From: Nannocystales bacterium
GTDB lineage: Bacteria > Myxococcota_A > Polyangia > Nannocystales > Nannocystaceae
Assembly (NCBI GenBank): GCA_050633305.1
Contig: JBOEGF010000008.1
Coordinates: 288,001 to 352,000, forward strand
Length of the DNA stretch: 64,000 nucleotides
Direction of reading: 5' to 3'
Made by a program: the position numbers and the translations under genes. Of this stretch, positions 1-64,000 are shown in pieces (position 1 is the stretch's first letter; each line of letters opens with the position of its first letter). The notes below the pieces were generated by a model, which worked only from the letters and a program-made list of their open reading frames with translations, searched no databases and had not been told where the DNA came from.

Positions 1-100
1 GCGACCTCGGGCTGATCCTCTACGAGGTCGAGTTCCTACCCGACGACGACTCCTGTCGTCCCGATGACGTATCCTCCCCCTTGGGGAAGCACGCACAACC

Positions 101-1888
101 ATGACGACCTACGACCTCAAGATCACTGGTGGCACTCTCATCGACGGAACCGGCGCTCCCCGGCGAGCGGGCGACCTCGGCATCAAAGATGGGCGTATCG
201 TCGACATTGGGAAGTGTGACGGCGACGCAACGGAGACCCTCGACGCCACCGGATCCATCGTCACCCCGGGGTTCGTCGACATCCACACCCACTACGACGG
301 CCAGGTCTCTTGGGATCCGGACTTGGCACCCAGCTCCATTCACGGCGTAACCACCTGCGTCATGGGGAGCTGCGGCGTCGGATTCGCGCCCTGCCGCCCC
401 GATGACCACCAGCGGCTCATCGAGTTGATGGAGGGCGTGGAGGACATCCCCGGAGTCGCACTCGCCGAGGGCCTCAGCTGGGACTGGGAGAGCTTTCCCG
501 AGTACATGGATTCGATCGACAGTTTCGCCCATACGATCGACTTCGCGGTCCAAGTGACCCACGACGCGTTGCGGGTGTTCGTGATGGGTGAACGCGCAGC
601 CCCGGGGTCCATCGCGACAGCCGAGGACATCGAGGAGATGCGACGCCTCACCCGCGAAGCATTGCTCGCCGGCGCCGTTGGATTCTCGACGGGACGCACC
701 AACAACCACCGCACCGCCCGCGGCGAAGCCACGCCCGCCTCGGAAGCCACCATCCCCGAGCTCGCTGGCATCGCCAAGGCCTTCGACGGCTTGGACTTCG
801 GCGTCCTGCAGGCGGTCAGCGACTTCGACATGGACGACAGCCGGTTCGATGAGGAGTGGGACGTGCTCGAGAAGATGCTCGATGCCGCCGGAGGTCGTCC
901 CATGTCGATTTCCTTGATGCAGCGCGACCAAGTCCACACCCAGTGGAAGCAGATCATCGAGCGCGCCGAGCAGGCCAACGCTGCAGGAAAGACCCTTCGG
1001 CTTCAGGTGGCCCCGCGCCCCATCGGCGTCCTGCTCGGCCTCGGTGCGACCTTTCACCCATTCATGGGCTACCCGGCCTATCGCGAGATCGCGACGCTCT
1101 CACTCGAAGAGCGTGTCGCCACGATGCGGGACCCGGCCTTCAAGGCCAAGCTGTTGTCGCAAGAGCACACACGGCTCTCCGGTGACGGGAGCTCGATCCC
1201 CCCACTGGCCGACCACCTGCTCGAGCGCATCAACATCGTCGCCATGCGCCTGTATCGATTGGGCGAAGAACCCAACTACGAACCAGACCCCACGACCTGC
1301 ATCGGGGTGGAGGCATCCAGCCGCAAGGTCAGTGTGCTCGAGGCGATCTATGACGCGCTGCTCGAGAACGACGGCCAGGCGCTGCTGTACTTCCCGCTGT
1401 ACAACTTCACAAGCATGAACCTGGACAACGTCCACACCATGCTCACGCACCCGCTCGCGCTGCCGGGGCTCAGCGATGGAGGTGCACACGTCGGCACGGT
1501 CTGCGATGCCAGCTTTCCCACCACCTTGCTCTCGCATTGGGGCCGAGACCGCGAGCGCGGACGCATCGAATTGGAGACGCTGATCCGCATGCAGACCCAC
1601 GATACCTCTCGTTTCGCGGGAATGACCGACCGTGGCACCCTCGAAGTGGGTAAGCGTGCTGACATCAACGTCATCGACTTCGACAACCTCAAGCTCGGCC
1701 CGCCGCGCCTCATCCACGACCTTCCCGCGGGAGGAGCCCGACTGATGCAGAACGCAACAGGGTACGTGGCCACATACGTGGCGGGTGTACGGATCACCGA
1801 GCACGGCAAGCTGACGGGCAACCGGCCGGGCCGGCTCGTACGGGTGGGTCGTTCCTCCTACGCACAGTCCCCGACGGTCGGCCGGTAG
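101..1888 (+). CDS. N-acyl-D-amino-acid deacylase-family amidohydrolase
   Basis: 595 aa ORF with PGFVDIHTHYD metal motif, SDGGAH, and C-terminal DRGTLEVGKRADINVID. Confidence 0.9.
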   Translation: MTTYDLKITGGTLIDGTGAPRRAGDLGIKDGRIVDIGKCDGDATETLDATGSIVTPGFVDIHTHYDGQVSWDPDLAPSSIHGVTTCVMGSCGVGFAPCRPDDHQRLIELMEGVEDIPGVALAEGLSWDWESFPEYMDSIDSFAHTIDFAVQVTHDALRVFVMGERAAPGSIATAEDIEEMRRLTREALLAGAVGFSTGRTNNHRTARGEATPASEATIPELAGIAKAFDGLDFGVLQAVSDFDMDDSRFDEEWDVLEKMLDAAGGRPMSISLMQRDQVHTQWKQIIERAEQANAAGKTLRLQVAPRPIGVLLGLGATFHPFMGYPAYREIATLSLEERVATMRDPAFKAKLLSQEHTRLSGDGSSIPPLADHLLERINIVAMRLYRLGEEPNYEPDPTTCIGVEASSRKVSVLEAIYDALLENDGQALLYFPLYNFTSMNLDNVHTMLTHPLALPGLSDGGAHVGTVCDASFPTTLLSHWGRDRERGRIELETLIRMQTHDTSRFAGMTDRGTLEVGKRADINVIDFDNLKLGPPRLIHDLPAGGARLMQNATGYVATYVAGVRITEHGKLTGNRPGRLVRVGRSSYAQSPTVGR

Positions 1889-1962
1889 GCGGGGAAAAAA
1901 GCGCCTGGTTTGCCCCCGGGTCATGCGGCGGATCACCGCCGCGAAAAAAACACAGGCCCGGG

Positions 1963-1991
1963 TGAATCCAACCGCAGGGGTCTGACGTCTA
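1963..1991 (+). promoter_or_regulatory. Possible ECF-sigma promoter (GAATCC-N16-CGTCTA)
   Basis: Resembles the general ECF -35/-10 layout; about 60 nt upstream of the CDS at 2050. Single instance only. Confidence 0.25.
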
Positions 1992-2049
1992 CCCCGCCGA
2001 CCGTGAACGGAGACACGTCTCCGGAGCCCGGCAGAAAGAAGTCCGATCC

Positions 2050-2598
2050 GTGAAAACGAAACTACTCGCGCTGTCCTCCATCTTCCTCCTCTCGTCTCTC
2101 ACCGCTGCAGGATGCACCGCAACGCCGGAGGCGTATCACAAGGCCTCCACCCGAGTCGGGTGCCGCGCCCTCAAGAAGTGCGAGGAAGACCTCTGGAAGG
2201 AGGCGGGCTACGACAACGTGTCCGACTGTGTCGACGAGAGTCTCAAGGTCGTCAGCGAAAGTGATTTTGCGGATCTTTGTGCCGACTATGACAAGAAGGA
2301 GGCCCGCAAGTGCCTCCGCTCTGGGCGGAAGTACAAGCGCTCCTGCGACGATGGGGACATCGATGAAGACGCGTGCGCGAAAGTCTGCGGCACGCCGACC
2401 CTCCCGGGAACAGGCGAGCTAACCCCCGAGGAAAGAGGCCGCGCAGCTGCGGAGGCCCAGTTCGCAGCCGGTGAGATCACCGAGCAGGAGCTCGATGAAG
2501 AGCTCTCGGACATCGAGTTCGAAGCAGAGCTCGCCAGCGACGAGGACGAAGCGCTTCTCCAGGCGGAGATCGACGCCGTCTTTGCCGAAGAGGACTAA
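2050..2598 (+). CDS. Cys-rich lipoprotein with highly acidic C-terminal tail
   Basis: Signal peptide and lipobox (TAAG-C); multiple Cys in the mature part; D/E-rich tail. Confidence 0.75.
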   Translation: MKTKLLALSSIFLLSSLTAAGCTATPEAYHKASTRVGCRALKKCEEDLWKEAGYDNVSDCVDESLKVVSESDFADLCADYDKKEARKCLRSGRKYKRSCDDGDIDEDACAKVCGTPTLPGTGELTPEERGRAAAEAQFAAGEITEQELDEELSDIEFEAELASDEDEALLQAEIDAVFAEED

Positions 2599-2721
2599 GC
2601 ACAACCGCCAGTGGGCGCTCCAACGCCTGCAGCAGTGCAGAAGAGGACCCGGGCCGCAAAGCGTCCGGGTCCTTGTCTCGTTGACGGGTGCGAGCCTGCA
2701 GCCACATCTAGGGACGCCCGC

Positions 2722-3135
2722 CTAGCCCTTACCGACGATCTTCGAGACGATGACGTCGCTGCTTGGAGCTGCGGTGCTGGGGTTGGTCTCGAGGGTGATG
2801 ATGACCTCGAACTTGGGGTGCGGAGTGGTGGCGTCGAGGCTTCCGACCCGGCGTTTCTCGTTGTAGTCGAGCAGGCCGACCTTGGTCGTGCCGTGACCGG
2901 GGACCCGAATCCAAACCCCGTAGGCTTTGTATTGCGGGCCAAGCCGATGGGGCGGAGCGAGGTGGTCAACCGTGACCTTGAGCTCTCGGAGCTCGTCGCG
3001 GTTCACCTTCACTTTGAGCTTTGCATGCGCCGCATGAGTCGGCGCCTTGGCATCGAGGTTGTAGCGGGCGGCGCAGCCAGTCGAGACTGCGGTGAACAGG
3101 CCGAGGGCGAGGAGGGAGGTTATTGCGCGTCGCAT
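2722..3135 (-). CDS. Lipoprotein with RskA C-terminal-like domain
   Basis: Start MRRAITSLLALG with lipobox STG-C; YGVWI...VGLL...VIITLETNPSTAAPS resembles the anti-sigma-K RskA C-terminal pattern. Confidence 0.65.
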   Translation of the reverse strand: MRRAITSLLALGLFTAVSTGCAARYNLDAKAPTHAAHAKLKVKVNRDELRELKVTVDHLAPPHRLGPQYKAYGVWIRVPGHGTTKVGLLDYNEKRRVGSLDATTPHPKFEVIITLETNPSTAAPSSDVIVSKIVGKG

Positions 3136-3178
3136 CACGTCGGGTTGGACGGACCCCACCCACTCCGCATTGAACGCT

Positions 3179-4555
3179 TCACGGTGCGTTTGCAGACCGC
3201 ACGTCGGCCGGCAACAATGCGTGCCAGTTGAACTGCGCCCCAAGCCGCGTGAGCACCGAGTAGAACCCCCACTGCAGCCGATTGATGAAGGTATAGCCCG
3301 CGGGCATGGGGGGCATTTTCGGGATTCGGGGCATTTTTCCCCCGCCGAAGATCAGCTCACGCTTTCCCTCCACCATCTGGTCGTTCATCTGCGCAACCCA
3401 CTGCGGGGTGAACTCGAACTCGCGATCGTACTGGAGCGGCTCGATCATGAACAGAAACAACTCGCGCATGAACTTGGCGACCGACGCGTCCCCGCGGTCG
3501 AACTCCAAGGCGTGTGCGAGCGCTCGCTCAAACGCAGTCCAGTCCTCAGGAAGGTCGGTCTTGCCCGCGACGATCGCCGCGGTCAAGTAGCGCCGCATGT
3601 CCTGCGCCATCGTGTCGGGGATTTCTTTGACACACCCGAAGTCGAGCAAGACCACGGTGCCGTCGTCCCGGAACAAGTAGTTCCCAGGATGTGGATCGGC
3701 GTTGAAGGTGAAGTGCACGTAGAGCGAGTCCGTCACGGCGCGCGCCAACGTCCGACCCCACCGGTTGCGGAGTTCCTGAGGTGCGTCGAGCACCTCGTCG
3801 AGACCCTTGCCCGGCTCGAACCGACTGACCAAGACCCGGGCACCGCTATGCTCGGGGTAGACCTCGGGCACAACGAGGTCCGGCACGTCGGCGTACATCT
3901 CCGCAAAGCGCTGCTGCATGCGGGCCTCTCGCTCGTAGTCGAGTTCCTCCTCCATCCGGGCCCTGATCTCCTCCAACACGTTGCCCGCGAACTGGGCATT
4001 CGCGCTCGCTCCGAGGAGCGCAAGCATCGGCTTGGCCAGTGACTTGGCGCCATCGAGGTTCGCCAGGTCGGCCCGGACCGCATCCGCGACCCCGGGGTAT
4101 TGAATCTTGATCGCGACCTCTGTCCCGTCCAGCAACGTACCCCGGTGCACCTGCCCGATCGATGCCGCCGCAAACGGAACCTCTTCGACCGAAGAAAAAT
4201 GCGTTTGCCAGTCGCCCAGAGTTTCTTCGAGGACTCCACGTGCGGCCTCCCACGGCAAACTGGGCGCGTCGCTCTGGAGCTTGGAGAGCACGCGCCGGAA
4301 CACGGGTTCGGCATCCGCGGGCAAAGCCCCGTCGATGTACGAGAGCATCTGGCCCAGTTTGAGACCCAATCCCTTGAGCTCGCCGAGCTGCTGGAGCATC
4401 TCTTCGGCAGCTCGAACATGGATGGGGTTTTCTGCCTCATCCGACGCATCCCCCCGCCCTCGCGCCCGTGAGATCGCCAGCGGCACCGCCTTGCGTGCCA
4501 TCCACACCATCTTTGAGAGGCGAGACACGCGGGAGCCGGAAACACGCCGAGCCAT
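3179..4555 (-). CDS. ABC1/AarF/UbiB-family atypical kinase
   Basis: KLGQMLS, AAASIGQVH, VAIKIQYPG, NADPHPGN and LLDFG motifs. Confidence 0.92.
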   Translation of the reverse strand: MARRVSGSRVSRLSKMVWMARKAVPLAISRARGRGDASDEAENPIHVRAAEEMLQQLGELKGLGLKLGQMLSYIDGALPADAEPVFRRVLSKLQSDAPSLPWEAARGVLEETLGDWQTHFSSVEEVPFAAASIGQVHRGTLLDGTEVAIKIQYPGVADAVRADLANLDGAKSLAKPMLALLGASANAQFAGNVLEEIRARMEEELDYEREARMQQRFAEMYADVPDLVVPEVYPEHSGARVLVSRFEPGKGLDEVLDAPQELRNRWGRTLARAVTDSLYVHFTFNADPHPGNYLFRDDGTVVLLDFGCVKEIPDTMAQDMRRYLTAAIVAGKTDLPEDWTAFERALAHALEFDRGDASVAKFMRELFLFMIEPLQYDREFEFTPQWVAQMNDQMVEGKRELIFGGGKMPRIPKMPPMPAGYTFINRLQWGFYSVLTRLGAQFNWHALLPADVRSANAP

Positions 4556-4622
4556 GTCGGACGTATACCGCCCCGTGATGACCGTGCAATGGGCGCCCTT
4601 TCGCTGCGGGTCGGGTTGCGTT

Positions 4623-6383
4623 ATGCACCGAGCCGTCATGCGCTCGATTCGCCTCGCTCGCGCGGCTGCGGTCGCGCTCTTCATTCTTCCCGCCTGTGAT
4701 CGCGATGCCGTGCCCGACCCCGGTCCGGCCAGCGCCGAGTCGCAGGCCGAGGCCGCCGCACAGGCTCCCGCAGATGAGCAGCCTGCCCACCGCAATCCAT
4801 CTTCCGGGACAGAGCAGGCCCCGTCCCCGACGGCGGCCGCCGAGGTCGAAGCGCCCAAGCCCAAGGTCAAACCCGAGGACTACGGCACCCTGCGTGCGCC
4901 CCAACCGGCGCCAGCGGATGACGAGCTGACCGTCCACGGACTGGCCGGCTTCGAGGTTGTGACCGTCTACGCCGCGCCGAACCTCGAATCCGCGCGGCTG
5001 GGACATCTGAGGATCGGACAGCGTTCGATGGTCACCCCGGCCATCCCCGACGAGGGAGAGGGCTGCAAGAAAGGGTTTCACGGTCTCCCGACCGGCGGCT
5101 ACGCGTGTGCGAGCAAGGGCCTGCTCGTCGACCCCGAGAAGGAGCCGTACATGCACATGCCGCCTCCGCCTCCGCGGGTGGACTCGCCCCACCCCTATGA
5201 CTACGCGGTGGTCGCAAAAGAAGGCACGCCGATGTGGTGGCGTACTGCAGATGCCGACGAGCGGATGCTTGCGGAGGAGAAGTACATCGCGACACTCCCG
5301 GTCGAAGAACGGCCCGCGCCGAAGCCCGCCAAGAAGGGCGATACGGGCACCACGACCAAGCCCACCAGCGACAGCCCGGACGCCAAGCTCCCCGGTCTGC
5401 TGGACGAGCCGCCGGCGGAGCTCACCCCCGAGCAGAAGGCGGAGCTCGAGCGCAAGAAGGCAGCCGCGGCCGCCCGTGCCGCCGCGCAACGCGAAGCAGC
5501 CGCCGAACGCGAGGCCGAGCTCGAACGAAAGAAGGCTCGACTGCCTCTTCGTCCGGGCAACCCCTTCATGTCCAAGGGCAACATCCTCAGTGTCGGGGAC
5601 CGCACCAAGGACAAGGGGAGACGGTGGCTTCGAACGGCGCGCGGCGGATACGTCGAGGCAGGACGGGTATACGGAAAGAAAGTCTTCGACTTCGAGGGCG
5701 CCATCCTCGAGGAGGGCGCTGACTTCCCGTTCGGTTTCGTCGACGACGACAACGCGGCCGCGTACGAACTCCAAGAGGACGGCTCTCTCAAGCGAAAGAA
5801 GAAGCTCGAGTACCGCTCCTTCGTCGACCTGGAACCCGAGCCCAAGACCATCGGCAACCGCGCCTACTATCAGACGACCGACGGGACGTGGGTCCGTGAG
5901 TCCCACGTCCGACTGGCCGTGCGTCGAGAGATGCCCGCCGACATCGACCCATGGGAGCGGTGGGTCGACGTGAGTCTCTCCAGCCAACTCCTCGTCGCAT
6001 ACGAGGGCGATCAGCCGGTGTTCACCACCCTCGTGTCCACGGGCAAGAAGGGCAACAAGGAGGAGTCCTTCCGCACCCCCAAGGGCAAGTGGCGGATCCA
6101 GAGCAAGCACATCTCGTCCTCGATGGCCGGCACGACCGCCACCGACGGCGACTACTCGATTCAGGACGTCCCCTGGACCATGTTCTTCGAGGGCAACTAC
6201 GCCCTGCACGGCGCCTTCTGGCACACCCGGTTCGGCCGTACCCGGAGCCATGGTTGCGTGAACCTGGGACCAACCGACGCTCGGTGGTTGTTCTACTGGA
6301 CAACGCCCTTCATCCCCGAGACGTGGCATGGCGTGAAATCTCAGGACGACAGCCCTGGCTCGATGGTCGTGGTGCACGAATGA
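4623..6383 (+). CDS. L,D-transpeptidase (YkuD domain) lipoprotein
   Basis: C-terminal ALHGAFWH...SHGCVNL; lipobox-like ILPA-C. Start could be 4638. Confidence 0.88.
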   Translation: MHRAVMRSIRLARAAAVALFILPACDRDAVPDPGPASAESQAEAAAQAPADEQPAHRNPSSGTEQAPSPTAAAEVEAPKPKVKPEDYGTLRAPQPAPADDELTVHGLAGFEVVTVYAAPNLESARLGHLRIGQRSMVTPAIPDEGEGCKKGFHGLPTGGYACASKGLLVDPEKEPYMHMPPPPPRVDSPHPYDYAVVAKEGTPMWWRTADADERMLAEEKYIATLPVEERPAPKPAKKGDTGTTTKPTSDSPDAKLPGLLDEPPAELTPEQKAELERKKAAAAARAAAQREAAAEREAELERKKARLPLRPGNPFMSKGNILSVGDRTKDKGRRWLRTARGGYVEAGRVYGKKVFDFEGAILEEGADFPFGFVDDDNAAAYELQEDGSLKRKKKLEYRSFVDLEPEPKTIGNRAYYQTTDGTWVRESHVRLAVRREMPADIDPWERWVDVSLSSQLLVAYEGDQPVFTTLVSTGKKGNKEESFRTPKGKWRIQSKHISSSMAGTTATDGDYSIQDVPWTMFFEGNYALHGAFWHTRFGRTRSHGCVNLGPTDARWLFYWTTPFIPETWHGVKSQDDSPGSMVVVHE

Positions 6384-7129
6384 GGCTCGGCGGGCTGGGA
6401 CTGGCGTTGCTGCTCGCCTGCGAGGCCGCCCCATCGCCCTCGCACAAGCCCTCACAGCGACCTCCGAGTGACGCAGCGCTGGGCTCGGACCTGCGCCGAC
6501 CCGAACCAGACGTCGGCAGAGCGGAGCCGCAGGTCTTCGCGCCACCCGCAGCCGACCCGGTCCTGCAGCCCCCCGTGGCCTCGCTCTGCGTCCGAATGTG
6601 TGAAACCCAGGGCCAGGCGCGGGCCATGTCTGCGGCGACGATCTCACGCGAGTGCGTGGCCCGGTGCGAGCGTGGCTCCGCCCAGGCATGTTCTGCGTCG
6701 AAGGCTCGTTCCCGCGTGGAGTCGGTCTCCATGAACCGACGTGCGCCCAAAGTCTGGGCGGAGGTGGCCAACCCGGCGTTTTACTGCGGCTACCAGGACG
6801 CGTTCACCCGCGGACTCCGGGCCGCGGAAACCCCGGACCTCGCGCTGCGCCGGAAGGCCCTCGGCGAGGCCCTCGCCGCCGACCCCTTTCCTTTAGACAC
6901 GTGTCCGACCGCCGCAGAGGTTCCGCTCGATGGCACGGCTGCCGATGCGATTGCGGCGTGCGAGCTCAGCGAGCCCTCCGCCGCATGGGATCACGACGTG
7001 GATGCCGCGAGCTACCTCGCTCGACGTGGCGTTCGGGTTCGCCTCGAGGCGGCGGGCCTCTACGCCGGCGATCGAAAAATCCTGCTCGATACGCTGCTTT
7101 TGTCGACCGCGCTCGAGCGCAAGCCGTAG
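6380..7129 (+). CDS. Hypothetical Cys-containing lipoprotein
   Basis: ATGA overlap with the upstream stop; MRLGGLGLALLLA-C signal peptide and lipobox. Confidence 0.65.
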   Translation: MRLGGLGLALLLACEAAPSPSHKPSQRPPSDAALGSDLRRPEPDVGRAEPQVFAPPAADPVLQPPVASLCVRMCETQGQARAMSAATISRECVARCERGSAQACSASKARSRVESVSMNRRAPKVWAEVANPAFYCGYQDAFTRGLRAAETPDLALRRKALGEALAADPFPLDTCPTAAEVPLDGTAADAIAACELSEPSAAWDHDVDAASYLARRGVRVRLEAAGLYAGDRKILLDTLLLSTALERKP

Positions 7130-7308
7130 CGCCGGGCCGGGCGCGATGTCGCTCAGTTCCGGTCGACTGGGTCAGCCAGCATCGCGAAGGGATGAACGCG
7201 CAAAGCTCCGGCGTAAGGTGGGCGAACGAACGCCGTTATCCGCACATCGAATACGCTGCACCACATGTCGACAAAGGTAGCCGCAGGAGCTATCACCTCT
7301 CGTTCGCG

Positions 7309-8157
7309 ATGGCTGACCGAGCACATCAGCAGCTCTTCAGCACCCAGGAAGCTCTAAGCTCCATTGGGCGCTATGGACTGCGCAAGCTTCTGGGAACAGG
7401 GGCCTCCGGTAGCGTCTATTCTGCTTTCGACCCCGAGAGCAACCAGGACGTCGCCGTCAACCTGATGCTCGTCAGCCCTGCAGCCGGACCGAACGCGGTC
7501 GCCGAACTTCGCGCCGAAGCCGAGGCCTGGGCGGCCATTGAGAACCCTTTCTTGGTGCGCATGCATGAGGTCGGCACGTACGTCGATCCACGCGAGCGCA
7601 GGCGTCAAGGCGTATACGTCGTCCGCGACCTGGTCTCGGGCATGGACATGCAGCGCTGGCTCGACGCGCTCACTCGACCCATCGCGATGTCATGGTCGCA
7701 CCTGTTGGGCATGTTCATCGACGCCGGCTCCGCCCTCGCGTCCGCCCACGGAAGAGGTCTCGTGCACGGCGGCTTCTCGCCGGCGAGCATCCTCGTTGGC
7801 TACGATGGCGGAATTCGCGTCTGTGATTTCACCTCCCGCTTGGCCAAGCCCATGGGAGACACCGACCAGTTCACCACCGTCGCCTACGCCGCCCCGGAGG
7901 TCCAGGCAGGCGGCCAGGTCGATGCGCTCTCGGACCAGTTCAGCTTTTGCGCGACGGTGTGGAGTTCGTTGCAACGCGTCGTGCAGGGCAAGATGCCTCG
8001 CCGGGTGAGCGCAGTGCTCGCACGTGGCATGGCCGAGAACCCGAGTGACCGATGGGGCTCGATGGAGCTCCTGCTGGCGGCCCTTGATAAGGCTCGCGGC
8101 GGCTTGCTTCGTCGTACGCTTGGGGCGTTCTCCTCGGCACGCCCGGCCGCGCTCTAA
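7309..8157 (+). CDS. Ser/Thr kinase-fold protein, probable pseudokinase
   Basis: LGTGASGSVY, YAAPE and SDQFSFC are present; VAxK is VAVN, HRD is HGG, DFG is DFT. Confidence 0.8.
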   Translation: MADRAHQQLFSTQEALSSIGRYGLRKLLGTGASGSVYSAFDPESNQDVAVNLMLVSPAAGPNAVAELRAEAEAWAAIENPFLVRMHEVGTYVDPRERRRQGVYVVRDLVSGMDMQRWLDALTRPIAMSWSHLLGMFIDAGSALASAHGRGLVHGGFSPASILVGYDGGIRVCDFTSRLAKPMGDTDQFTTVAYAAPEVQAGGQVDALSDQFSFCATVWSSLQRVVQGKMPRRVSAVLARGMAENPSDRWGSMELLLAALDKARGGLLRRTLGAFSSARPAAL

Positions 8158-8177
8158 GCCTTGGCATTCCTGGGCCC

Positions 8178-8219
8178 GCAGAAAAGCCCCCGGGCACCAA
8201 GGTGCTGGGGGCTTTCTGC
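8178..8219. terminator. Bidirectional intrinsic terminator-like hairpin
   Basis: gcagaaaagcccccgggcacc-aa-ggtgctgggggctttctgc between convergent genes, with A and T runs at the base. Confidence 0.7.
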
Positions 8220-8306
8220 TCGTTGTGACGTGGACTCGGCTCCGGGCGCGTGGGGCCGCGGGATTCCCCTGCGGCCCCCGTCGAATCCCGAGGACGGGAT
8301 TCAACG

Positions 8307-10238
8307 TTACTGCGGTTCGGTGCCCACGTCCGAGGGATCGATGCTCCACTCGAATCCGTCGAGCAAGACCAACGAGTCTAGGATGTTGTCCGAGACGTCG
8401 AAGATGGTCAGGTCGAGCGTCATGACTTCTCCGGGAACGACGGGAGAGCTGGTCGTCAGCCACACGGTGCCACCACCTGTGTTGCCGATCTCCATCCCGG
8501 TCCCTGCGAGGGCGCCTGCCCCGTCAGGACAGGTGTAGCAGCCGTTCGCGACACAGTTCTCGAAGAACCCGTTGTTGACGCTGACCGGGTTGTTGTTGGT
8601 GTCGAACGAGATGTTGCCATCCGCGGGGATGCCAGCTGCGCCGGAGTCGAGCAGCGCGAGATAGAAGTCGTTGTACTCGGTGCAGGCCCAAGTCCAGTAC
8701 TCGGAGGAGAAGAACCGGAAGTCATAGCTGAACGACAGCGCGTTGGTCGGCACGCGCACCGTCAGACGCAGGCGAACCGAGTCGTTGGCGCCAGCGCCCG
8801 ACTCACAAGCACCGTTGCAGCTCGCGGACGCGGGGAGGCTTCCTCCGTTGGCCGCCAAGTACCCCGCGGGGGGAGTGTCAACCCAGCCGAAGTTGGCCCC
8901 CCCGTTGGGCTGCACGTACCCCGGGTCATTGGCATCTCGCATCCAGCCCGAGGACATCCCCGCCATCGTGCTGCCCGACGTTGGACCCACCCCTCCGGTT
9001 CCGTAGTTGGTCATGACAGCGGTCGAGGAGTCCATCATCGTCGCCAGATGCCCGGCGACTGGGACGGCACCGTTGGCCGTGAGGAACTCCGCTGAGATGA
9101 CGCCCCACTTGCGGGTCTCCAGCGGCTCCGCCAGCGTCGTGAACTGGCATAGGTCCATCGCTTCGGCCATGTCGTCGGCATCAACGCCACCAAAGATCGC
9201 TGCCGCCGAACAATCCGGCGCATCGATGGCATCCGAGGTCAGCGGATCACAGTCATCATCGACGCCGTTGCCGACGAACTCGAATGCCCCAGGGTTGACC
9301 AACTCGGGGCTTCCGCAGCCAAACTCGTCTTCACAACAGTCGTTGTCGCAGTACGTCCAACCGTCGCCGTCCACGTCGATGACGTCGTCCGCTGCCCCGT
9401 TGCAGTCGTCATCGAGCAAGTTGCCGCAGACCTCGATCGCCTCGGGGAGAACGAAGCCGACACACGCACCCCACCCCGTACCGAAGGCATTGCACTGTTG
9501 GGTGCCTCCTACGCAGATTCCGACATCTTCGGTCCCCGCTGGGCCCGGGTAACACGGCTGCTCAGCATTCGGCTCGCAGGCGCACTCGATCTCGGACTCG
9601 CATCCGGCCGCACCGTCACAGTCAAAGAATCCGTCATCGCACTCGCCGACCTGGCAAGACTTCCCATCGCAGCTGACCGCTTGCTTCTCTGGAATGGCGC
9701 AGTCGTTGTCGCACCCTCCGCAGTGCAGGAGGTCGGTGTTGATGTCGACGCACTCGCCAGAACAACACTCGAATCCATCTCCACATGGGTGCATTCCGGT
9801 ACAGCCCGGCACGCACTCACTGTCCTCACAGATCGAGCCTGCGTCGCAGTCGTCGTCTCCGATGCACTCGGGCCCTGGACCGGTCGTGGCGTCCCCAGAC
9901 TCCGAGCCGCTGCCCGTCGTGGAGGTCGTACCCGAGTCCGATGGGTCGTCCGTTGCTGTCGCCGTGTCGGAGTCGGAAGCTTGTCCGGTGCTGGAGTCCC
10001 CAGCGGAGGCCGTGACGGTCGCGGAGTCGCTCACCGAACCCTGGCTGTCGGAGTCCACCGTATCAGCGGTGTCGCTCGCGGTTGCAGTGTCGCTCGCTGT
10101 CGCACTCTCGGTCGCCCCCGCGGACGAGCCATCGGTCGCCGAATCACCAAATGGCGTCGTTACATCCGAGTTGTCGCAGCCTGCGCCAAGCGCCGTACAG
10201 GCCAGCGCGATTCCAATCCATTCGATTCGGTTCATCAT
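8307..10238 (-). CDS. Cys-rich surface lipoprotein with C-terminal choice-of-anchor-L-like domain
   Basis: Lipobox GAG-C; S/T/D linker; CGNLLDDDCNG and NGVDDDCD repeats; FFSSEY...YNDF C-terminal motif. Confidence 0.8.
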   Translation of the reverse strand: MMNRIEWIGIALACTALGAGCDNSDVTTPFGDSATDGSSAGATESATASDTATASDTADTVDSDSQGSVSDSATVTASAGDSSTGQASDSDTATATDDPSDSGTTSTTGSGSESGDATTGPGPECIGDDDCDAGSICEDSECVPGCTGMHPCGDGFECCSGECVDINTDLLHCGGCDNDCAIPEKQAVSCDGKSCQVGECDDGFFDCDGAAGCESEIECACEPNAEQPCYPGPAGTEDVGICVGGTQQCNAFGTGWGACVGFVLPEAIEVCGNLLDDDCNGAADDVIDVDGDGWTYCDNDCCEDEFGCGSPELVNPGAFEFVGNGVDDDCDPLTSDAIDAPDCSAAAIFGGVDADDMAEAMDLCQFTTLAEPLETRKWGVISAEFLTANGAVPVAGHLATMMDSSTAVMTNYGTGGVGPTSGSTMAGMSSGWMRDANDPGYVQPNGGANFGWVDTPPAGYLAANGGSLPASASCNGACESGAGANDSVRLRLTVRVPTNALSFSYDFRFFSSEYWTWACTEYNDFYLALLDSGAAGIPADGNISFDTNNNPVSVNNGFFENCVANGCYTCPDGAGALAGTGMEIGNTGGGTVWLTTSSPVVPGEVMTLDLTIFDVSDNILDSLVLLDGFEWSIDPSDVGTEPQ

Positions 10239-10398
10239 CCAGTCGCCCCCTGAACTCACAGAGGCACTCAGGCCTCTGGGTCCTCTACGGGCGGCAACCC
10301 CTCGTACGCCGCCCGATTTGCAGGGTGATCAGACTCGATGAGCGCGCGTCGCGTCAAGAGCCGGCGACCCTACAGGAGCGCACATTCAGTTGTTCAGA

Positions 10399-10653
10399 CT
10401 ACGCTTCGAGCACACTGGGATGTGTGAGCACATGGACGGGCTTGCGCTCGTTGAGGCGGTCGAGGCCACGGTGGATGAGCGCGGACCAGTGTCGAACCCG
10501 CTCCAGCATGTCCGGGGACGTCTCCAAGCCCTGGCGGTCGATCTGAACGAGCGCCTCCTGCAATCGAGCGGTTGCGTCGAAAAGCGCGCGCTCCGCTGCC
10601 TGAAGCAGCTCGTCCGCATCTTGGGGGCCACGATCGTGCTTGTAGGGGTTCAT
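10399..10653 (-). CDS. Small helical hypothetical protein
   Basis: 84 aa amphipathic ORF filling an intergenic gap, with a GGAG Shine-Dalgarno upstream. Confidence 0.55.
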   Translation of the reverse strand: MNPYKHDRGPQDADELLQAAERALFDATARLQEALVQIDRQGLETSPDMLERVRHWSALIHRGLDRLNERKPVHVLTHPSVLEA

Positions 10654-10855
10654 CGCATCGACTCCTGGTTTCCTGGGGAGAGTCCGATCCCTCCGCATGA
10701 ATTTAACCTGACAGCCCAGCGCCTCAGGGAAAGGGCCGATTCGCGACGAAATCGCAAATTATCGGCTCGATTCCCCCAAAAGGAGATCGGATCGACGAGA
10801 TCCCCGTGCGAGCCGCCCCCTCAAGAGGCCACATTCGACGACATGCCCCCCAGGG

Positions 10856-11692
10856 TCAGAACCTGTCCTTCGCGGACCTAAGCGCGCCGACCACCCCCAC
10901 CGTGTCCCCTGCTGGCACGTCGAGCTGGGCGGCGATCGACGCGCGGACGCCCGGGTCGAAGGCCAACAAGAAGGGGTTCGTCCGGAACTCGCGCTCCAAC
11001 GTATCGGGAACCGAGCTCCCCGTCGCTGCGCGCTCTTCCCGAAGAGCATCCCGCCGAGCCTGGATTTCGTCGTTTGTGGGCAGCACATGCCCCGCAAAAC
11101 GTAGGTTGGACTCCGTGTACTCGTGGGCACAGCAGACCAGCGAAGCGGGATCCTGCGCCGACAAGACACGCATCGAGGCATCCAGGTCCTGTGCTGTTCC
11201 TTCGAACAGGCGTCCACAGCCCCCAAGGAACAGGCTGTCTCCCACGAACAGGGCGGGTCTTCCTTCAAGTCGGCCAACCCGTCCCGGCGAACCGGCATGG
11301 CCATGCCGGGTGACCCGCGCCATCGGCGTGTCGCAGCGATACGCGATGTGCCCACGTGTGTGCGCTCGCACGTCAAGAACCGAGAGTTCGACGCCTGCGA
11401 CCTCGACACACTCTCCGACCTCAACCGGACGAGTGAGGCCCGGAATCCTCTCCCGATCATGCGCAGGGCCCAGAATCGCGCAGCCAACCGTTTCGCTCAG
11501 CTTCACGTTTCCCCCCACGTGGTCGGGGTGATGATGCGTGTTGAGGACCGCCTCCAAGGTGACATCGAGCGCCTCGAGGACCGGAAGGACCGCCGTCGCA
11601 TCAGGCGGATCGACCACAAACGCTCGGTCGCCGTTGCGGACCAGATAGACGTAGTTGTCCTGCCAGACCGGGATTTGCAGCAGTTCGAGCAC
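10856..11692 (-). CDS. gloB: Hydroxyacylglutathione hydrolase (glyoxalase II)
   Basis: DNYVYL, THHHPDHVGG, HTRGH, GDSLFLGGCGRLFEG, CAHEYT, TNPFL; GTG start. Confidence 0.92.
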   Translation of the reverse strand: MLELLQIPVWQDNYVYLVRNGDRAFVVDPPDATAVLPVLEALDVTLEAVLNTHHHPDHVGGNVKLSETVGCAILGPAHDRERIPGLTRPVEVGECVEVAGVELSVLDVRAHTRGHIAYRCDTPMARVTRHGHAGSPGRVGRLEGRPALFVGDSLFLGGCGRLFEGTAQDLDASMRVLSAQDPASLVCCAHEYTESNLRFAGHVLPTNDEIQARRDALREERAATGSSVPDTLEREFRTNPFLLAFDPGVRASIAAQLDVPAGDTVGVVGALRSAKDRF

Positions 11693-11749
11693 GAGCGGAG
11701 CATACGTGGTGCTCCGATCGTGTGACAGGGCGAGCACGAGTCGATACGA

Positions 11750-13213
11750 TTGCCACGGAAGAACGCCTTGGGCGTCGAAGACCCCACCGTCGCCGACGAT
11801 TCCTCGGCATCGATGACGTCGGCCCCGCTTGCCGACATCTCTGGGAGCGTCCTGCATGGCCGCTACAGAGCAGCGCGGCTTGTGGGCTCGGGATCGATGG
11901 GTGATGTCTACGACGGCATCGACCTGAGCACCGGCGGCCGCGTTGCGTTGAAGGTCCTCAAACCCGAGCGCGCGGTCCGAGAGGTCTTCCGCCATCGCTT
12001 CATGCGGGAGGCCAAATCGGCGGTCCTGATCGACCACCCGAACGTCGTCGACGTGCTCGACTTCGGCGAGACCCCCGAGGGTCTGCTCTTCATCGCGATG
12101 GAGTTCCTCGAGGGCGAAGACCTCTCGTCCTACCTGGGTCGCAACGGCCGCCTTCACTGGCCGCACGCGGTCGTCGTGCTCCGGCAGATCGCAGCCGCAC
12201 TCGCAGCCGCCCACGACTGCGGTGTGGTGCACCGCGACGTGAAGCCGTCCAACATCTTGTTGCGTCAAGACGGGCCGGGGGGCCTCATCGTCAAGCTCCT
12301 CGACTTCGGGGTCGCCAAGCTCGACAACCAGATGGTTTCCCGCGTCCTCACGCGGGCCGAGGATGTTGTGGGCACCGTCTTGTACATGTCGCCTGAACAG
12401 GCTGAGGGACGCACAGCGGACCTGCGCTCGGATGTCTACGCGTTTGGGGTCACCGCATTCCAGACGCTGACCGGGGATGTCCCCTTCCCCGGTCGCGACC
12501 TGTTCAAGGTGATGAGCGCCCACCTCAATGAAGCACCGCCCGACCCCGCGACCGGTGCACCCGAGATGCCCCCGTGGGGCTCACAGTTCGTGCTGCGCTG
12601 CCTCGAGAAGGCACCGGACTCTCGGTATCAGAGCATGCATGACGTGCTCTCCGTGCTCTCTGGAACGGTGGATCCAGGCATCGTCTCCGAGCCCCGAGCA
12701 GGCACACCGATCAACGACCCCCGCGACGCCGAATACGACCTGCACCCGCCGCTGATGGAGGATGCGCTCCCGTCCGGGAGCCAGACCCCGCTCCTCCCAT
12801 CGAACCACGCGGACGAGTTCGACGAAGCACCGACCGCATACTTTCAAGCACAGGCTGCGGTGCCCGTGCGTGTGCCCGCCACCACCACGACGCGAACGCC
12901 CGCGCTCCCGCCCGAGCCCGAGCCTGCAACCGAAGTCGCGGTGGCGACGTTCCAGCACCCACACCCGTTCATCGCACCTGTCCCAGCAGGCCCCCCGATG
13001 ACCCACACGCAGCCGATGCCGGTCGAACCGGCTCCGCTCCAGCTGAGCTCGCCGTTCGGCCGTCAGGATCCGCTCGGCGGCCAAACCCTGCCCGTCCCCG
13101 CGTTCCCCGAGGACCCCGAGCCGTACGACCCCCGCCCCTCACGCGGGATCTACGTTCTCCTCGCGTTTGGTGTGCTGGCCGTCCTCGCAGCGCTCGCCGT
13201 GGTCGTTGGGTAG
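11750..13213 (+). CDS. Ser/Thr protein kinase with Pro-rich linker and C-terminal TM helix
   Basis: VALK, HRDVKPSN, DFG, YMSPE; hydrophobic C-terminus. Start uncertain. Confidence 0.9.
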   Translation: MPRKNALGVEDPTVADDSSASMTSAPLADISGSVLHGRYRAARLVGSGSMGDVYDGIDLSTGGRVALKVLKPERAVREVFRHRFMREAKSAVLIDHPNVVDVLDFGETPEGLLFIAMEFLEGEDLSSYLGRNGRLHWPHAVVVLRQIAAALAAAHDCGVVHRDVKPSNILLRQDGPGGLIVKLLDFGVAKLDNQMVSRVLTRAEDVVGTVLYMSPEQAEGRTADLRSDVYAFGVTAFQTLTGDVPFPGRDLFKVMSAHLNEAPPDPATGAPEMPPWGSQFVLRCLEKAPDSRYQSMHDVLSVLSGTVDPGIVSEPRAGTPINDPRDAEYDLHPPLMEDALPSGSQTPLLPSNHADEFDEAPTAYFQAQAAVPVRVPATTTTRTPALPPEPEPATEVAVATFQHPHPFIAPVPAGPPMTHTQPMPVEPAPLQLSSPFGRQDPLGGQTLPVPAFPEDPEPYDPRPSRGIYVLLAFGVLAVLAALAVVVG

Positions 13214-13276
13214 CAGACCGCGCGGGACCGGGACCACACGCGACCGACCCCGGAAAGGCGACCGGATCGCGCTTTG

Positions 13277-14083
13277 ATGATGAAAAGTGCTCGATTCAGC
13301 TCGGCAGCGTACTCTCGGGAGCGCGTGTTCGAAGCGGACGACATGCCCGCACCCGTGCGGGCGATCCTCCCCCCGGTGTTCTCCCTTGTGGAGCCACCGC
13401 AGGGCGAGCTTTCGGAGGTGGCGTTCGTCCGAAGCGCGGACCAACACGACATCGTCATCAAGCACTCCGCGAACCCGGTCTACTCGCAGTGGCTCGATCG
13501 CGAAGCGAAGGTCCTGCGCGCACTGGAGTCGACCAATCTCCCGGTCCCACAGGTCATCGCCCACCACATCGATGGGGACGCGCAGTGGCTGCTGATGACC
13601 CGGATCCCCGGCGAGTCGGGTTGGACTGCGCTCGCCGACGCGTCCACAGCCGAGCGACGCTCGTTGCTCCGCGCCCTCGGAGACATGCTGGCGCGCATTC
13701 ACGCGACGCCCGTCCCCGAGGCGCTCAGCGATGCCGACGCTACGCCCTGGCTCGAGCGCCACCGGGTCTACGCCGAAGAGGTCTCGCTCGACAACGACCT
13801 GCTCGCGTCCTTCGGCCCGCCCGCGCCCGAGGTCCGTACCTTCATCCACGGCGACTTCACACTCGACAACGTTCTGCTGTGCGAAGGACGAGTCAGCGGT
13901 GTGATCGACTGGAGCGGGTGTGGAGCCGGAGACCCGCGTTTCGACATTGCCCTCGCCCTCGCGACCGCCCCCGAGCTCGTCCTGCAACCCGCCGACCACG
14001 AAGCGTTCTTCTCGGGCTACGTCAAGGACAGCATGCCCGCACCGCTGCGCTCGATGGTGCGAGAGCTGTACGGCGTCGGCTAG
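13277..14083 (+). CDS. Aminoglycoside phosphotransferase (APH)-family kinase
   Basis: HGDFTLDNVLL and GVIDW motifs. Alternative GTG start at 13325. Confidence 0.85.
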   Translation: MMKSARFSSAAYSRERVFEADDMPAPVRAILPPVFSLVEPPQGELSEVAFVRSADQHDIVIKHSANPVYSQWLDREAKVLRALESTNLPVPQVIAHHIDGDAQWLLMTRIPGESGWTALADASTAERRSLLRALGDMLARIHATPVPEALSDADATPWLERHRVYAEEVSLDNDLLASFGPPAPEVRTFIHGDFTLDNVLLCEGRVSGVIDWSGCGAGDPRFDIALALATAPELVLQPADHEAFFSGYVKDSMPAPLRSMVRELYGVG

Positions 14084-14131
14084 AACGCCGACCGGTTGAA
14101 CTCGGCCCCGCAACGTCTGGGCTGCAGAGTC

Positions 14132-15211
14132 CTACCAGTGGGCCAGCGTCGCTTGCAGCGACAGTGCGTTTGCGATGCGACCCTGCGCAAAGAAGCCCGG
14201 CTCGTACCCGACGCCGACGCCGAGGAACAGGCTCTTTGCGACCTTGAACTCGGCCAGTACCTTGAGCGGAATCGACACGGAGATGTCGCGAACCCTACGC
14301 TCCGGCTCGTCGAGTTTCGACCAAGCCAACGCCAACCCGCCCATCGCAACCAGGCGCTTCTTGCCGCGGTAGCGAACCATGCCCGCCAGATGACCGAAGC
14401 TTCCCTTGATCGTTCGTCGGACCAGCCGCGCGCCGGCGTGTCCACCTAGCACCAGGTACGCCCCCCAGGCCCGGCGCCAGTTGTAGCCGACGCCCAAGTC
14501 GCCGGCGTATGCAGCCGCACCTGCTCGGTAGAGATCGGTTCGCCAGTGCGCATAGGAGATGCCGTGCGAGGTGAAGACACCGAACTTCTTCCAGTCGTCC
14601 TCCTCGCTCTTCTTGGGCGGAGTCTCGGTGGCCTCTTCTTCGGCAGAGGCCTCTTCTTCGGGCGGAGCCGGTTCGAGCTCTGGCGCATCGATCGCAACAG
14701 ACGCGACGTCGGCCTTGTGCAGGGTGTGCACGTCTCCCTCGTCGGAGACGACCACCGCTGCGGCTTCCGTGGTCGCGACGAGCTTGCCGTGGAGTGGCTC
14801 GGCGCCGTCGCGCTGCACGGTGATCCCCTTCTCGAGTGCGGCCTGCCACTCCTCCTCGCTCACCCGGTATGCAACGGGCGTGTCTTCGACGGCGGGCTCT
14901 TCGCTGGGTTCCTCCGCGACCGACTCTTCGGGCACGGCCTCCGCCGGCTCCTCGGGCACGGCTTCGGCCGGCTCCTCGGGAACGGCCTCCGCCGGCTCCT
15001 CGGCGGGTGCCGGTTCGGCAGGCGGCGGCAAAGGTGCCGACTCCGGTGGCGGAGCGGGAAGCGGCTCCGAAGGCGCAGGCGCAGGCGCGGGCGCGGGTGG
15101 AGGCGCGGGCTGAACCGCAGGCGCGGGCTGCGCTCCAGCGACGGCAGGAAACAGGCAAAGGCTACCGACGGCGACGCACAGTCCTTGTTTCCAACGCCTC
15201 GGCAAGACCAT
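14132..15211 (-). CDS. Secreted protein with Pro/Glu-rich stalk and probable C-terminal outer-membrane beta-barrel
   Basis: Signal peptide, PAPA and EEPAEAVP repeats, alternating beta-strand pattern ending in aromatic W. Confidence 0.65.
   Translation of the reverse strand: MVLPRRWKQGLCVAVGSLCLFPAVAGAQPAPAVQPAPPPAPAPAPAPSEPLPAPPPESAPLPPPAEPAPAEEPAEAVPEEPAEAVPEEPAEAVPEESVAEEPSEEPAVEDTPVAYRVSEEEWQAALEKGITVQRDGAEPLHGKLVATTEAAAVVVSDEGDVHTLHKADVASVAIDAPELEPAPPEEEASAEEEATETPPKKSEEDDWKKFGVFTSHGISYAHWRTDLYRAGAAAYAGDLGVGYNWRRAWGAYLVLGGHAGARLVRRTIKGSFGHLAGMVRYRGKKRLVAMGGLALAWSKLDEPERRVRDISVSIPLKVLAEFKVAKSLFLGVGVGYEPGFFAQGRIANALSLQATLAHW
14930..15001. repeat. 3 x 24-bp intragenic tandem repeat encoding EEPAEAVP
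   Basis: Units at 14930-14953, 14954-14977 and 14978-15001 with synonymous differences. Confidence 0.9.
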
Positions 15212-15326
15212 CGAACCAAGTGTGCCCGACGGATCGTGCGCACTCAAACCGCGCGGGATGGATGGCCGATGGTGGTTCATACGTTGTCGTTACAAACGGC
15301 GGCCCAATCCGGCGCACGCTCAAACC

Positions 15327-16607
15327 ATGACCCCGCGCGACCCTCGCTGGCCCTCCGATGGTGCTCTTGATCCCGAAGAGCACGCTCCCGATACATCCGG
15401 CTACGCGCTCGTTCGCACACCGCCGCGACCGCGCCGCAGCACGTTCCGAACGATGGAGACCGTCTTGCTCGCCAGCACCGCTGCCCTTCTCGCGGCGGTG
15501 GCCTGGCCGATTGCCACAGGAGGCCAAAGCGCGCCACCGACCCCGGTCGCCGCCGCGCCCCCGGCTGCCGCGATCCAGCAAGCGCCGAAGATTCAGTTGG
15601 CGCTCCTGTTGGACACCAGCTCCAGCATGGATGGCTTACTCGACCAGGCCCGATCGCAACTGTGGGCCGTCGTCAACGCGCTCGACTCCGCGACGTTCCA
15701 AGGCGCCGCGCCACAACTCGAGATCGCGGTCTACGAGTACGGCAACGATGGCCTCGCAGAATCGGACGGCTACATTCGTCAGGTGGTCGGGTTCTCGGGC
15801 GAGCTCGACCTCGTCTCAGAGGGGTTGTTCGGCCTCACGACTTCGGGCGGGGACGAGTTTGCGGGCCAAGTCATCTCGGCCGCGACACGGGAGCTGAAAT
15901 GGGACGAGCGCGACAACGTGCTGCGCGTTCTGTACATCGCGGGCAATGAGGAGTTCACCCAAGGACCGATGGACTTCCACGAAACCGTCGCCGCCGCGCG
16001 TTCGCGCGGCATCGTGGTCAACACCGTCAACTGCACGGGCCGCGGCAACTGGGATCCCGGCTGGCAAGACGCAGCCCGGCTTGGCGGCGGAAAAGCACTT
16101 CGCATCGACCACAACGCAAAACAGGCGTACATCGCTTCGCCTCACGATGACGAGATCGAGAGCCTCTCCTCGAAGCTCAACGATACGTACATCGGGTTTG
16201 GTTACCGTGCGAAGGCGGCCCTGGACAACCAGGCGCGCCAAGACAAGAACAGCGTGTCCGCCGGTCGGACAAGCTCGATCGCCCGTGCGATGAGCAAGAC
16301 CTCCGGCATGTACAACAACGCCAAGTGGGACCTCGTCGACGCGCTGGACGAAGGGACGGTTGAACTCGGCACCCTCGATCGGTCCACGCTCCTGCATGGC
16401 TACTCCGCGCTGAGCGATGAGGAACTCGAACAGAAGGTCACAGACGCGCGAAACACCCGAGACCAGCTCAAGAAAGACCTTCGCGAGCTCCAGGAGCAGC
16501 GTGAAGCGTACGTCGCCACGCAGCGAACACAGGGAGGTCATCGACTCGACCATGCGATCATCGACTCGATCTCCGCCCAGGCGGCAGCCGCAGGATTTAC
16601 TCTCTAG
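15327..16607 (+). CDS. Membrane-anchored VWA-domain protein
   Basis: TM segment, MIDAS motif LLLDTSSSM, GGDE, C-terminal coiled coil. Confidence 0.85.
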   Translation: MTPRDPRWPSDGALDPEEHAPDTSGYALVRTPPRPRRSTFRTMETVLLASTAALLAAVAWPIATGGQSAPPTPVAAAPPAAAIQQAPKIQLALLLDTSSSMDGLLDQARSQLWAVVNALDSATFQGAAPQLEIAVYEYGNDGLAESDGYIRQVVGFSGELDLVSEGLFGLTTSGGDEFAGQVISAATRELKWDERDNVLRVLYIAGNEEFTQGPMDFHETVAAARSRGIVVNTVNCTGRGNWDPGWQDAARLGGGKALRIDHNAKQAYIASPHDDEIESLSSKLNDTYIGFGYRAKAALDNQARQDKNSVSAGRTSSIARAMSKTSGMYNNAKWDLVDALDEGTVELGTLDRSTLLHGYSALSDEELEQKVTDARNTRDQLKKDLRELQEQREAYVATQRTQGGHRLDHAIIDSISAQAAAAGFTL

Positions 16608-16611
16608 TTCG

Positions 16612-17316
16612 ATGCCTGGAACGCGCGCCACCGTGCTCGTCGTCGAAGACGACCCCGCGATTCGTATGGGGCTCGTCGATGCCCTGGGGTTCGACGGCTA
16701 TGGCGTCCTGCAGGCCGACACGGCGCCTGCGGGTCGGGATGCCGCGCTTCGGGACCACTGCGACTGCGTCCTGCTCGACCTCATGCTTCCCGGGGGCGAT
16801 GGATTCACCGTTCTCTCCGAGGTGCGCCGCGTCAAACCCACGCTCCCGATCATCATCCTCACCGCTCGCGGTCGCGAGGCGGACCGAGTCCGAGGGCTAC
16901 GGCTCGGCGCGGACGACTATGTGGTCAAGCCGTTCAGCGTGCGAGAGCTGCTGGCTCGGGTGGAGGCGGTGCTGCGCCGCGCTCCCCCCCAAGAGACCGA
17001 AGACGCACGGGTGTCGATCCCCGGAGGACACGCCGACCTTGCCCGCCGCGAGGTGGTCTTCGACGACGGCCACCGGGTGGAGTTGGCCGACCGCGAGGTC
17101 GCACTGTTGGCCCACCTCTCCCAACATGCCGAACGGGCGGTGGGACGGGACGAGTTGCTGCGCGAGATCTGGCACGTCAACCCGGAGCACACACAGACCC
17201 GGACGGTGGACATGCACGTTGCTCGCCTCCGAGAGAAGCTCCGCGACGCCTCGGGCTCGCCGAAGGTCATCCTCACCGTCCGCGGGAAGGGCTACAAGTT
17301 CGGAGCGAGCGGGTGA
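16612..17316 (+). CDS. OmpR-family response regulator
   Basis: VVEDD, LLDLMLP, GADDYVVKPF, RTVDMHVARLREKL, TVRGKGY. Confidence 0.95.
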   Translation: MPGTRATVLVVEDDPAIRMGLVDALGFDGYGVLQADTAPAGRDAALRDHCDCVLLDLMLPGGDGFTVLSEVRRVKPTLPIIILTARGREADRVRGLRLGADDYVVKPFSVRELLARVEAVLRRAPPQETEDARVSIPGGHADLARREVVFDDGHRVELADREVALLAHLSQHAERAVGRDELLREIWHVNPEHTQTRTVDMHVARLREKLRDASGSPKVILTVRGKGYKFGASG

Positions 17317-19130
17317 GCCGTCGGGTCCGAGTCTGGGTGGCGGTCGGGGTCGCTCTGTGTGCCGTTGTCGGCATGATGATCGCGATCACCTCGACGTTGC
17401 TCGCGACCGAGCGAGCCGCAGCAGAGGCGACTGCGCATGCCGTCACCGAGGAGCGAGTTCGGTTGGCCCTGTGGCGGCTCGACAGCACGGTCCCCGGCCG
17501 AATCAGCCAGGAGATGGCCCGCGTCGCACTGCTGGCCGAGAGCCCCGACCCGGCTCCCGAGCTTCCCAACACGCCCGAAGTCCGAGGCCGGTTCTTGCGG
17601 TCCGCCAACGGGTCGCTTCGCTGGCTCACTGCACCGGAGAGTCCGGTCTTGGACAGCGTGACTCTGGCCCTGAAGTCCGAAGGGTTCGAGGACACGCTCG
17701 GCGCTCCATCGGGCTTCCGTGCACCGCCGCTCTCGGTCGCGGAGACCAACACCAAGCAGACCAAGTCCGGCTACTACGCTGCGTCGCAGCAGTCGCGCAA
17801 CAGCCAGGAGTGGCAGAAGCGTGCGTCGAGTGCCCGCGACAACATGAATTCCATCGCGACGGTGCAGCAGCAGCAAAGCGCCGCCTTGCTCAACAACCTC
17901 AACAGCCTCGGCAGCAAGGTGTCGAAGCTTAGCAAGAGCGGCAACCGCAACGGCGAGGTGAACTCCGTCGGAAGCCTGGCCGGCCTGCCCTTCAGCGCCA
18001 CCGACGACTCCGAACTCTATCGGGAGCTGGAGAAGGCGATCGAAGACGAGCAGGCATCGCTCGCCAGCGCGCAGTTGGGCCCGGTGACACCGATCTGGGT
18101 CGGAGACGAGTTGGTGCTCGCCCGTCGCGTCCGCCGCGGGGAGTCCGTCGAGATCCATGGCGCTTGGATCGACTGGCCCAAGCTCCGCGACGACCTCCTC
18201 GTTGAGGTTGCGGACCTCCTTCCCAGCCCCGCCCTCACCCCTGCCCCCACCCCGTCGACCGCGGACACAGCACGCCTGCTGGCCACACTTCCGGTCCGGC
18301 TCGATCACGGCGCCTTACCCCCGCCACCGAGCGATGCGTTCACTCCCGTGCGAGCCTCCATCATCGGTGGTTGGCTCGTCGTGCTCATCGGGACCGGGAC
18401 CGTCGTCGTGCTGCTGCTGTGGTCGATGGCCCTTTCGGAGCGACGCGCGGCCTTCGTCTCCACGGTCACCCATGAGCTGCGAACCCCCCTGACGACCTTC
18501 CGGATGTACACCGAGATGCTCGGCGAAAAGATGGTCGAGTCCAAGCGGGACCGCTACATCGCGACGCTGCGCACCGAGGCAGAACGCCTGGGGCACCTGG
18601 TCGAGAACGTGCTCTCCTACGCCAAGATCGAGAGCGACAAGGCCGAACGCACCCGGGAGACCGTCTCGGTGCAGTCGTTGCTCGAGCATGTCGCCCCGGC
18701 GCTGCGCAGTCGCTGCGAGGCCTCGGGCACCGAACTCGAAGTCGTGCCCGACGAGGCCACCTTGAACAGGACCGTCCAGGTCGACACGTCCGCCATCGAG
18801 CAGATCCTGCTCAACCTGATCGACAACGCAGCCAAGTACGCACCCAGCGCTCAGGGACCCACGCGGATGGTTGTGGAGACGCTCCTCGATGGGCGGCAGC
18901 TCCGAATCGCGGTCCGTGACTTCGGGCCGGGGATCCCCGCGGGTGAACGCAGAAAGATCTTCGAGCCGTTCAGTAAGGCAAAGCGTGATGAGGCCGGCAC
19001 GAAGCCGGGGGTAGGACTTGGGCTTGCGCTGTGCCGTCGGCTGGCGCGCGCCCACGGCGGGGACCTCTCGGTCGAAGACGCGAAGCCTGGAGCCCGCTTT
19101 GTGCTCACGCTGGCGAGCCAGCCGTCGTGA
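17313..19130 (+). CDS. Sensor histidine kinase with two TM helices
   Basis: THELRTPLT, NLIDNAAKY, DFGPGI, GVGLGL; GTGA overlap with the regulator. Confidence 0.93.
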   Translation: MSRRVRVWVAVGVALCAVVGMMIAITSTLLATERAAAEATAHAVTEERVRLALWRLDSTVPGRISQEMARVALLAESPDPAPELPNTPEVRGRFLRSANGSLRWLTAPESPVLDSVTLALKSEGFEDTLGAPSGFRAPPLSVAETNTKQTKSGYYAASQQSRNSQEWQKRASSARDNMNSIATVQQQQSAALLNNLNSLGSKVSKLSKSGNRNGEVNSVGSLAGLPFSATDDSELYRELEKAIEDEQASLASAQLGPVTPIWVGDELVLARRVRRGESVEIHGAWIDWPKLRDDLLVEVADLLPSPALTPAPTPSTADTARLLATLPVRLDHGALPPPPSDAFTPVRASIIGGWLVVLIGTGTVVVLLLWSMALSERRAAFVSTVTHELRTPLTTFRMYTEMLGEKMVESKRDRYIATLRTEAERLGHLVENVLSYAKIESDKAERTRETVSVQSLLEHVAPALRSRCEASGTELEVVPDEATLNRTVQVDTSAIEQILLNLIDNAAKYAPSAQGPTRMVVETLLDGRQLRIAVRDFGPGIPAGERRKIFEPFSKAKRDEAGTKPGVGLGLALCRRLARAHGGDLSVEDAKPGARFVLTLASQPS

Positions 19131-20136
19131 GCTCGATGCAGATCTTTCCCCGCTGGGTCCCGGACGCGAGATGGTCGAACGCGGCTCGGGTCTCCTCCAG
19201 CGGGTAGACGCTGTCGATCCGAGGTTCGAGCCGATGGTGCTCGATGTTCCGGCACATCGCCCTAAATCCGGCCCGGTGTCCCACAAGCACGCCCTGGACC
19301 CGGACCTGGCCCATGAGAACGGGCGTCATGTCGACCTCCGCGCGCCCGCCCGCCAGAACCCCGATCATCGCCACGGTCCCGCCCATCCTCACAGCGCGAA
19401 GCGACTGCCCCAACGTGCCCGCTCCGCCCACTTCGACGACCAGGTCGACACCCCGGCCGTCGGTGAGTCCACGGACAGTCTTGCCCCACTTCGAGTCGCC
19501 CGTGGTGACCACCGTTTTCCATGCCCCGCGCTCCGCCAGAGCGTCAGCCTTGTCTGCACTTCGAGAGGTCGCGATGACCCGAGCGCCCGCAGCGACCGCG
19601 AAATCGAGCGCGAACGAACTGACTCCTCCCGATCCCTGGACCAAGACCGTGTCTCCCGCTCGGATGCCTCCGAGCGTGACCAGAGCGCTCCAGGCCGTGA
19701 GCCCAGCACACGGAAGCGTGGCGGCTTGCACATCCGTGAGATGCGAAGGCACGGACGCCACCCCATCTGGCTCCAGAATCGCCCACTCCCGCAGCATCCC
19801 CGGCAGCGGACCACCCAACGTCGACCGGGCACTGTCATGCGCCGGCTCTCCGTCCAGCCACCCCTGCGCAAACAAGCCGGCGACCCGATCCCCAACCCGA
19901 GACGGATCGACTCCGGGTCCGACCGCGTCGATCACCCCCACACCATCGGACGCCGGGACAAGCGGCAGCGGCTGGCGCGGATTGTACTGCCCCTGAACCA
20001 TCAAGAGGTCACGGTAGTTGAGCGAGACGGCGTGCACCCGGACCCGCACCTGGCCGGGCCCAGGCTCGGGCTTGGGCTGCTCCACGAGGTGAAGGTTGTC
20101 GAGACCGAAAGCTTCGCGGACGACGACGGCACGCAC
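19105..20136 (-). CDS. MDR-superfamily NAD(P)-dependent oxidoreductase (zinc-ADH-like)
   Basis: SLNYRDL, PASDGVG, LPCAGLTAW, QGSGGVS, VEVGGAGT. Confidence 0.9.
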   Translation of the reverse strand: MRAVVVREAFGLDNLHLVEQPKPEPGPGQVRVRVHAVSLNYRDLLMVQGQYNPRQPLPLVPASDGVGVIDAVGPGVDPSRVGDRVAGLFAQGWLDGEPAHDSARSTLGGPLPGMLREWAILEPDGVASVPSHLTDVQAATLPCAGLTAWSALVTLGGIRAGDTVLVQGSGGVSSFALDFAVAAGARVIATSRSADKADALAERGAWKTVVTTGDSKWGKTVRGLTDGRGVDLVVEVGGAGTLGQSLRAVRMGGTVAMIGVLAGGRAEVDMTPVLMGQVRVQGVLVGHRAGFRAMCRNIEHHRLEPRIDSVYPLEETRAAFDHLASGTQRGKICIELTTAGSPA

Positions 20137-20231
20137 GGGCGTCACGATGGCCCATGCCCGTGCGACCGTCGACCCACGGCGGCTGACACGCAAGGCCACT
20201 CCTCGGCCCAACCGCTGCTACCCTCCGGGGC

Positions 20232-22631
20232 ATGACTTGGGTGCGCCCGCTTTTCGTGTCCATGATCGTCAGTGCGGCCGTCGCGTGCGGCCCCGGCGAG
20301 TTGAACGGGGATGGGGATCCCAACGCTGGCGCCAGCACCGGGGTGGCGACGACGGACAACGACACCGACCCCGTTGGAGCTGGCTTCGTCGGGCACTACT
20401 ACAGCCCGTGGGCCACAGCGTTCCTCCACTTCGATGATGGCTCAGGGTGGACAACGCCTCCGGGACTGCAGATGACGCAGGACGAGGATGGCTGGTTCGT
20501 CTTGAGCCACGACGCAGGCTCCAGCGTCGAGTTCGCGTTCAACGACGGCGACGCGCAGTGGGACAACAACGCCGAAGCGAACTACGTCACCGATTTGCCT
20601 GAGTTCTGGGTGAGGGACGGGGTCATCTACGATGAAGAGCCTCCCAGCACGGGCGACACCGACGGCGACGCCTGGTGCGAAGGCGTCGACTGTGGCAACG
20701 GCGACTGCAACGAAGAGGAGCGGGTCTGCGAGTGCGAAGCCGGCTACATCTTCGATGCTGAGCTCGAGACCTGCATCGAAGACCTGTGTGTCGGCGTGTC
20801 GTGCGGTTTCGGCGAGCTGTGTGACCCGGTCGATGGTAGCTGCCTCGAGCCTTGCGAGCCCGACACGCAAAGCGGCGCGTTTACGTTCTGCTACCAGAGC
20901 ACCGCCTCCACGGTTGCGGTCCTGGCTCGGTACGACGGACCCGGAGAGCTCGACGTCGAGCAAAGCGTCATCCGCCTCAACGCCGAGACTCTCCCTGCCG
21001 AGTCCGTCGCGTTTGAGGCCAAGACCCAGCGGTTGGCGGTCACCGCCAGCAGCCTGGTTCCCTCGAAGTACAGCTACCTATTTCGCATGCGAACCGTTGG
21101 GGGCGACGACGTCCAGCCCCTGTTCGTACCGATGTGGATCGGCGACGGCCTGCGCTACGCCGACTTCACCTGGCACGACAGCATCCTGTACCAGGTGTTC
21201 ACCGACCGCTTCCTCGACGGCGACGAGTCCAACAACATCGACAACACCCAGGGCTCGCTTGCGGAGATCACCGACCCTCGGAGTCAGTGGCAAGGCGGCG
21301 ACTTCCGAGGGATCATCGAGAAGATCGACGATGGGTACTTCGAATCGATGGGCATCAACACCCTGTGGATCAGCTCGCCGCTGCTCAACTCCCACAACAG
21401 CCAACCCGCGGTCGATCCGGGTGTAGGCGAGCGATTCGGCTCGTACCACTCCTACCACCCGATCACGACCGGCTATACGCACCTCGATGACTTCGGGTAC
21501 GACAACCCGATCGAGACAGCATTTGGCACCCCACAGGAGCTTCACGAGCTCGTCGACAAGGCCCACAGGCGCGGCATCCGAATCATCCCGGACTTCGTCG
21601 CCAACCACGTGCAATCCGAGGCCAACATCTTCGACCTCCACCCGGAGTGGTTCTACAGCTACGTCCCCTGTCACAACAACTGGGACGAGTTCCGCGTCGA
21701 CTGCTGGTTCACCGCGGACATGCCGGACCTCGACTACAACGTCCCCGAAGCACGGCAGGCCGTCATCGACCACGCGATCTGGCTGCTCGAGGAGTACAAC
21801 TTCGACGGTTTTCGAGCCGACGCGCTCAAACACATGGACGACGTCTTCGTCCGCGGGCTCAAGCAAGCCGTCATCGAGCAGGTCGAGACCACCGTCGACG
21901 ACCACTCCCTGACCGTCGAGCCGACCGTGCTGTACATGGTTGGAGAGTCACTGGGGGGCTGGGCTCGCTACCACGTTCGTGAGGACATGGTTCAGGGCCA
22001 AGTCGACGAGGAGTACTACAACCAAACGAAGGCGGCGCTGCTCAACTACTCCTCGAGCATTCGCAACCTGGCCGACTTCGCACTCGCAAACGACACCGCG
22101 TACCTCAGCCCGCAGGAGATCTTCGGGCAGCTCGCCGGGTACCCCGGCGCGATCATGGGGAACTTCTTCGGCAACCACGACCAGTGGCGCGCGCTGACTG
22201 AAGCCGGTGGCGATCACAGCCGACTCCGACTCGCTCAGACCTTCTTGTTCACCTCGCCGGGCAACGTTCCCATGCTCTACCAAGGCGACGACATCGGAAC
22301 CTTCGGGGAAGCCGACCCGGACAACCGAGCGATGCACCGCTTCGACGGACTCAGCGGCGTAGAACAAGAATCGCTGGAGAACGCACGGCGGCTGGGTCAG
22401 ACCCGCGAGGCGCACGTCGCCCTGCGCCGGGGCTCACGGGAGACCGTGGTGCTGGAGGACTTCTTCTGGGTCTACCGGGTCAGCCACGAAAACGACGAGG
22501 TCTACGTGGCGCTCAACCGCGACTCCGCTCGAACGTGGCAACCTCCGGCTGGCTTCTCCGATGTGCTCGGCAACTGTACCGGCTCCAACGTCCCCTCCGG
22601 GCAGTCGTGCGTGTTCGTGTCGGAGCGCTGA
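20232..22631 (+). CDS. GH13 alpha-amylase-family lipoprotein with CBM25-like and Cys-rich/EGF-like modules
   Basis: Lipobox AVA-C; EFAFNDG..WDNN (CBM25-like); YQVFTDRF, DFVANH, GFRAD, VGE, NHD catalytic regions. Confidence 0.88.
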   Translation: MTWVRPLFVSMIVSAAVACGPGELNGDGDPNAGASTGVATTDNDTDPVGAGFVGHYYSPWATAFLHFDDGSGWTTPPGLQMTQDEDGWFVLSHDAGSSVEFAFNDGDAQWDNNAEANYVTDLPEFWVRDGVIYDEEPPSTGDTDGDAWCEGVDCGNGDCNEEERVCECEAGYIFDAELETCIEDLCVGVSCGFGELCDPVDGSCLEPCEPDTQSGAFTFCYQSTASTVAVLARYDGPGELDVEQSVIRLNAETLPAESVAFEAKTQRLAVTASSLVPSKYSYLFRMRTVGGDDVQPLFVPMWIGDGLRYADFTWHDSILYQVFTDRFLDGDESNNIDNTQGSLAEITDPRSQWQGGDFRGIIEKIDDGYFESMGINTLWISSPLLNSHNSQPAVDPGVGERFGSYHSYHPITTGYTHLDDFGYDNPIETAFGTPQELHELVDKAHRRGIRIIPDFVANHVQSEANIFDLHPEWFYSYVPCHNNWDEFRVDCWFTADMPDLDYNVPEARQAVIDHAIWLLEEYNFDGFRADALKHMDDVFVRGLKQAVIEQVETTVDDHSLTVEPTVLYMVGESLGGWARYHVREDMVQGQVDEEYYNQTKAALLNYSSSIRNLADFALANDTAYLSPQEIFGQLAGYPGAIMGNFFGNHDQWRALTEAGGDHSRLRLAQTFLFTSPGNVPMLYQGDDIGTFGEADPDNRAMHRFDGLSGVEQESLENARRLGQTREAHVALRRGSRETVVLEDFFWVYRVSHENDEVYVALNRDSARTWQPPAGFSDVLGNCTGSNVPSGQSCVFVSER

Positions 22632-22664
22632 GATGCAGCTGACCGCGAAGCGGAATCACCGAGC

Positions 22665-23546
22665 GTGAGAGCCGGTCTCGCCCTCGGGATTGCGGCGTAC
22701 GGACTGTGGGGCTTCGCTCCGCTGTTCTGGCGGCAGCTCGGCCACGTCCCCGCGTTGGAGCTCCTCGGCCATCGCATCGTCTGGGGGTTCGTGTTCTTCG
22801 GGCTCTATGCGGTGGCGACGCGCAGGCTCAACGAGATTCTCGCCATTGTGCGAGATCCCCAGGTTCGATGGCGACTCCTGGCAACAGCGCTGTGCGTCGG
22901 GCTCAACTGGTTCGTCTTCGTCTACGCGATCATGACCGACCGCGTCCTCGACGCGAGCCTGGGATACTTCATCAACCCGTTGCTGAGCGTGGCGCTGGGG
23001 CGGTTCGTTCTCGGCGAGCGGCTACAGCCCCTACAAGTCGCGGCCGCGGGGCTTGCCCTCCTGGGAGTCCTGGTCATCGCCGTCGGCGCGGACGGTCTGC
23101 CGTGGATCTCCGTGGCGGTCGCAACCTCGTTCGGGCTCTATGGCCTGCTGAGAAAGACGACCAACGCCCCTGCCCTGACCGGCTCGGCCTTCGAAACCCT
23201 CCTCCTCGCAGTGCCCGCCCTCACCGGCCTGATCTGGCTTGGGCTGCGCGGCCGGGGGCACCTCTTCGTCGGTGAACCATCGACAGATGCCCTGCTGATC
23301 TGCACCGGTCCAGTGACCGCCGTGCCGCTGCTGTTGTTCGTGCACGCCGCCAAGCGCCTCCCACTGACCGTTGTCGGCTTCTTGCAGTTTCTGGCGCCTT
23401 CTCTGCAGTTCGTGATCGCGGTGTTCGTCTTCCACGAACCTCTCCAGCCCCTGAAGCTAGCGGCTTTCGGGCTCGTCTGGCTCGGCCTGCTCCTCTTCTG
23501 CCTGGCGGCCTATCGCGGGCCGCTCAAGAAGACATCGCAGGCGTGA
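22665..23546 (+). CDS. rarD: EamA/DMT transporter RarD
   Basis: ASLGYFINPL, SFGLYGLLRK, QFLAPSLQF; multi-TM. Confidence 0.9.
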   Translation: MRAGLALGIAAYGLWGFAPLFWRQLGHVPALELLGHRIVWGFVFFGLYAVATRRLNEILAIVRDPQVRWRLLATALCVGLNWFVFVYAIMTDRVLDASLGYFINPLLSVALGRFVLGERLQPLQVAAAGLALLGVLVIAVGADGLPWISVAVATSFGLYGLLRKTTNAPALTGSAFETLLLAVPALTGLIWLGLRGRGHLFVGEPSTDALLICTGPVTAVPLLLFVHAAKRLPLTVVGFLQFLAPSLQFVIAVFVFHEPLQPLKLAAFGLVWLGLLLFCLAAYRGPLKKTSQA

Positions 23547-23595
23547 TCGGAGTTGCCGCCGGCGTCCACCGCCGCACAACATCTCTAGAGCTCCC

Positions 23596-23973
23596 ATGCG
23601 GAACCCACCAACCTTCCTCCGCTTCCTGACCTCCGAGGGACTGTTGTCCTACGAGGACGCCAAGAAGCTCACCGAGGAGTCCTCAAAAACGAGCACTCTC
23701 CTCGGTCAGCTGATGGTCCAACAAAAGCACGTCACCCTCGCCCAGATGGTGAAGCTCCTCGAAGCACAAGTAGCTTCCCCGTCCCAACGCTTGGGGGAGC
23801 TCGCGATCGCCGCTGGCTACCTCGATGAGGCGGCGCTGCAGGATCTACTCGCCCAGCAGTCCAGGACCAAAGCACAACACCCGGTCGAGATCCTCCGGCG
23901 CAACCACGCGCTTCCCGAGGAGACCCTGTTCGAGGCCATGACCGCCTACATTCGGCTCGTCGAGCAAGACTAG
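23596..23973 (+). CDS. Stand-alone MshEN-like (putative c-di-GMP-binding) protein
   Basis: LLGQLMVQQKHVTLAQMVKLLEAQ and RLGELAIAAGYLDEAALQDLLAQQ match the tandem 24-aa MshEN pattern. Confidence 0.7.
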   Translation: MRNPPTFLRFLTSEGLLSYEDAKKLTEESSKTSTLLGQLMVQQKHVTLAQMVKLLEAQVASPSQRLGELAIAAGYLDEAALQDLLAQQSRTKAQHPVEILRRNHALPEETLFEAMTAYIRLVEQD

Positions 23974-24065
23974 GGACACCCCCGTAGGTCGACGAGAGTG
24001 TCAATCGCGGTCGCCGCGGGGTGGGCGGCCAGCTCAGCCGCGGCCGCGGCTGACCACGCGCCTCA

Positions 24066-26171
24066 TCAGAGGAAGGTGAGCTCCCCTTCGGCGGCCAAGT
24101 CCGCGAACTCGTCCTCGTCGACCTCTTCAGCGGCTTCATCCGGTTCGGGAAGCACAATCCGGATTCGGGTCCCTTCGCCCTGAGCCCACTCCAGCTCGAC
24201 GATCCCGCCCGCGGCTTCGACCTCTCGCACGACAACATCCATCCCGGAGCAGCCCTGAGCCTCGTGCGCAGCGCCAGAGTCGTTGGAGCGGTGGAGGCGA
24301 TGGACCTCTCCGAGCGATCCTTCCAAGCGGTCGGCCTCGACCCCTTCGCGGTCCGCTCGTCCAACGATCTCTGGCGGCACCCCTCTTCCGTCGTCCGTGA
24401 CCTCCAGCACCAACGAGTTGTGGGTGCGTTCGGCCCGAACCTGCACGAGGGCGAGGATGGGTTTCCCCAATCGCGCTCGCTCCGCGCTGTCCTCGATTCC
24501 ATGCTCGACGGCGTTGTTCACCAGGTGGACCAGGGGCGGCGCCATCGAAGCCATGAGGTGTTCCTGAGCATCGAGGGTGTCCCCCTCGATATCGACGCGG
24601 ACCAGTTTTCCGAAGCGCGCAGACGCTTCTCGGCAATGCCGCGCAAGGCTGGCGAGAACTGGAGCCAGCGGGACCCGGCGCACCGACTGACAGATCGATA
24701 CGAGCTCTTGGTGGGCTCGCTCGAAGAATTCCCCAGGCTCCGCGAGCGACCGGTCGGGGCCTTCGGACCGGGCAAGCTCGGCCCACTCACGAACCTCGGC
24801 CCGGAGCGACTCCAGCCGCGCGAGCTGAGCCTCATCGAGGCACAGGCTCGGCCCAACCTCGGGACTGCCCACGGGTACCACCGTCTCACCGGAGTAGACA
24901 ACGATGTCACCTCCGCATTCCAGGACGTGCTCGAGCATCCGGATGTGGGCTTCGAGTTCTGGGCTTGAGGCGACGGTGCCGTCTCCGTCCAATCCCTCGA
25001 CGAGAGCGACGACCCACACTTCGACCAAGTGCACCGAATGCCGAACGCCGTCGAGTTGCTGCTCGGTCATGTTGGCTCCGCACTCGCGCACCGAGCCAAT
25101 CAGGCGTTCGGTGGACCGAGCAAGACGCTGGAGCTGGTCAAGACTGAAAAACCCCGACGTGACCTGCAGTGTGTGCATCGACCCGAACAGCGTCTCGGTC
25201 GAGTCGGCGGGGGAGGTCGACAAGACGTGTCGGGCCCGCTCGACCCCATGAAGCGTCTCGGAACAGAAGTCGCGCAGAAGCGACTGCGGATCTTCGCCGG
25301 ACGGGATCACGAACGCAGTGGTCTCGGGAAGCGCGGTCAGCCGCACCAACGCCGTTTGAAGGCCCTCGAGCTCGCGGAGGATCCGATAGAACATGACCTT
25401 CTCCCCATAGCCACTGGCACCGTTGACCAGCCCGGCGAGATTCTCGACGCACCACGAGAGCGTGATTCCCATCGAAGGCAGCTCGACCAAGGCGAGTACC
25501 GGAGTGCGAACGACCTCGAGCAGCCGGCAAGCCCGAACGGTCGCACCAGGGTCGGGTCCACACCGAATGAGGAGCGCCGTCGCTTGCTCGAGTGCTGCGA
25601 TCGCCCGTTGCCGTCGGGGCGAGGCCATGAACACGATCTCCCCAGCCCAGCCATCACTCGTCACCCGATACACCGCCGCGGCCGGGTGCACATGCACGTA
25701 CATCTCGCAGTCGGCTCGTTTCAAGAGCTCCGGCGTGTCGAGCTTGGGTGCGAGGCCGTCCTCGCTCGTCTCAAACGTCTTGACCCGCCCGACCACATGG
25801 TTGAGCGCTTCCGCGAGGCCATCCTTGATCTGCTCTCCGGTCGCGAGCTCATTCTCACCGTAGTTGAACAGCCAACGCACCATCGCGGCGGCACCTCGTC
25901 CATCCGCAAAAATGGCGAAGTCTTGGACGTCGTCAGCCCCGCAGAAGAGCTGAAGTGAAGCACCGGTCTCCCACGTGCCGCTCGGAAGCGCGTCGAGTAG
26001 AACAGGAACGCACGACACCCGTGCGCCGTTCCCTCCGAGTACAGCCTCTACGGACTGGACGAGCGCATCCGCGTGTGCGGTTTGTGTGGAGTCCCGCTCC
26101 GTCGTGGGCGGAGTTCCTCTGAGTTCCGGTACGGTCACGTCGAGTCCTTCGTTCGGGTCAGATTCGGTCAC
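24066..26171 (-). CDS. Atypical CheA-like protein: CheX/CheC-like + Hpt + HATPase, no CheW domain
   Basis: GLAEALNHVVG (ExxN), LFGSMHTL, PLVHLVNNAVEHGIE, DDGRG, GMDVV; GTGA overlap with cheY. Confidence 0.75.
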   Translation of the reverse strand: MTESDPNEGLDVTVPELRGTPPTTERDSTQTAHADALVQSVEAVLGGNGARVSCVPVLLDALPSGTWETGASLQLFCGADDVQDFAIFADGRGAAAMVRWLFNYGENELATGEQIKDGLAEALNHVVGRVKTFETSEDGLAPKLDTPELLKRADCEMYVHVHPAAAVYRVTSDGWAGEIVFMASPRRQRAIAALEQATALLIRCGPDPGATVRACRLLEVVRTPVLALVELPSMGITLSWCVENLAGLVNGASGYGEKVMFYRILRELEGLQTALVRLTALPETTAFVIPSGEDPQSLLRDFCSETLHGVERARHVLSTSPADSTETLFGSMHTLQVTSGFFSLDQLQRLARSTERLIGSVRECGANMTEQQLDGVRHSVHLVEVWVVALVEGLDGDGTVASSPELEAHIRMLEHVLECGGDIVVYSGETVVPVGSPEVGPSLCLDEAQLARLESLRAEVREWAELARSEGPDRSLAEPGEFFERAHQELVSICQSVRRVPLAPVLASLARHCREASARFGKLVRVDIEGDTLDAQEHLMASMAPPLVHLVNNAVEHGIEDSAERARLGKPILALVQVRAERTHNSLVLEVTDDGRGVPPEIVGRADREGVEADRLEGSLGEVHRLHRSNDSGAAHEAQGCSGMDVVVREVEAAGGIVELEWAQGEGTRIRIVLPEPDEAAEEVDEDEFADLAAEGELTFL

Positions 26172-26545
26172 GCTGCACGAGCAAGGACGGCAGCGATCCC
26201 CTTGACCAGGCTCTCGCCCTTGAATGGCTTGACGATCCAAGCCGTCGCGCCGTGTTCCTTGCCTCGGGCGACCAGGTCTCGCGACGATTCCGTCGTCAAT
26301 ACGAAGACCGGGACGCTCTGCTTCCCCGGGACCGAGCGCATGCACGCGAGCATCTCCAGCCCATCCATCACGGGCATGTTGATGTCGACGATCGCGAAGT
26401 CGATCGGGTTGTCCTTGGCCTTCTGCAGGCCGATGGCTCCGTTCTCCGCCACGATGACCGAGTAACCAGCCGCCTGAAGGCAGGCCCGAACTCGGTGGCG
26501 AATCGTCGCGGAGTCGTCAACGACGAGAATCATTGCGTTGGACAT
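26168..26545 (-). CDS. cheY: Single-domain CheY-like response regulator
   Basis: VVDDS, VDINMPVMDG, LTTES, WIVKPF; AAGGAG Shine-Dalgarno. Confidence 0.9.
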   Translation of the reverse strand: MSNAMILVVDDSATIRHRVRACLQAAGYSVIVAENGAIGLQKAKDNPIDFAIVDINMPVMDGLEMLACMRSVPGKQSVPVFVLTTESSRDLVARGKEHGATAWIVKPFKGESLVKGIAAVLARAA

Positions 26546-26657
26546 GGTTGGGTCGCTCCTTCGTGGTTCGCAGCGGGTTGCTCCCAGCGCTTCGAGCGCG
26601 CTGCGAGCAGCCCAGGCTCCAACACCGAGCCACCCGGTCCCCGACGCGCGTGCGGGT

Positions 26658-26891
26658 TCACTCGGAGACCTCCTCAACGTCCTGCGCGACGGCGACGATC
26701 CGTTCCGTTCCAAGCCATCCGATGGCGGCCCCGACCACGAGCATGGCAAGCACGCCGCCCGCCGTCCCGACCCCGGGCGCATGACTGGTCGACCAGAGCA
26801 TCGCCCCGCCGAGGCAAACCGTCAGAGCGCCGAATGCCGCCCCCACTGCGGTGAATCGACCGATTCGGGAATGCTCTTTGGAGGCCGGCAT
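26658..26891 (-). CDS. Small two-TM membrane protein
   Basis: 77 aa with two hydrophobic helices and an AGGA Shine-Dalgarno; upstream of cheY on the same strand. Confidence 0.55.
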   Translation of the reverse strand: MPASKEHSRIGRFTAVGAAFGALTVCLGGAMLWSTSHAPGVGTAGGVLAMLVVGAAIGWLGTERIVAVAQDVEEVSE

Positions 26892-27088
26892 AGGATTCCT
26901 GTGCGGCGAGCTCGACCCGTGCGCCAGTCTTTCGGCACGGCTGGGTCCTCCGCTCGCCTCCTGAGAATCGACATCGGGCGGGAACACTTGAAGGCAAACT
27001 CGGGCCATCCCGCACCGCGATCTGGCCGAACACGGCGACGCCCGGCCCGAGTCGAGCCGGTCTTTTTGACAACCGGCTCTCCTTGGGC

Positions 27089-28645
27089 TCAACCCCTTGC
27101 GTCGGCGGGATCGATCCCGAGCTTCTTGAGACGGCTTTGCAGGGTCGTCGGCTTCATACCGACCAATTGCGCCGCACCGCCTGCCCCGTAGATCTTGCCC
27201 GAGGTGCGCTCGATCGCGCGTTCGAAGTACGCGCGCTGCATATCATCGAACGCCAGGAACGGGTCGTCAGCGGGCGGCGGAACCGGTGTCCGCTCAGTCG
27301 ACCCGGGGTTGAGGAGGATGTGTTGGACCGCAAGCGCGCCGGATGGTTGGAGGATCACCGCACGCTCCAACACGTTGACAAGCTCGCGCACATTGCCGGG
27401 CCATGTATGCCGGGCCAGAGCTTCGAGCACCTCCGACCCAAAGCTCCAAGGCCCCCGACCGGTCCGACGCGCGAGCGACTCCAACACGCCCCCCGCGATG
27501 CCAGCGATGTCCTCGTGCCGTTCCCGCAGCGGGGGGAGTTCGAGTGGGAACCCCGCCAGTCGGTAGTAAAGGTCCTCCCGAAACCGCCCCTCGCGGACCG
27601 CTTCGCGGAGGTCGACATGACTCGCTGCAAGGACCCGAACATCGACCCGGACCAGCCGATCCGCACCGACCGGCTCGAAGGTGCCCTCCTGCAACACCCG
27701 AAGCAACTTGGCCTGCGTTGCCAAGGACATGTCGCCGATCTCGTCGAGCAGCAGCGTTCCGCCATTGGCGGTCAGGAAACGTCCGCGACGTTCCGCCGCC
27801 GCGCCCGAGAACGCTCCCTTGACGTGTCCGAACAGCTCGGACTCCACCAAGTTCTCCGGGAGCGCCGCGCAATTGAGCGTGATGAAGGGTTGCTCGGCCC
27901 GGGGGCTCCAGGCGTGAATCGCCTGTGCGAGCACCTCCTTTCCCGTCCCCGTTTCACCGGAGATCAAGACAGGCAGCTCTGCCCCCGAGACCTGCTTGGC
28001 AAGCCGAACCACGTGTTGCATCGGCGAGGACAAGCTCGCCTCGAGGGCACGAATCGCCCAGCGCCCCCCGCCGGTTCGCTGTTGGAGGAGCTGTTTTTCT
28101 TCGTTGAGTTGCCGTCGATATCGCTCCAACAACTCCGCCTGCTCGGCAAAGAGCATCGCGATCGACACGATCTGCCCATAAACACCGGCCAGCTGAACAA
28201 CCTCCGGCGAGTATGTCTGGCAGGTCGTTCGGTCGAGCGTGATGATGCCTAGGCTCCGATCCGAGGCGAACAAGGGGACGACCATGCAGGAGTGACCCGC
28301 GGGGAGGTCGAGCACCCCATCGTAAGGGTCGCCCTCTTCGCTACTGTGCTGCTCCTCGGTTTGCGCCACCGGGCGCCGCCGCTCCAGCGCATGCGCGATG
28401 CTCGGGAAACGATCGAGCCGCAGGACATGGCCCGCAACGCGTTCATCAGCGAGCGGGCCGGAGGCCAACCGAAGCCGGAGTTCGTCACGCTCGAGTTCGT
28501 AGACCGCCGCGAGGTCGTACGGGACAACATCGCGGAGGGACGCGAGTGCACCCCGCAGGACGTCGGCCAACGCTTGCGGTCGGCTGGCCATCTCAGCCAG
28601 CCGCCGCAGGTCGGACGCGTGATCGATGGGATCGGCGGCGTTCAT
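27089..28645 (-). CDS. norR: NorR-like GAF-AAA+-HTH sigma-54 enhancer-binding protein
   Basis: GAF motifs DPYDG, HSC and TLD as in NorR; GETGTGKE, ESELFGHVKGAFSGA, WPGNVREL, C-terminal HTH. Confidence 0.8.
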   Translation of the reverse strand: MNAADPIDHASDLRRLAEMASRPQALADVLRGALASLRDVVPYDLAAVYELERDELRLRLASGPLADERVAGHVLRLDRFPSIAHALERRRPVAQTEEQHSSEEGDPYDGVLDLPAGHSCMVVPLFASDRSLGIITLDRTTCQTYSPEVVQLAGVYGQIVSIAMLFAEQAELLERYRRQLNEEKQLLQQRTGGGRWAIRALEASLSSPMQHVVRLAKQVSGAELPVLISGETGTGKEVLAQAIHAWSPRAEQPFITLNCAALPENLVESELFGHVKGAFSGAAAERRGRFLTANGGTLLLDEIGDMSLATQAKLLRVLQEGTFEPVGADRLVRVDVRVLAASHVDLREAVREGRFREDLYYRLAGFPLELPPLRERHEDIAGIAGGVLESLARRTGRGPWSFGSEVLEALARHTWPGNVRELVNVLERAVILQPSGALAVQHILLNPGSTERTPVPPPADDPFLAFDDMQRAYFERAIERTSGKIYGAGGAAQLVGMKPTTLQSRLKKLGIDPADARG

Positions 28646-28652
28646 GCGAGGT

Positions 28653-29372
28653 TCAGTCCGCCAGGGCGTTCGCGAGTTCGTCCGCACCCCCGATGTACTT
28701 GCCATCGATGAAGACCTGGGGCGTGGTTGCGGCCTTGGAGACCGCGCGCAGCATTCGGGGACTCGCGGCAACCTCGGCGAAGGGCAGTCCCTTCTCGCGC
28801 AGCATCGACTTTGCACGCGCACAGTGTCCGCACCCTGGCTTGGTCAGGAGCAACACGTCCGGCTCGGCGACATGCTCCGGGTTGAGGTACCGAAGCATCG
28901 TGTCCGCGTCGGACACCTCGAAGGGGTCACCGGGCTTGTCGGGCTCGATGAACATCTTCTCGATCACGCCATCGCGCACGAGCATCGAGTAACGCCACGA
29001 CCGAGGCCCGAAGCCAAGGTCCTGCTTGTCCACCAGCAACCCGAGTCCCTTCGCGAACTCACCGTTGCCATCGGGAACGAAGGTCACACCCGACACGCCT
29101 TGGTCCTTCTTCCAAGCATCCATCACAAACCCGTCGTTCACCGACATGCACAGGATGTCGTCGACGCCTTGGTCCGCAAGCGCCTCCTGGAGTTCGCCAT
29201 ACCGTGGAACATGCGCCGTGGAGCAGGTTGGGGTGAACGCTCCGGGCAATGCGAAGACGACGACGCTCTTGCCCGCGAACAGATCGGAGGTTGTGCGGTC
29301 GACCCATCGAGCATCCTCGATGAAGCGGAAGTTGACTTCGGGAACACGTTGACCTTCTTTGTTTTCGAACAT
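28653..29372 (-). CDS. Hybrid peroxiredoxin (Prx5)-glutaredoxin
   Basis: LPGAFTPTCS, SVND, DGNGEF, RSWRYSM, then Grx domain with CGHC and PQVFIDGKYIGG. Confidence 0.93.
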   Translation of the reverse strand: MFENKEGQRVPEVNFRFIEDARWVDRTTSDLFAGKSVVVFALPGAFTPTCSTAHVPRYGELQEALADQGVDDILCMSVNDGFVMDAWKKDQGVSGVTFVPDGNGEFAKGLGLLVDKQDLGFGPRSWRYSMLVRDGVIEKMFIEPDKPGDPFEVSDADTMLRYLNPEHVAEPDVLLLTKPGCGHCARAKSMLREKGLPFAEVAASPRMLRAVSKAATTPQVFIDGKYIGGADELANALAD

Positions 29373-29397
29373 GGGTTGGTCCTCGGCGGGGTAGAAA

Positions 29398-29414
29398 AGC
29401 AAGGCACAGACCAG
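29398..29414 (-). promoter_or_regulatory. Sigma-54 (-24/-12) promoter for the prx-grx/norR operon
   Basis: Minus strand CTGGTCTGTGCCTTGCT = TGG-N10-GC with TTGC, 25 nt upstream of the ATG. Confidence 0.75.
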
Positions 29415-29453
29415 CGGTGTATCGTTTGATTTCAACGCCCTACGGTGAACACC

Positions 29454-29509
29454 AACGATATAACGTCTTTCGCGATGACGAAATATCGTCTCTTGACCGA
29501 TATTTCGTC
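29454..29509. promoter_or_regulatory. Three related 14-bp near-palindromic sites (putative EBP enhancer)
   Basis: AACGATATAACGTC, GACGAAATATCGTC, ACCGATATTTCGTC; the last two include a perfect 12-bp inverted repeat (29477-29488 / 29498-29509). Confidence 0.7.
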
Positions 29510-29600
29510 TCACGACTCGGGCGCCGGTTCGTCTTGCGGTACGGGCGGTGGGGGCGCCGGATCGAGAGCCCACCGCGGGTCGGCTAGGCTGCGCCCACCG

Positions 29601-30494
29601 ATGCCAGGGCATTTCTTCATCGTGCTCGACGACGGACCCTGTGCGCTCTCCGAGCAACTCGTCGCGGCCGCGGGGAAGCGAGGCCTGGCGTGTGCGCTCG
29701 TCGTATCCGCCGTTGTGGACCCTCTGGAGCTCCCCCAGCTCGGACCGGGGGACTTGCTGTACCGCGTCGGCGTCTCCGACCGTGCCACGGTCGCGGAACA
29801 GCTGCTGTGCGGGCCCGGTGTCGCGACGCTCTATCAGGACACGATGGGCCCTCACCGTCTCATCGATACGCAGTGCCTGTTCCTGTCCCGGCATGACGTC
29901 CCGGTCCCGGCCGCGGTCTACTCGCTTCCACGCAACGCGGTCGAGTTGCGCGCGGCGGTGGAGAGCGTGGGTGGGCTGCCGGTCATTCTCAAGCAGCCGG
30001 GGCACTCGCTGGGCGTGGGCGTGATGAGGCTGGACAGCTGGAGTGCCCTACACTCCGTCGTCGACATGCTGCGGGCTTCGGTCGGCGATCAGGTCGTCCT
30101 GATGGCGGCGATCGAGCCAGCCGTCCACTGGCGCGTCATCGTCGTCGCAGGCGAGTGCGCGGCTGCGTATCGCAACCCTGTGCGACCGGACGACTTCCGA
30201 ACCTGCGTCGTCGAAGAACCGGAATACTTCCAGATCCCTGCGCCGCCAGCTGCACTGGACGCTGCTGTTCGCGCCACGGAGGCACTAGGGCTGAGATGCG
30301 GCGGTGTGGATGTGCTGGTCCACGAAAGCGGCGAGGTCTACGTGCTCGAAGTGAACTTCCCGTTCTACTTCGGCCATCCGATGCAGGCCGCAAACATCGA
30401 CGTGGCGGCCGCAATGGTGGATGCGCTCCTCAGTGCACCTTCTGACTCGACTCCCGTCTCCGGGACTTCCGCAGCCGCTCCCGACGAGCCTTGA
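29601..30494 (+). CDS. RimK-like ATP-grasp protein
   Basis: GLPVILKQPGHSLGVGV, WRVIVV, DFRT, GVDVL, YVLEVN. Confidence 0.8.
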   Translation: MPGHFFIVLDDGPCALSEQLVAAAGKRGLACALVVSAVVDPLELPQLGPGDLLYRVGVSDRATVAEQLLCGPGVATLYQDTMGPHRLIDTQCLFLSRHDVPVPAAVYSLPRNAVELRAAVESVGGLPVILKQPGHSLGVGVMRLDSWSALHSVVDMLRASVGDQVVLMAAIEPAVHWRVIVVAGECAAAYRNPVRPDDFRTCVVEEPEYFQIPAPPAALDAAVRATEALGLRCGGVDVLVHESGEVYVLEVNFPFYFGHPMQAANIDVAAAMVDALLSAPSDSTPVSGTSAAAPDEP

Positions 30495-30795
30495 GCTGCT
30501 TCGACGTCTTGGTCTGATCAGGGCAGCGAGCGCCCTTTGCAGGCTTGGCCGTGCACTCCTTGGCTTCTTTCAACGCCAGCTCCAGAGCCGCAACCTCCGC
30601 CTCGAGCCGAGCGACTTCCTCCTCCGGCGTTTCCTCGGCAGGTGCTTTGGGCGCCTCGACCTCCGATTCAGAAGGTGCGGCCTTGGGGGCCTCGGCGAGC
30701 GCAGGCGCGCTGACCATGACGATGCCCGCGACAAGGGCAAGGTTGAGACTGGGAGCACGGCGGACGATGGTTCGAGGAGGAGCGATTCGCTTCAT
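30430..30795 (-). CDS. Small secreted coiled-coil hypothetical protein
   Basis: Signal peptide (APALA), E-rich coiled coil, basic tail; overlaps the convergent gene end. Confidence 0.5.
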   Translation of the reverse strand: MKRIAPPRTIVRRAPSLNLALVAGIVMVSAPALAEAPKAAPSESEVEAPKAPAEETPEEEVARLEAEVAALELALKEAKECTAKPAKGARCPDQTKTSKQLKARRERLRKSRRRESSQKVH

Positions 30796-30867
30796 AGTCG
30801 TGAACTCAACGCTATCAGCTTCGCCAGCGCGGTTGCGCGCAGCCCCCCGTGTTGTCTGACCCCTGCC

Positions 30868-32841
30868 CTACTTCCTGTCCGAAGGTCCCGGAGCGCGCTT
30901 CCACGGCGCCGATGTGTCCCTCGCTGGTTTCGATTTTTTCTTGGTCGGGACCCTCGGTGGTGGCGGCGGCGGGCGAGATGCAGGCTTCGCGGGCGGCTGT
31001 GGCCGCGCCGTCGACTGCGATGACCGACCCGAAGGACGACGACGCCGACGCTTCTTGCGGGTGCTCTTCGGTCGCGGTGCGGGCGCAGCCACGGCGACCG
31101 GTTCCTCCACGACCTCCACGACCTCCGGCGTGACAAGCTCTCCTGGCTCCAGTCGACGAAGCATCGGAGGCGTAAACCAGGCGGGCTCGCCAACCTGTGG
31201 CTCGGAAGCGGCGGGGGTTGCCCGGAAGCCCTGGTCCCAGGTGACCGCGGCGTCGACATCGGCATCCGGTCGACCGTCGACCGAGGCCGTCGCCACATAG
31301 AGTTCCGACGCCGCACTGCCCTCTGAAGACAGGATCCCCGAGACCCAAAGCCCACCCGCGGCAACCGCAACCACGACCGGTACTGCAAGCATCAGCGCAA
31401 CGAATCGGCCCGACCTGGCCCGGCGTGGCTCGGGCGCCGCGGACTCCCCCGTCTCGAACGGCGGTAACCCCGGAGTGTCCATCGATAGGGCCGGTGCAAA
31501 CCCGCGCTCGTCTCGCGGGAGATCGGCCGCAAACCCGGGAGACGTATTGCCCTGAGGCGGGTTCGGACGGTGTGGGGCAGGCGCGACTGCCGTCTGGCTC
31601 TGAGTCACCGCTGCGAGCGGTGCGGAAGGCGGGTCAGAGCCACGGACGGGAAGCCCAGGTTCGGGGTCCGGGACGAGTCGCAACGGTTGGCGACCGCCGG
31701 AGTCCTCTTCGAGCGCGTCGTCGACATCCAGCTCGAGCACCTCCGACATCGCAGCCTCGAGCACATCGGAGGGGTCCTCCTGCTTGGCCCGAGCGGTTGG
31801 AATCGCTGGCGGACGCCGCTCAAACCGCGGCGCAGATGCAGGCGGCGCCAACGGGGCCCGCGTGACCACAGTGCGCTCGCCCACCGGTGTGGGGATGCCG
31901 GTTGCAGGGGCCGCGGCGGGGGACTCTCCGACCCCGAGAGGCTCATCGCCAAGCGCATGCAAGTCGCGCTCGAGGGCGTCCATGTCCTGCGGCCGTAGGT
32001 CGGGCCGCTTGGCCAAGCACCGCCTGATGATCCGGTCTGCCTCCGCAGGGAGTTCGGCGTTGCGGGTGCGCGGAGCGGGCAACGGGTTGGAGATGGCCTT
32101 GGCCAGGACGTCCAGTGGGCTGCTCCCCTTGAACGGGACCGTGCCGGTCGCCATCTTGTACATGAGCACCCCCACCGCATAGACCTCGCTGCGGACGTCG
32201 GCCTTCTTGCCCCGCGCCACTTCCGGCGCCAGGTAGGCCGCGGTGCCGACGACCTCTTCAGCCCCGGTGAGCGCGGGCGAGCCACCATCAGCCCGAGACT
32301 TGGCCAGGCCGAAGTCGAGCACCTTGATGAAGTCGCCGCGGATCCCTGCAGCTTGGTCGACGAGGAAGACGTTGCTGGGCTTGATGTCGCGGTGGATCAC
32401 ACCGCAGGCGTGTGCGGCCTTGAGCGCCGCGACGACTTGCATGGCGATGTTCCGAACCCGAGGCCACGGCAGCCGCCGCTCCTGCCGCAGCAAGGCGCGC
32501 AGGTCCATCCCCTCGAGCAGTTCCATCACCAGGTAGACGACGCCATGCTCCATCACCCCGACGTCGATGATCTCGATGACGTTGGGGTGCTTCACCAGCG
32601 CGGTGGTCTGTGCTTCGCGGACGAGGCGACGAACCTGGACCTCGTGTTTCATGACCCCGGGCTTGACCACCTTGATCGCCACGGGCCGGCTCAAGGCCAG
32701 CTGTTGGCCCTGGTAGACCGATCCCATCCCGCCGGTCGACAACGGCTTGTCGATCTCGTAACGGCCATCGAGCACGACTCCGCAGAGGTCCGCGAGGTCG
32801 GGGCTCGGCGGTGCGGGGCTCGGCATGGGTTCCTCTTTCAT
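30868..32841 (-). CDS. Ser/Thr protein kinase with TM helix and low-complexity tail
   Basis: GGMGSVY, VAIK, HRDIKPSN, DFG, YLAPE. Confidence 0.92.
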   Translation of the reverse strand: MKEEPMPSPAPPSPDLADLCGVVLDGRYEIDKPLSTGGMGSVYQGQQLALSRPVAIKVVKPGVMKHEVQVRRLVREAQTTALVKHPNVIEIIDVGVMEHGVVYLVMELLEGMDLRALLRQERRLPWPRVRNIAMQVVAALKAAHACGVIHRDIKPSNVFLVDQAAGIRGDFIKVLDFGLAKSRADGGSPALTGAEEVVGTAAYLAPEVARGKKADVRSEVYAVGVLMYKMATGTVPFKGSSPLDVLAKAISNPLPAPRTRNAELPAEADRIIRRCLAKRPDLRPQDMDALERDLHALGDEPLGVGESPAAAPATGIPTPVGERTVVTRAPLAPPASAPRFERRPPAIPTARAKQEDPSDVLEAAMSEVLELDVDDALEEDSGGRQPLRLVPDPEPGLPVRGSDPPSAPLAAVTQSQTAVAPAPHRPNPPQGNTSPGFAADLPRDERGFAPALSMDTPGLPPFETGESAAPEPRRARSGRFVALMLAVPVVVAVAAGGLWVSGILSSEGSAASELYVATASVDGRPDADVDAAVTWDQGFRATPAASEPQVGEPAWFTPPMLRRLEPGELVTPEVVEVVEEPVAVAAPAPRPKSTRKKRRRRRPSGRSSQSTARPQPPAKPASRPPPPPPRVPTKKKSKPARDTSAPWKRAPGPSDRK

Positions 32842-32961
32842 ATGTGCACCTACGCCACCCGATGATTGCCCCAAGTTCGGACGTCGCGGGTCTGACAGCA
32901 GCTGCGGGGCACCCGTCCGGGTTTCCCAAGTGTAGGCCCCCGGGAGCCTTCAACGCGAACA

Positions 32962-33005
32962 CGAAAAAACCCCGGTCGGTCCACGAGGGCCGAGCCGGGG
33001 CTTCT
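32962..33005 (-). terminator. Intrinsic terminator downstream of the lgt-like gene
   Basis: Minus strand ccccggctcggccc-tcgt-ggaccgaccgggg followed by TTTTTT. Confidence 0.8.
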
Positions 33006-33024
33006 GCCGGGAGAGAACGGCGCG

Positions 33025-34101
33025 CTACTCGTCCGCGGCGGCCTTGGCTTCCATCCGCTGCACAGCGCCCATGCTGAGTTCATCAACGTTGGGCTTCATG
33101 CCGCCGGAGGGGTTCTTCAGCCAGCTTCCGACCTTGCCGTAGTGGACGCCGTACGCGAATCCGAACACCGTGCCGAACAGCGCGATCCACGGGGCGATGG
33201 TGCCGTTGGTCAGCACGTGGACGAGGCGGTGGCTGAGGTCAACGGTGAGCACCGCGTCGCTCTGCGCGCCAACGACCCAGAAGCCAACGCCGACGAGGAT
33301 CATGGCGAAGGAGTAGACGTTGGTGTGCGTGATCTTGCCCCACAGCTTGCCGCGATCGTCTTGCCGGAAGAACTCGAGGCTGAGTCGCACGAGCGAGTGG
33401 AGAATGAAGTACAGACCCGCGAGCGCACCATCGAACGGAAGCAGCGGAAGGATCGCGTAGAACATCGCGAACATTCCGAGGTAGCTGACGAGGGCGTACA
33501 GCTGCGCGGGGTGAATCTTGACGTTGGTCAGGTGCGGCGCGGCGCGGAGAACCTTGGACTCCGGGTTCGTGTAGCGAACACCAAAGCGGCTCTGCGTCGG
33601 GCGACCCCAGCAACAGCCGTAGACGTAGCAACCGAGCCGCGCGATGGCTTCACCCAGCGGCAGGCACAGCGCCGGACCGTCGAGCAACCGAAGCAATGGG
33701 ACGCCGGTGATCTGGCTGATGATGACGAACCCCACGAGGCCGCCGGCGATGCCACCGTGCAGCATGTAGCCGGGCTTGATGATCGTCTGCAGCGGGTTGC
33801 GGAACAGCTCCCGCCACTCGAGCATGATGCTGAACGAGCGCAGCCCGATGAGGATCATCGGCACGAGGACGAAGAGGTACAGCTTCGCCATGTACACGAC
33901 GTCCATACCGATCATCGCCGTGTACCAGAGAGACACTGCACAGCCGGCGGCGAATGCCGACCCCGCCAAGAAGGCGTAAGTCGTGAACAGCCAGTTCCCG
34001 ACACGAAACAAAACCGTGCGGTTGTGAAAGTCGAGAATCCAGCGGCGGAAGAAGCCGCGCGGCTCCGCGGTCACGGAAGGGGATGTCGATTCGGACGCCA
34101 T
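33025..34101 (-). CDS. lgt: Prolipoprotein diacylglyceryl transferase-family protein
   Basis: LHGG, RLGC...GCCWG, HPAQLY, RLSLEFFRQD; multi-TM. Confidence 0.82.
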   Translation of the reverse strand: MASESTSPSVTAEPRGFFRRWILDFHNRTVLFRVGNWLFTTYAFLAGSAFAAGCAVSLWYTAMIGMDVVYMAKLYLFVLVPMILIGLRSFSIMLEWRELFRNPLQTIIKPGYMLHGGIAGGLVGFVIISQITGVPLLRLLDGPALCLPLGEAIARLGCYVYGCCWGRPTQSRFGVRYTNPESKVLRAAPHLTNVKIHPAQLYALVSYLGMFAMFYAILPLLPFDGALAGLYFILHSLVRLSLEFFRQDDRGKLWGKITHTNVYSFAMILVGVGFWVVGAQSDAVLTVDLSHRLVHVLTNGTIAPWIALFGTVFGFAYGVHYGKVGSWLKNPSGGMKPNVDELSMGAVQRMEAKAAADE

Positions 34102-34479
34102 CGCGCGGGCATCTAACGGCACGGAGGCACCTTTGCGCAAGTGGGGTACGACATTGGCCTGGTGCAACGCGCGCCATCGCACATTTCGTGAGCGGGCAAA
34201 CCTTTGGAAACCCGGCGGATCGCGCGCTTTTGCGCGACTTGTCGCGCCAGTGTTACGGTCGCGCCTTGGGCGGAGGGCATCAGTGTTCGCAACACGCAGA
34301 CCCATCGGACGAACAGCTCTCCACGGGCTTCTTGCCGATCTCGCTCGCGCTCACGCTTTTGCTCAGCGGACTGTTCGTTTTCGGGATCGTTCCCATGAGC
34401 TGCGACGCGTCGGGCACCGGCCCGACGAGCGACCGGCGATAGAGCAGACCCGGGTCTGCGAAGCGGCCGGGCGATTCCA

Positions 34480-35502
34480 CTAGGGCGAATCGTCATCAGC
34501 GATCAACACGGGCACGTGGGAGGCCACCATCGTGTCTGAGATCGCCACGCCGTAGATCGCAACGTAGAAGAGGATGCCCTGCATCGCTCGGGCTTGGTCT
34601 CGGTTCCCCAACGCAAAGAACGCGTCGTTCGGCACACTCGCAGGCTCGCCGGGGTCGACCGCGCTGAGGATGGTCGGCGGAAGTTCATTGCCGTCGACCA
34701 GCAGCCGGAACCGCGATGCGTCGCTTCCGGCGTTGGTGTCCACGATGACGTGAAGCACATGAGCGACTCCATCACTGAACGGGGTGTAGTCCCATTCGCG
34801 CACGATGGTGTTGTTCCAAACGAACTGAAGTTGGTTTGGATCCTCGGAGCTCAACGTCGCGGCTCCGGAGTTCGGGCGGCCGAAGTGGACGAGTCTGGAG
34901 TCCGATCCAACCGCGTCGTCCAGCCGGACGACCACCTCGAACGTCAGCTCCGTGGCGCCCTCGAGGCCGTCGAACTTCGAGCCGGAGATCGGTGCGCGTG
35001 CACCATCGTCCGCGCCCGCCACGTCGAACGCCAGTCCGCGATGTCCGAACGCCGAAGCGTAGTGCATCGTGTTCTCGACGTACTCCAAGGCCAACGGAAA
35101 CGGCTCCTCCGCCGAGTCGAATGCCGCCTTCGGCACAGTGCCGCTCTCCGCCTCGTCGAGGTAGTAGCGAGCGACCAGCCCTTCGTCGGACAACGCTCCG
35201 GCCCGATCCCCTGAACTCGAGGCCGCACCTTCGGAGGTCGACGACGACGAACCGGTGGTCGTGCGACCCGTCTCAGGTTCCGTCTCCGACCCTGGTGTCT
35301 CGCCGGTCGAGACCGTGCCCGTGGTGAGACCCGAGGTCCCAGTCCCTCCTTGAGTTCCAACAGCGGTGCCGGTCGTGAGGTCGGTTGTGCTCGACGATGT
35401 CACCTCGCCCAACGCACTGTCGGTTGCCGAGTCTGCGCCGACGGAGGTTGTTTCGAACGAACACCCGAGCAGTACACATCCCCACAGCGCCCCTCTACGC
35501 AT
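34480..35502 (-). CDS. Lipoprotein with S/T linker and LamG/ConA-like jelly-roll domain
   Basis: Lipobox LLG-C; LVARYYLDE, LTFEVVV, RLLVDG, YVAIYGVAIS. Confidence 0.7.
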   Translation of the reverse strand: MRRGALWGCVLLGCSFETTSVGADSATDSALGEVTSSSTTDLTTGTAVGTQGGTGTSGLTTGTVSTGETPGSETEPETGRTTTGSSSSTSEGAASSSGDRAGALSDEGLVARYYLDEAESGTVPKAAFDSAEEPFPLALEYVENTMHYASAFGHRGLAFDVAGADDGARAPISGSKFDGLEGATELTFEVVVRLDDAVGSDSRLVHFGRPNSGAATLSSEDPNQLQFVWNNTIVREWDYTPFSDGVAHVLHVIVDTNAGSDASRFRLLVDGNELPPTILSAVDPGEPASVPNDAFFALGNRDQARAMQGILFYVAIYGVAISDTMVASHVPVLIADDDSP

Positions 35503-35533
35503 CGAGGAACATCGTACCTGCTACCCTACGCGC

Positions 35534-36607
35534 ATGCGAGTTCCCGCCCTGCTCGCGATGCTGTCCCTGGGGGTCCTCGCCTGTCGGACCACCCCCGACG
35601 GCGTCCGTACCGAATCCTCCGACACCGCGGAAGCATCTCTCAGCACAAGCACCGCCTCGGCACCCCGCGCGCCAAGCCTGGATGCAGCGTTGGCCGACAT
35701 CACCGCAGCTCGACTCCGCGAGCACGTCACGTGGTTGGCAGCGGACTCGATGCGCGGACGTGCGACGCCCTCCATCGAACTCGACGAGGCCGCGAAGTAC
35801 CTCGCAACAACGCTCGCCAACAGCGGCATCGAACCTGGGCCCTCGGGCGACCGCATGGTCACCGTCGCGTGTGGCCCGGGTGGAGAGAACGCGTTCAACG
35901 TCCTTGGCATGCTGCCCGGCGCAACCGACGAGGTCGTGATGGTGACCGCCCACTACGACCACGTGGGCGAAGCGTCAGAGGGCGACGACCGCGTCTTCAA
36001 CGGCGCCAACGACAACGCCTCGGGGGTCGCCGCAATGCTCGCGGTCGCGCACGCGCTCGCACGGGCACCCGCGCAGCCCCGACGAACGCTCGCATTTGTC
36101 GCCTTCTGCGGAGAAGAACACCACTTCCGGGGTTCGGCTGCATTCGTCGCCGATCCGCCCTTCCCACTGTCCCAGGTCGTCGCGATGTTCAACCTCGAGA
36201 TGCTCGGCCACCCGGACCCCACGGACGCCAAGCGGGCGTGGGTCACAGGCCACGCGTACTCCTCACTGCACGACTGGCTGGATCGCGGCGGAGAGCCGGG
36301 CGGGGTGACCTTTGTCTCCGGCAAGGCGATCGGACCTGCCGAAGGCAACGCTTTCGAGCGCTCCGACAACCTCCCTTTTGCGCAACACGGCGTCGTCGCG
36401 CATACGATCGCTGCCGGTCCGCTCGACGAGCACTACCACGCCGTCAGCGACGAGACCTCGCGCGTGGACTTCGACGCGATGGTCCCCATCGTCCGTTCCA
36501 TCGCTCGAGCGGTCGACGAACTCGCGCGGGGTGAAACGTCCCCTGGTTGGACCAACGAGGCCCCTGAGCGCTTCACTCGTCGAGCATCGAGTACGTCTCG
36601 CCAGTAG
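35534..36607 (+). CDS. M28-family metallopeptidase lipoprotein
   Basis: VTAHYDHVG, GANDNASG, GEE, NLEM, RSDN, HYHAVSD. Confidence 0.92.
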   Translation: MRVPALLAMLSLGVLACRTTPDGVRTESSDTAEASLSTSTASAPRAPSLDAALADITAARLREHVTWLAADSMRGRATPSIELDEAAKYLATTLANSGIEPGPSGDRMVTVACGPGGENAFNVLGMLPGATDEVVMVTAHYDHVGEASEGDDRVFNGANDNASGVAAMLAVAHALARAPAQPRRTLAFVAFCGEEHHFRGSAAFVADPPFPLSQVVAMFNLEMLGHPDPTDAKRAWVTGHAYSSLHDWLDRGGEPGGVTFVSGKAIGPAEGNAFERSDNLPFAQHGVVAHTIAAGPLDEHYHAVSDETSRVDFDAMVPIVRSIARAVDELARGETSPGWTNEAPERFTRRASSTSRQ

Positions 36608-37505
36608 CTTCGATCGACATCATCCAAAGGCGCTGCGCGGCGACTTCGTCGTGGGAGGCGCGGTTCGACTCGACACGAACTGGGTATCCGCGAACCTGTC
36701 CGAGCCCCTGAGGCCCAAAGAATCCTCCTCCGCCGACAGGCTCTCCGACCGCCGCGAAGACGCTGGGCATCGCCCCCATTCGGGCGGGCTGGGCCACGAG
36801 ACGGTTGGTGAACTCATAGAAACGCCCGGTGAGCTTGGCGCCCGCGAGCTTCGGACCGACCCCTTGCAGGTTGGTGGAGGAGTAGCCAGGGTGGGCCGCG
36901 ACCGAGCGAACATCGGCGTCGGCGTTCCGGAGCCGGCGGTCGAGTTCGTAGCAGAACAGCAGGTTGGCCAGTTTGCTCTGCGAGTAAGCGCGCCACTTGT
37001 CGTAGGCGCGTTTTCCATGCAGGTCCTCAAACCGCATCGAGCCAACCTTGTGCATGAGCGAACTGACGGTCACGACACGGGCGGCCGGTGTCTCGAGAAG
37101 CCTCGGCATGAGCGCTCCGGTCAGCGCGAAGTGGCCGAAGTGGTTGGTGCCCAACTGCATCTCAAACCCGTCCGCGGTCTCCGTCCTCGGCAGCGCCATG
37201 ACCCCGGCGTTGTTGATCAGGACATCCAGCTTCGCGTGCGCCTCTTGAAACGACGCAGCGAACGCCCGGACGGAAGCGAGGTCAGCGAGGTTGAGCGGGA
37301 TGAACTCGACCGAGGCCTTCGGGTGCTGTGCGCGGACCTGCTTCATCGCCGCTTCGGCCTTCGACTCGGTACGACACGCCATCACCACGTGGGCTCCGCG
37401 TCCGCTCAACATATGCGTCGTCTCGAGCCCCAAGCCGCTGTTCGCTCCGGTGATGACAATGGTCTTACCGGCCAGGTCGGGAATGTTTGCCTCGGTCCAG
37501 GACAT
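36573..37505 (-). CDS. SDR oxidoreductase (retinol-dehydrogenase-like)
   Basis: TGANSGLG, INNAG, TNHFGHF, YSQSK. Confidence 0.93.
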   Translation of the reverse strand: MSWTEANIPDLAGKTIVITGANSGLGLETTHMLSGRGAHVVMACRTESKAEAAMKQVRAQHPKASVEFIPLNLADLASVRAFAASFQEAHAKLDVLINNAGVMALPRTETADGFEMQLGTNHFGHFALTGALMPRLLETPAARVVTVSSLMHKVGSMRFEDLHGKRAYDKWRAYSQSKLANLLFCYELDRRLRNADADVRSVAAHPGYSSTNLQGVGPKLAGAKLTGRFYEFTNRLVAQPARMGAMPSVFAAVGEPVGGGGFFGPQGLGQVRGYPVRVESNRASHDEVAAQRLWMMSIEATGETYSMLDE

Positions 37506-37752
37506 CGCGGCGCGAGTGTAGCGAGCACTCGCGAGGGCGTCACCGTCGCCGGACAGCAAGCGCTGTGTCGCCAGCCAACGGCGGGATCTCCCGTGTCAGA
37601 GCGCCAGGGCCCGCGGTTCAGCCCCCGCACGGGTCGGGCAAGACGCTCGGAGTCACGGAGCAGACCCCACTGGTCGCTCCGTGCCCGCACGTTCTGGCCC
37701 CGCCACCCGTCGAGGAGTCCCTGACGGTGGGGCCGAAGCATGGCCAGGCTCG

Positions 37753-40008
37753 CTACAGAACGATGACAAACGCGTCCTTCTCCCGGAGCGCCGCGTGAGC
37801 CGAAGAGTCTCGCACCACCACGTGGATCGTCTGACTCCGCATCGAACCCGCTGCGAGACGCACCGCGATCGGGCTCATCACATGTTCTTCGATCACCCGC
37901 TTGAGCGGCCGAGCCCCACGGGTGGGATGCCAGCCGAGTTCCGCGAGTCGGGCACGAGCCTGTGGATCGACCGACAGCACCAACTCGCGCTCGCGTAGCC
38001 CCTGACGTTTCCCAGTCTTGCTCAGCTCGAGATCGACGACGCGCAGGATGTCATCACGGGAGAGCAGACCGAACGGGACAACGTTGTCGATGCGGTTGAA
38101 GAACTCCGGTCGGAAGTGAGCTCGCACGGCCCCAAAGAGAGCGTCGTGGGATGCGTCCGGCGCTCCAAACCCCGCGCTCGCGGTCTTCTGCACCCCCAGG
38201 TTGCTCGTCATGACCACCAACGTCATTCGGAAGTCGACCAGGCGGCCCTCGCTGTCGGTCATCCGCCCTTCCCCAAGCATCGCAAGCAGAAGGTCAAACA
38301 CCTCAGGGTGTGCTTTTTCAATCTCGTCGAGCAGCACCAACGACAGCGGCTGTGCGCGGACCTGTTCGACCAGGCTCTGCACGCCCTGGCCGACCGACAG
38401 CAACCGTTGGCCGGACCCCGGAAGCATGTACTCGCTCATGTCCAGCCGAACCATGCGCTCACTGTCCGAGAACATGACCCGGGCCAGTTGCTTGGCGAGT
38501 TCCGTCTTGCCGACACCCGTCGGGCCCACCAAGAAGAGACTGCCGATGGGGCGATCCGGGTCGCACAAGCCAGCCTTGAAGCGCGTCAGGACGCCGGCTG
38601 CCGTGTGGCAAGCGTCGTCCTGTCCAACGACGCCGTTGCGAAGGCGCGAGGCGATCTGCTCCCGCCCAGCGACCTCGCGGTCGGAGATCAATGCCAACGG
38701 GAGGCCGGTCGAACGTGCAAACGCCTCGGTGACCGCCTGTGCGCTCATTTCCTGGGGCTCGTCGCTGGGCTCGGTCTGCGCGAGCCAGTCGAGAAAGCGA
38801 AACCCTTTTCCCGGAAACCCACGATCTCGAGCAAAGAACTCGAGCAGCTGGACCATGGTGCGCAGCGCCTCGCTGGAGAAGGTGCGGTCCGCATCCAACC
38901 GGGCCTGATACTCCGCGAGCCGGTGCGGCATCACGGAACTCGTGGTCGGCTCGACCCTCACCACGAGAAACTGCGAGACGAAGGCAGGGTGTTGAGCGCT
39001 GAGCCGTTCGTACTCCTCGACGTTGCACTCCGCGATCACCACGAGTTCGCCAACGCGCATCGAGGCAGACAACATGTCGGCGATCGACGTGCTGGTCTGT
39101 GTGGCGCAGATCGGAGCCAACCGGTCCACATACAACACGTCGCGCGAAGCCGAGAGCTCCTCGATCAGGTCGAGGCAGCGCTGCTCCCACTCGCCGAGGT
39201 ACTTCATCCCTGCAACGATGCGGTCCGCGCTTGTGGACCACACGCGCGGAGCATCGGCACCGCGGCGCCCCAACGAACGAGCCAGCGAGCGAACCCACGT
39301 GGACTTTCCCGCACCCGGAGGGCCGACCAGCAAGACGGAGCGAGGATGCTCGCCCGCCATGAGCTCGACATAGCGCGGCTCGACAACGTCGCCGATCACC
39401 GGTCGTCTGCGACTCTTGCGCTGCTCGGCCGTCATGTCCTGCGCGACCGCGTCGAGAGTGTTCTGCGCCTCGAAACCGGAGGACCAGCTCGAAGGCCGAG
39501 CTCGGGTCGCATACGGCGGCGTCCACGACACGATGCGTTCGTCTTCGAGCCCGCGGAAGTCGAACATCGAACGAGCCTCCTCCCCAAGCATCGACTGGCC
39601 GATCGCCTGCCGGATGACCGTGGGTGCCATGTCGACGTCCTCGAGCACGAACCACCATCCGAACCGAGGAAGCATGACCAGGGCGCCACCGTCGGCGTTC
39701 TGGGTCCAGGCATAGCTGACCTGCAGCGGGATGGTCTGCTTGCCGATGACGGTGCGCTTCTTGACCACCCGCTGGGGGTTGACCTGCACCTTGACTCGGC
39801 GGACCTGCAGCGTCTCTTCCCACAGGAACCCCTCCAGCCGCTCGTCCGTCTCTTCGAGCGCGAGCGAGAGCTGAGAGAGGACAACCTCTTCGCTCGGGCC
39901 GTGCCCGGCGAGCGGTGAGGACAGCGTGCCACTGCGCGAGAGCAACCTGCCGGTATGGCTCCCGTCGTGGTGGGTGACGAAGTGAACCCGGTACGTAGGC
40001 CGAGCCAT
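37753..40008 (-). CDS. Atypical ClpA/B-family double-AAA+ ATPase (third gene of operon, 751 aa)
   Basis: GPPGAGKS; GPTGVGKTE, DMSEY, LLDEIEKAH, RPEFFNRID, GARPLKR; TAATG overlap with the upstream gene. Confidence 0.9.
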   Translation of the reverse strand: MARPTYRVHFVTHHDGSHTGRLLSRSGTLSSPLAGHGPSEEVVLSQLSLALEETDERLEGFLWEETLQVRRVKVQVNPQRVVKKRTVIGKQTIPLQVSYAWTQNADGGALVMLPRFGWWFVLEDVDMAPTVIRQAIGQSMLGEEARSMFDFRGLEDERIVSWTPPYATRARPSSWSSGFEAQNTLDAVAQDMTAEQRKSRRRPVIGDVVEPRYVELMAGEHPRSVLLVGPPGAGKSTWVRSLARSLGRRGADAPRVWSTSADRIVAGMKYLGEWEQRCLDLIEELSASRDVLYVDRLAPICATQTSTSIADMLSASMRVGELVVIAECNVEEYERLSAQHPAFVSQFLVVRVEPTTSSVMPHRLAEYQARLDADRTFSSEALRTMVQLLEFFARDRGFPGKGFRFLDWLAQTEPSDEPQEMSAQAVTEAFARSTGLPLALISDREVAGREQIASRLRNGVVGQDDACHTAAGVLTRFKAGLCDPDRPIGSLFLVGPTGVGKTELAKQLARVMFSDSERMVRLDMSEYMLPGSGQRLLSVGQGVQSLVEQVRAQPLSLVLLDEIEKAHPEVFDLLLAMLGEGRMTDSEGRLVDFRMTLVVMTSNLGVQKTASAGFGAPDASHDALFGAVRAHFRPEFFNRIDNVVPFGLLSRDDILRVVDLELSKTGKRQGLRERELVLSVDPQARARLAELGWHPTRGARPLKRVIEEHVMSPIAVRLAAGSMRSQTIHVVVRDSSAHAALREKDAFVIVL

Positions 40009-43000
40009 TAGTCTTGCTCCTTCGCGTTCATCGACGCGCCCATGCGCAGCAGCCAGACCGTGTCCAACGCCTCCCGAAGACTCGCGCTGCGACCCCGGTA
40101 GGCGTACATCAGCGGGTAGTCCTCGACGTCGATCCACGCGAGTGCGCCGGGTGTGGGGGGGTCGAACGCGTAGCGCCGCACGATAGGGAGTAAGCCGTCG
40201 GGGTTGGCCGGGGGGCTGTCCGCGGTCTCGATCGCGGTCGAGAACGCCTCTCGCCCCGCCTCCAAGCGATCGAGATGCTCCTCGAGTTCAACGCCGTAGC
40301 CAGGGAGCGCCCGCACCCGAACGACTTCGGTTCCCCCGCTGACCGAATCGCGAACATGCGAGCCTTCCTCAGGTCCATAGAACGCCTGGGCGCCCGGCCC
40401 CACGATCCGAAGCAGCGCTCGACGGGGGCCTGAGACGACGGCCTCCGGGTGCGAGTACCGACGACCAGCGTCGTCGATGATCAGGCTCGCTTCGACATCA
40501 CCGCGCCCGGCTCGATACGCCTGAAGTAGCCAGTCGAACAGACCTTGGGACGACTCACCAAACCGCGATGCCCGATGGACGCCACTGACCCGAGTCAGCT
40601 CGATCAGGACCACGTGCGCCGAAGGGTCCGCCCCGCGCTCGACCGCGCGTTCGAGGAATCGAAGGGTGCCCAGCGTTCGCAAGAAGTCCTGGCGCCCCTG
40701 CAGCGGAAGCGAAGGACCCGGCTGCCGCCCCAGCACCCGGACCTGCACCTCAATTCCCCCCCCTCCGAAAGGTTCGGTTCGGGCCTCGGTCGCGAACGAT
40801 TCGTGTTCCACAATCTCCCCTTCGTAGTCGGCCCGCTCATCGAGCGGACGCGAAGCAGCGAGCATGGGGTCGTACTCGAGTTGCATCCGTAGGTCGTCCG
40901 CGAGGCCGCGGACCTCCGCCCGCAACGCCTCCAGGTCGGCGGCGTCCGACTGGCCCTCGGCGCTCTGGCGGGCCACCTCGTCGCTGAGGGTGTCGCTGAG
41001 CCGCGCCAGAGCATCGGAGTCGGTCAGCGCTTCCGCACGCGCCAAGGCTTCGGGGACCTCGGCCCGAAGTTGCTTGCCCGAGAATGCCAGCGCCGCTTCG
41101 AGGGGACTGCTGGATCCAAAGGCTTCTGCCTCGGCCAGCGTTTCACTGTGGAGGCGAAGCGCCCCCTCTCGCTCGAACAACCACAACATCCGCATCGCGG
41201 AAGCCTCCGAAGCTGCCAGCGAGTCCGCCAGCAGGCTCCCCACATTCGACTCCAGATAACGTTTTAGGGATCGAGCCCCATCCTTGGCCGCGAATCCTTC
41301 TCGGACGACCCGCGCGACGACGCTGGGCGTGTAACGAACGAAGACGTTGCGGTCGACCAACCCACGGCGTGACACCAGCTTGTCGAGCTCGCGGCGAGCG
41401 ATACTCGATGCAGCCTCTCGACCGAGCGGTCCGTACTCCACCACATGATCGATCCGGTTGAACAGCTCGGGGGGAAAGAACGCTCGAACCGCGGCCCCCA
41501 CGTCGGAGATGTCCGCGTCCTCGCCTCCGAATCCGACCGAGGGCGTCTTCTTCGCGCCAAGGTTCGACGTCATGATCACGATGGTGTGCGTGAAGTCGAC
41601 GCGTTGTCCGGCGGCGTCGGTGAGGCGGCCGTCGTCGAAGAGCTGAAGCATCAGGTTCAGCACCGAGGGGTCCGCCTTCTCGATCTCATCGAGGAGCACA
41701 ACCGAGAACGGCTGCGCGCGGACCTTGGCGGTCAGGGTGCCCTCGGGGTTGAAGCGGTCTCCGATGAGCCGAGACGGCGCGTCCGGAGTCCCATACTCAC
41801 TCATATCGAACCGCAGCAGGCGCGCAGTCGTTCCGTAGAGGTAGTCCGCGAGGCACTTGGCCATCTCGGTCTTCCCGGTCCCGGTCGGGCCGGTGAACAG
41901 AAAGACCCCGAACGGCCGTGAAGGGTCACAGAGCCCGGCCTTGATGCGTACGACGACGTCGCGCATCGCGGCAACGGCCGCCTCCTGCCCCATGATCTGC
42001 GAACGCAGCTGCCGCGACACCGACTCCGGATCGAGCGGTCGCTTGGCGTCGAGGAGCACCGCGGGCATGCCCGTGCGTCCCGACAGGTGCCCGATGACTT
42101 CCTGAGCACCGATGTCGGGCCGTCGCGTGCTGCCCTCACTCTGCTCGTCAAGAAGCGAGCGCGCGACTTCGGGTCGACTCGAGGCCCGTTTGGGTGTCGG
42201 GCCCCAGTGCCCGGTGGCCATCCGCGCTTCGACTGCGGTCTTGGCCTCACGCAGCCCGCAGCCGACCTTGGCTCGGTACGCCTTGATCGCCAGGATCTTC
42301 TTTCCGAGCTTGAGAGCATCATCGGCCTCGCGCAGGTTGAGGGGCCCCTGCGAGTCTCCGGTCGCGAGCTGCCGCAGCAGGTCCAGCGCCTTGCCCGGTT
42401 GTGCCCCTGCCCCGCCCAGGCTCCCGCCCAGGTCGTGCAGCATGCGGAAGATCAGCGGGTCGAACGCAACGCCACGCTCGCGCTCATACCGCCTCGCCTC
42501 CTGCACCAGCATCCGCAATGTCTCGTCACGCTCGGTCGGCTCGACGAACACCGTGGTGAACGCGGCGGCGAATCCCGGCGCCTCGTCCTGGAGCTGCGCA
42601 AGGCCTTCAGGCGAGCACTCGGCGAATGCCATCAGCTCGTTGCGCATCATCGGGCCACGGAAGAACGTCGCGAGGGCGCGATCACTGCCTCGCGTTTGTC
42701 CGATCCGCCCCCAGCCCGCGATGTCTTCGATCCACAGCACGCCGCGATGCTTGCGACAGGCTTCCACGATGTTGACGCAGCGCTCTTCCCACTGGCCCAG
42801 GTAGGACATGCCCGCGATGACTCGCTGTCCACGGACCTTCCAGACCTTGTGGATCTTGTCCAGGTTGCGGTGGGAGGGGTAGTCGTCCGCGCTGAGTAGG
42901 TCCACCACCAGCTGTTGAAGCAGGCAGCTCTTGCCCGCCCCGGAAGGACCCACAAGGAGCACGGATTTCTTCTGCCGACCACATGCAAGCTGGGCCAAGG

Positions 43001-43679
43001 TGTCGCGATACGGCGCGCGTGCGATGACCGGGTCCGCGACGCCGTCGACAACATGCATCGTGGCGCATGAGCCCAACCGGGTGAGGAGCGCCTCACCGGT
43101 CGGCCCCGATCCCCCGCCTAGCAGCGCCGGCGGCTTGTCTTTCTTTTTCTCGAGCTTGGCCTCGAGCGGTTTGGGCGAGATGGAGAACGCGACCAGCTCC
43201 AGCTTGTCCTTCTTCTCGGACTCCAACGAGGATAGCTCGTCCTCGGGAAGGTCCGCCCAGTCCACCTGGAAGAACGCCTTGGCTTCATCGGCCAACTCCC
43301 GCTCCTCCTCGTGCACGAACCAGGCGCCGGGCCGCAACGGGTGATAGGCGACGAGAATCGGGCCGGGCACCGCGCCTCCCCGGGTTCTCGGCTCGACCAC
43401 GATCGGCACCGTCCCGTAGAACCGTGAGCGCGCACCGCCGTTGCGCATCGAGAGGTCCAGCCGCACCAAGTGCAGCCGCCGTCCGCGAACCGTCTCCAGG
43501 GGTTCGAGTTCGTGGGGGAAGAGTTTCGCGACCCGTTTGCGTACCCCGTCCATGAGCCGCTGGCGGGCCTTGGCGGCACTCGAGGCGGACACCGTCGTGC
43601 AGAATGGACCCACACCAACCGTGGTCCAATGCACACGGCGTCCGGAGACCCGGGAGAAAACCGAGAGTCTCACCTCCAT
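40008..43679 (-). CDS. Atypical ClpA/B-family ATPase with L7/L12-CTD-like insert and release-factor-like C-terminus (second gene, 1223 aa)
   Basis: GPSGAGKS; GPTGTGKTE, LLDEIEKAD, GARSLKR; KILAIKAYRAKVGCGLREAKTAVE; GGAGGAGG Shine-Dalgarno. Confidence 0.88.
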   Translation of the reverse strand: MEVRLSVFSRVSGRRVHWTTVGVGPFCTTVSASSAAKARQRLMDGVRKRVAKLFPHELEPLETVRGRRLHLVRLDLSMRNGGARSRFYGTVPIVVEPRTRGGAVPGPILVAYHPLRPGAWFVHEEERELADEAKAFFQVDWADLPEDELSSLESEKKDKLELVAFSISPKPLEAKLEKKKDKPPALLGGGSGPTGEALLTRLGSCATMHVVDGVADPVIARAPYRDTLAQLACGRQKKSVLLVGPSGAGKSCLLQQLVVDLLSADDYPSHRNLDKIHKVWKVRGQRVIAGMSYLGQWEERCVNIVEACRKHRGVLWIEDIAGWGRIGQTRGSDRALATFFRGPMMRNELMAFAECSPEGLAQLQDEAPGFAAAFTTVFVEPTERDETLRMLVQEARRYERERGVAFDPLIFRMLHDLGGSLGGAGAQPGKALDLLRQLATGDSQGPLNLREADDALKLGKKILAIKAYRAKVGCGLREAKTAVEARMATGHWGPTPKRASSRPEVARSLLDEQSEGSTRRPDIGAQEVIGHLSGRTGMPAVLLDAKRPLDPESVSRQLRSQIMGQEAAVAAMRDVVVRIKAGLCDPSRPFGVFLFTGPTGTGKTEMAKCLADYLYGTTARLLRFDMSEYGTPDAPSRLIGDRFNPEGTLTAKVRAQPFSVVLLDEIEKADPSVLNLMLQLFDDGRLTDAAGQRVDFTHTIVIMTSNLGAKKTPSVGFGGEDADISDVGAAVRAFFPPELFNRIDHVVEYGPLGREAASSIARRELDKLVSRRGLVDRNVFVRYTPSVVARVVREGFAAKDGARSLKRYLESNVGSLLADSLAASEASAMRMLWLFEREGALRLHSETLAEAEAFGSSSPLEAALAFSGKQLRAEVPEALARAEALTDSDALARLSDTLSDEVARQSAEGQSDAADLEALRAEVRGLADDLRMQLEYDPMLAASRPLDERADYEGEIVEHESFATEARTEPFGGGGIEVQVRVLGRQPGPSLPLQGRQDFLRTLGTLRFLERAVERGADPSAHVVLIELTRVSGVHRASRFGESSQGLFDWLLQAYRAGRGDVEASLIIDDAGRRYSHPEAVVSGPRRALLRIVGPGAQAFYGPEEGSHVRDSVSGGTEVVRVRALPGYGVELEEHLDRLEAGREAFSTAIETADSPPANPDGLLPIVRRYAFDPPTPGALAWIDVEDYPLMYAYRGRSASLREALDTVWLLRMGASMNAKEQD

Positions 43680-43680
43680 C

Positions 43681-46600
43681 TCAGGCCTCCTCCTGATCCA
43701 GGGAGTCCGCAGCGCGCCCAGCAAACTGGACCCGCTCCAATGCCGCGGCGTAGTCGGTCAACGCCGAAAAACTAAACTGTGCACGAGGCTCTTCGTGCAC
43801 CACTTGCCACCGGCCATCCTGCACCGTCCAACCTCTCGCCGGCGTCTCCCGGAGGAGTTCATTCGTCTTGCGGGCTGCCGGGATCACGTACACATCGCCC
43901 TTGAACGGCTTCCGCGGGCACAACGTGGTCAAAGGAATGTCGTAGGTGTCGCTCATCGTCGACAGCTCCAGGACATCGACCCTGTCGCCGCTCTCCGCTT
44001 GAAAGTGCCACAAGCCCGTTTCGTGGCCGAGCAGCGGCTCGGCCAGACTTCCACGGACTCGAATCAAGACCTCCGACCACCGTGAACGCGCCTTTTCAGT
44101 CTCGGTCTCTCGTCGTTCCCGCCACCACCCGAGAGTCCGCGGAGGGCCGTATCGTCCCTTGGCTGGCCACCCTTCCTCAGACTCAGGGTCACCGACGCGA
44201 TGCAGTGTGACGTCCCAACCTCGGGCCCGTGCCGCCGCGTCGATGATCGACAGGACCTCATGGGTCCGACGTCCCCCCGGTGAGCGCGCGAACAGACAGA
44301 TGCGGTCGCCGCCCTGAAACGAGGCGAGCAGTCGGACGAACGCGCGTTCGAAACGTGCGAACGCCTCGAGTGCTTCGGTGACGAAGAGGTCGGCCCCCGC
44401 GCCTTCGAGCACGGCCGCCATCGCGAGTTCCTCCGCGTCCGCGATCGCGTCGGCATGTTCCGTTGCTTCTCCCATCACCCCCTGGAGCAGTCCGAGCTCA
44501 GCGGCGGTCTGGCCCGCGCCTGCGGTGGTGTCACTGGGCTTGGCACCCGCGAGATCCGCGATCAGATAATCCAGACGTTCGCGAATGGTCTGAACGCGGG
44601 GTCCGTACATGCATCGGTCGGCGGTCCGTCGAAGCGCCGCGACGGATCCGAGTTGATGCACCCCCTGCCGACGCTGAGTCCCTAGCGGACGCATCACGGA
44701 GATCGACAGATCCCTCGATTCCTCGAGCGCCTCACGGGTGAACCCTTCGGGGAGTTCCGGAGACTCGTCGCCCGGACGCGAGACCGCGAGCAAGGCACCA
44801 TCGAGAACCTCGGCGTGTGTCGCCATCGCAGCACAGACGGGTCCAACCAGTGCAGACTCGAGATGCCTTCGGAGCGCCCGCGCGCCGTACTCCGCCGAGT
44901 ATCCAGCCTCGGCGAGCCCATCGAGCGCTTGCTGCGAGACCTCCAGTTCGGTCGCACGTCCCAGCAGCCCATCGCGTTCGACGACCTTTCTCATGGCGAC
45001 CTCGGCGACCGCCGAGACCTCGCTTCGCTGCAGCGCTGAGAAGGGAATCACCCGGTCGATCCGCCCCACAAACTCCGGCCGAAAGTGCTTGTCGACCTGC
45101 TCCAAGTAGTAGGACGCGATCGCGTCCGGCTCATTGGTCGCGGTGGAGGCAAACCCCGCGTCAGGGCGCCTCAATGCGGCCCCAAGGTTGCTCGTCATGA
45201 TGATGATCGCGTTGTTGAACCAGGTCGTTCGGCCACGAGCATCCGACAGACGCCCCTCGCCACACACCTGCAGCAACAGATCGAACACAGCGCTGTGGGC
45301 CTTCTCGATTTCATCCAGCAGAATCACGCAAAACGGCTGCTGTCGGACCCTCCGGGTCAGCTCCCCCTCCTCTCGGAGCGTCCCACGGATGAGCCGGTCG
45401 GCGGCGAGCGGGTCCATGTACTCGGACATGTCAAAGCGGACCATCCGGTCGCCGCTGCCGAACAGGAACTGCGCCAGGGTCTTCGCGACCTCGGTCTTGC
45501 CGACTCCGGTTGGTCCGATGAACAAGAAGTTCGCCAGCGGTTTACCGGGCGGCTGGAGGTTCGCCTTCACCATGCAGACCGTCTCTGCCACCTTGCGCAC
45601 CGCCTCCTGCTGACCGATCACCCGGCGGGCGAAGAAGCGCTCGACCTCATCCAGCTTGACCGCCCGATCCTCCTTCAGCAGGAACAGCGGAATCCCCGAA
45701 CGAGCAGAAAAGGCGCGATACACCTCCGTCGGCCCGATCGATTTCGGCGAACCATCCTCGCTCACCTCGGCTTCATGAATCGCCCGCAACTCGTCGTGGA
45801 GCCGAATCGCCTTTCCGGGAAAGGCCTCGTACGCGAGGTAGCGCTCACACAGGTCGAGCAAGGGCGGAAGCGCCGCGCTCGCGAGGGAGGGTCGATGTGG
45901 TTCGTGCGCACGTGCGTGCGCGGCCCGAGCCTCGAGGACCGGGCGCGTCGCATCTTTGTCCAGCGGCTCGACCGTCACCCGAGACAACGCAGCGAAGAAA
46001 CCGACGTGCATCTTCTCGTAGTGCGAGACCTGCTCGGGCGTGAGTTCGCCGACCACCCGCACTCGGTCTTGGGTGACGTACGGAAGCATCCCCGACACCA
46101 TGTCGCCGATCTCCCCAGGACGCCCGGAGAGCAAGTCGCCGAGGTTGTCGAAGTACACGATCGCATCGAGTTCCTCGGCGGCCTTCATCACGTCGGCGAC
46201 GCGCTGCTCGAGTTCGCCGAACCCCGACTGACCAGCGACGAGCTGTGCCCCTGAAGTCGCGATGACCATGCGGCCACCGAGCGGGTCGGGTCCGCTCCCG
46301 TGCACCGCCCGAGAGACGAGACCGTGCATCAACGCCGACTTGCCCGCGAGCTCCCGCCCGATGAGCAGAACACTGAGCCGTTCGCCCCCGCCGAGCAGAC
46401 CCGTCAGGGCATCGATCTCGTCCGAACGCTCGAGCACGTCCGGCTGACGTTCCTTGCGATGCAACGACCGCAGCGGGGTGCCGATCTCCGAGAGAAGCTT
46501 CTCCCCTGCTCCACGCTCCCGACTCTTCGCCCGTTTGCGTCGGCTGTGCGCCCGGGCCCCCGCATCCGCCGCATCTTCGCGACTCACCGAGAGCTTGAGC

Positions 46601-47082
46601 TGGTGAAGCCCGTGCCGCGCGGCCGGCAACCGCGTGAGCATCTCGGTTGCGGAGAGACCCTGAACCTTCGCAGCTCTCTGTGCGGCCTCCGCAACAACAC
46701 GATGCAGGTCATCAGCCTGCTCCACGTAGACGAATGTCTCCAGCGGGAGAATCTGGACCCAGAAGGACCGGTCGTGCGGGATGATGACGCAGGCCATCGT
46801 GACTGGTTTCGTGACGGCGATCCGCCGAGGAAGATCCGAGCGAGACAACAACACCGGGACCTCCACCATCGTCGCGTCACTCGGCAGCGAAAACGTCGCC
46901 AAACTCGCCGCAGGGACCTTCTGGAGGTAGAGGGTGAGGAAACGCTCCTGTTGTTGGAGCGCCGCCTCCACCGAGGTCGTGCGGCTCGCCAACTTCGGGT
47001 CGACCAACGGGTAGGCGTACACGCCACCGCTCGTCATCTCCCTCACCACCATCGTCGCGTCGAGCTCGACTGCCGTCGCCAT
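43681..47082 (-). CDS. Atypical ClpA/B-family ATPase with release-factor-like C-terminus (first gene, 1133 aa)
   Basis: GRELAGKS; FPGKA; GPTGVGKTE, LLDEIEKAH, RPEFVGRID, GARALRR. Confidence 0.88.
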   Translation of the reverse strand: MATAVELDATMVVREMTSGGVYAYPLVDPKLASRTTSVEAALQQQERFLTLYLQKVPAASLATFSLPSDATMVEVPVLLSRSDLPRRIAVTKPVTMACVIIPHDRSFWVQILPLETFVYVEQADDLHRVVAEAAQRAAKVQGLSATEMLTRLPAARHGLHQLKLSVSREDAADAGARAHSRRKRAKSRERGAGEKLLSEIGTPLRSLHRKERQPDVLERSDEIDALTGLLGGGERLSVLLIGRELAGKSALMHGLVSRAVHGSGPDPLGGRMVIATSGAQLVAGQSGFGELEQRVADVMKAAEELDAIVYFDNLGDLLSGRPGEIGDMVSGMLPYVTQDRVRVVGELTPEQVSHYEKMHVGFFAALSRVTVEPLDKDATRPVLEARAAHARAHEPHRPSLASAALPPLLDLCERYLAYEAFPGKAIRLHDELRAIHEAEVSEDGSPKSIGPTEVYRAFSARSGIPLFLLKEDRAVKLDEVERFFARRVIGQQEAVRKVAETVCMVKANLQPPGKPLANFLFIGPTGVGKTEVAKTLAQFLFGSGDRMVRFDMSEYMDPLAADRLIRGTLREEGELTRRVRQQPFCVILLDEIEKAHSAVFDLLLQVCGEGRLSDARGRTTWFNNAIIIMTSNLGAALRRPDAGFASTATNEPDAIASYYLEQVDKHFRPEFVGRIDRVIPFSALQRSEVSAVAEVAMRKVVERDGLLGRATELEVSQQALDGLAEAGYSAEYGARALRRHLESALVGPVCAAMATHAEVLDGALLAVSRPGDESPELPEGFTREALEESRDLSISVMRPLGTQRRQGVHQLGSVAALRRTADRCMYGPRVQTIRERLDYLIADLAGAKPSDTTAGAGQTAAELGLLQGVMGEATEHADAIADAEELAMAAVLEGAGADLFVTEALEAFARFERAFVRLLASFQGGDRICLFARSPGGRRTHEVLSIIDAAARARGWDVTLHRVGDPESEEGWPAKGRYGPPRTLGWWRERRETETEKARSRWSEVLIRVRGSLAEPLLGHETGLWHFQAESGDRVDVLELSTMSDTYDIPLTTLCPRKPFKGDVYVIPAARKTNELLRETPARGWTVQDGRWQVVHEEPRAQFSFSALTDYAAALERVQFAGRAADSLDQEEA

Positions 47083-47137
47083 CGGCGCCGAGCGTACCTG
47101 AGTTTGGGCACCTCGTGCCGCCTGCTAGTCTCGCGCG

Positions 47138-48457
47138 ATGATGGCTCGGACTGCATTGAACTCGACCTCGGCACTTCTTCTGCTCACGATGTTCAGCGGT
47201 CCGGGCTGCGGCGACGACAGTCACGCTGACGAGACGATGGGCGAGGGCGGTACCGAAGTCGGCTCAACCGGAACCCCCGCAACGACCGGACCCGTCGCCT
47301 CGACCGGAGCCCTCGAAACGGACGGGGGGAGCGGGGACGAGAGCAGCACCGGGTCCGACAGCGAAGACGGGCCCCAGCCCTCGGGTCCCGACCACGCCAT
47401 CGACCCCGCGGTTCCAGGGCCCTACCCGGTCGGCGTGATGACCGTCGAGTTCGTCGACCCCACACGCGAGGGCGGACGCCCGCTCATCACGGAGATCTGG
47501 TACCCGGCGACCGACGATGCGATCGGCATGGACACTGTCACCTACACCCCGGAGGACATCTTCCGCCCGGACGCGATCGAAGTGTTGGGCAACGACCTGT
47601 CCTCGGAAATCGCCACCTCGGCGGTTCGAGATGCGCCCATGCGGGGCGACGATGGCCCATACCCCGTCGTGTTCTTCAGCCACGGTTCGGGTGGAATTCG
47701 CATGCAGTCCACCTACTACACGGTGGACATGGCGAGCCACGGGTACGTCGTCATCTCGCCTGATCACATCGGCAACACACTCAGCGACATCATCGTCACC
47801 GGTGACCTGACCACGGCCGACCTCGCTGAGAGTCTTGGAAACCGCCCTCTCGATCTCTCGTTCGTGCGGGAGGAGCTGGAACTTCTCGAGGCGGACGACC
47901 CGTTGTCCGCGCTCATGGACTTCGAGCATGTTGGCGTGACCGGGCACTCGTTCGGCGCTCTCACCTCGTTGCGGTGGATGGGACAAGGCGCGGACGTCGA
48001 TGCCGTCGTCGCCCAAACGCCGCCGAGCATGGAGCTGAACTGGCTCGCGATCTCGACCCCGCTCTCGGACTTCACCACCCCGATCCAGCTTCAGGTGGGT
48101 GGAGTGGACCTCACCCTTCCCGCGGAGACCAACGCGGACACGGTCTGGGAAGCCGCGTCCGAGCCCCGCTCACGAATGACCTTGAGCAACGCAGGTCACT
48201 TCACCTTCAGCGACATGTGCGGGCTCAACATCGCGGACATCGAGGCGGTCGCCAAGCTCGGCGTATCCTCGGCGCTCGAGGATGGCTGTACAAAGGAAAA
48301 CACCGACCCCGAGATCGCCGCCGCTGCGATCCGACACTACGGTATCGGCTTCTTCAACGTGTACCTGCGCGAATCCACGCCGACGCTCGATCTGCTGACC
48401 CAGGAGGCCGGAGAGGCCATTGCAGGCGATCTGCTGACCTGGGAAGCCGAGCTTTGA
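47138..48457 (+). CDS. Alpha/beta hydrolase lipoprotein (PAF-AH/dienelactone-hydrolase-like)
   Basis: PVVFFSHG, GHSFG nucleophile elbow, GHFTFSD. Confidence 0.85.
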   Translation: MMARTALNSTSALLLLTMFSGPGCGDDSHADETMGEGGTEVGSTGTPATTGPVASTGALETDGGSGDESSTGSDSEDGPQPSGPDHAIDPAVPGPYPVGVMTVEFVDPTREGGRPLITEIWYPATDDAIGMDTVTYTPEDIFRPDAIEVLGNDLSSEIATSAVRDAPMRGDDGPYPVVFFSHGSGGIRMQSTYYTVDMASHGYVVISPDHIGNTLSDIIVTGDLTTADLAESLGNRPLDLSFVREELELLEADDPLSALMDFEHVGVTGHSFGALTSLRWMGQGADVDAVVAQTPPSMELNWLAISTPLSDFTTPIQLQVGGVDLTLPAETNADTVWEAASEPRSRMTLSNAGHFTFSDMCGLNIADIEAVAKLGVSSALEDGCTKENTDPEIAAAAIRHYGIGFFNVYLRESTPTLDLLTQEAGEAIAGDLLTWEAEL

Positions 48458-48524
48458 ATACCTAAGCATACACACCGTCTTTCACTCCAGCCACAGCTGG
48501 GGTGAAGGGATATCGTTCGCGAGG

Positions 48525-51428
48525 GTGTATTCGACGCAACACTACGGAGCCGACCGAGACGGCGTCGACACCAACGCCGACGCCGAGGTCACCCTCGCTG
48601 ATGGCGAATCCGGCCCGTCGCAGGCTCGATCTCCGTTCGAGCGCGGCGAGACGCTCGGCCGCTACGTGGCACTCGATACGCTGGGGTCCGGCGGAATGGG
48701 CATCGTGCTCTCGGCGTACGACTCGAAGCTCGACCGGCGCGTCGCCCTGAAACTTCTCCATCCCCACACCGGGGCCGACCCCGAAAACCACGCCCGGCTG
48801 ATCCGTGAGGCCCAGGCTCTGGCCAAGCTCTCCCACCCCGGCGTGGTCGCTGTCTACGACGTCGGTGAGCTTCGAGGCCAAGTCTTCATCGCGATGGAGT
48901 TCATCGACGGGCCAAACCTCCGCAGCTGGACCCACGAGGCGAAACGCAGCACGGCTGCGGTCCTCTCCGTGTTCCGCGACGCCGCCCGCGGGCTGATCGC
49001 GGCGCACGACGCCGGCATCGTTCACCGCGACTTCAAGCCAGACAATGTGCTGATCGACCCCAAGGGTCGTGCCCACGTCACGGACTTCGGCCTCGCCCTG
49101 GAGTCCCACGAAGTCGTGCAAAACCTGTCAGCCTCGTCGCGGTCTGACTCGTCACACTCCAGTTCGTCTCGACTGACCGAGACGGGCATGGTGATGGGCA
49201 CGCCCGCGTACATGCCCGTGGAGCAGCACGCAGGGAACCCAACCGATCATCGCTCCGACCAGTTTTCGTTCTGCGTATCGTTCTACGAAGCCCTGTATGG
49301 GGTACGCCCGTTCTCCGGAGCCAACGCGACCGAGCTGTGCCTGTCGATCAAGCGGGCAGAGATTCCCCCGCCCCCCGCAGGCGTCTCGGTCCCCCGACGA
49401 GTGCACCGCGCCATCGTCAAGGGCCTCGCGCTCAAGCCCGAAGGACGGCACGCCTCGATGCGCGCGCTGCTTCGCGCAATCACCCCGCCCACGCGAAACC
49501 GCCGCACGTGGGTCTTCGGAGGGCTTGGAGGACTCACCATCGGGGCCGGTGTTGTGGCCTTCGCGGAGCCCCCGGCCCGGCCTTGCTCGTCGTTCCGGGC
49601 ATCCATCGAGGACGTCTACGGGAGCGAGCAAGAGTCGAAGATTCAAGCCGCGTTCGAGTCCTCCAAACTCGCGTATGCGGGAGCGTCGTTCGAAGCGACG
49701 GACCGAACCCTCGACCGCTTCACCGACGCCTGGGCGACCGCTGCGACCGACGCATGCCTCGCCACCGAGCGAGGCGAGCAGTCCGACCATATGCTCGACC
49801 TCCGCATGCACTGCTTGGATCGGGCTCGGTCCCGCTTGAGCGCGACCGTTGAAGTCTTGAGCGAGGCCAGCCCGGAGATTGTCCACCAAGGCATGGCTCT
49901 GGCATCCAACCAGGTGGAGCTGGAACTGTGCGGGGACCTCGAGGCGTTGCAACGCACCGTGGTCCTGCCTGCGGATGCCGAGGAGGCCGCCGAGACAGAG
50001 CAACTGTTCACCGCGATCGACCGCATGGAAGCGATGCGTAGCGCAGGCAAGAAGGAGGACGCCAAGATGCTGTTCTCCGACTACGAAACCCGCCTGGCGA
50101 GCAGCGACTTCCCCCCCGTCGTCGCCTCCGCAGCCTGGATCCAAGGACGGCTGGTGGGAACCGACAACAGGGCGAGCGAAGCCATCACGCACTTCAGGCG
50201 CGCCTACTTGGTGTCCCTCGAACACGGTCTGGACGGACTCGCTGCCAACGCCGCGAGTTCTCTGGGCTTCTACTACAGCGAGTTCCAGCTCGACTTGGTG
50301 GAGGCGGAGCACTACCTCGATGTCGCTGCGGCGCTTGCGAAAGCCTCGGGCTCTGTTCAGGCCCAATCCGGGGTCGCCGGCAACCTGTCCACCCTCCGCA
50401 GACGGCAGTCCCGCTACGATGAAGCGGTCGCGTCCGCGCAAGAGGCTCTGAGCTTGGCGAAGACGCAGAAGGCCACCCGCCCCTTGCAGGTCGCCGAAGT
50501 CCACGTCCAGCTGGCGAACGTCCTACGACTACGCGATGGACCCAAAGCCGCGATCCCAACCCTGCTCGAAGCGCGCGACGATGTCCTGGCCGAGTTGGGG
50601 TCGGTCCACCCGGTCCTCGTCGGCATCTACCGCGAGCAGGCGGGGGTCGCCCGCGAACTCGGCAACTACGACGAAGCGTTTGTCCATGCGAGTGCCGCCC
50701 TCGAACAAGCGCGTGCAGCCTATGGAGAAGGCAGCCTCGACGAGGCCTATGAGCTCGCCAACCTTGCGACCATCGCCGGTTCGTTGGGCCGCAAACGGGA
50801 GTCCCTCGACATGCTCGCGCGCGTCGACGAGGTGTTCGCGCGCGAGCAGGGGGAAACCCACCCCGTCCGTGCGGCGGTGATGAACAACCGAGCGACGATT
50901 TTCACGGAGCTCGAGCAATGGGACGACGCCGAGGCATCGTTTCAGGACGCGCTGCGGATCGCCCAAGCGAACGCCGATGGCCCCGACGGTCTCTCGGTCA
51001 CTCTCAACCGAAACCTCGCACTCGTCGCCCTGTACGGGGCCGAGCTTTCCAAGGCAAAAAAATACGCAGATGCAGCCCTCGCCGGTGGGCTCGGTGTCCA
51101 TGGCGAGGACCACATGGACACCGGCATGACGCATGCCGTCCTCGGCCGGATCGCGCTCGCACACAACGAGTTCGAGGTCGCGCGTGCCTCCTTGCAACGT
51201 GCCGTCACGATCGGACACGACCTGTTCTCGGAGGAGGCCGCCACGCGCTTCTACCTCGCGCGTGCTTTGGTGGAAGACCCCGCCTCAACCCCGGAGGAAA
51301 CACGCAGGGGACTGTCCATGGCCCGAGCCGCCGAAAAGGAAATCGCAAAGGCGAGCGACGTCGAGCGTACGCACACCGAAATCCTTGAGTGGCTCGGCGA
51401 ACACGACAAGGGGTTCAGCCCAGGCTAA
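48525..51428 (+). CDS. Ser/Thr kinase-TM-TPR protein, paralog 1
   Basis: GSGGMG, VALK, HRDFKPDN, DFG, GTPAYMP; TM; TPR-like helical repeats. Confidence 0.92.
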   Translation: MYSTQHYGADRDGVDTNADAEVTLADGESGPSQARSPFERGETLGRYVALDTLGSGGMGIVLSAYDSKLDRRVALKLLHPHTGADPENHARLIREAQALAKLSHPGVVAVYDVGELRGQVFIAMEFIDGPNLRSWTHEAKRSTAAVLSVFRDAARGLIAAHDAGIVHRDFKPDNVLIDPKGRAHVTDFGLALESHEVVQNLSASSRSDSSHSSSSRLTETGMVMGTPAYMPVEQHAGNPTDHRSDQFSFCVSFYEALYGVRPFSGANATELCLSIKRAEIPPPPAGVSVPRRVHRAIVKGLALKPEGRHASMRALLRAITPPTRNRRTWVFGGLGGLTIGAGVVAFAEPPARPCSSFRASIEDVYGSEQESKIQAAFESSKLAYAGASFEATDRTLDRFTDAWATAATDACLATERGEQSDHMLDLRMHCLDRARSRLSATVEVLSEASPEIVHQGMALASNQVELELCGDLEALQRTVVLPADAEEAAETEQLFTAIDRMEAMRSAGKKEDAKMLFSDYETRLASSDFPPVVASAAWIQGRLVGTDNRASEAITHFRRAYLVSLEHGLDGLAANAASSLGFYYSEFQLDLVEAEHYLDVAAALAKASGSVQAQSGVAGNLSTLRRRQSRYDEAVASAQEALSLAKTQKATRPLQVAEVHVQLANVLRLRDGPKAAIPTLLEARDDVLAELGSVHPVLVGIYREQAGVARELGNYDEAFVHASAALEQARAAYGEGSLDEAYELANLATIAGSLGRKRESLDMLARVDEVFAREQGETHPVRAAVMNNRATIFTELEQWDDAEASFQDALRIAQANADGPDGLSVTLNRNLALVALYGAELSKAKKYADAALAGGLGVHGEDHMDTGMTHAVLGRIALAHNEFEVARASLQRAVTIGHDLFSEEAATRFYLARALVEDPASTPEETRRGLSMARAAEKEIAKASDVERTHTEILEWLGEHDKGFSPG

Positions 51429-51440
51429 CGGGCGGCCGCG

Positions 51441-54308
51441 ATGGAGACGCACGGCTACGAGGGCCCCGAGCAAGCGACGCGTTCGGACGCTGAGGCCACG
51501 GTGACCGACGCGACGCGGGACGACGCCCCACGGCCTCCTTTCGCGCGGGGAGAGTCTCTGGGGCGCTACGTCGTCCTCGACACCCTCGGCGCGGGAGGCA
51601 TGGGCATCGTCTTGGCGGCGTACGACACCACCCTCGACCGGCGGGTCGCTCTGAAGCTGCTGCATGCCCACACCTCCGCCGATCCCGGAAACCACGCCCG
51701 CCTGCTCCGCGAGGCTCAAGCGCTGGCGAAGCTATCTCACCCGCGTGTCGTCTCGGTGTACGACGTCGGCGAGCTGCGAGGCCAGGTGTTCATCGCGATG
51801 GAATTCGTCGACGGCCCAAACCTGCGCCAGTGGCTCCGAGAGAAGGAACGAACGCCAGCCCAGATTCTCAAGGTCTTCCGCGGCGCTGGGAAAGGACTGC
51901 AAGCGGCGCATGACGCCGGCATCGTCCACCGCGACCTCAAACCAGACAACATTCTCATTGGGCCCAACGGCAAAGCCTACGTCACAGACTTCGGCCTGGC
52001 ACTCGAGGCCGACGTGGTCCCCAAGTCGTCCAGCACGCGCTCGTCGTCCGCCTGGTCGTCCTCCCGCCTGACCGAGACCGGTGCTGTGATGGGAACGCCC
52101 GCGTACATGCCGATCGAGCAACACGCCGGTCTCATGACCGACCACCGTTCCGACCAGTTCTCGTTTTGCGTGTCCCTATTCGAGGCTCTTCATGGCCTCC
52201 GACCGTTCTCCGGCACGAACGCGAGCGAACTGTGTCTGGCGATCGGGCGCGCCGACCTGCCGACGAGTCCGAACACCGTGGCGCGCAGGGTCCGACACGC
52301 GCTCGCCCGCGGGCTCTCGCCCAAGGCCGAAGACCGTTTTCCGTCAATGCGCGCCCTACTTCGGGCCCTCTCCCCACCGACCCGCAGCAGTCGCACGTGG
52401 GTGTTTGGCGGCGTAGGAGGACTCGTCCTCGGCGCAGCTCTCGTCGGTCTTGCCGACCCCTCGAGTCCCCCCTGTGCGTCACTGGGCGACCGCGTTTTGG
52501 GTGTCTACGGCCCACAGCAGCGAGAGCAGCTCGAGTCCGCGTTCGCGGCGACCGGGCTGCCGTATGCAAAGGCATCCTCCGTAGCGACGACCGCAGCACT
52601 CGATGCCTTCGCGACCCAGTGGACGTCCTCCGCACAGGAGGCCTGCCTGGCGTCCGAGCGCGGCGAGCAGTCTGGCGCGATGCTCGACCTCCGGATGCTC
52701 TGTCTCGATCGCGGGCTCCTCGCGTTGTCGGCGACGGTCGAGATCCTCGCGACGATCGAACCGAAGGAGCTTCGGCGATCCGCGAAGATCGCCTCCGGCC
52801 TGCCGAACCTCGCGCTGTGCGAGGACCTCGAAGCGCTCCCGAAACTCGCCATCCTTCCGGCGACACCCGAGCAGGCCCACGACGCCGAGACCCTGCTGCC
52901 GATCGTTGACCGCATCCGAGTGCTCGTCATCGCCGACCGACAAAAAGAAGCCCAGACGCTCCTCGACACCCATGCACAGGAACTCGAGCGAAGCACGTAC
53001 CCGTTTGTGCAGACGCTGCACCGGACCTGGCAAGGACGACTGCTCTTCTCGCGACGCGAACAAGCGACCCCCGAGGTCCTCCGTCAGGCACACCTGCTTG
53101 CCCTCGAGCACGGACTGGACGCGCAGGCCTCACGCACCGCCACCGCCCTGGGCACCTGGCATTCGGACAAGAAGCAGTTTGACGCCTCGATTCGATGGTT
53201 CGAATCCGCGGGGGCGCTGGCGCGAGCGGCCGGCTCGACACGACTCCAAGCCACCGTGGCCTCGACGTCGGCCGGGGTCTACTCCCAAGCAGGACGCCAC
53301 GATGACGCGATCGCCCGCACTCAACATGCACTCCAACTGACCGAGGACGACGAATCGTACCCCCCAAGAGCACGGGTCGAACTCCTGCTGTCCCACGCAA
53401 GGGCACTGCAGTACCGAGACGGTGAGCGAGCCGGACTCGAGGAGATTCACGAAGCCCGCGCGCTCATAGGGGAACTCGACGGCGACGCTCCGGTGATCGC
53501 ATCGATCGAGACCAAGCTGAGCGAGTTTGCGATGAACCGGGATGACGTTGCCGCGGCGCTCACCCATGCAGAAGAAGCCCAGCGCATTACGGAGCTCCAC
53601 TACGGACGCGACTCCCTGCGATACGCCGCTGCGCTGACCAACGTCGCCATTCCGATGAAGGAGCTGGGCATGGTCGACGACGCGCTCGGCCGACTCGCCG
53701 AGGCTCTCGACATCTTCCGAGGTCCCTCCAACTACGCACCGGGCACCGCACAAGTGCTGATCAACATGTCGGTCGTCCTGCTGGTCGACGGGAGAGACGA
53801 TCAGGTTCGGCGACGACTCGACGAGTTGACAACCCTCATTCACGAAGCGCACTTCGAAGGTACCGAGCTCCAAGCGCTCGAGTTTCAGCTCCGGGCCTCT
53901 GTCGAGCGTCAGGACGGGGAGATCGAGCGGTCGCGAACCCACGCGACTCAGGCGCTAAAACTCCTCGAGAAGCAGTTCGGCGAAAAGCACCATCGTCTTG
54001 CCGATGCGCGCACGCTCCTCGCGTACGCCGAGCTTGAAGCAGGCGAGTACGACACCGCGCGGCGGCTTGTCGAACGGGCTCGGGAGGCCCGCACAACGGT
54101 CCCCGCCGATCGGGCGCTGGGTTCGTTCGTCCTCGCGCGGATTCTCTGGGAGACCGAGGGCGCTTCACCGAGTGACCGAAAGCAAGCGGTTCAGCTCGCT
54201 CGTTCTGCCCTCGCCGACTACGAGCAGTCCCCGCCCTACGTTCGCCACCGCGCAGAGGTCCGTGCCTGGATCGAAGCCCACGAGAACGACGTCGAGCCGA
54301 CCCCGTGA
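51441..54308 (+). CDS. Ser/Thr kinase-TM-TPR protein, paralog 2
   Basis: Same architecture; HRDLKPDN. Confidence 0.92.
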   Translation: METHGYEGPEQATRSDAEATVTDATRDDAPRPPFARGESLGRYVVLDTLGAGGMGIVLAAYDTTLDRRVALKLLHAHTSADPGNHARLLREAQALAKLSHPRVVSVYDVGELRGQVFIAMEFVDGPNLRQWLREKERTPAQILKVFRGAGKGLQAAHDAGIVHRDLKPDNILIGPNGKAYVTDFGLALEADVVPKSSSTRSSSAWSSSRLTETGAVMGTPAYMPIEQHAGLMTDHRSDQFSFCVSLFEALHGLRPFSGTNASELCLAIGRADLPTSPNTVARRVRHALARGLSPKAEDRFPSMRALLRALSPPTRSSRTWVFGGVGGLVLGAALVGLADPSSPPCASLGDRVLGVYGPQQREQLESAFAATGLPYAKASSVATTAALDAFATQWTSSAQEACLASERGEQSGAMLDLRMLCLDRGLLALSATVEILATIEPKELRRSAKIASGLPNLALCEDLEALPKLAILPATPEQAHDAETLLPIVDRIRVLVIADRQKEAQTLLDTHAQELERSTYPFVQTLHRTWQGRLLFSRREQATPEVLRQAHLLALEHGLDAQASRTATALGTWHSDKKQFDASIRWFESAGALARAAGSTRLQATVASTSAGVYSQAGRHDDAIARTQHALQLTEDDESYPPRARVELLLSHARALQYRDGERAGLEEIHEARALIGELDGDAPVIASIETKLSEFAMNRDDVAAALTHAEEAQRITELHYGRDSLRYAAALTNVAIPMKELGMVDDALGRLAEALDIFRGPSNYAPGTAQVLINMSVVLLVDGRDDQVRRRLDELTTLIHEAHFEGTELQALEFQLRASVERQDGEIERSRTHATQALKLLEKQFGEKHHRLADARTLLAYAELEAGEYDTARRLVERAREARTTVPADRALGSFVLARILWETEGASPSDRKQAVQLARSALADYEQSPPYVRHRAEVRAWIEAHENDVEPTP

Positions 54309-57163
54309 GCGACCCGCAAGCCACCGTCACCTCCGACCCGGAGGCAGTCACTCGGCCCGAAGGCTCCCCGACCGACGGAGTCCACTCGGAGGCCTCCAGG
54401 GCCGTACGTGTGCCTTTTCGTCGCGGCGAAGCACTCGGACGATACGTCGTCCTCGAACCGCTGGGCGTCGGAGGCATGGGCATTGTCCTGGCAGCCTACG
54501 ACTCCAGACTCGACCGCCGAGTCGCTCTCAAACTCCTCCACCCCGACGAGTCCGAAGACGGAGCCAATCACGCGCGCCTGCTCCGCGAGGCTCAAGCGCT
54601 GGCCAAGCTCTCGCACCGCTGTGTCGTGTCTGTCTACGACGTCGGAGAGATTCGCGGCCACGTGTTCATGGCCATGGAGATCGTCGAAGGACCAGACCTC
54701 CGGCGCTGGCTCGCAGCGGGACCACGCACTCCCCGGGAGATTGTCGCGGTCTTCCGGGATGCGGGGCGCGGACTCCAGGCGGCGCACGAAAGTGGGATCG
54801 TGCACCGAGACTTCAAGCCCGACAACGTGTTGATCGGTCCCAATGGCCGCGCCCACGTCACAGACTTCGGCTTGGCGCTCGAGCAGCGCAGTGAGATTCC
54901 AGCTCTCCCGGCGTCCGCGTCGGCCTCCCACCTTCCCCCGTCGGCCCGCCTGACCCAAACCGGGATCGTCATGGGCACCCCGGCATACATGCCGATCGAG
55001 CAGCATGTGGGCCGGCCGGCGGACCACCGTAGCGACCAGTACTCCTTCGCCGTGTCGTTGTTCGAGGCGTTGTACGGTCGGCGCCCCTTCGCAGGCGCGA
55101 ACTCGACCGAGCTTTGTGTCGCAATCAAACGCGCGGAGGTCTCCGTCCCCTCGACACAACGGACAGCCCCCCGGCGAGTTCATCGCGCGGTGCTCCGAGG
55201 GCTCAGCGCCAAACCCGAGGACCGTTACCCCTCGATGCGGGCATTCGTCCGCGCCCTCACACCGCCGGTTCGAAACCGACGAACATGGGTGCTGGGAGGG
55301 CTCGGGGGACTGGCGGTCGGCGCTGGAGCTGTCATGGTCGCCGATCCCCCGCAGCGCCCGTGCTCGTCGTTCGAGGCACGGGTCGCACAGGCCTACACCC
55401 CCGACGACAAGCGGCAGCTTCTCTCCGCATTCACAGCCACCGGAGCGCCGTACGCTCAGTCCTCCTTCGACGCCGCGACCCGAAGTCTCGATGCATTCTC
55501 CGAGGACTGGGTCGAAGCCGCCAGCGATGCCTGCCTCGCCGCCGAACGCGGCGAGCAGTCCGGGCGAATGCTGGACCTTCGAATGGCCTGCCTCGATCGC
55601 GGACTCCGCCGACTCCAGGCCACCACGGAGGTCCTGGCGCTCGCCGACGCCCGAACTGTGGAGCGAGCGGCGGATCTTGCGGAGCAGTTGCCGCGGGTCG
55701 GACCATGCTCCGACAGCGAAGTCATCTCGAGGGGGGTGTTCATTCCCGAGACCGATGCCCAACATACCGATGCACGCGAGCTACTGCCAGTGTTGGAGAA
55801 AGCATCGGTGCTCATGTGGCAGGAGAACCGAGACTCGGTCCGTGCTGTCCTCGAGCCGTTCAAGGCGCGACTCACCTCCTCGACCCATCCGCGGGTCCGC
55901 GCGCAGTACAAGATCATCGAAGGCCGGACACTCCGAGGCCCCGAGAGACTGGCGCTTCTGCATGAAGCACTCGCGGTCGCTCTCGAGCACAACCTCGATG
56001 ATCTTGCGGCCAACGCATCAGTCTCCGCCGCCTATGCCTACAAGGACGAGCTCGCGGAGACGCGGGCCGTCTCGATGTTCGAGCAGGCACTTGCGCTTGG
56101 GCGCGCGAGCGGACAACCCCTCCCCGTCCTCGGTGCCCTGGCTGGACTCGCCAAGGTGGCCGAGGTCCAGCTTCGCTACGACGACGCGATCGAGCACGCT
56201 CGGGAAGCCGTCCGGGTGAGCAAGGACATCCCAACCTTTGGGACGCAGGCCTCCACCCTATTGCTGCTCTCCGAGCTCCTGCACAAGCGAGACGGCGCCA
56301 CCGCAGGGCTCGAAGAGCTCGAGGTCGCCCACGCATTGCTCGTCCGTGAAGTCGGTGCCAACCATCCAGCGCAGGAGGAATACCTCCAAGAGGTGCTCAC
56401 TCGGGCCAACGAGCGCGGCGACAGCAAGAAGGCGCTCGAGACGTCCAAGATCCTCATCACCCTGCTCCGTCGCAATCGAGGCCCCGGCAGCACCCGCGAA
56501 GCCGTCACCCTGGCCAACGTCGCCAGCGCGCAGATGGCCCTGGGTCTGTACGAAGATGCACTCGAGTCCGTCTCCAACTCCGACGAGTACTTCAGAAAGG
56601 ACCTCGGCGACGACTATGCGCACCGAGCGGGACTGCTGAACAACCGCGGCACCATTCTGATCGCGATCGGAAGGCTTGATGACGCTCGCACCGCGATGAA
56701 CCTGTCGCGGAGCCTCTTTGAGGCCCACCTCGGCCCAGGGACCGAGGCCACCGGCGTCACGCAACTCAACCTGTCCGAGATTGAACGACTCGCTGAGAAC
56801 CTCGAAGCCGCGCGCACGCACGCCCTCGAGGCACGTGCGATCTTCTCCAAACGCCTCGGCCCGGAGCACGTGCGGATCGCTCGTGCCGACGTTGCCTTGG
56901 CGCAGGTCGAGCTTGCGGACAACGAGCCAGACACCGCGTGGGCGTCCATCGCTCGAGCGTTGGCGATCGGCACTCCGAAGCCGGCCGAGCAGCGGCTGTG
57001 GGACCTTCTCCAAGCCGAAGCCATCCTTCGCTCGACAACCCGAACCGCCGCGGAGCGACGCCAAGCGTTGGCCACCGTCGACGCTGTGCGCAACGCTCCC
57101 GCGCTGAGGTCCGAGTACACCCGAAACACCCGTAGCGCGCTCACTCGGATCGACGCGCTGTAG
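54305..57163 (+). CDS. Ser/Thr kinase-TM-TPR protein, paralog 3
   Basis: Same architecture; GTGA overlap with paralog 2. Confidence 0.92.
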   Translation: MSDPQATVTSDPEAVTRPEGSPTDGVHSEASRAVRVPFRRGEALGRYVVLEPLGVGGMGIVLAAYDSRLDRRVALKLLHPDESEDGANHARLLREAQALAKLSHRCVVSVYDVGEIRGHVFMAMEIVEGPDLRRWLAAGPRTPREIVAVFRDAGRGLQAAHESGIVHRDFKPDNVLIGPNGRAHVTDFGLALEQRSEIPALPASASASHLPPSARLTQTGIVMGTPAYMPIEQHVGRPADHRSDQYSFAVSLFEALYGRRPFAGANSTELCVAIKRAEVSVPSTQRTAPRRVHRAVLRGLSAKPEDRYPSMRAFVRALTPPVRNRRTWVLGGLGGLAVGAGAVMVADPPQRPCSSFEARVAQAYTPDDKRQLLSAFTATGAPYAQSSFDAATRSLDAFSEDWVEAASDACLAAERGEQSGRMLDLRMACLDRGLRRLQATTEVLALADARTVERAADLAEQLPRVGPCSDSEVISRGVFIPETDAQHTDARELLPVLEKASVLMWQENRDSVRAVLEPFKARLTSSTHPRVRAQYKIIEGRTLRGPERLALLHEALAVALEHNLDDLAANASVSAAYAYKDELAETRAVSMFEQALALGRASGQPLPVLGALAGLAKVAEVQLRYDDAIEHAREAVRVSKDIPTFGTQASTLLLLSELLHKRDGATAGLEELEVAHALLVREVGANHPAQEEYLQEVLTRANERGDSKKALETSKILITLLRRNRGPGSTREAVTLANVASAQMALGLYEDALESVSNSDEYFRKDLGDDYAHRAGLLNNRGTILIAIGRLDDARTAMNLSRSLFEAHLGPGTEATGVTQLNLSEIERLAENLEAARTHALEARAIFSKRLGPEHVRIARADVALAQVELADNEPDTAWASIARALAIGTPKPAEQRLWDLLQAEAILRSTTRTAAERRQALATVDAVRNAPALRSEYTRNTRSALTRIDAL

Positions 57164-57827
57164 AGAAGCCCGAGTCCCCGAGGTCCTGCACGTCTACGCG
57201 TCCGCCACGCGGGTGTTCGAAGCACAGCCTCTGCGCATGCAGCATCAGGCGCGGACTCTTGTCGCCGCCGTAGAACCGGTCCCCAACGATGGGCCACCCG
57301 GCCTCCGCACAATGAACGCGGATTTGATGCGCGCGCCCGGTCACCGGCCTGGCTTCCACCAGGATTGTCCCGTCCGTCCGGCGCTCCAAGACCTCGAAGT
57401 TCGTGATCGCCTTTTTTCCACCGGAGCGAACCGCGCGATAGCGGGTGGCCTTGGACTCTTTGTCACGGCCCAGGAAGTTCTCCACCTTCCACGTGTCCGG
57501 GGGCGCCTGCCCGCTCGGCTGGACCACCGCGCGGTAGTGCTTGTCGACCGTGTGATTCGAGAACATCTCCGAGATCGCCCGGTTGAGCGCGGCGTCCGTC
57601 GCGAACAGAACCAGGCCCGAGGTGTCCACGTCCAGACGGTGATGCAGCGCGGCATCGGCTCCACCGCGCGCCTTGACCCACGACAACACCGCCCCGGCAA
57701 GGTGGGGCCGCGCCGGGTCGACCGTCGCGTGCACGGCGAGCCCCGCGGGCTTGGACACGACCAGCAGGCCCCCCGCATCGTGCCGCACAGCGGCCGAAGT
57801 CAGCTCGAACGCAGGCCAACTGCCCAT
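57141..57827 (-). CDS. RluA-family pseudouridine synthase
   Basis: KPAGL, HRLDVDTSGL, TGRAHQIRVH, PIVGDRFYG, LMLHA. Confidence 0.92.
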   Translation of the reverse strand: MGSWPAFELTSAAVRHDAGGLLVVSKPAGLAVHATVDPARPHLAGAVLSWVKARGGADAALHHRLDVDTSGLVLFATDAALNRAISEMFSNHTVDKHYRAVVQPSGQAPPDTWKVENFLGRDKESKATRYRAVRSGGKKAITNFEVLERRTDGTILVEARPVTGRAHQIRVHCAEAGWPIVGDRFYGGDKSPRLMLHAQRLCFEHPRGGRVDVQDLGDSGFSTARRSE

Positions 57828-57951
57828 GGAGCAACGATACGCGTCCTGCCTGCGTCGCGATACGGAACCGGAGCCCAGCCCGTTCTGTGCGAGAGCCCGG
57901 ACCCGCTTGACATCCCTACGTGGGTCACGAAAGCCTGCTCCCGGAGCCCTG

Positions 57952-59184
57952 GTGTCGAAGCCGCGTAACTTCACCGTCCCCCTCATCGCCCTGATCATCC
58001 TCTCGACCCTCGCGGTCGCGGACGGCATCTACTTGATGCGGGTGCACATCGACTACGTGACAGGCGTCAACACGGTCGCGGGGGCCTGCTACGAGTACGC
58101 CGAGAACGGATGCTCCGTCACCGCCGGGCGCTTCGGCTCGGTCCTTGGGGTTCCCGTCGCGGCGATTGGCTTCGCGGGGGCTCTGGCAACGCTGGCCTGC
58201 GCAGTCATGGCGTTTCGGCGCCGAGCCCAGCGACGCGACGGCTACCGTTCCCTGCTGCTGGCCCTCGCATCGTTCAGCCTCTTGGCGTCCGTCGTCATGG
58301 GCACGTTCTCGATCATCGAGGGGTCCTTCTGCCCGTTCTGCGTGATCTGGTACGGACTCAACACTGGCCTGTACATCGCCGCCTGGTCTGCACGGAATGT
58401 GGACACTGTCGCTGGCGACCTCTTCGACGACCTCGTCGGAAACGACGCGTTCGTTCCGCTCGGCGTGTTCGGGTTTGCCCTCGCCGGAGCGGTGTACTGG
58501 CATCACGCCTATCTCGCAGGACAGCAAGCCGAGCAGGACGCGGATGTTGCCGCCAACGCTCCCGAGCTCGCAGCGGCGATCCTCGAGAAGAACAAGACGT
58601 TCGACAGAGAGCCCGTCGATGTCTTGAAGATGCGCGACAACCCGACCAAGTTCGTGGGCGGAGCGACGAACGAGCAGGCTGAGGTCGTGATCGTCGAGTT
58701 CGGCGATTTCCAGTGTCCCTTCTGCAAGAAGCTGTGGACCGGGATGGAAGAGTACTTGGACACCACCGACCGCAACATCCGCCTGCACTTCGCCCACTAC
58801 CCGCTCAACGATGCTTGCAACCCGGGCATCAACGACCTGCACCCGTTCGCGTGCCAGGCCGCGGTCGCAGGCGTGTGTGCAGCCAAGCAAGAGGCATTCT
58901 GGAAGTTCGGCGACGTCGTGTTCGAAAACCAGGAGTCCCTGGAGCGCGGGGACCTGGTGGACTACGCCAAGGACTCCGGGCTCGATGTTGATGCGTTTGA
59001 GACGTGCCTGGACGACCCCAAGTCGATGGCGCAGGTGCGGTACGACATTGGGCTGGGGAACAAGGCCGACCTCAGCGGGACACCGACGTTCTTCATCAAC
59101 GGGTACTCGTTGGTTGGAGCGTTTCCGCCGCCGATCCTGGAAGAGCTGATCAAGCAGATTCTCGAACATGACGCGCAGAACTGA
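57952..59184 (+). CDS. VKOR-DsbA/thioredoxin fusion (disulfide bond formation)
   Basis: TM VKOR domain with loop Cys pair and CPFC; DsbA-like DFQCPFC and GTPTFFING. Confidence 0.9.
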   Translation: MSKPRNFTVPLIALIILSTLAVADGIYLMRVHIDYVTGVNTVAGACYEYAENGCSVTAGRFGSVLGVPVAAIGFAGALATLACAVMAFRRRAQRRDGYRSLLLALASFSLLASVVMGTFSIIEGSFCPFCVIWYGLNTGLYIAAWSARNVDTVAGDLFDDLVGNDAFVPLGVFGFALAGAVYWHHAYLAGQQAEQDADVAANAPELAAAILEKNKTFDREPVDVLKMRDNPTKFVGGATNEQAEVVIVEFGDFQCPFCKKLWTGMEEYLDTTDRNIRLHFAHYPLNDACNPGINDLHPFACQAAVAGVCAAKQEAFWKFGDVVFENQESLERGDLVDYAKDSGLDVDAFETCLDDPKSMAQVRYDIGLGNKADLSGTPTFFINGYSLVGAFPPPILEELIKQILEHDAQN

Positions 59185-59283
59185 CAGCCACGCTCCAGGC
59201 CCTCCTCTCCTCGCCGAAAGAACCCGCCAAGCTGCAGGCCTGTCTCTCAGCCTGAACGCCAGCACTTCCCGCACAGTTTTTTC

Positions 59284-59328
59284 TCGCCCCCGAATCGTTC
59301 GCCCCCGAACTGGGGTGTAATGGGGTGT
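59284..59328 (+). repeat. Paired direct repeats upstream of the ECF sigma gene
   Basis: TCGCCCCCGAA x2 (59284, 59299) and TGGGGTGT x2 (59311, 59321). Confidence 0.6.
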
Positions 59329-59905
59329 GACGGCTGCGCCCCACCTGCCCCCGTCCGGGGGTCGCCGAGAGCTCGATGAGCTCAGCCTGGCGCGAGCGCG
59401 GCGCGGTGATCGCGACGGATGTGCGCGCTTCGTGACCTTCCACCAACGCCTCGTCTTCGCCGCGATCGGCCGCATCGTGGGCCCAGGACAGGCGCAGACG
59501 AACGTCGAGGACCTCGCTCAGGAGACGTTCCTCAAGGCCCTGCGCGCCCTGCCCCGCTTCGACCCTGCCGGGCCAGCCAAGGTCTCGACCTGGCTACTCA
59601 CGATCGCGACCCGGGTCGCCTTGAGTCATCTGCGACGTCGCCGAATCGAGACCGAACCCCTGCACGACCTGGACGCGCGCGCGGTTCATCCGCACGACGC
59701 GCTCGATGCCCGCCAACGCATCCTCCAGGCGGCGGCGACGCTCACCCCCGAGCAACGCGCCGTGTTCGTCCTCAAAGACGTGCACGGGCTCACCGAGACA
59801 GAAGTTGCCGAAGTCCTCGAGCTGGACCTCTCGGCCGCGAAATCGAGACTGTACCGCGCCCGCGCCCGGATGCGACGCGCCCTGACGGAGGCCGATCATG
59901 ACTGA
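59327..59905 (+). CDS. ECF sigma-70 factor
   Basis: EDLAQETFLKA, STWLLTIA, region 4 (EVAEVLEL...KSRLYRAR). Confidence 0.92.
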   Translation: MTAAPHLPPSGGRRELDELSLARARRGDRDGCARFVTFHQRLVFAAIGRIVGPGQAQTNVEDLAQETFLKALRALPRFDPAGPAKVSTWLLTIATRVALSHLRRRRIETEPLHDLDARAVHPHDALDARQRILQAAATLTPEQRAVFVLKDVHGLTETEVAEVLELDLSAAKSRLYRARARMRRALTEADHD

Positions 59906-61379
59906 CGAGAAACGCCCCCGCGCCGAGACCTCCATGGAGGGCATCGAAGCGGCTTGGCCGGTCCCTGAGCCAGATGTGGAGTTTGCAGCCGGCGTGCTCG
60001 CGGCCCACTTCTCGGACGCAGAGGCCGGCACGCGCACGGATACGAGAACACCTCGGCGACAATGGGCTTGGGGCGGGGCGGTCGCCGCTGTCTTGCTGGT
60101 CCTCGGGCTCGTTTGGGCGCTTCACGGCGGCGGAACCATCGAAGACCAGCTCGATGCGCATGAACTGGAGACGGTCGCTCTTGGAGACCGCGCAACCGCG
60201 GTGGCTCAGCCGGGCACGAAAATGAAGTGGTCGGTCGATTCCGACGGCACCACCCGAATCGATCAGAGGTCTGGCCGCGTGTTCTATCGGGTCGACCATG
60301 GTGAACGTTTCGACGTCGTGACCCCACGGGGCACGGTGACCGTGACCGGAACCTGCTTCGAGGTCGACCTGGAGCCCCCGACCATGAAAACCACCAACGT
60401 CCGCGCCGGCGCCCTCGGTGCCGCGCTCGCCTCCGCTCTTGTCGTCACCGTCTACGAAGGGGGTGTCGTTCTTGCCAATGACCACGGCAGCGTCGACCTC
60501 GCGGCTGGAGACTCTGGGCGGGTCTCCGATGCCCGAGCACCGGTTCGCTTTGACCCCGACGGCGACGACCACCGCGACTCGCAAGTCGCGGATACGCAGC
60601 TGGTCGGGAAGAAAGCTGGGGACATCGCCGGGGACCCGATGGCCCATATCGCCCGCCAGGCCAGGGACATCGACCGCATCCGAGAGGAGAAAAATGCCCA
60701 GGCCGCTCGCATTCAAGAGCTCGAAGGACAGGTCATCGAGCTCGGCGGTGCGATCGACCCCAAGAGCCCCCAGGCGGCCAAGGCTCGCGCCAAAATGTGT
60801 GCGAGCCAGAGCCGCGGCGGAACCTGTCCGTTCCTTGAGCCAGACCAGGACACGCTGATGGAGATGGCGCGGTGCGCCACGGTCAAGATCGACTCGCTCG
60901 GTTTCGTCGACAACCCCGAGCCGCCTTCGTCACGCATGGTCGCGGATCGACTCGGGGTCACCGATCCCGCGGAGGCCAAGAAGCTCCACGCGGCTGCCAC
61001 CGCGCAGTACGACAGATACAACGATGCACTGCGGGAGATGTACCTCGAACTGGGCGGTGACGAGACAACCGCCGAGGACGCGTCGGGGAAAACGCTCGAA
61101 TCGTTCATCTTCGATCAGCTGGACCAAGAGCTGGTCGGTGATATCCAACGCCGTATCGCCCAGGAGCGCGCCGGCGTTCTGCAGCCTCCAACCGACCGAT
61201 CGACGATGTCGATCGAAGAACGGGTGTCGAGGATGAGAGCCGAAACTGGGAACGATTTCGAGCGACTCGTCGGCGACAGCCTCGGAGAGGAGCGTGCTCG
61301 GGAGCTGCGTCGGAAGCACGACGGATGGCCAGGCAGTACAAGCGTCCACAGTGGGGACTGCGTGGACCCGGCGCCGTAG
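59898..61379 (+). CDS. FecR-domain anti-sigma/transducer
   Basis: TM helix; VVTPRGTVTVTGTCFEV...VTVYEGGV; overlaps the ECF stop. Confidence 0.82.
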   Translation: MTDEKRPRAETSMEGIEAAWPVPEPDVEFAAGVLAAHFSDAEAGTRTDTRTPRRQWAWGGAVAAVLLVLGLVWALHGGGTIEDQLDAHELETVALGDRATAVAQPGTKMKWSVDSDGTTRIDQRSGRVFYRVDHGERFDVVTPRGTVTVTGTCFEVDLEPPTMKTTNVRAGALGAALASALVVTVYEGGVVLANDHGSVDLAAGDSGRVSDARAPVRFDPDGDDHRDSQVADTQLVGKKAGDIAGDPMAHIARQARDIDRIREEKNAQAARIQELEGQVIELGGAIDPKSPQAAKARAKMCASQSRGGTCPFLEPDQDTLMEMARCATVKIDSLGFVDNPEPPSSRMVADRLGVTDPAEAKKLHAAATAQYDRYNDALREMYLELGGDETTAEDASGKTLESFIFDQLDQELVGDIQRRIAQERAGVLQPPTDRSTMSIEERVSRMRAETGNDFERLVGDSLGEERARELRRKHDGWPGSTSVHSGDCVDPAP

Positions 61380-61390
61380 GCTCCACGACA

Positions 61391-62413
61391 CTAGGCGGGG
61401 TCTTGGGCGTGCGGGGAGAGCAAGCCCTGGGCCCGCGCGCGGGACCGAAGCAGCTCCAGGAGTTCCGCCCGATCGGTGTTGTCGGCGGGGTGCTTCTTCC
61501 CCAACCGCGCCCGCTGATTCGCATCGAGGCCCAAGCGGCCCAACCGGGCAATGAACCCAGTCTGAGGATCGGGCTGCGCGCAGTGTCCCCGGCCCAATCT
61601 GCGATTGAGCACGTTGTAGGACCCGCCGATGCCCGCCGCTTCGCACTCACGCTGGTGCGCGCGGGCAGACCAGATCGCCGTCACGATCGCGGGAATCCCA
61701 TCGTCGTGGCAGAAGATCCACGGCGGCGCCTTCGAATCCCAGACTTGAACGAAGTACGCCGGGTTGAACCCGAACGGGCCGTACCCGAATGCCCACGCGG
61801 AGCCACGAGCCTCGGTGACTGTGCCGTCTGGCGTGATGCGATCGTATTGGACTTCGGCGTACAGGTGCTGGTTGCCCTTGAAGCGTCGCAGTCGCGCGAG
61901 CTTCCCCTTGAGCTTCCAATACCGAGGGTCCGTCGCGTCGGTCTGTGCGAGCGCGGTCTCGAGCTCCACTTCTTCGTCCGCATCGTAGGCGTACTTCCGC
62001 CACGCTTGGGTCGCCCCATTCACGTCGGGGTTGAGCACGTGCAACGCACTGGGTTGGTAGGTCGACTCGCGCATCGACCATGCGTGCAGCAACCGAGGCT
62101 CGGCGCCCATCTCCCGGGCGACCATCGTCACCAGGAGACGGAATCGGTCCCGGTCGGCCTTCGTCCACGGCTTGCGGATCCGGCGATGGCGAGGACGCCC
62201 GCTCTTGTCGACCACCACCCGGAACCCTTCACAAGAGTTGCGCTGAGCACCGTACGTGGACGTGAAGACCTGCTGCGGGAGATCGGCGTGCAAAGACACG
62301 ACGTGGGTGGCGGGCGACACGTCCGCGTTCGGTTTGGGCCACGCCTCGAACTGCGGAGGAGATCCGCACGCTCCGAGCAGCGCGAGCCCAAGGAGGAGCC
62401 CTCTGCGTTGCAT
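61391..62413 (-). CDS. Lipoprotein with divergent lytic-transglycosylase (SLT)-like motif
   Basis: Lipobox LGA-C; VAREMGAEPRLLHAWSMRESTYQPSA resembles SLT motif I. Confidence 0.55.
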   Translation of the reverse strand: MQRRGLLLGLALLGACGSPPQFEAWPKPNADVSPATHVVSLHADLPQQVFTSTYGAQRNSCEGFRVVVDKSGRPRHRRIRKPWTKADRDRFRLLVTMVAREMGAEPRLLHAWSMRESTYQPSALHVLNPDVNGATQAWRKYAYDADEEVELETALAQTDATDPRYWKLKGKLARLRRFKGNQHLYAEVQYDRITPDGTVTEARGSAWAFGYGPFGFNPAYFVQVWDSKAPPWIFCHDDGIPAIVTAIWSARAHQRECEAAGIGGSYNVLNRRLGRGHCAQPDPQTGFIARLGRLGLDANQRARLGKKHPADNTDRAELLELLRSRARAQGLLSPHAQDPA

Positions 62414-62460
62414 GGCCGGCGTGTTCTAGCCCGTCGTCTCCGGCCGTCAAGCCGGATTGT

Positions 62461-63714
62461 TCATGGACAATAGTCGAGACGGTCGGACAGTCCCTGACCT
62501 TGGGGTCCGGAGAAACCTGGGGGCGGCGTTTCGACGAAACAGGTCTGAAGGTCAGGACCCCCCACTGTGACCCTCAAATAGCCAAAGCGCGGTTCGCCCA
62601 GTCCCTGGTACGCACCACCGGTACCGGCAATGACTTGGCGCAATGTTGTGTCCCCAACACTAATGCCAGGAAAGTCACGCAACGCATGTGCGTGACCCGC
62701 GACGATCAAATCGACGTTCGCAATCGCAGCTTCGGCAAGAAGGCGCTGCGCCCGATCTTCGCGGGACCAACCTGCGCCGGTGAGTCCGGCGTACGGCGGA
62801 TGATGCATCACGACGATCACGTCGCGCGCATCCCCACGCTCGAACAGCTCGGGAAGGCGAGCTTCGACCGAACGCGCAATCGCACCGCTGCCCGTGTCCA
62901 GCATCACGAGCCTGAGACCGCAGACCTCCACGACGTGGTTACCCGGACCGAAGCGCCGGTTGAAGTGGGGCTGGCGTGGTCGGTAGATGTCGTGGTTGCC
63001 AGGCGTCACGACGACCGGCACCGGTGCATTCCTCAAGAGGCCCTCGACGAGGTCGAACTCGTCGTCACGCGATGACTCGGTGAGGTCGCCTGCGATCACC
63101 AACGCGACAAGGGGCTCGCCGACGATGTCCCCGTCGTCCCGCTCCCGTTCGAGTTGCTCGACGATGCGTTCGAACTGCGCAGGGTTGGTCTGAATGTCGC
63201 TCACGAACGCGACCCGGTAGCGCTCCGGACACCCACGTCGACCTCGAACGAAGACAGGCTCACCCGGGGTGATCGCGAGCTCGACGCTCCGGCGCAGAGA
63301 CTGGTCGGATGGTGCGAGCACCGGCGTCTCGGTCCCTGCTTGGTCGACCCAAACGTCTGCCGAGGGGTCAACGTTGTCGAGTTCCACGGTGACCATGTCC
63401 GGAGCTCCCTCTTCCGACTCGAGGCTGATCGCAAACCGGCCCGGCCCGGCCACACGAGCGCGTACGACCCCGTCTTCCAACTCGAGGCGACCTCGCGCAT
63501 CCCAGGTCGCGGTCGAGCGAGCAGCGGGGTCCTGAAACCGCACCTCGATCGAGGATGGCGTCCTGAGTCGAGCGAGTTCATTCTCGGCGATGACCCTGCA
63601 CTCAGGCTCCGAGTAGTCGGGGTTCGTGCACTCCGGGACGGCACACGACCCGATCGCGACGATGGACGCGAGCGCGCCAAGTCCCGCCACAGTGAAAAGA
63701 ATCTTGCGCATCAT
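62461..63714 (-). CDS. Calcineurin-like metallophosphoesterase lipoprotein
   Basis: SDIQ, GDLT, GNHD, HHP, GHAH; lipobox IGS-C. Confidence 0.88.
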   Translation of the reverse strand: MMRKILFTVAGLGALASIVAIGSCAVPECTNPDYSEPECRVIAENELARLRTPSSIEVRFQDPAARSTATWDARGRLELEDGVVRARVAGPGRFAISLESEEGAPDMVTVELDNVDPSADVWVDQAGTETPVLAPSDQSLRRSVELAITPGEPVFVRGRRGCPERYRVAFVSDIQTNPAQFERIVEQLERERDDGDIVGEPLVALVIAGDLTESSRDDEFDLVEGLLRNAPVPVVVTPGNHDIYRPRQPHFNRRFGPGNHVVEVCGLRLVMLDTGSGAIARSVEARLPELFERGDARDVIVVMHHPPYAGLTGAGWSREDRAQRLLAEAAIANVDLIVAGHAHALRDFPGISVGDTTLRQVIAGTGGAYQGLGEPRFGYLRVTVGGPDLQTCFVETPPPGFSGPQGQGLSDRLDYCP

Positions 63715-64000
63715 CGTTGGTCTCCCGCCTCCCGTTGCCGGGCCCCGACGTCCGGCAGCACCACACCGACATTGGCCGCCGCGGACAACCCATTTCCGAC
63801 GGTGGCCCCTGCGCCGACCTGAATCGCGACCGGCCAGTCTCTCGGGCGGATCCGCGTGGCCCACCGAACATGAACCGGACCCAAGAACCCGATGACCGGG
63901 CCGAGGTTGAGACCACGCCCATCGAACCGGCTATGCACATAGCCCATGCTGAGTTGGCTGTTGACCTTGGCTCGGCGCACGGCTCCGTCCCTCCGCACCC
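63711..64000 (-). CDS. 3' end of a gene truncated by the window edge, beta-strand-rich (possible outer-membrane protein)
   Basis: Open frame to the edge; ATGA overlap with the phosphoesterase start; alternating hydrophobic strands. Confidence 0.55.
   Translation of the reverse strand, partial: VRRDGAVRRAKVNSQLSMGYVHSRFDGRGLNLGPVIGFLGPVHVRWATRIRPRDWPVAIQVGAGATVGNGLSAAANVGVVLPDVGARQREAGDQR

Follow-up and report, generated by a model that had tools for sequence, protein, structure and literature searches.

The window analyzed here, a 64,000-nucleotide stretch of a Nannocystales bacterium genome, carries three adjacent minus-strand genes (A, B, and C) whose products each contain two AAA+ modules, D1 and D2. 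The open reading frames bear out the preliminary description of three double-AAA+ Clp paralogs of 1133, 1223, and 751 aa, joined by a 1-nt gap and a TAATG overlap:

43681..47082, minus strand: subunit A gene, 1133 aa, with a predicted HicB-like N-domain, a degenerate D1, an intact D2, and an RF1/RF2-derived C-terminal module
40008..43679, minus strand: subunit B gene, 1223 aa, with an N-domain, D1, an L12-like helix pair where an M-domain would lie, D2, and a diverged release factor (RF)-like module
37753..40008, minus strand: subunit C gene, 751 aa, with an N-domain, D1, and D2, and without a C-terminal module
43677..43683, minus strand: A/B junction, TGA-G-ATG, 1 nt between the genes, with a GGAGG Shine-Dalgarno-like sequence upstream, inside A
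40006..40010, minus strand: B/C junction, TAATG, a stop-start overlap

The GC3 values of A, B, and C (0.77-0.81) are like that of a neighboring gene; no sigma-70-type promoter was found for the operon, and terminators are not in excess. The lack of adjacent clpP, clpS, and type VI secretion (T6SS) genes noted earlier holds, with no match to these families in 31 further ORFs of the window or in the three direct neighbors. In this genome clpP (C24, C9) and clpS (C18) sit on other contigs, as do four other double-ring Clps, and canonical ClpA- and ClpB-type proteins are already present. A fourth conserved operon gene was considered and rejected, because the flanking clusters recur among close kin only and the largest of them resemble shadow ORFs. 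A downstream SDR gene is not counted as part of the operon.

Motif states of the two AAA+ rings

The AAA+ modules described individually are:

45673..46485, minus strand: A D1 module (aa ~200-470), with GRELAGKS as Walker A; its Walker B, YFDN, lacks the catalytic Glu, and its pore loop, AGQSGFG, lacks the Tyr
44773..45672, minus strand: A D2 module (aa ~471-770), with all catalytic motifs (Walker A/B, sensor 1, sensor 2, Arg finger) preserved; GYVG is absent, and AGF occupies the ClpP-loop position
41160..42107, minus strand: B D2 module (aa ~525-840), catalytic motifs intact, VGF loop, an aromatic residue in a shortened pore loop
37804..38736, minus strand: C D2 module (aa ~425-735), catalytic motifs intact, AGF loop, no GYVG

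With two AAA+ modules, a Clp-type D2, and a D2-small domain, the three proteins belong to the class-1 Hsp100/Clp ATPases, and in a Pfam scan A, B, and C alike match AAA_2 and ClpB_D2-small. They share this organization and intact D2 motifs with ClpA, ClpC, ClpB, and ClpV (TIGR02639, TIGR03346, TIGR03345), but differ in being three co-dependent paralogs with a HicB-like N-domain apparently replacing Clp_N, no coiled-coil M-domain, a D1 without catalytic Glu, no GYVG, and an RF-derived C-terminal module. Their scores of 217-343 bits compare with cut-offs of 885-1417 for ClpA/ClpB/ClpV. The LGF-type loop is shared with ClpA/ClpC, but Clp_N is not listed for any of the three in the Pfam scan, and scores are 274-301 bits against a cut-off of 993. 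ClpB lacks that loop and has a long coiled-coil M-domain that is absent here, and ClpV/TssH is set apart by scores of 228-247 bits against 885 and by the lack of any T6SS family among the ORFs scanned. The earlier statements that canonical Clp-N repeats and a ClpB M-domain are missing were therefore correct: the N-domain has another fold, and the D1-D2 linker spans only 34-67 residues in B proteins without the insert.

The loss of the D1 catalytic Glu is family-wide, a Walker B 'DE' being present in 0/44 A, 0/47 B, and 0/53 C proteins, whereas the Walker A/B, sensor 1, Arg finger, and sensor 2 motifs of D2 are near-invariant in the same sequences. GYVG (sought as G[YF][VI]G anywhere) occurs in none of the 44 A, two of the 47 B, none of the 53 C, and none of 33 second-subtype proteins; the shortened D2 pore loop of B carries an aromatic residue (W, F, or Y) in 40/47. 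The KYR-type pore-loop Tyr of D1 is retained in B (38/47) and C (50/53), with Gly-Phe instead in A, and the D1 loops AGMSY-GQW (B) and AGM-YLG-W (C) are also found in the distant subtype. Known bacterial Clp ATPases are homo-oligomers with Clp_N domains and GYVG loops (PMC8666677, PMC10149685), and D2 loops are described as mattering most for the unfolding of stable substrates by ClpA (PMC8666677). Strong threading is thus doubtful for a machine whose active ring lacks GYVG. An LGF-type loop, predicted from its motif to dock ClpP, is retained: its Gly is kept in 40/44 A, 47/47 B, and 53/53 C proteins and is mostly followed by F, I, or L; in A and C, Ala or Ser frequently takes the first position. 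Partnership of A, B, and C with ClpP is somewhat favored.

Co-occurrence and family distribution

Among 50 genomes of the window's order, A, B, and C are all present in the same 25 and all absent from the other 25; being absent from half of the genomes searched, the operon is not essential. The order A-B-C is kept in 44 of 56 related loci, and junctions fall within -10 to +15 nt at 33/42 loci for A/B and 38/42 for B/C. The operon is split in 6/56 loci, and all three genes are nonetheless present in four of these six genomes; one subunit was not found in two draft genomes. In a phylogenetic tree, the window-subtype A, B, and C proteins form separate clades (support of 100 each) and do not group with the four other double-ring Clps of this genome. 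The second-subtype groups each divide in two, and the deep branching order is not settled. Coupling of the genes, as claimed at the outset, and their interdependence are well supported by the all-or-none presence, conserved order, and tight junctions, and further by the retention of unlinked genes, the subunit-specific pore-loop signatures, and a natural fusion of B and C, in frame and 1892 aa long, in M. virescens.

A hetero-oligomer of A, B, and C is probable. Three separate homo-hexamers, acting sequentially or on different substrates of one pathway, would fit the complete D2 with its own Arg finger in each subunit, the split loci, and the existence of single-gene relatives (see below), but sit poorly with the all-or-none presence, the tight junctions, and the B-C fusion, and we regard them as very unlikely.

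The single-gene Clp-RF2 relatives represent a one-subunit form that retains the RF2-type (F/L)W(D/N)DP motif and matches RF2 with E 3e-12; these relatives and the B-C fusion are new here. The family search gave 588 representatives at E<=0.001, some of which are probably true RFs, and 162 at E<=1e-30. The distribution is patchy and mainly in large genomes, with occurrences in Myxococcota, Planctomycetota, Verrucomicrobiota, and Acidobacteriota. Hundreds of sequences carry routine annotations such as ClpA/B/C or 'AAA family ATPase', which conceal the family.

Accessory modules

Release-factor-like C-termini had been proposed for these proteins, and the relevant segments are:

44317..44640, minus strand: A helical region (aa ~815-922), matched by hhalign to domain 1 of RFs (31 RF1/RF2 sequences), low pLDDT in the model
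43684..44316, minus strand: A RF superdomain 2/4 (aa 923-1133), with a shortened recognition loop and without domain 3 (GGQ)
40035..41102, minus strand: B RF-like C-terminal module (aa ~860-1215), likewise lacking the GGQ domain

The proposal stands strongly for A and less so for B, and fails for C, which has no such tail. The A module superimposes on RF1 (6osk_A) with Z 12.9 and rmsd 3.0 over 150 residues, matches RFs with E 3e-6, and aligns with 31 RF1/RF2 sequences at an hhalign probability of 97.2. The full-length A model is poor in D2 and the N-domain (pLDDT 52), and only residues ~923-1133 and D1 were used from it; a Foldseek search with the full-length model gave only Clp rings among the matches listed. 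The B module aligns with the A module (hhalign probability 92, E 7e-7) and with RFs at a probability of 45, with a score of 39 where 15 shuffles reached no more than 19, and its Atlas lead is PCRF (0.84). Searches with the B tail against PDB sequences and Pfam gave no RF match, and its window-subtype profile did not detect second-subtype B tails. We conclude that the tail of A is of RF1/RF2 ancestry and that the tail of B, on weaker evidence, probably is as well.

The A module shares with RF1/RF2 (PF03462 PCRF and PF00472 RF-1) the superdomain 2/4 fold, the preceding helical domain 1, and an E-x-G-x-H core motif, but it is fused behind an ATPase, domain 3 with its GGQ is deleted (making it about 65-70 residues shorter), and the SPF/PxT loop is gone. 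GGQ occurs in only 4/150 A-type tails, at scattered positions, and in aligned members the stop-codon recognition loop is shortened and its SPF/PxT motif missing. Without a GGQ domain, peptide release is excluded for the A and B modules. Identity to RFs is 12-16%, and the RF-like modules are the least conserved parts of the proteins (mean pairwise identity 0.30-0.38 versus 0.59-0.64 for D2), which one would not expect if they formed a surface contacting conserved rRNA.

Such divergence, with loss of both functional loops, would suit a heteromeric Clp that serves in general stress as an unfoldase or as a partner of ClpP, its RF2-derived module now being a scaffold for binding substrates or adaptors and no longer linked to translation. 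The retained ClpP-type loop and neighbors that offer no translation context fit this as well, as does the chloramphenicol induction of clpC reported in Myxococcus xanthus (PMC6617876). Against it, the RF domain 1 plus 2/4 arrangement is retained across phyla, these proteins have acquired an L12-like motif in three separate places, and canonical ClpA- and ClpB-type proteins are already available in the genome. We consider it rather unlikely.

The L12-like element of B lies between D1 and D2:

42225..42302, minus strand: L7/L12-like helix pair in B (aa 460-485), 26 residues

Its profile matches L7/L12 chains (best E 6e-4) at E. coli residues 65-91, which we take to be helices 4/5. The likeness to the bL12 C-terminal domain (PF00542) is real, but the L7/L12-CTD-like insert described previously covers only 26/67 Pfam positions (11-36 of 67) and scores 21 bits, below the curated cut-off of 25.9. 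Unlike a core element, the pair is lineage-restricted, carried by only 13/47 B proteins, and it occurs at three different sites; K, I, K/R, R, G-L, and K are conserved in 11-13 of the 13 carriers. According to PMC3677378, L12 helices 4/5 bind RF3, and RF domain 1 contacts L11 and RF3.

The N-domains of the three subunits are homologous to one another:

46573..47082, minus strand: A N-domain (aa 1-170), two beta-beta-beta-alpha units, with HicB antitoxin N-domains as best structural matches
43164..43679, minus strand: B N-domain (aa 1-172), homologous to the A N-domain (hhalign probability 97.1, E 7e-11)
39499..40008, minus strand: C N-domain (aa 1-170), homologous to the A N-domain (hhalign probability 97.6, E 4.5e-12)

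The six top structural matches of the A N-domain model (pLDDT 87) are HicB or HicB-like, with Z 8.6-6.4, a range that a common fold can give, and rmsd 2.9-5.0 over 68-98 residues. The model suggests a HicB-like N-domain common to A, B, and C, new here, that differs from HicB antitoxins in its tandem duplication within one chain, identity of 6-12%, and lack of a Pfam HicB match or a nearby hicA. A Foldseek search with the A N-domain model gave no match at E<=0.001, and the C N-domain gave no Atlas match; the A N-domain alignment showed no recurring Pfam family and no Pfam HicB match among 30 members, and no hicA was found among 134 flanking ORFs of at least 90 aa. Matches of the A N-domain to RF domain 3 (Z 4-5) were taken as a common fold and set aside, because the N-domains do not align with RFs (hhalign probability <1).

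All three accessory modules resemble binding partners minus their catalytic parts, they diverge fast, and the L12-like pair moves between sites. These features, and the patchy presence mostly in large genomes, might be expected of a bait receptor whose RF2-, L12-, and HicB-like modules are decoys for toxins or phage proteins (HicA-type RNases, release-factor binders) that the ring then unfolds or delivers to ClpP. We think this quite unlikely: no HicA or toxin family is present in the 134 flanking ORFs, a decoy should be closer to host RF2 than 12-16%, and the HicB match is middling (Z 8.6), to a fold that is common.

An anti-phage role, with translation shut off upon infection, had also been suggested, with defense-island association as a check; no sign of such an island emerged. 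The patchy distribution would be compatible with this, and an A-site plug without GGQ could conceivably block ribosomes, but neighbors, plasmids, and phages give it no support. PADLOC matches were found in 8/134 flanking ORFs, with no recurring system, and by Pfam these eight are generic ATPase, kinase, protease, NUDIX, receiver, or HTH domains; A, B, and C match PADLOC solely via their AAA+ domains, and searches of 72,556 plasmids and of 50,697 phages, with one N-domain query each, gave no matches. Such a role is extremely improbable.

A candidate translation-directed Clp machine

A probable counterpart of the operon in M. xanthus, MXAN_4823-4825, is assigned from a match in length and order. 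These three Clp genes, which encode 1149, 1127, and 836 aa, are described as one operon (PMC11423568 supplement; PMC6617876). Among M. xanthus proteins, one of 1127 aa is of the B type, and the next accession is a C-type protein of 764 aa; the DK1622 accession is absent among the 15 cluster members listed. The M. xanthus proteins are of the second subtype, which is distant from the window's proteins (32-38% identity). The expression data in PMC6617876 include induction of MXAN_4823-25 by chloramphenicol, with log2FC of 3.57/2.67/2.61 versus 1.19 for clpC, which could be a general proteotoxic response. Alongside this change the genes are labeled ClpB or ClpA/B family, and that passage does not mention their architecture.

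In the mechanism that we propose, A, B, and C would not be interchangeable and would together build a single heteromeric ring of the class-1 Clp type; by analogy, this would be a hexamer, for example A2B2C2. In it, D2 would hydrolyze ATP and D1 would bind nucleotide without hydrolysis and grip substrate through aromatic pore loops that differ between subunits. The tails that A and B derive from RF2, having lost peptide release and presumably also stop-codon reading, may be docking arms for the ribosomal A-site/factor-binding region, and the L12-like helix pair may offer translational GTPases a further, optional contact. The machine would remove or remodel a component of ribosomes that are stalled or arrested by drugs, and this component would probably be passed to ClpP via the retained [VILA]GF loops; we infer both this substrate and this direction of action. 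We see an even chance that the translation apparatus is the target, and a slightly less than even one that the proteins form an obligate heteromeric Clp that would bind stalled ribosomes or translation factors. The neighborhood argues against a translation link, with only one translational GTPase (BipA) among 134 flanking ORFs and no recurring neighbor family.

A fuller version, which is tentative and somewhat doubtful, is a bacterial ribosome quality-control motor, in which disarmed RF2 copies on an obligate three-paralog ring would enter a stalled A site independently of a stop codon, extract a factor or ribosomal protein or split the particle, and feed ClpP. Specialized paralogs share one heteromeric AAA+ ring in Pex1/Pex6 and the proteasomal Rpt proteins. 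In ribosome quality control by Cdc48-Vms1, an AAA+ ATPase is coupled to a release-factor-like protein (PMC6514570). These are analogies only, as the AAA+ clades differ and Vms1 has an unrelated aeRF1 fold.

We found no description of a three-subunit Clp with release-factor tails in the open-access literature. M. xanthus is a genetic model in which the response of the counterpart to a ribosome-stalling drug has been reported, and with this probable, drug-responsive operon the hetero-ring and the ribosome link are directly testable. If our reading is true, these proteins would be a new class of Clp, with three paralogs, a dead first ring, altered pore loops, and release-factor tails, and would put the RF2 fold to a new use; the quality-control motor would follow, in bacteria and with unrelated components, the same logic as Pelota/ABCE1 or Vms1/Cdc48.

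Gene set, neighbors, and distribution

The three open reading frames ascribed to this operon in the preliminary description, their lengths, and both junctions (a 1-nt gap between A and B, a TAATG overlap between B and C) were borne out on the window sequence:

43681-47082 (-), A, Clp paralog, 1133 aa
40008-43679 (-), B, Clp paralog, 1223 aa
37753-40008 (-), C, Clp paralog, 751 aa

Each has a Clp-type second AAA+ ring (D2) with a D2-small domain, and Clp_N is listed for none of them, as had been claimed. Their scores fall far short of the ClpA, ClpB, and ClpV cutoffs. No clpP, clpS, or T6SS family, all described as absent nearby, was found in 31 further window ORFs and the three direct neighbors; the genome (11.0 Mb, 90 contigs) carries four more double-ring Clps, two clpP genes, and one clpS on other contigs. 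Close homologs are labeled Nannocystaceae/Myxococcota. Three tandem Ser/Thr kinase-TPR paralogs (967, 955, and 952 aa) lie at window positions 48525-57163 (+), a pattern typical of myxobacterial kinase expansions. A divergent, long-branched double-ring Clp of ~830 aa (G000:C4:123302-123784, -) has a D2 GYVG loop, and pattern searching found in it no canonical D1 (first-ring) pore loop or Walker B.

Scanning with C gave 68 loci, 56 of the window's subtype, and the order A-B-C is present in 44 of these 56; the others are B-C on contigs too short for A (4), too short (2), B-C only (1), or C alone (5). Junctions fall within -10 to +15 nt at 33 (A/B) and 38 (B/C) of the 42 loci with single full-length genes; starts were set from alignments with the window's proteins, a choice that could bias toward tight junctions. 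A complete trio is located elsewhere in the genome in four of six split-operon cases; in one split-operon draft genome no matching A was found, and in another no B. Run over 50 genomes of the order, profiles of the C, B, and A N-domains match in one and the same set of 25 and leave the remaining 25 without a match; these genomes are kin and so do not constitute 50 independent tests. The C profile matches 42/151 genomes of another myxobacterial family and 16/301 genomes across the phylum, in scans that scored only a few candidates in each genome. A quick tree built from 91 AAA+ cores, whose deeper forks are open, places window-subtype A, B, and C in three clades with support of 100, all separate from the genome's four other Clps. 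Weighed against the co-occurrence of the three genes, assembly into three homo-rings appears very unlikely.

In 78 loci, recurrence of any further neighboring gene is confined to close kin. The 134 flanking ORFs scanned at 37 loci came from a crude codon-bias filter and are by Pfam unrelated housekeeping and signaling genes; the suggested check for defense-island association gave no such signal, with PADLOC matches in 8 of 134, to generic domains only, and searches of plasmids and phages gave zero matches. Anti-phage shut-off is thus the explanation to which we attach the least credence. A typA/bipA translational GTPase gene (L057:12576-14375) lies immediately downstream of a second-subtype operon at 1 of the 37 loci. 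Two loci carry a canonical-type Clp D2 fragment (L052:43-1080 and L053:95-1156) at ~2 kb on the upstream side of the operon.

The second, distant subtype shares the long-long-short triplet and its tight junctions:

L076-L078, L081-L083, L086, myxobacterial loci, second subtype
L079, myxobacterial locus, second subtype with a wider A/B gap, all three genes present
L062, L063, L065, L057, second-subtype loci whose record titles name Verrucomicrobiia, Holophagae, Pirellulaceae, and Thermoguttaceae

Myxococcus virescens P0312 is a 1892-aa in-frame B-C fusion found on two contigs that clusters with the separate M. xanthus B and C proteins; it is modest evidence, because loss of one stop codon suffices. 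Genes of both subtypes apparently occur in single genomes (G003:C152 with G003:C160; G513:C566). Several B- and C-type proteins (P0205, P0182, and relatives) are misnamed 'citrate:sodium symporter' in public records.

ATPase rings

Alignments comprised 44 A, 47 B, and 53 C proteins, excluding proteins of <700 aa and 13 loci with frameshifts or truncations. The D2 motifs (Walker A/B, sensor 1, sensor 2, and the arginine finger) are near-invariant throughout. In D1 the Walker A lysine is retained, but not one aligned protein has the Walker B Asp-Glu pair, and an arginine at the finger position is not conserved in B or C. GYVG is missing from D2 and the loop is shortened; 40 of the 47 B proteins have an aromatic residue at this site. 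Each subunit has its own D1 pore loop (A, G-F-G; B, MSY-GQW; C, M-YLG-W), and second-subtype proteins bear these signatures at the corresponding positions, evidence for a single triplet origin. A Gly-Phe-type loop occupies the position at which ClpA/ClpC dock ClpP (PMC10149685). Of the two ClpA rings, D2 has the stronger ATPase and supplies the loops that count most in unfolding stable substrates, while D1 loops are able to translocate (PMC8666677); read against these roles, a D2 without GYVG makes it probable that an A-B-C motor would be a weak or unusual threader.

Modules resembling translation components

The release-factor (RF)-like C-termini claimed earlier are firm for A and weaker for B. 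A profile of 37 A tails matches RF2 and RF1 chains (best E 3.4e-6), 12 of the 37 match Pfam PCRF at E<=0.1, and hhalign against 31 RF1/RF2 sequences gives a probability of 97.2 across domains 1 and 2. Residues 923-1133 of the A model superpose on RF1 (Z 12.9, rmsd 3.0, 150 residues), and also on RF2 and mitochondrial RF1. The B tail searched alone gave zero RF matches; by hhalign it reaches a probability of 45 against the same 31 sequences (score 39; 15 block shuffles, <=19) and 92 against the A tail. The E-x-G-x-H motif lies 113 (A) and 120 (B) residues from the C-terminus versus 183-195 in RFs, a difference explained by loss of domain 3. The codon-reading loop is shortened, and GGQ is seen in 4/150 A-type tails, at scattered positions; the A and B modules cannot release peptide.

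Two loci encode a single-gene Clp with a clearly RF2-like module:

L080:6561-9389 (-), single-gene Clp ATPase, RF2-like module, no paralog adjoining
L119:2926-5880 (+), single-gene Clp ATPase, RF2-like module, no paralog adjoining

Both are without an N-domain, and their modules have a domain-3 remnant and no GGQ; the L080 tail matches RF2 (E 3e-12). Five further Clps with precomputed PCRF matches (P0289, P0292, P0295, P0297, P0299) have domain 3 cleanly deleted, and three have N-regions that are HicB-like by eye; with L080 they form their own clade. All seven proteins keep the RF2-type domain-1 W-D/N-D/E-P motif, which suggests an RF2 origin followed by stepwise decay. The single-gene type of L080 and L119, of which no copy turned up in the genome that carries the window, is likely an ancestral or sister family.

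The described L7/L12-CTD-like insert proved a real bL12 match, covering 26 residues only (E. coli 65-91), which we take to be helices 4 and 5. The L12-like pair occurs at the M-domain position in 13/47 B proteins, at the extreme C-terminus in 2/44 A proteins and 13/150 representatives, and within A's RF-like module in L083 and, by eye, L078. RF3 is bound on the ribosome by L12 helices 4 and 5, and RF domain 1 contacts L11 and RF3 at the periphery (PMC3677378); thus, both borrowed modules would come from the same ribosome corner, and fusion at an RF's N-terminus is sterically plausible. The modules could also be baits for translation-targeting toxins, which we regard as improbable. A, B, and C have homologous N-domains (probabilities 97.6, 97.1, and 81.7). 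The A N-domain, modeled with confidence (pLDDT 87), has two beta-beta-beta-alpha units, and comparison with 48,161 chains puts HicB or HicB-like proteins in the first six places (Z 8.6-6.4), a common-fold lead and not membership.

Tails are the least conserved parts (mean identity 0.30-0.38, versus 0.50-0.56 for D1 and 0.59-0.64 for D2), which speaks against a strict rRNA-binding role. A repurposed RF-derived scaffold having no translation role is unlikely but, of the rival readings, the most credible.

Proposed role and a probable Myxococcus xanthus counterpart

Our favored but tentative proposal, which we place a little short of even, is that A, B, and C would assemble into one ring powered by D2, that the disarmed RF2 modules would anchor it to stalled ribosomes or their factors, and that the ring would remodel or extract a component, possibly for ClpP. 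M. xanthus has a second-subtype B of 1127 aa, with a 764-aa C-type protein at the next accession, and MXAN_4823/4824/4825 have 1149/1127/836 aa (PMC11423568); the DK1622 accession is absent among the 15 of 52 members listed, so the identity rests on species, length, and order. Under chloramphenicol, MXAN_4823-4825 are reported to be up (log2FC 3.57/2.67/2.61 and 1.47/2.17/1.92), as is clpC (1.19), an operon induction interpreted there as general proteolysis (PMC6617876). We found no description of the architecture in open-access literature, and neither 'Clp' nor 'PCRF' appears in the main text of a release-factor survey (PMC6514570). The A-B-C set is real and conserved and, as a variant within the Clp family, apparently undescribed.
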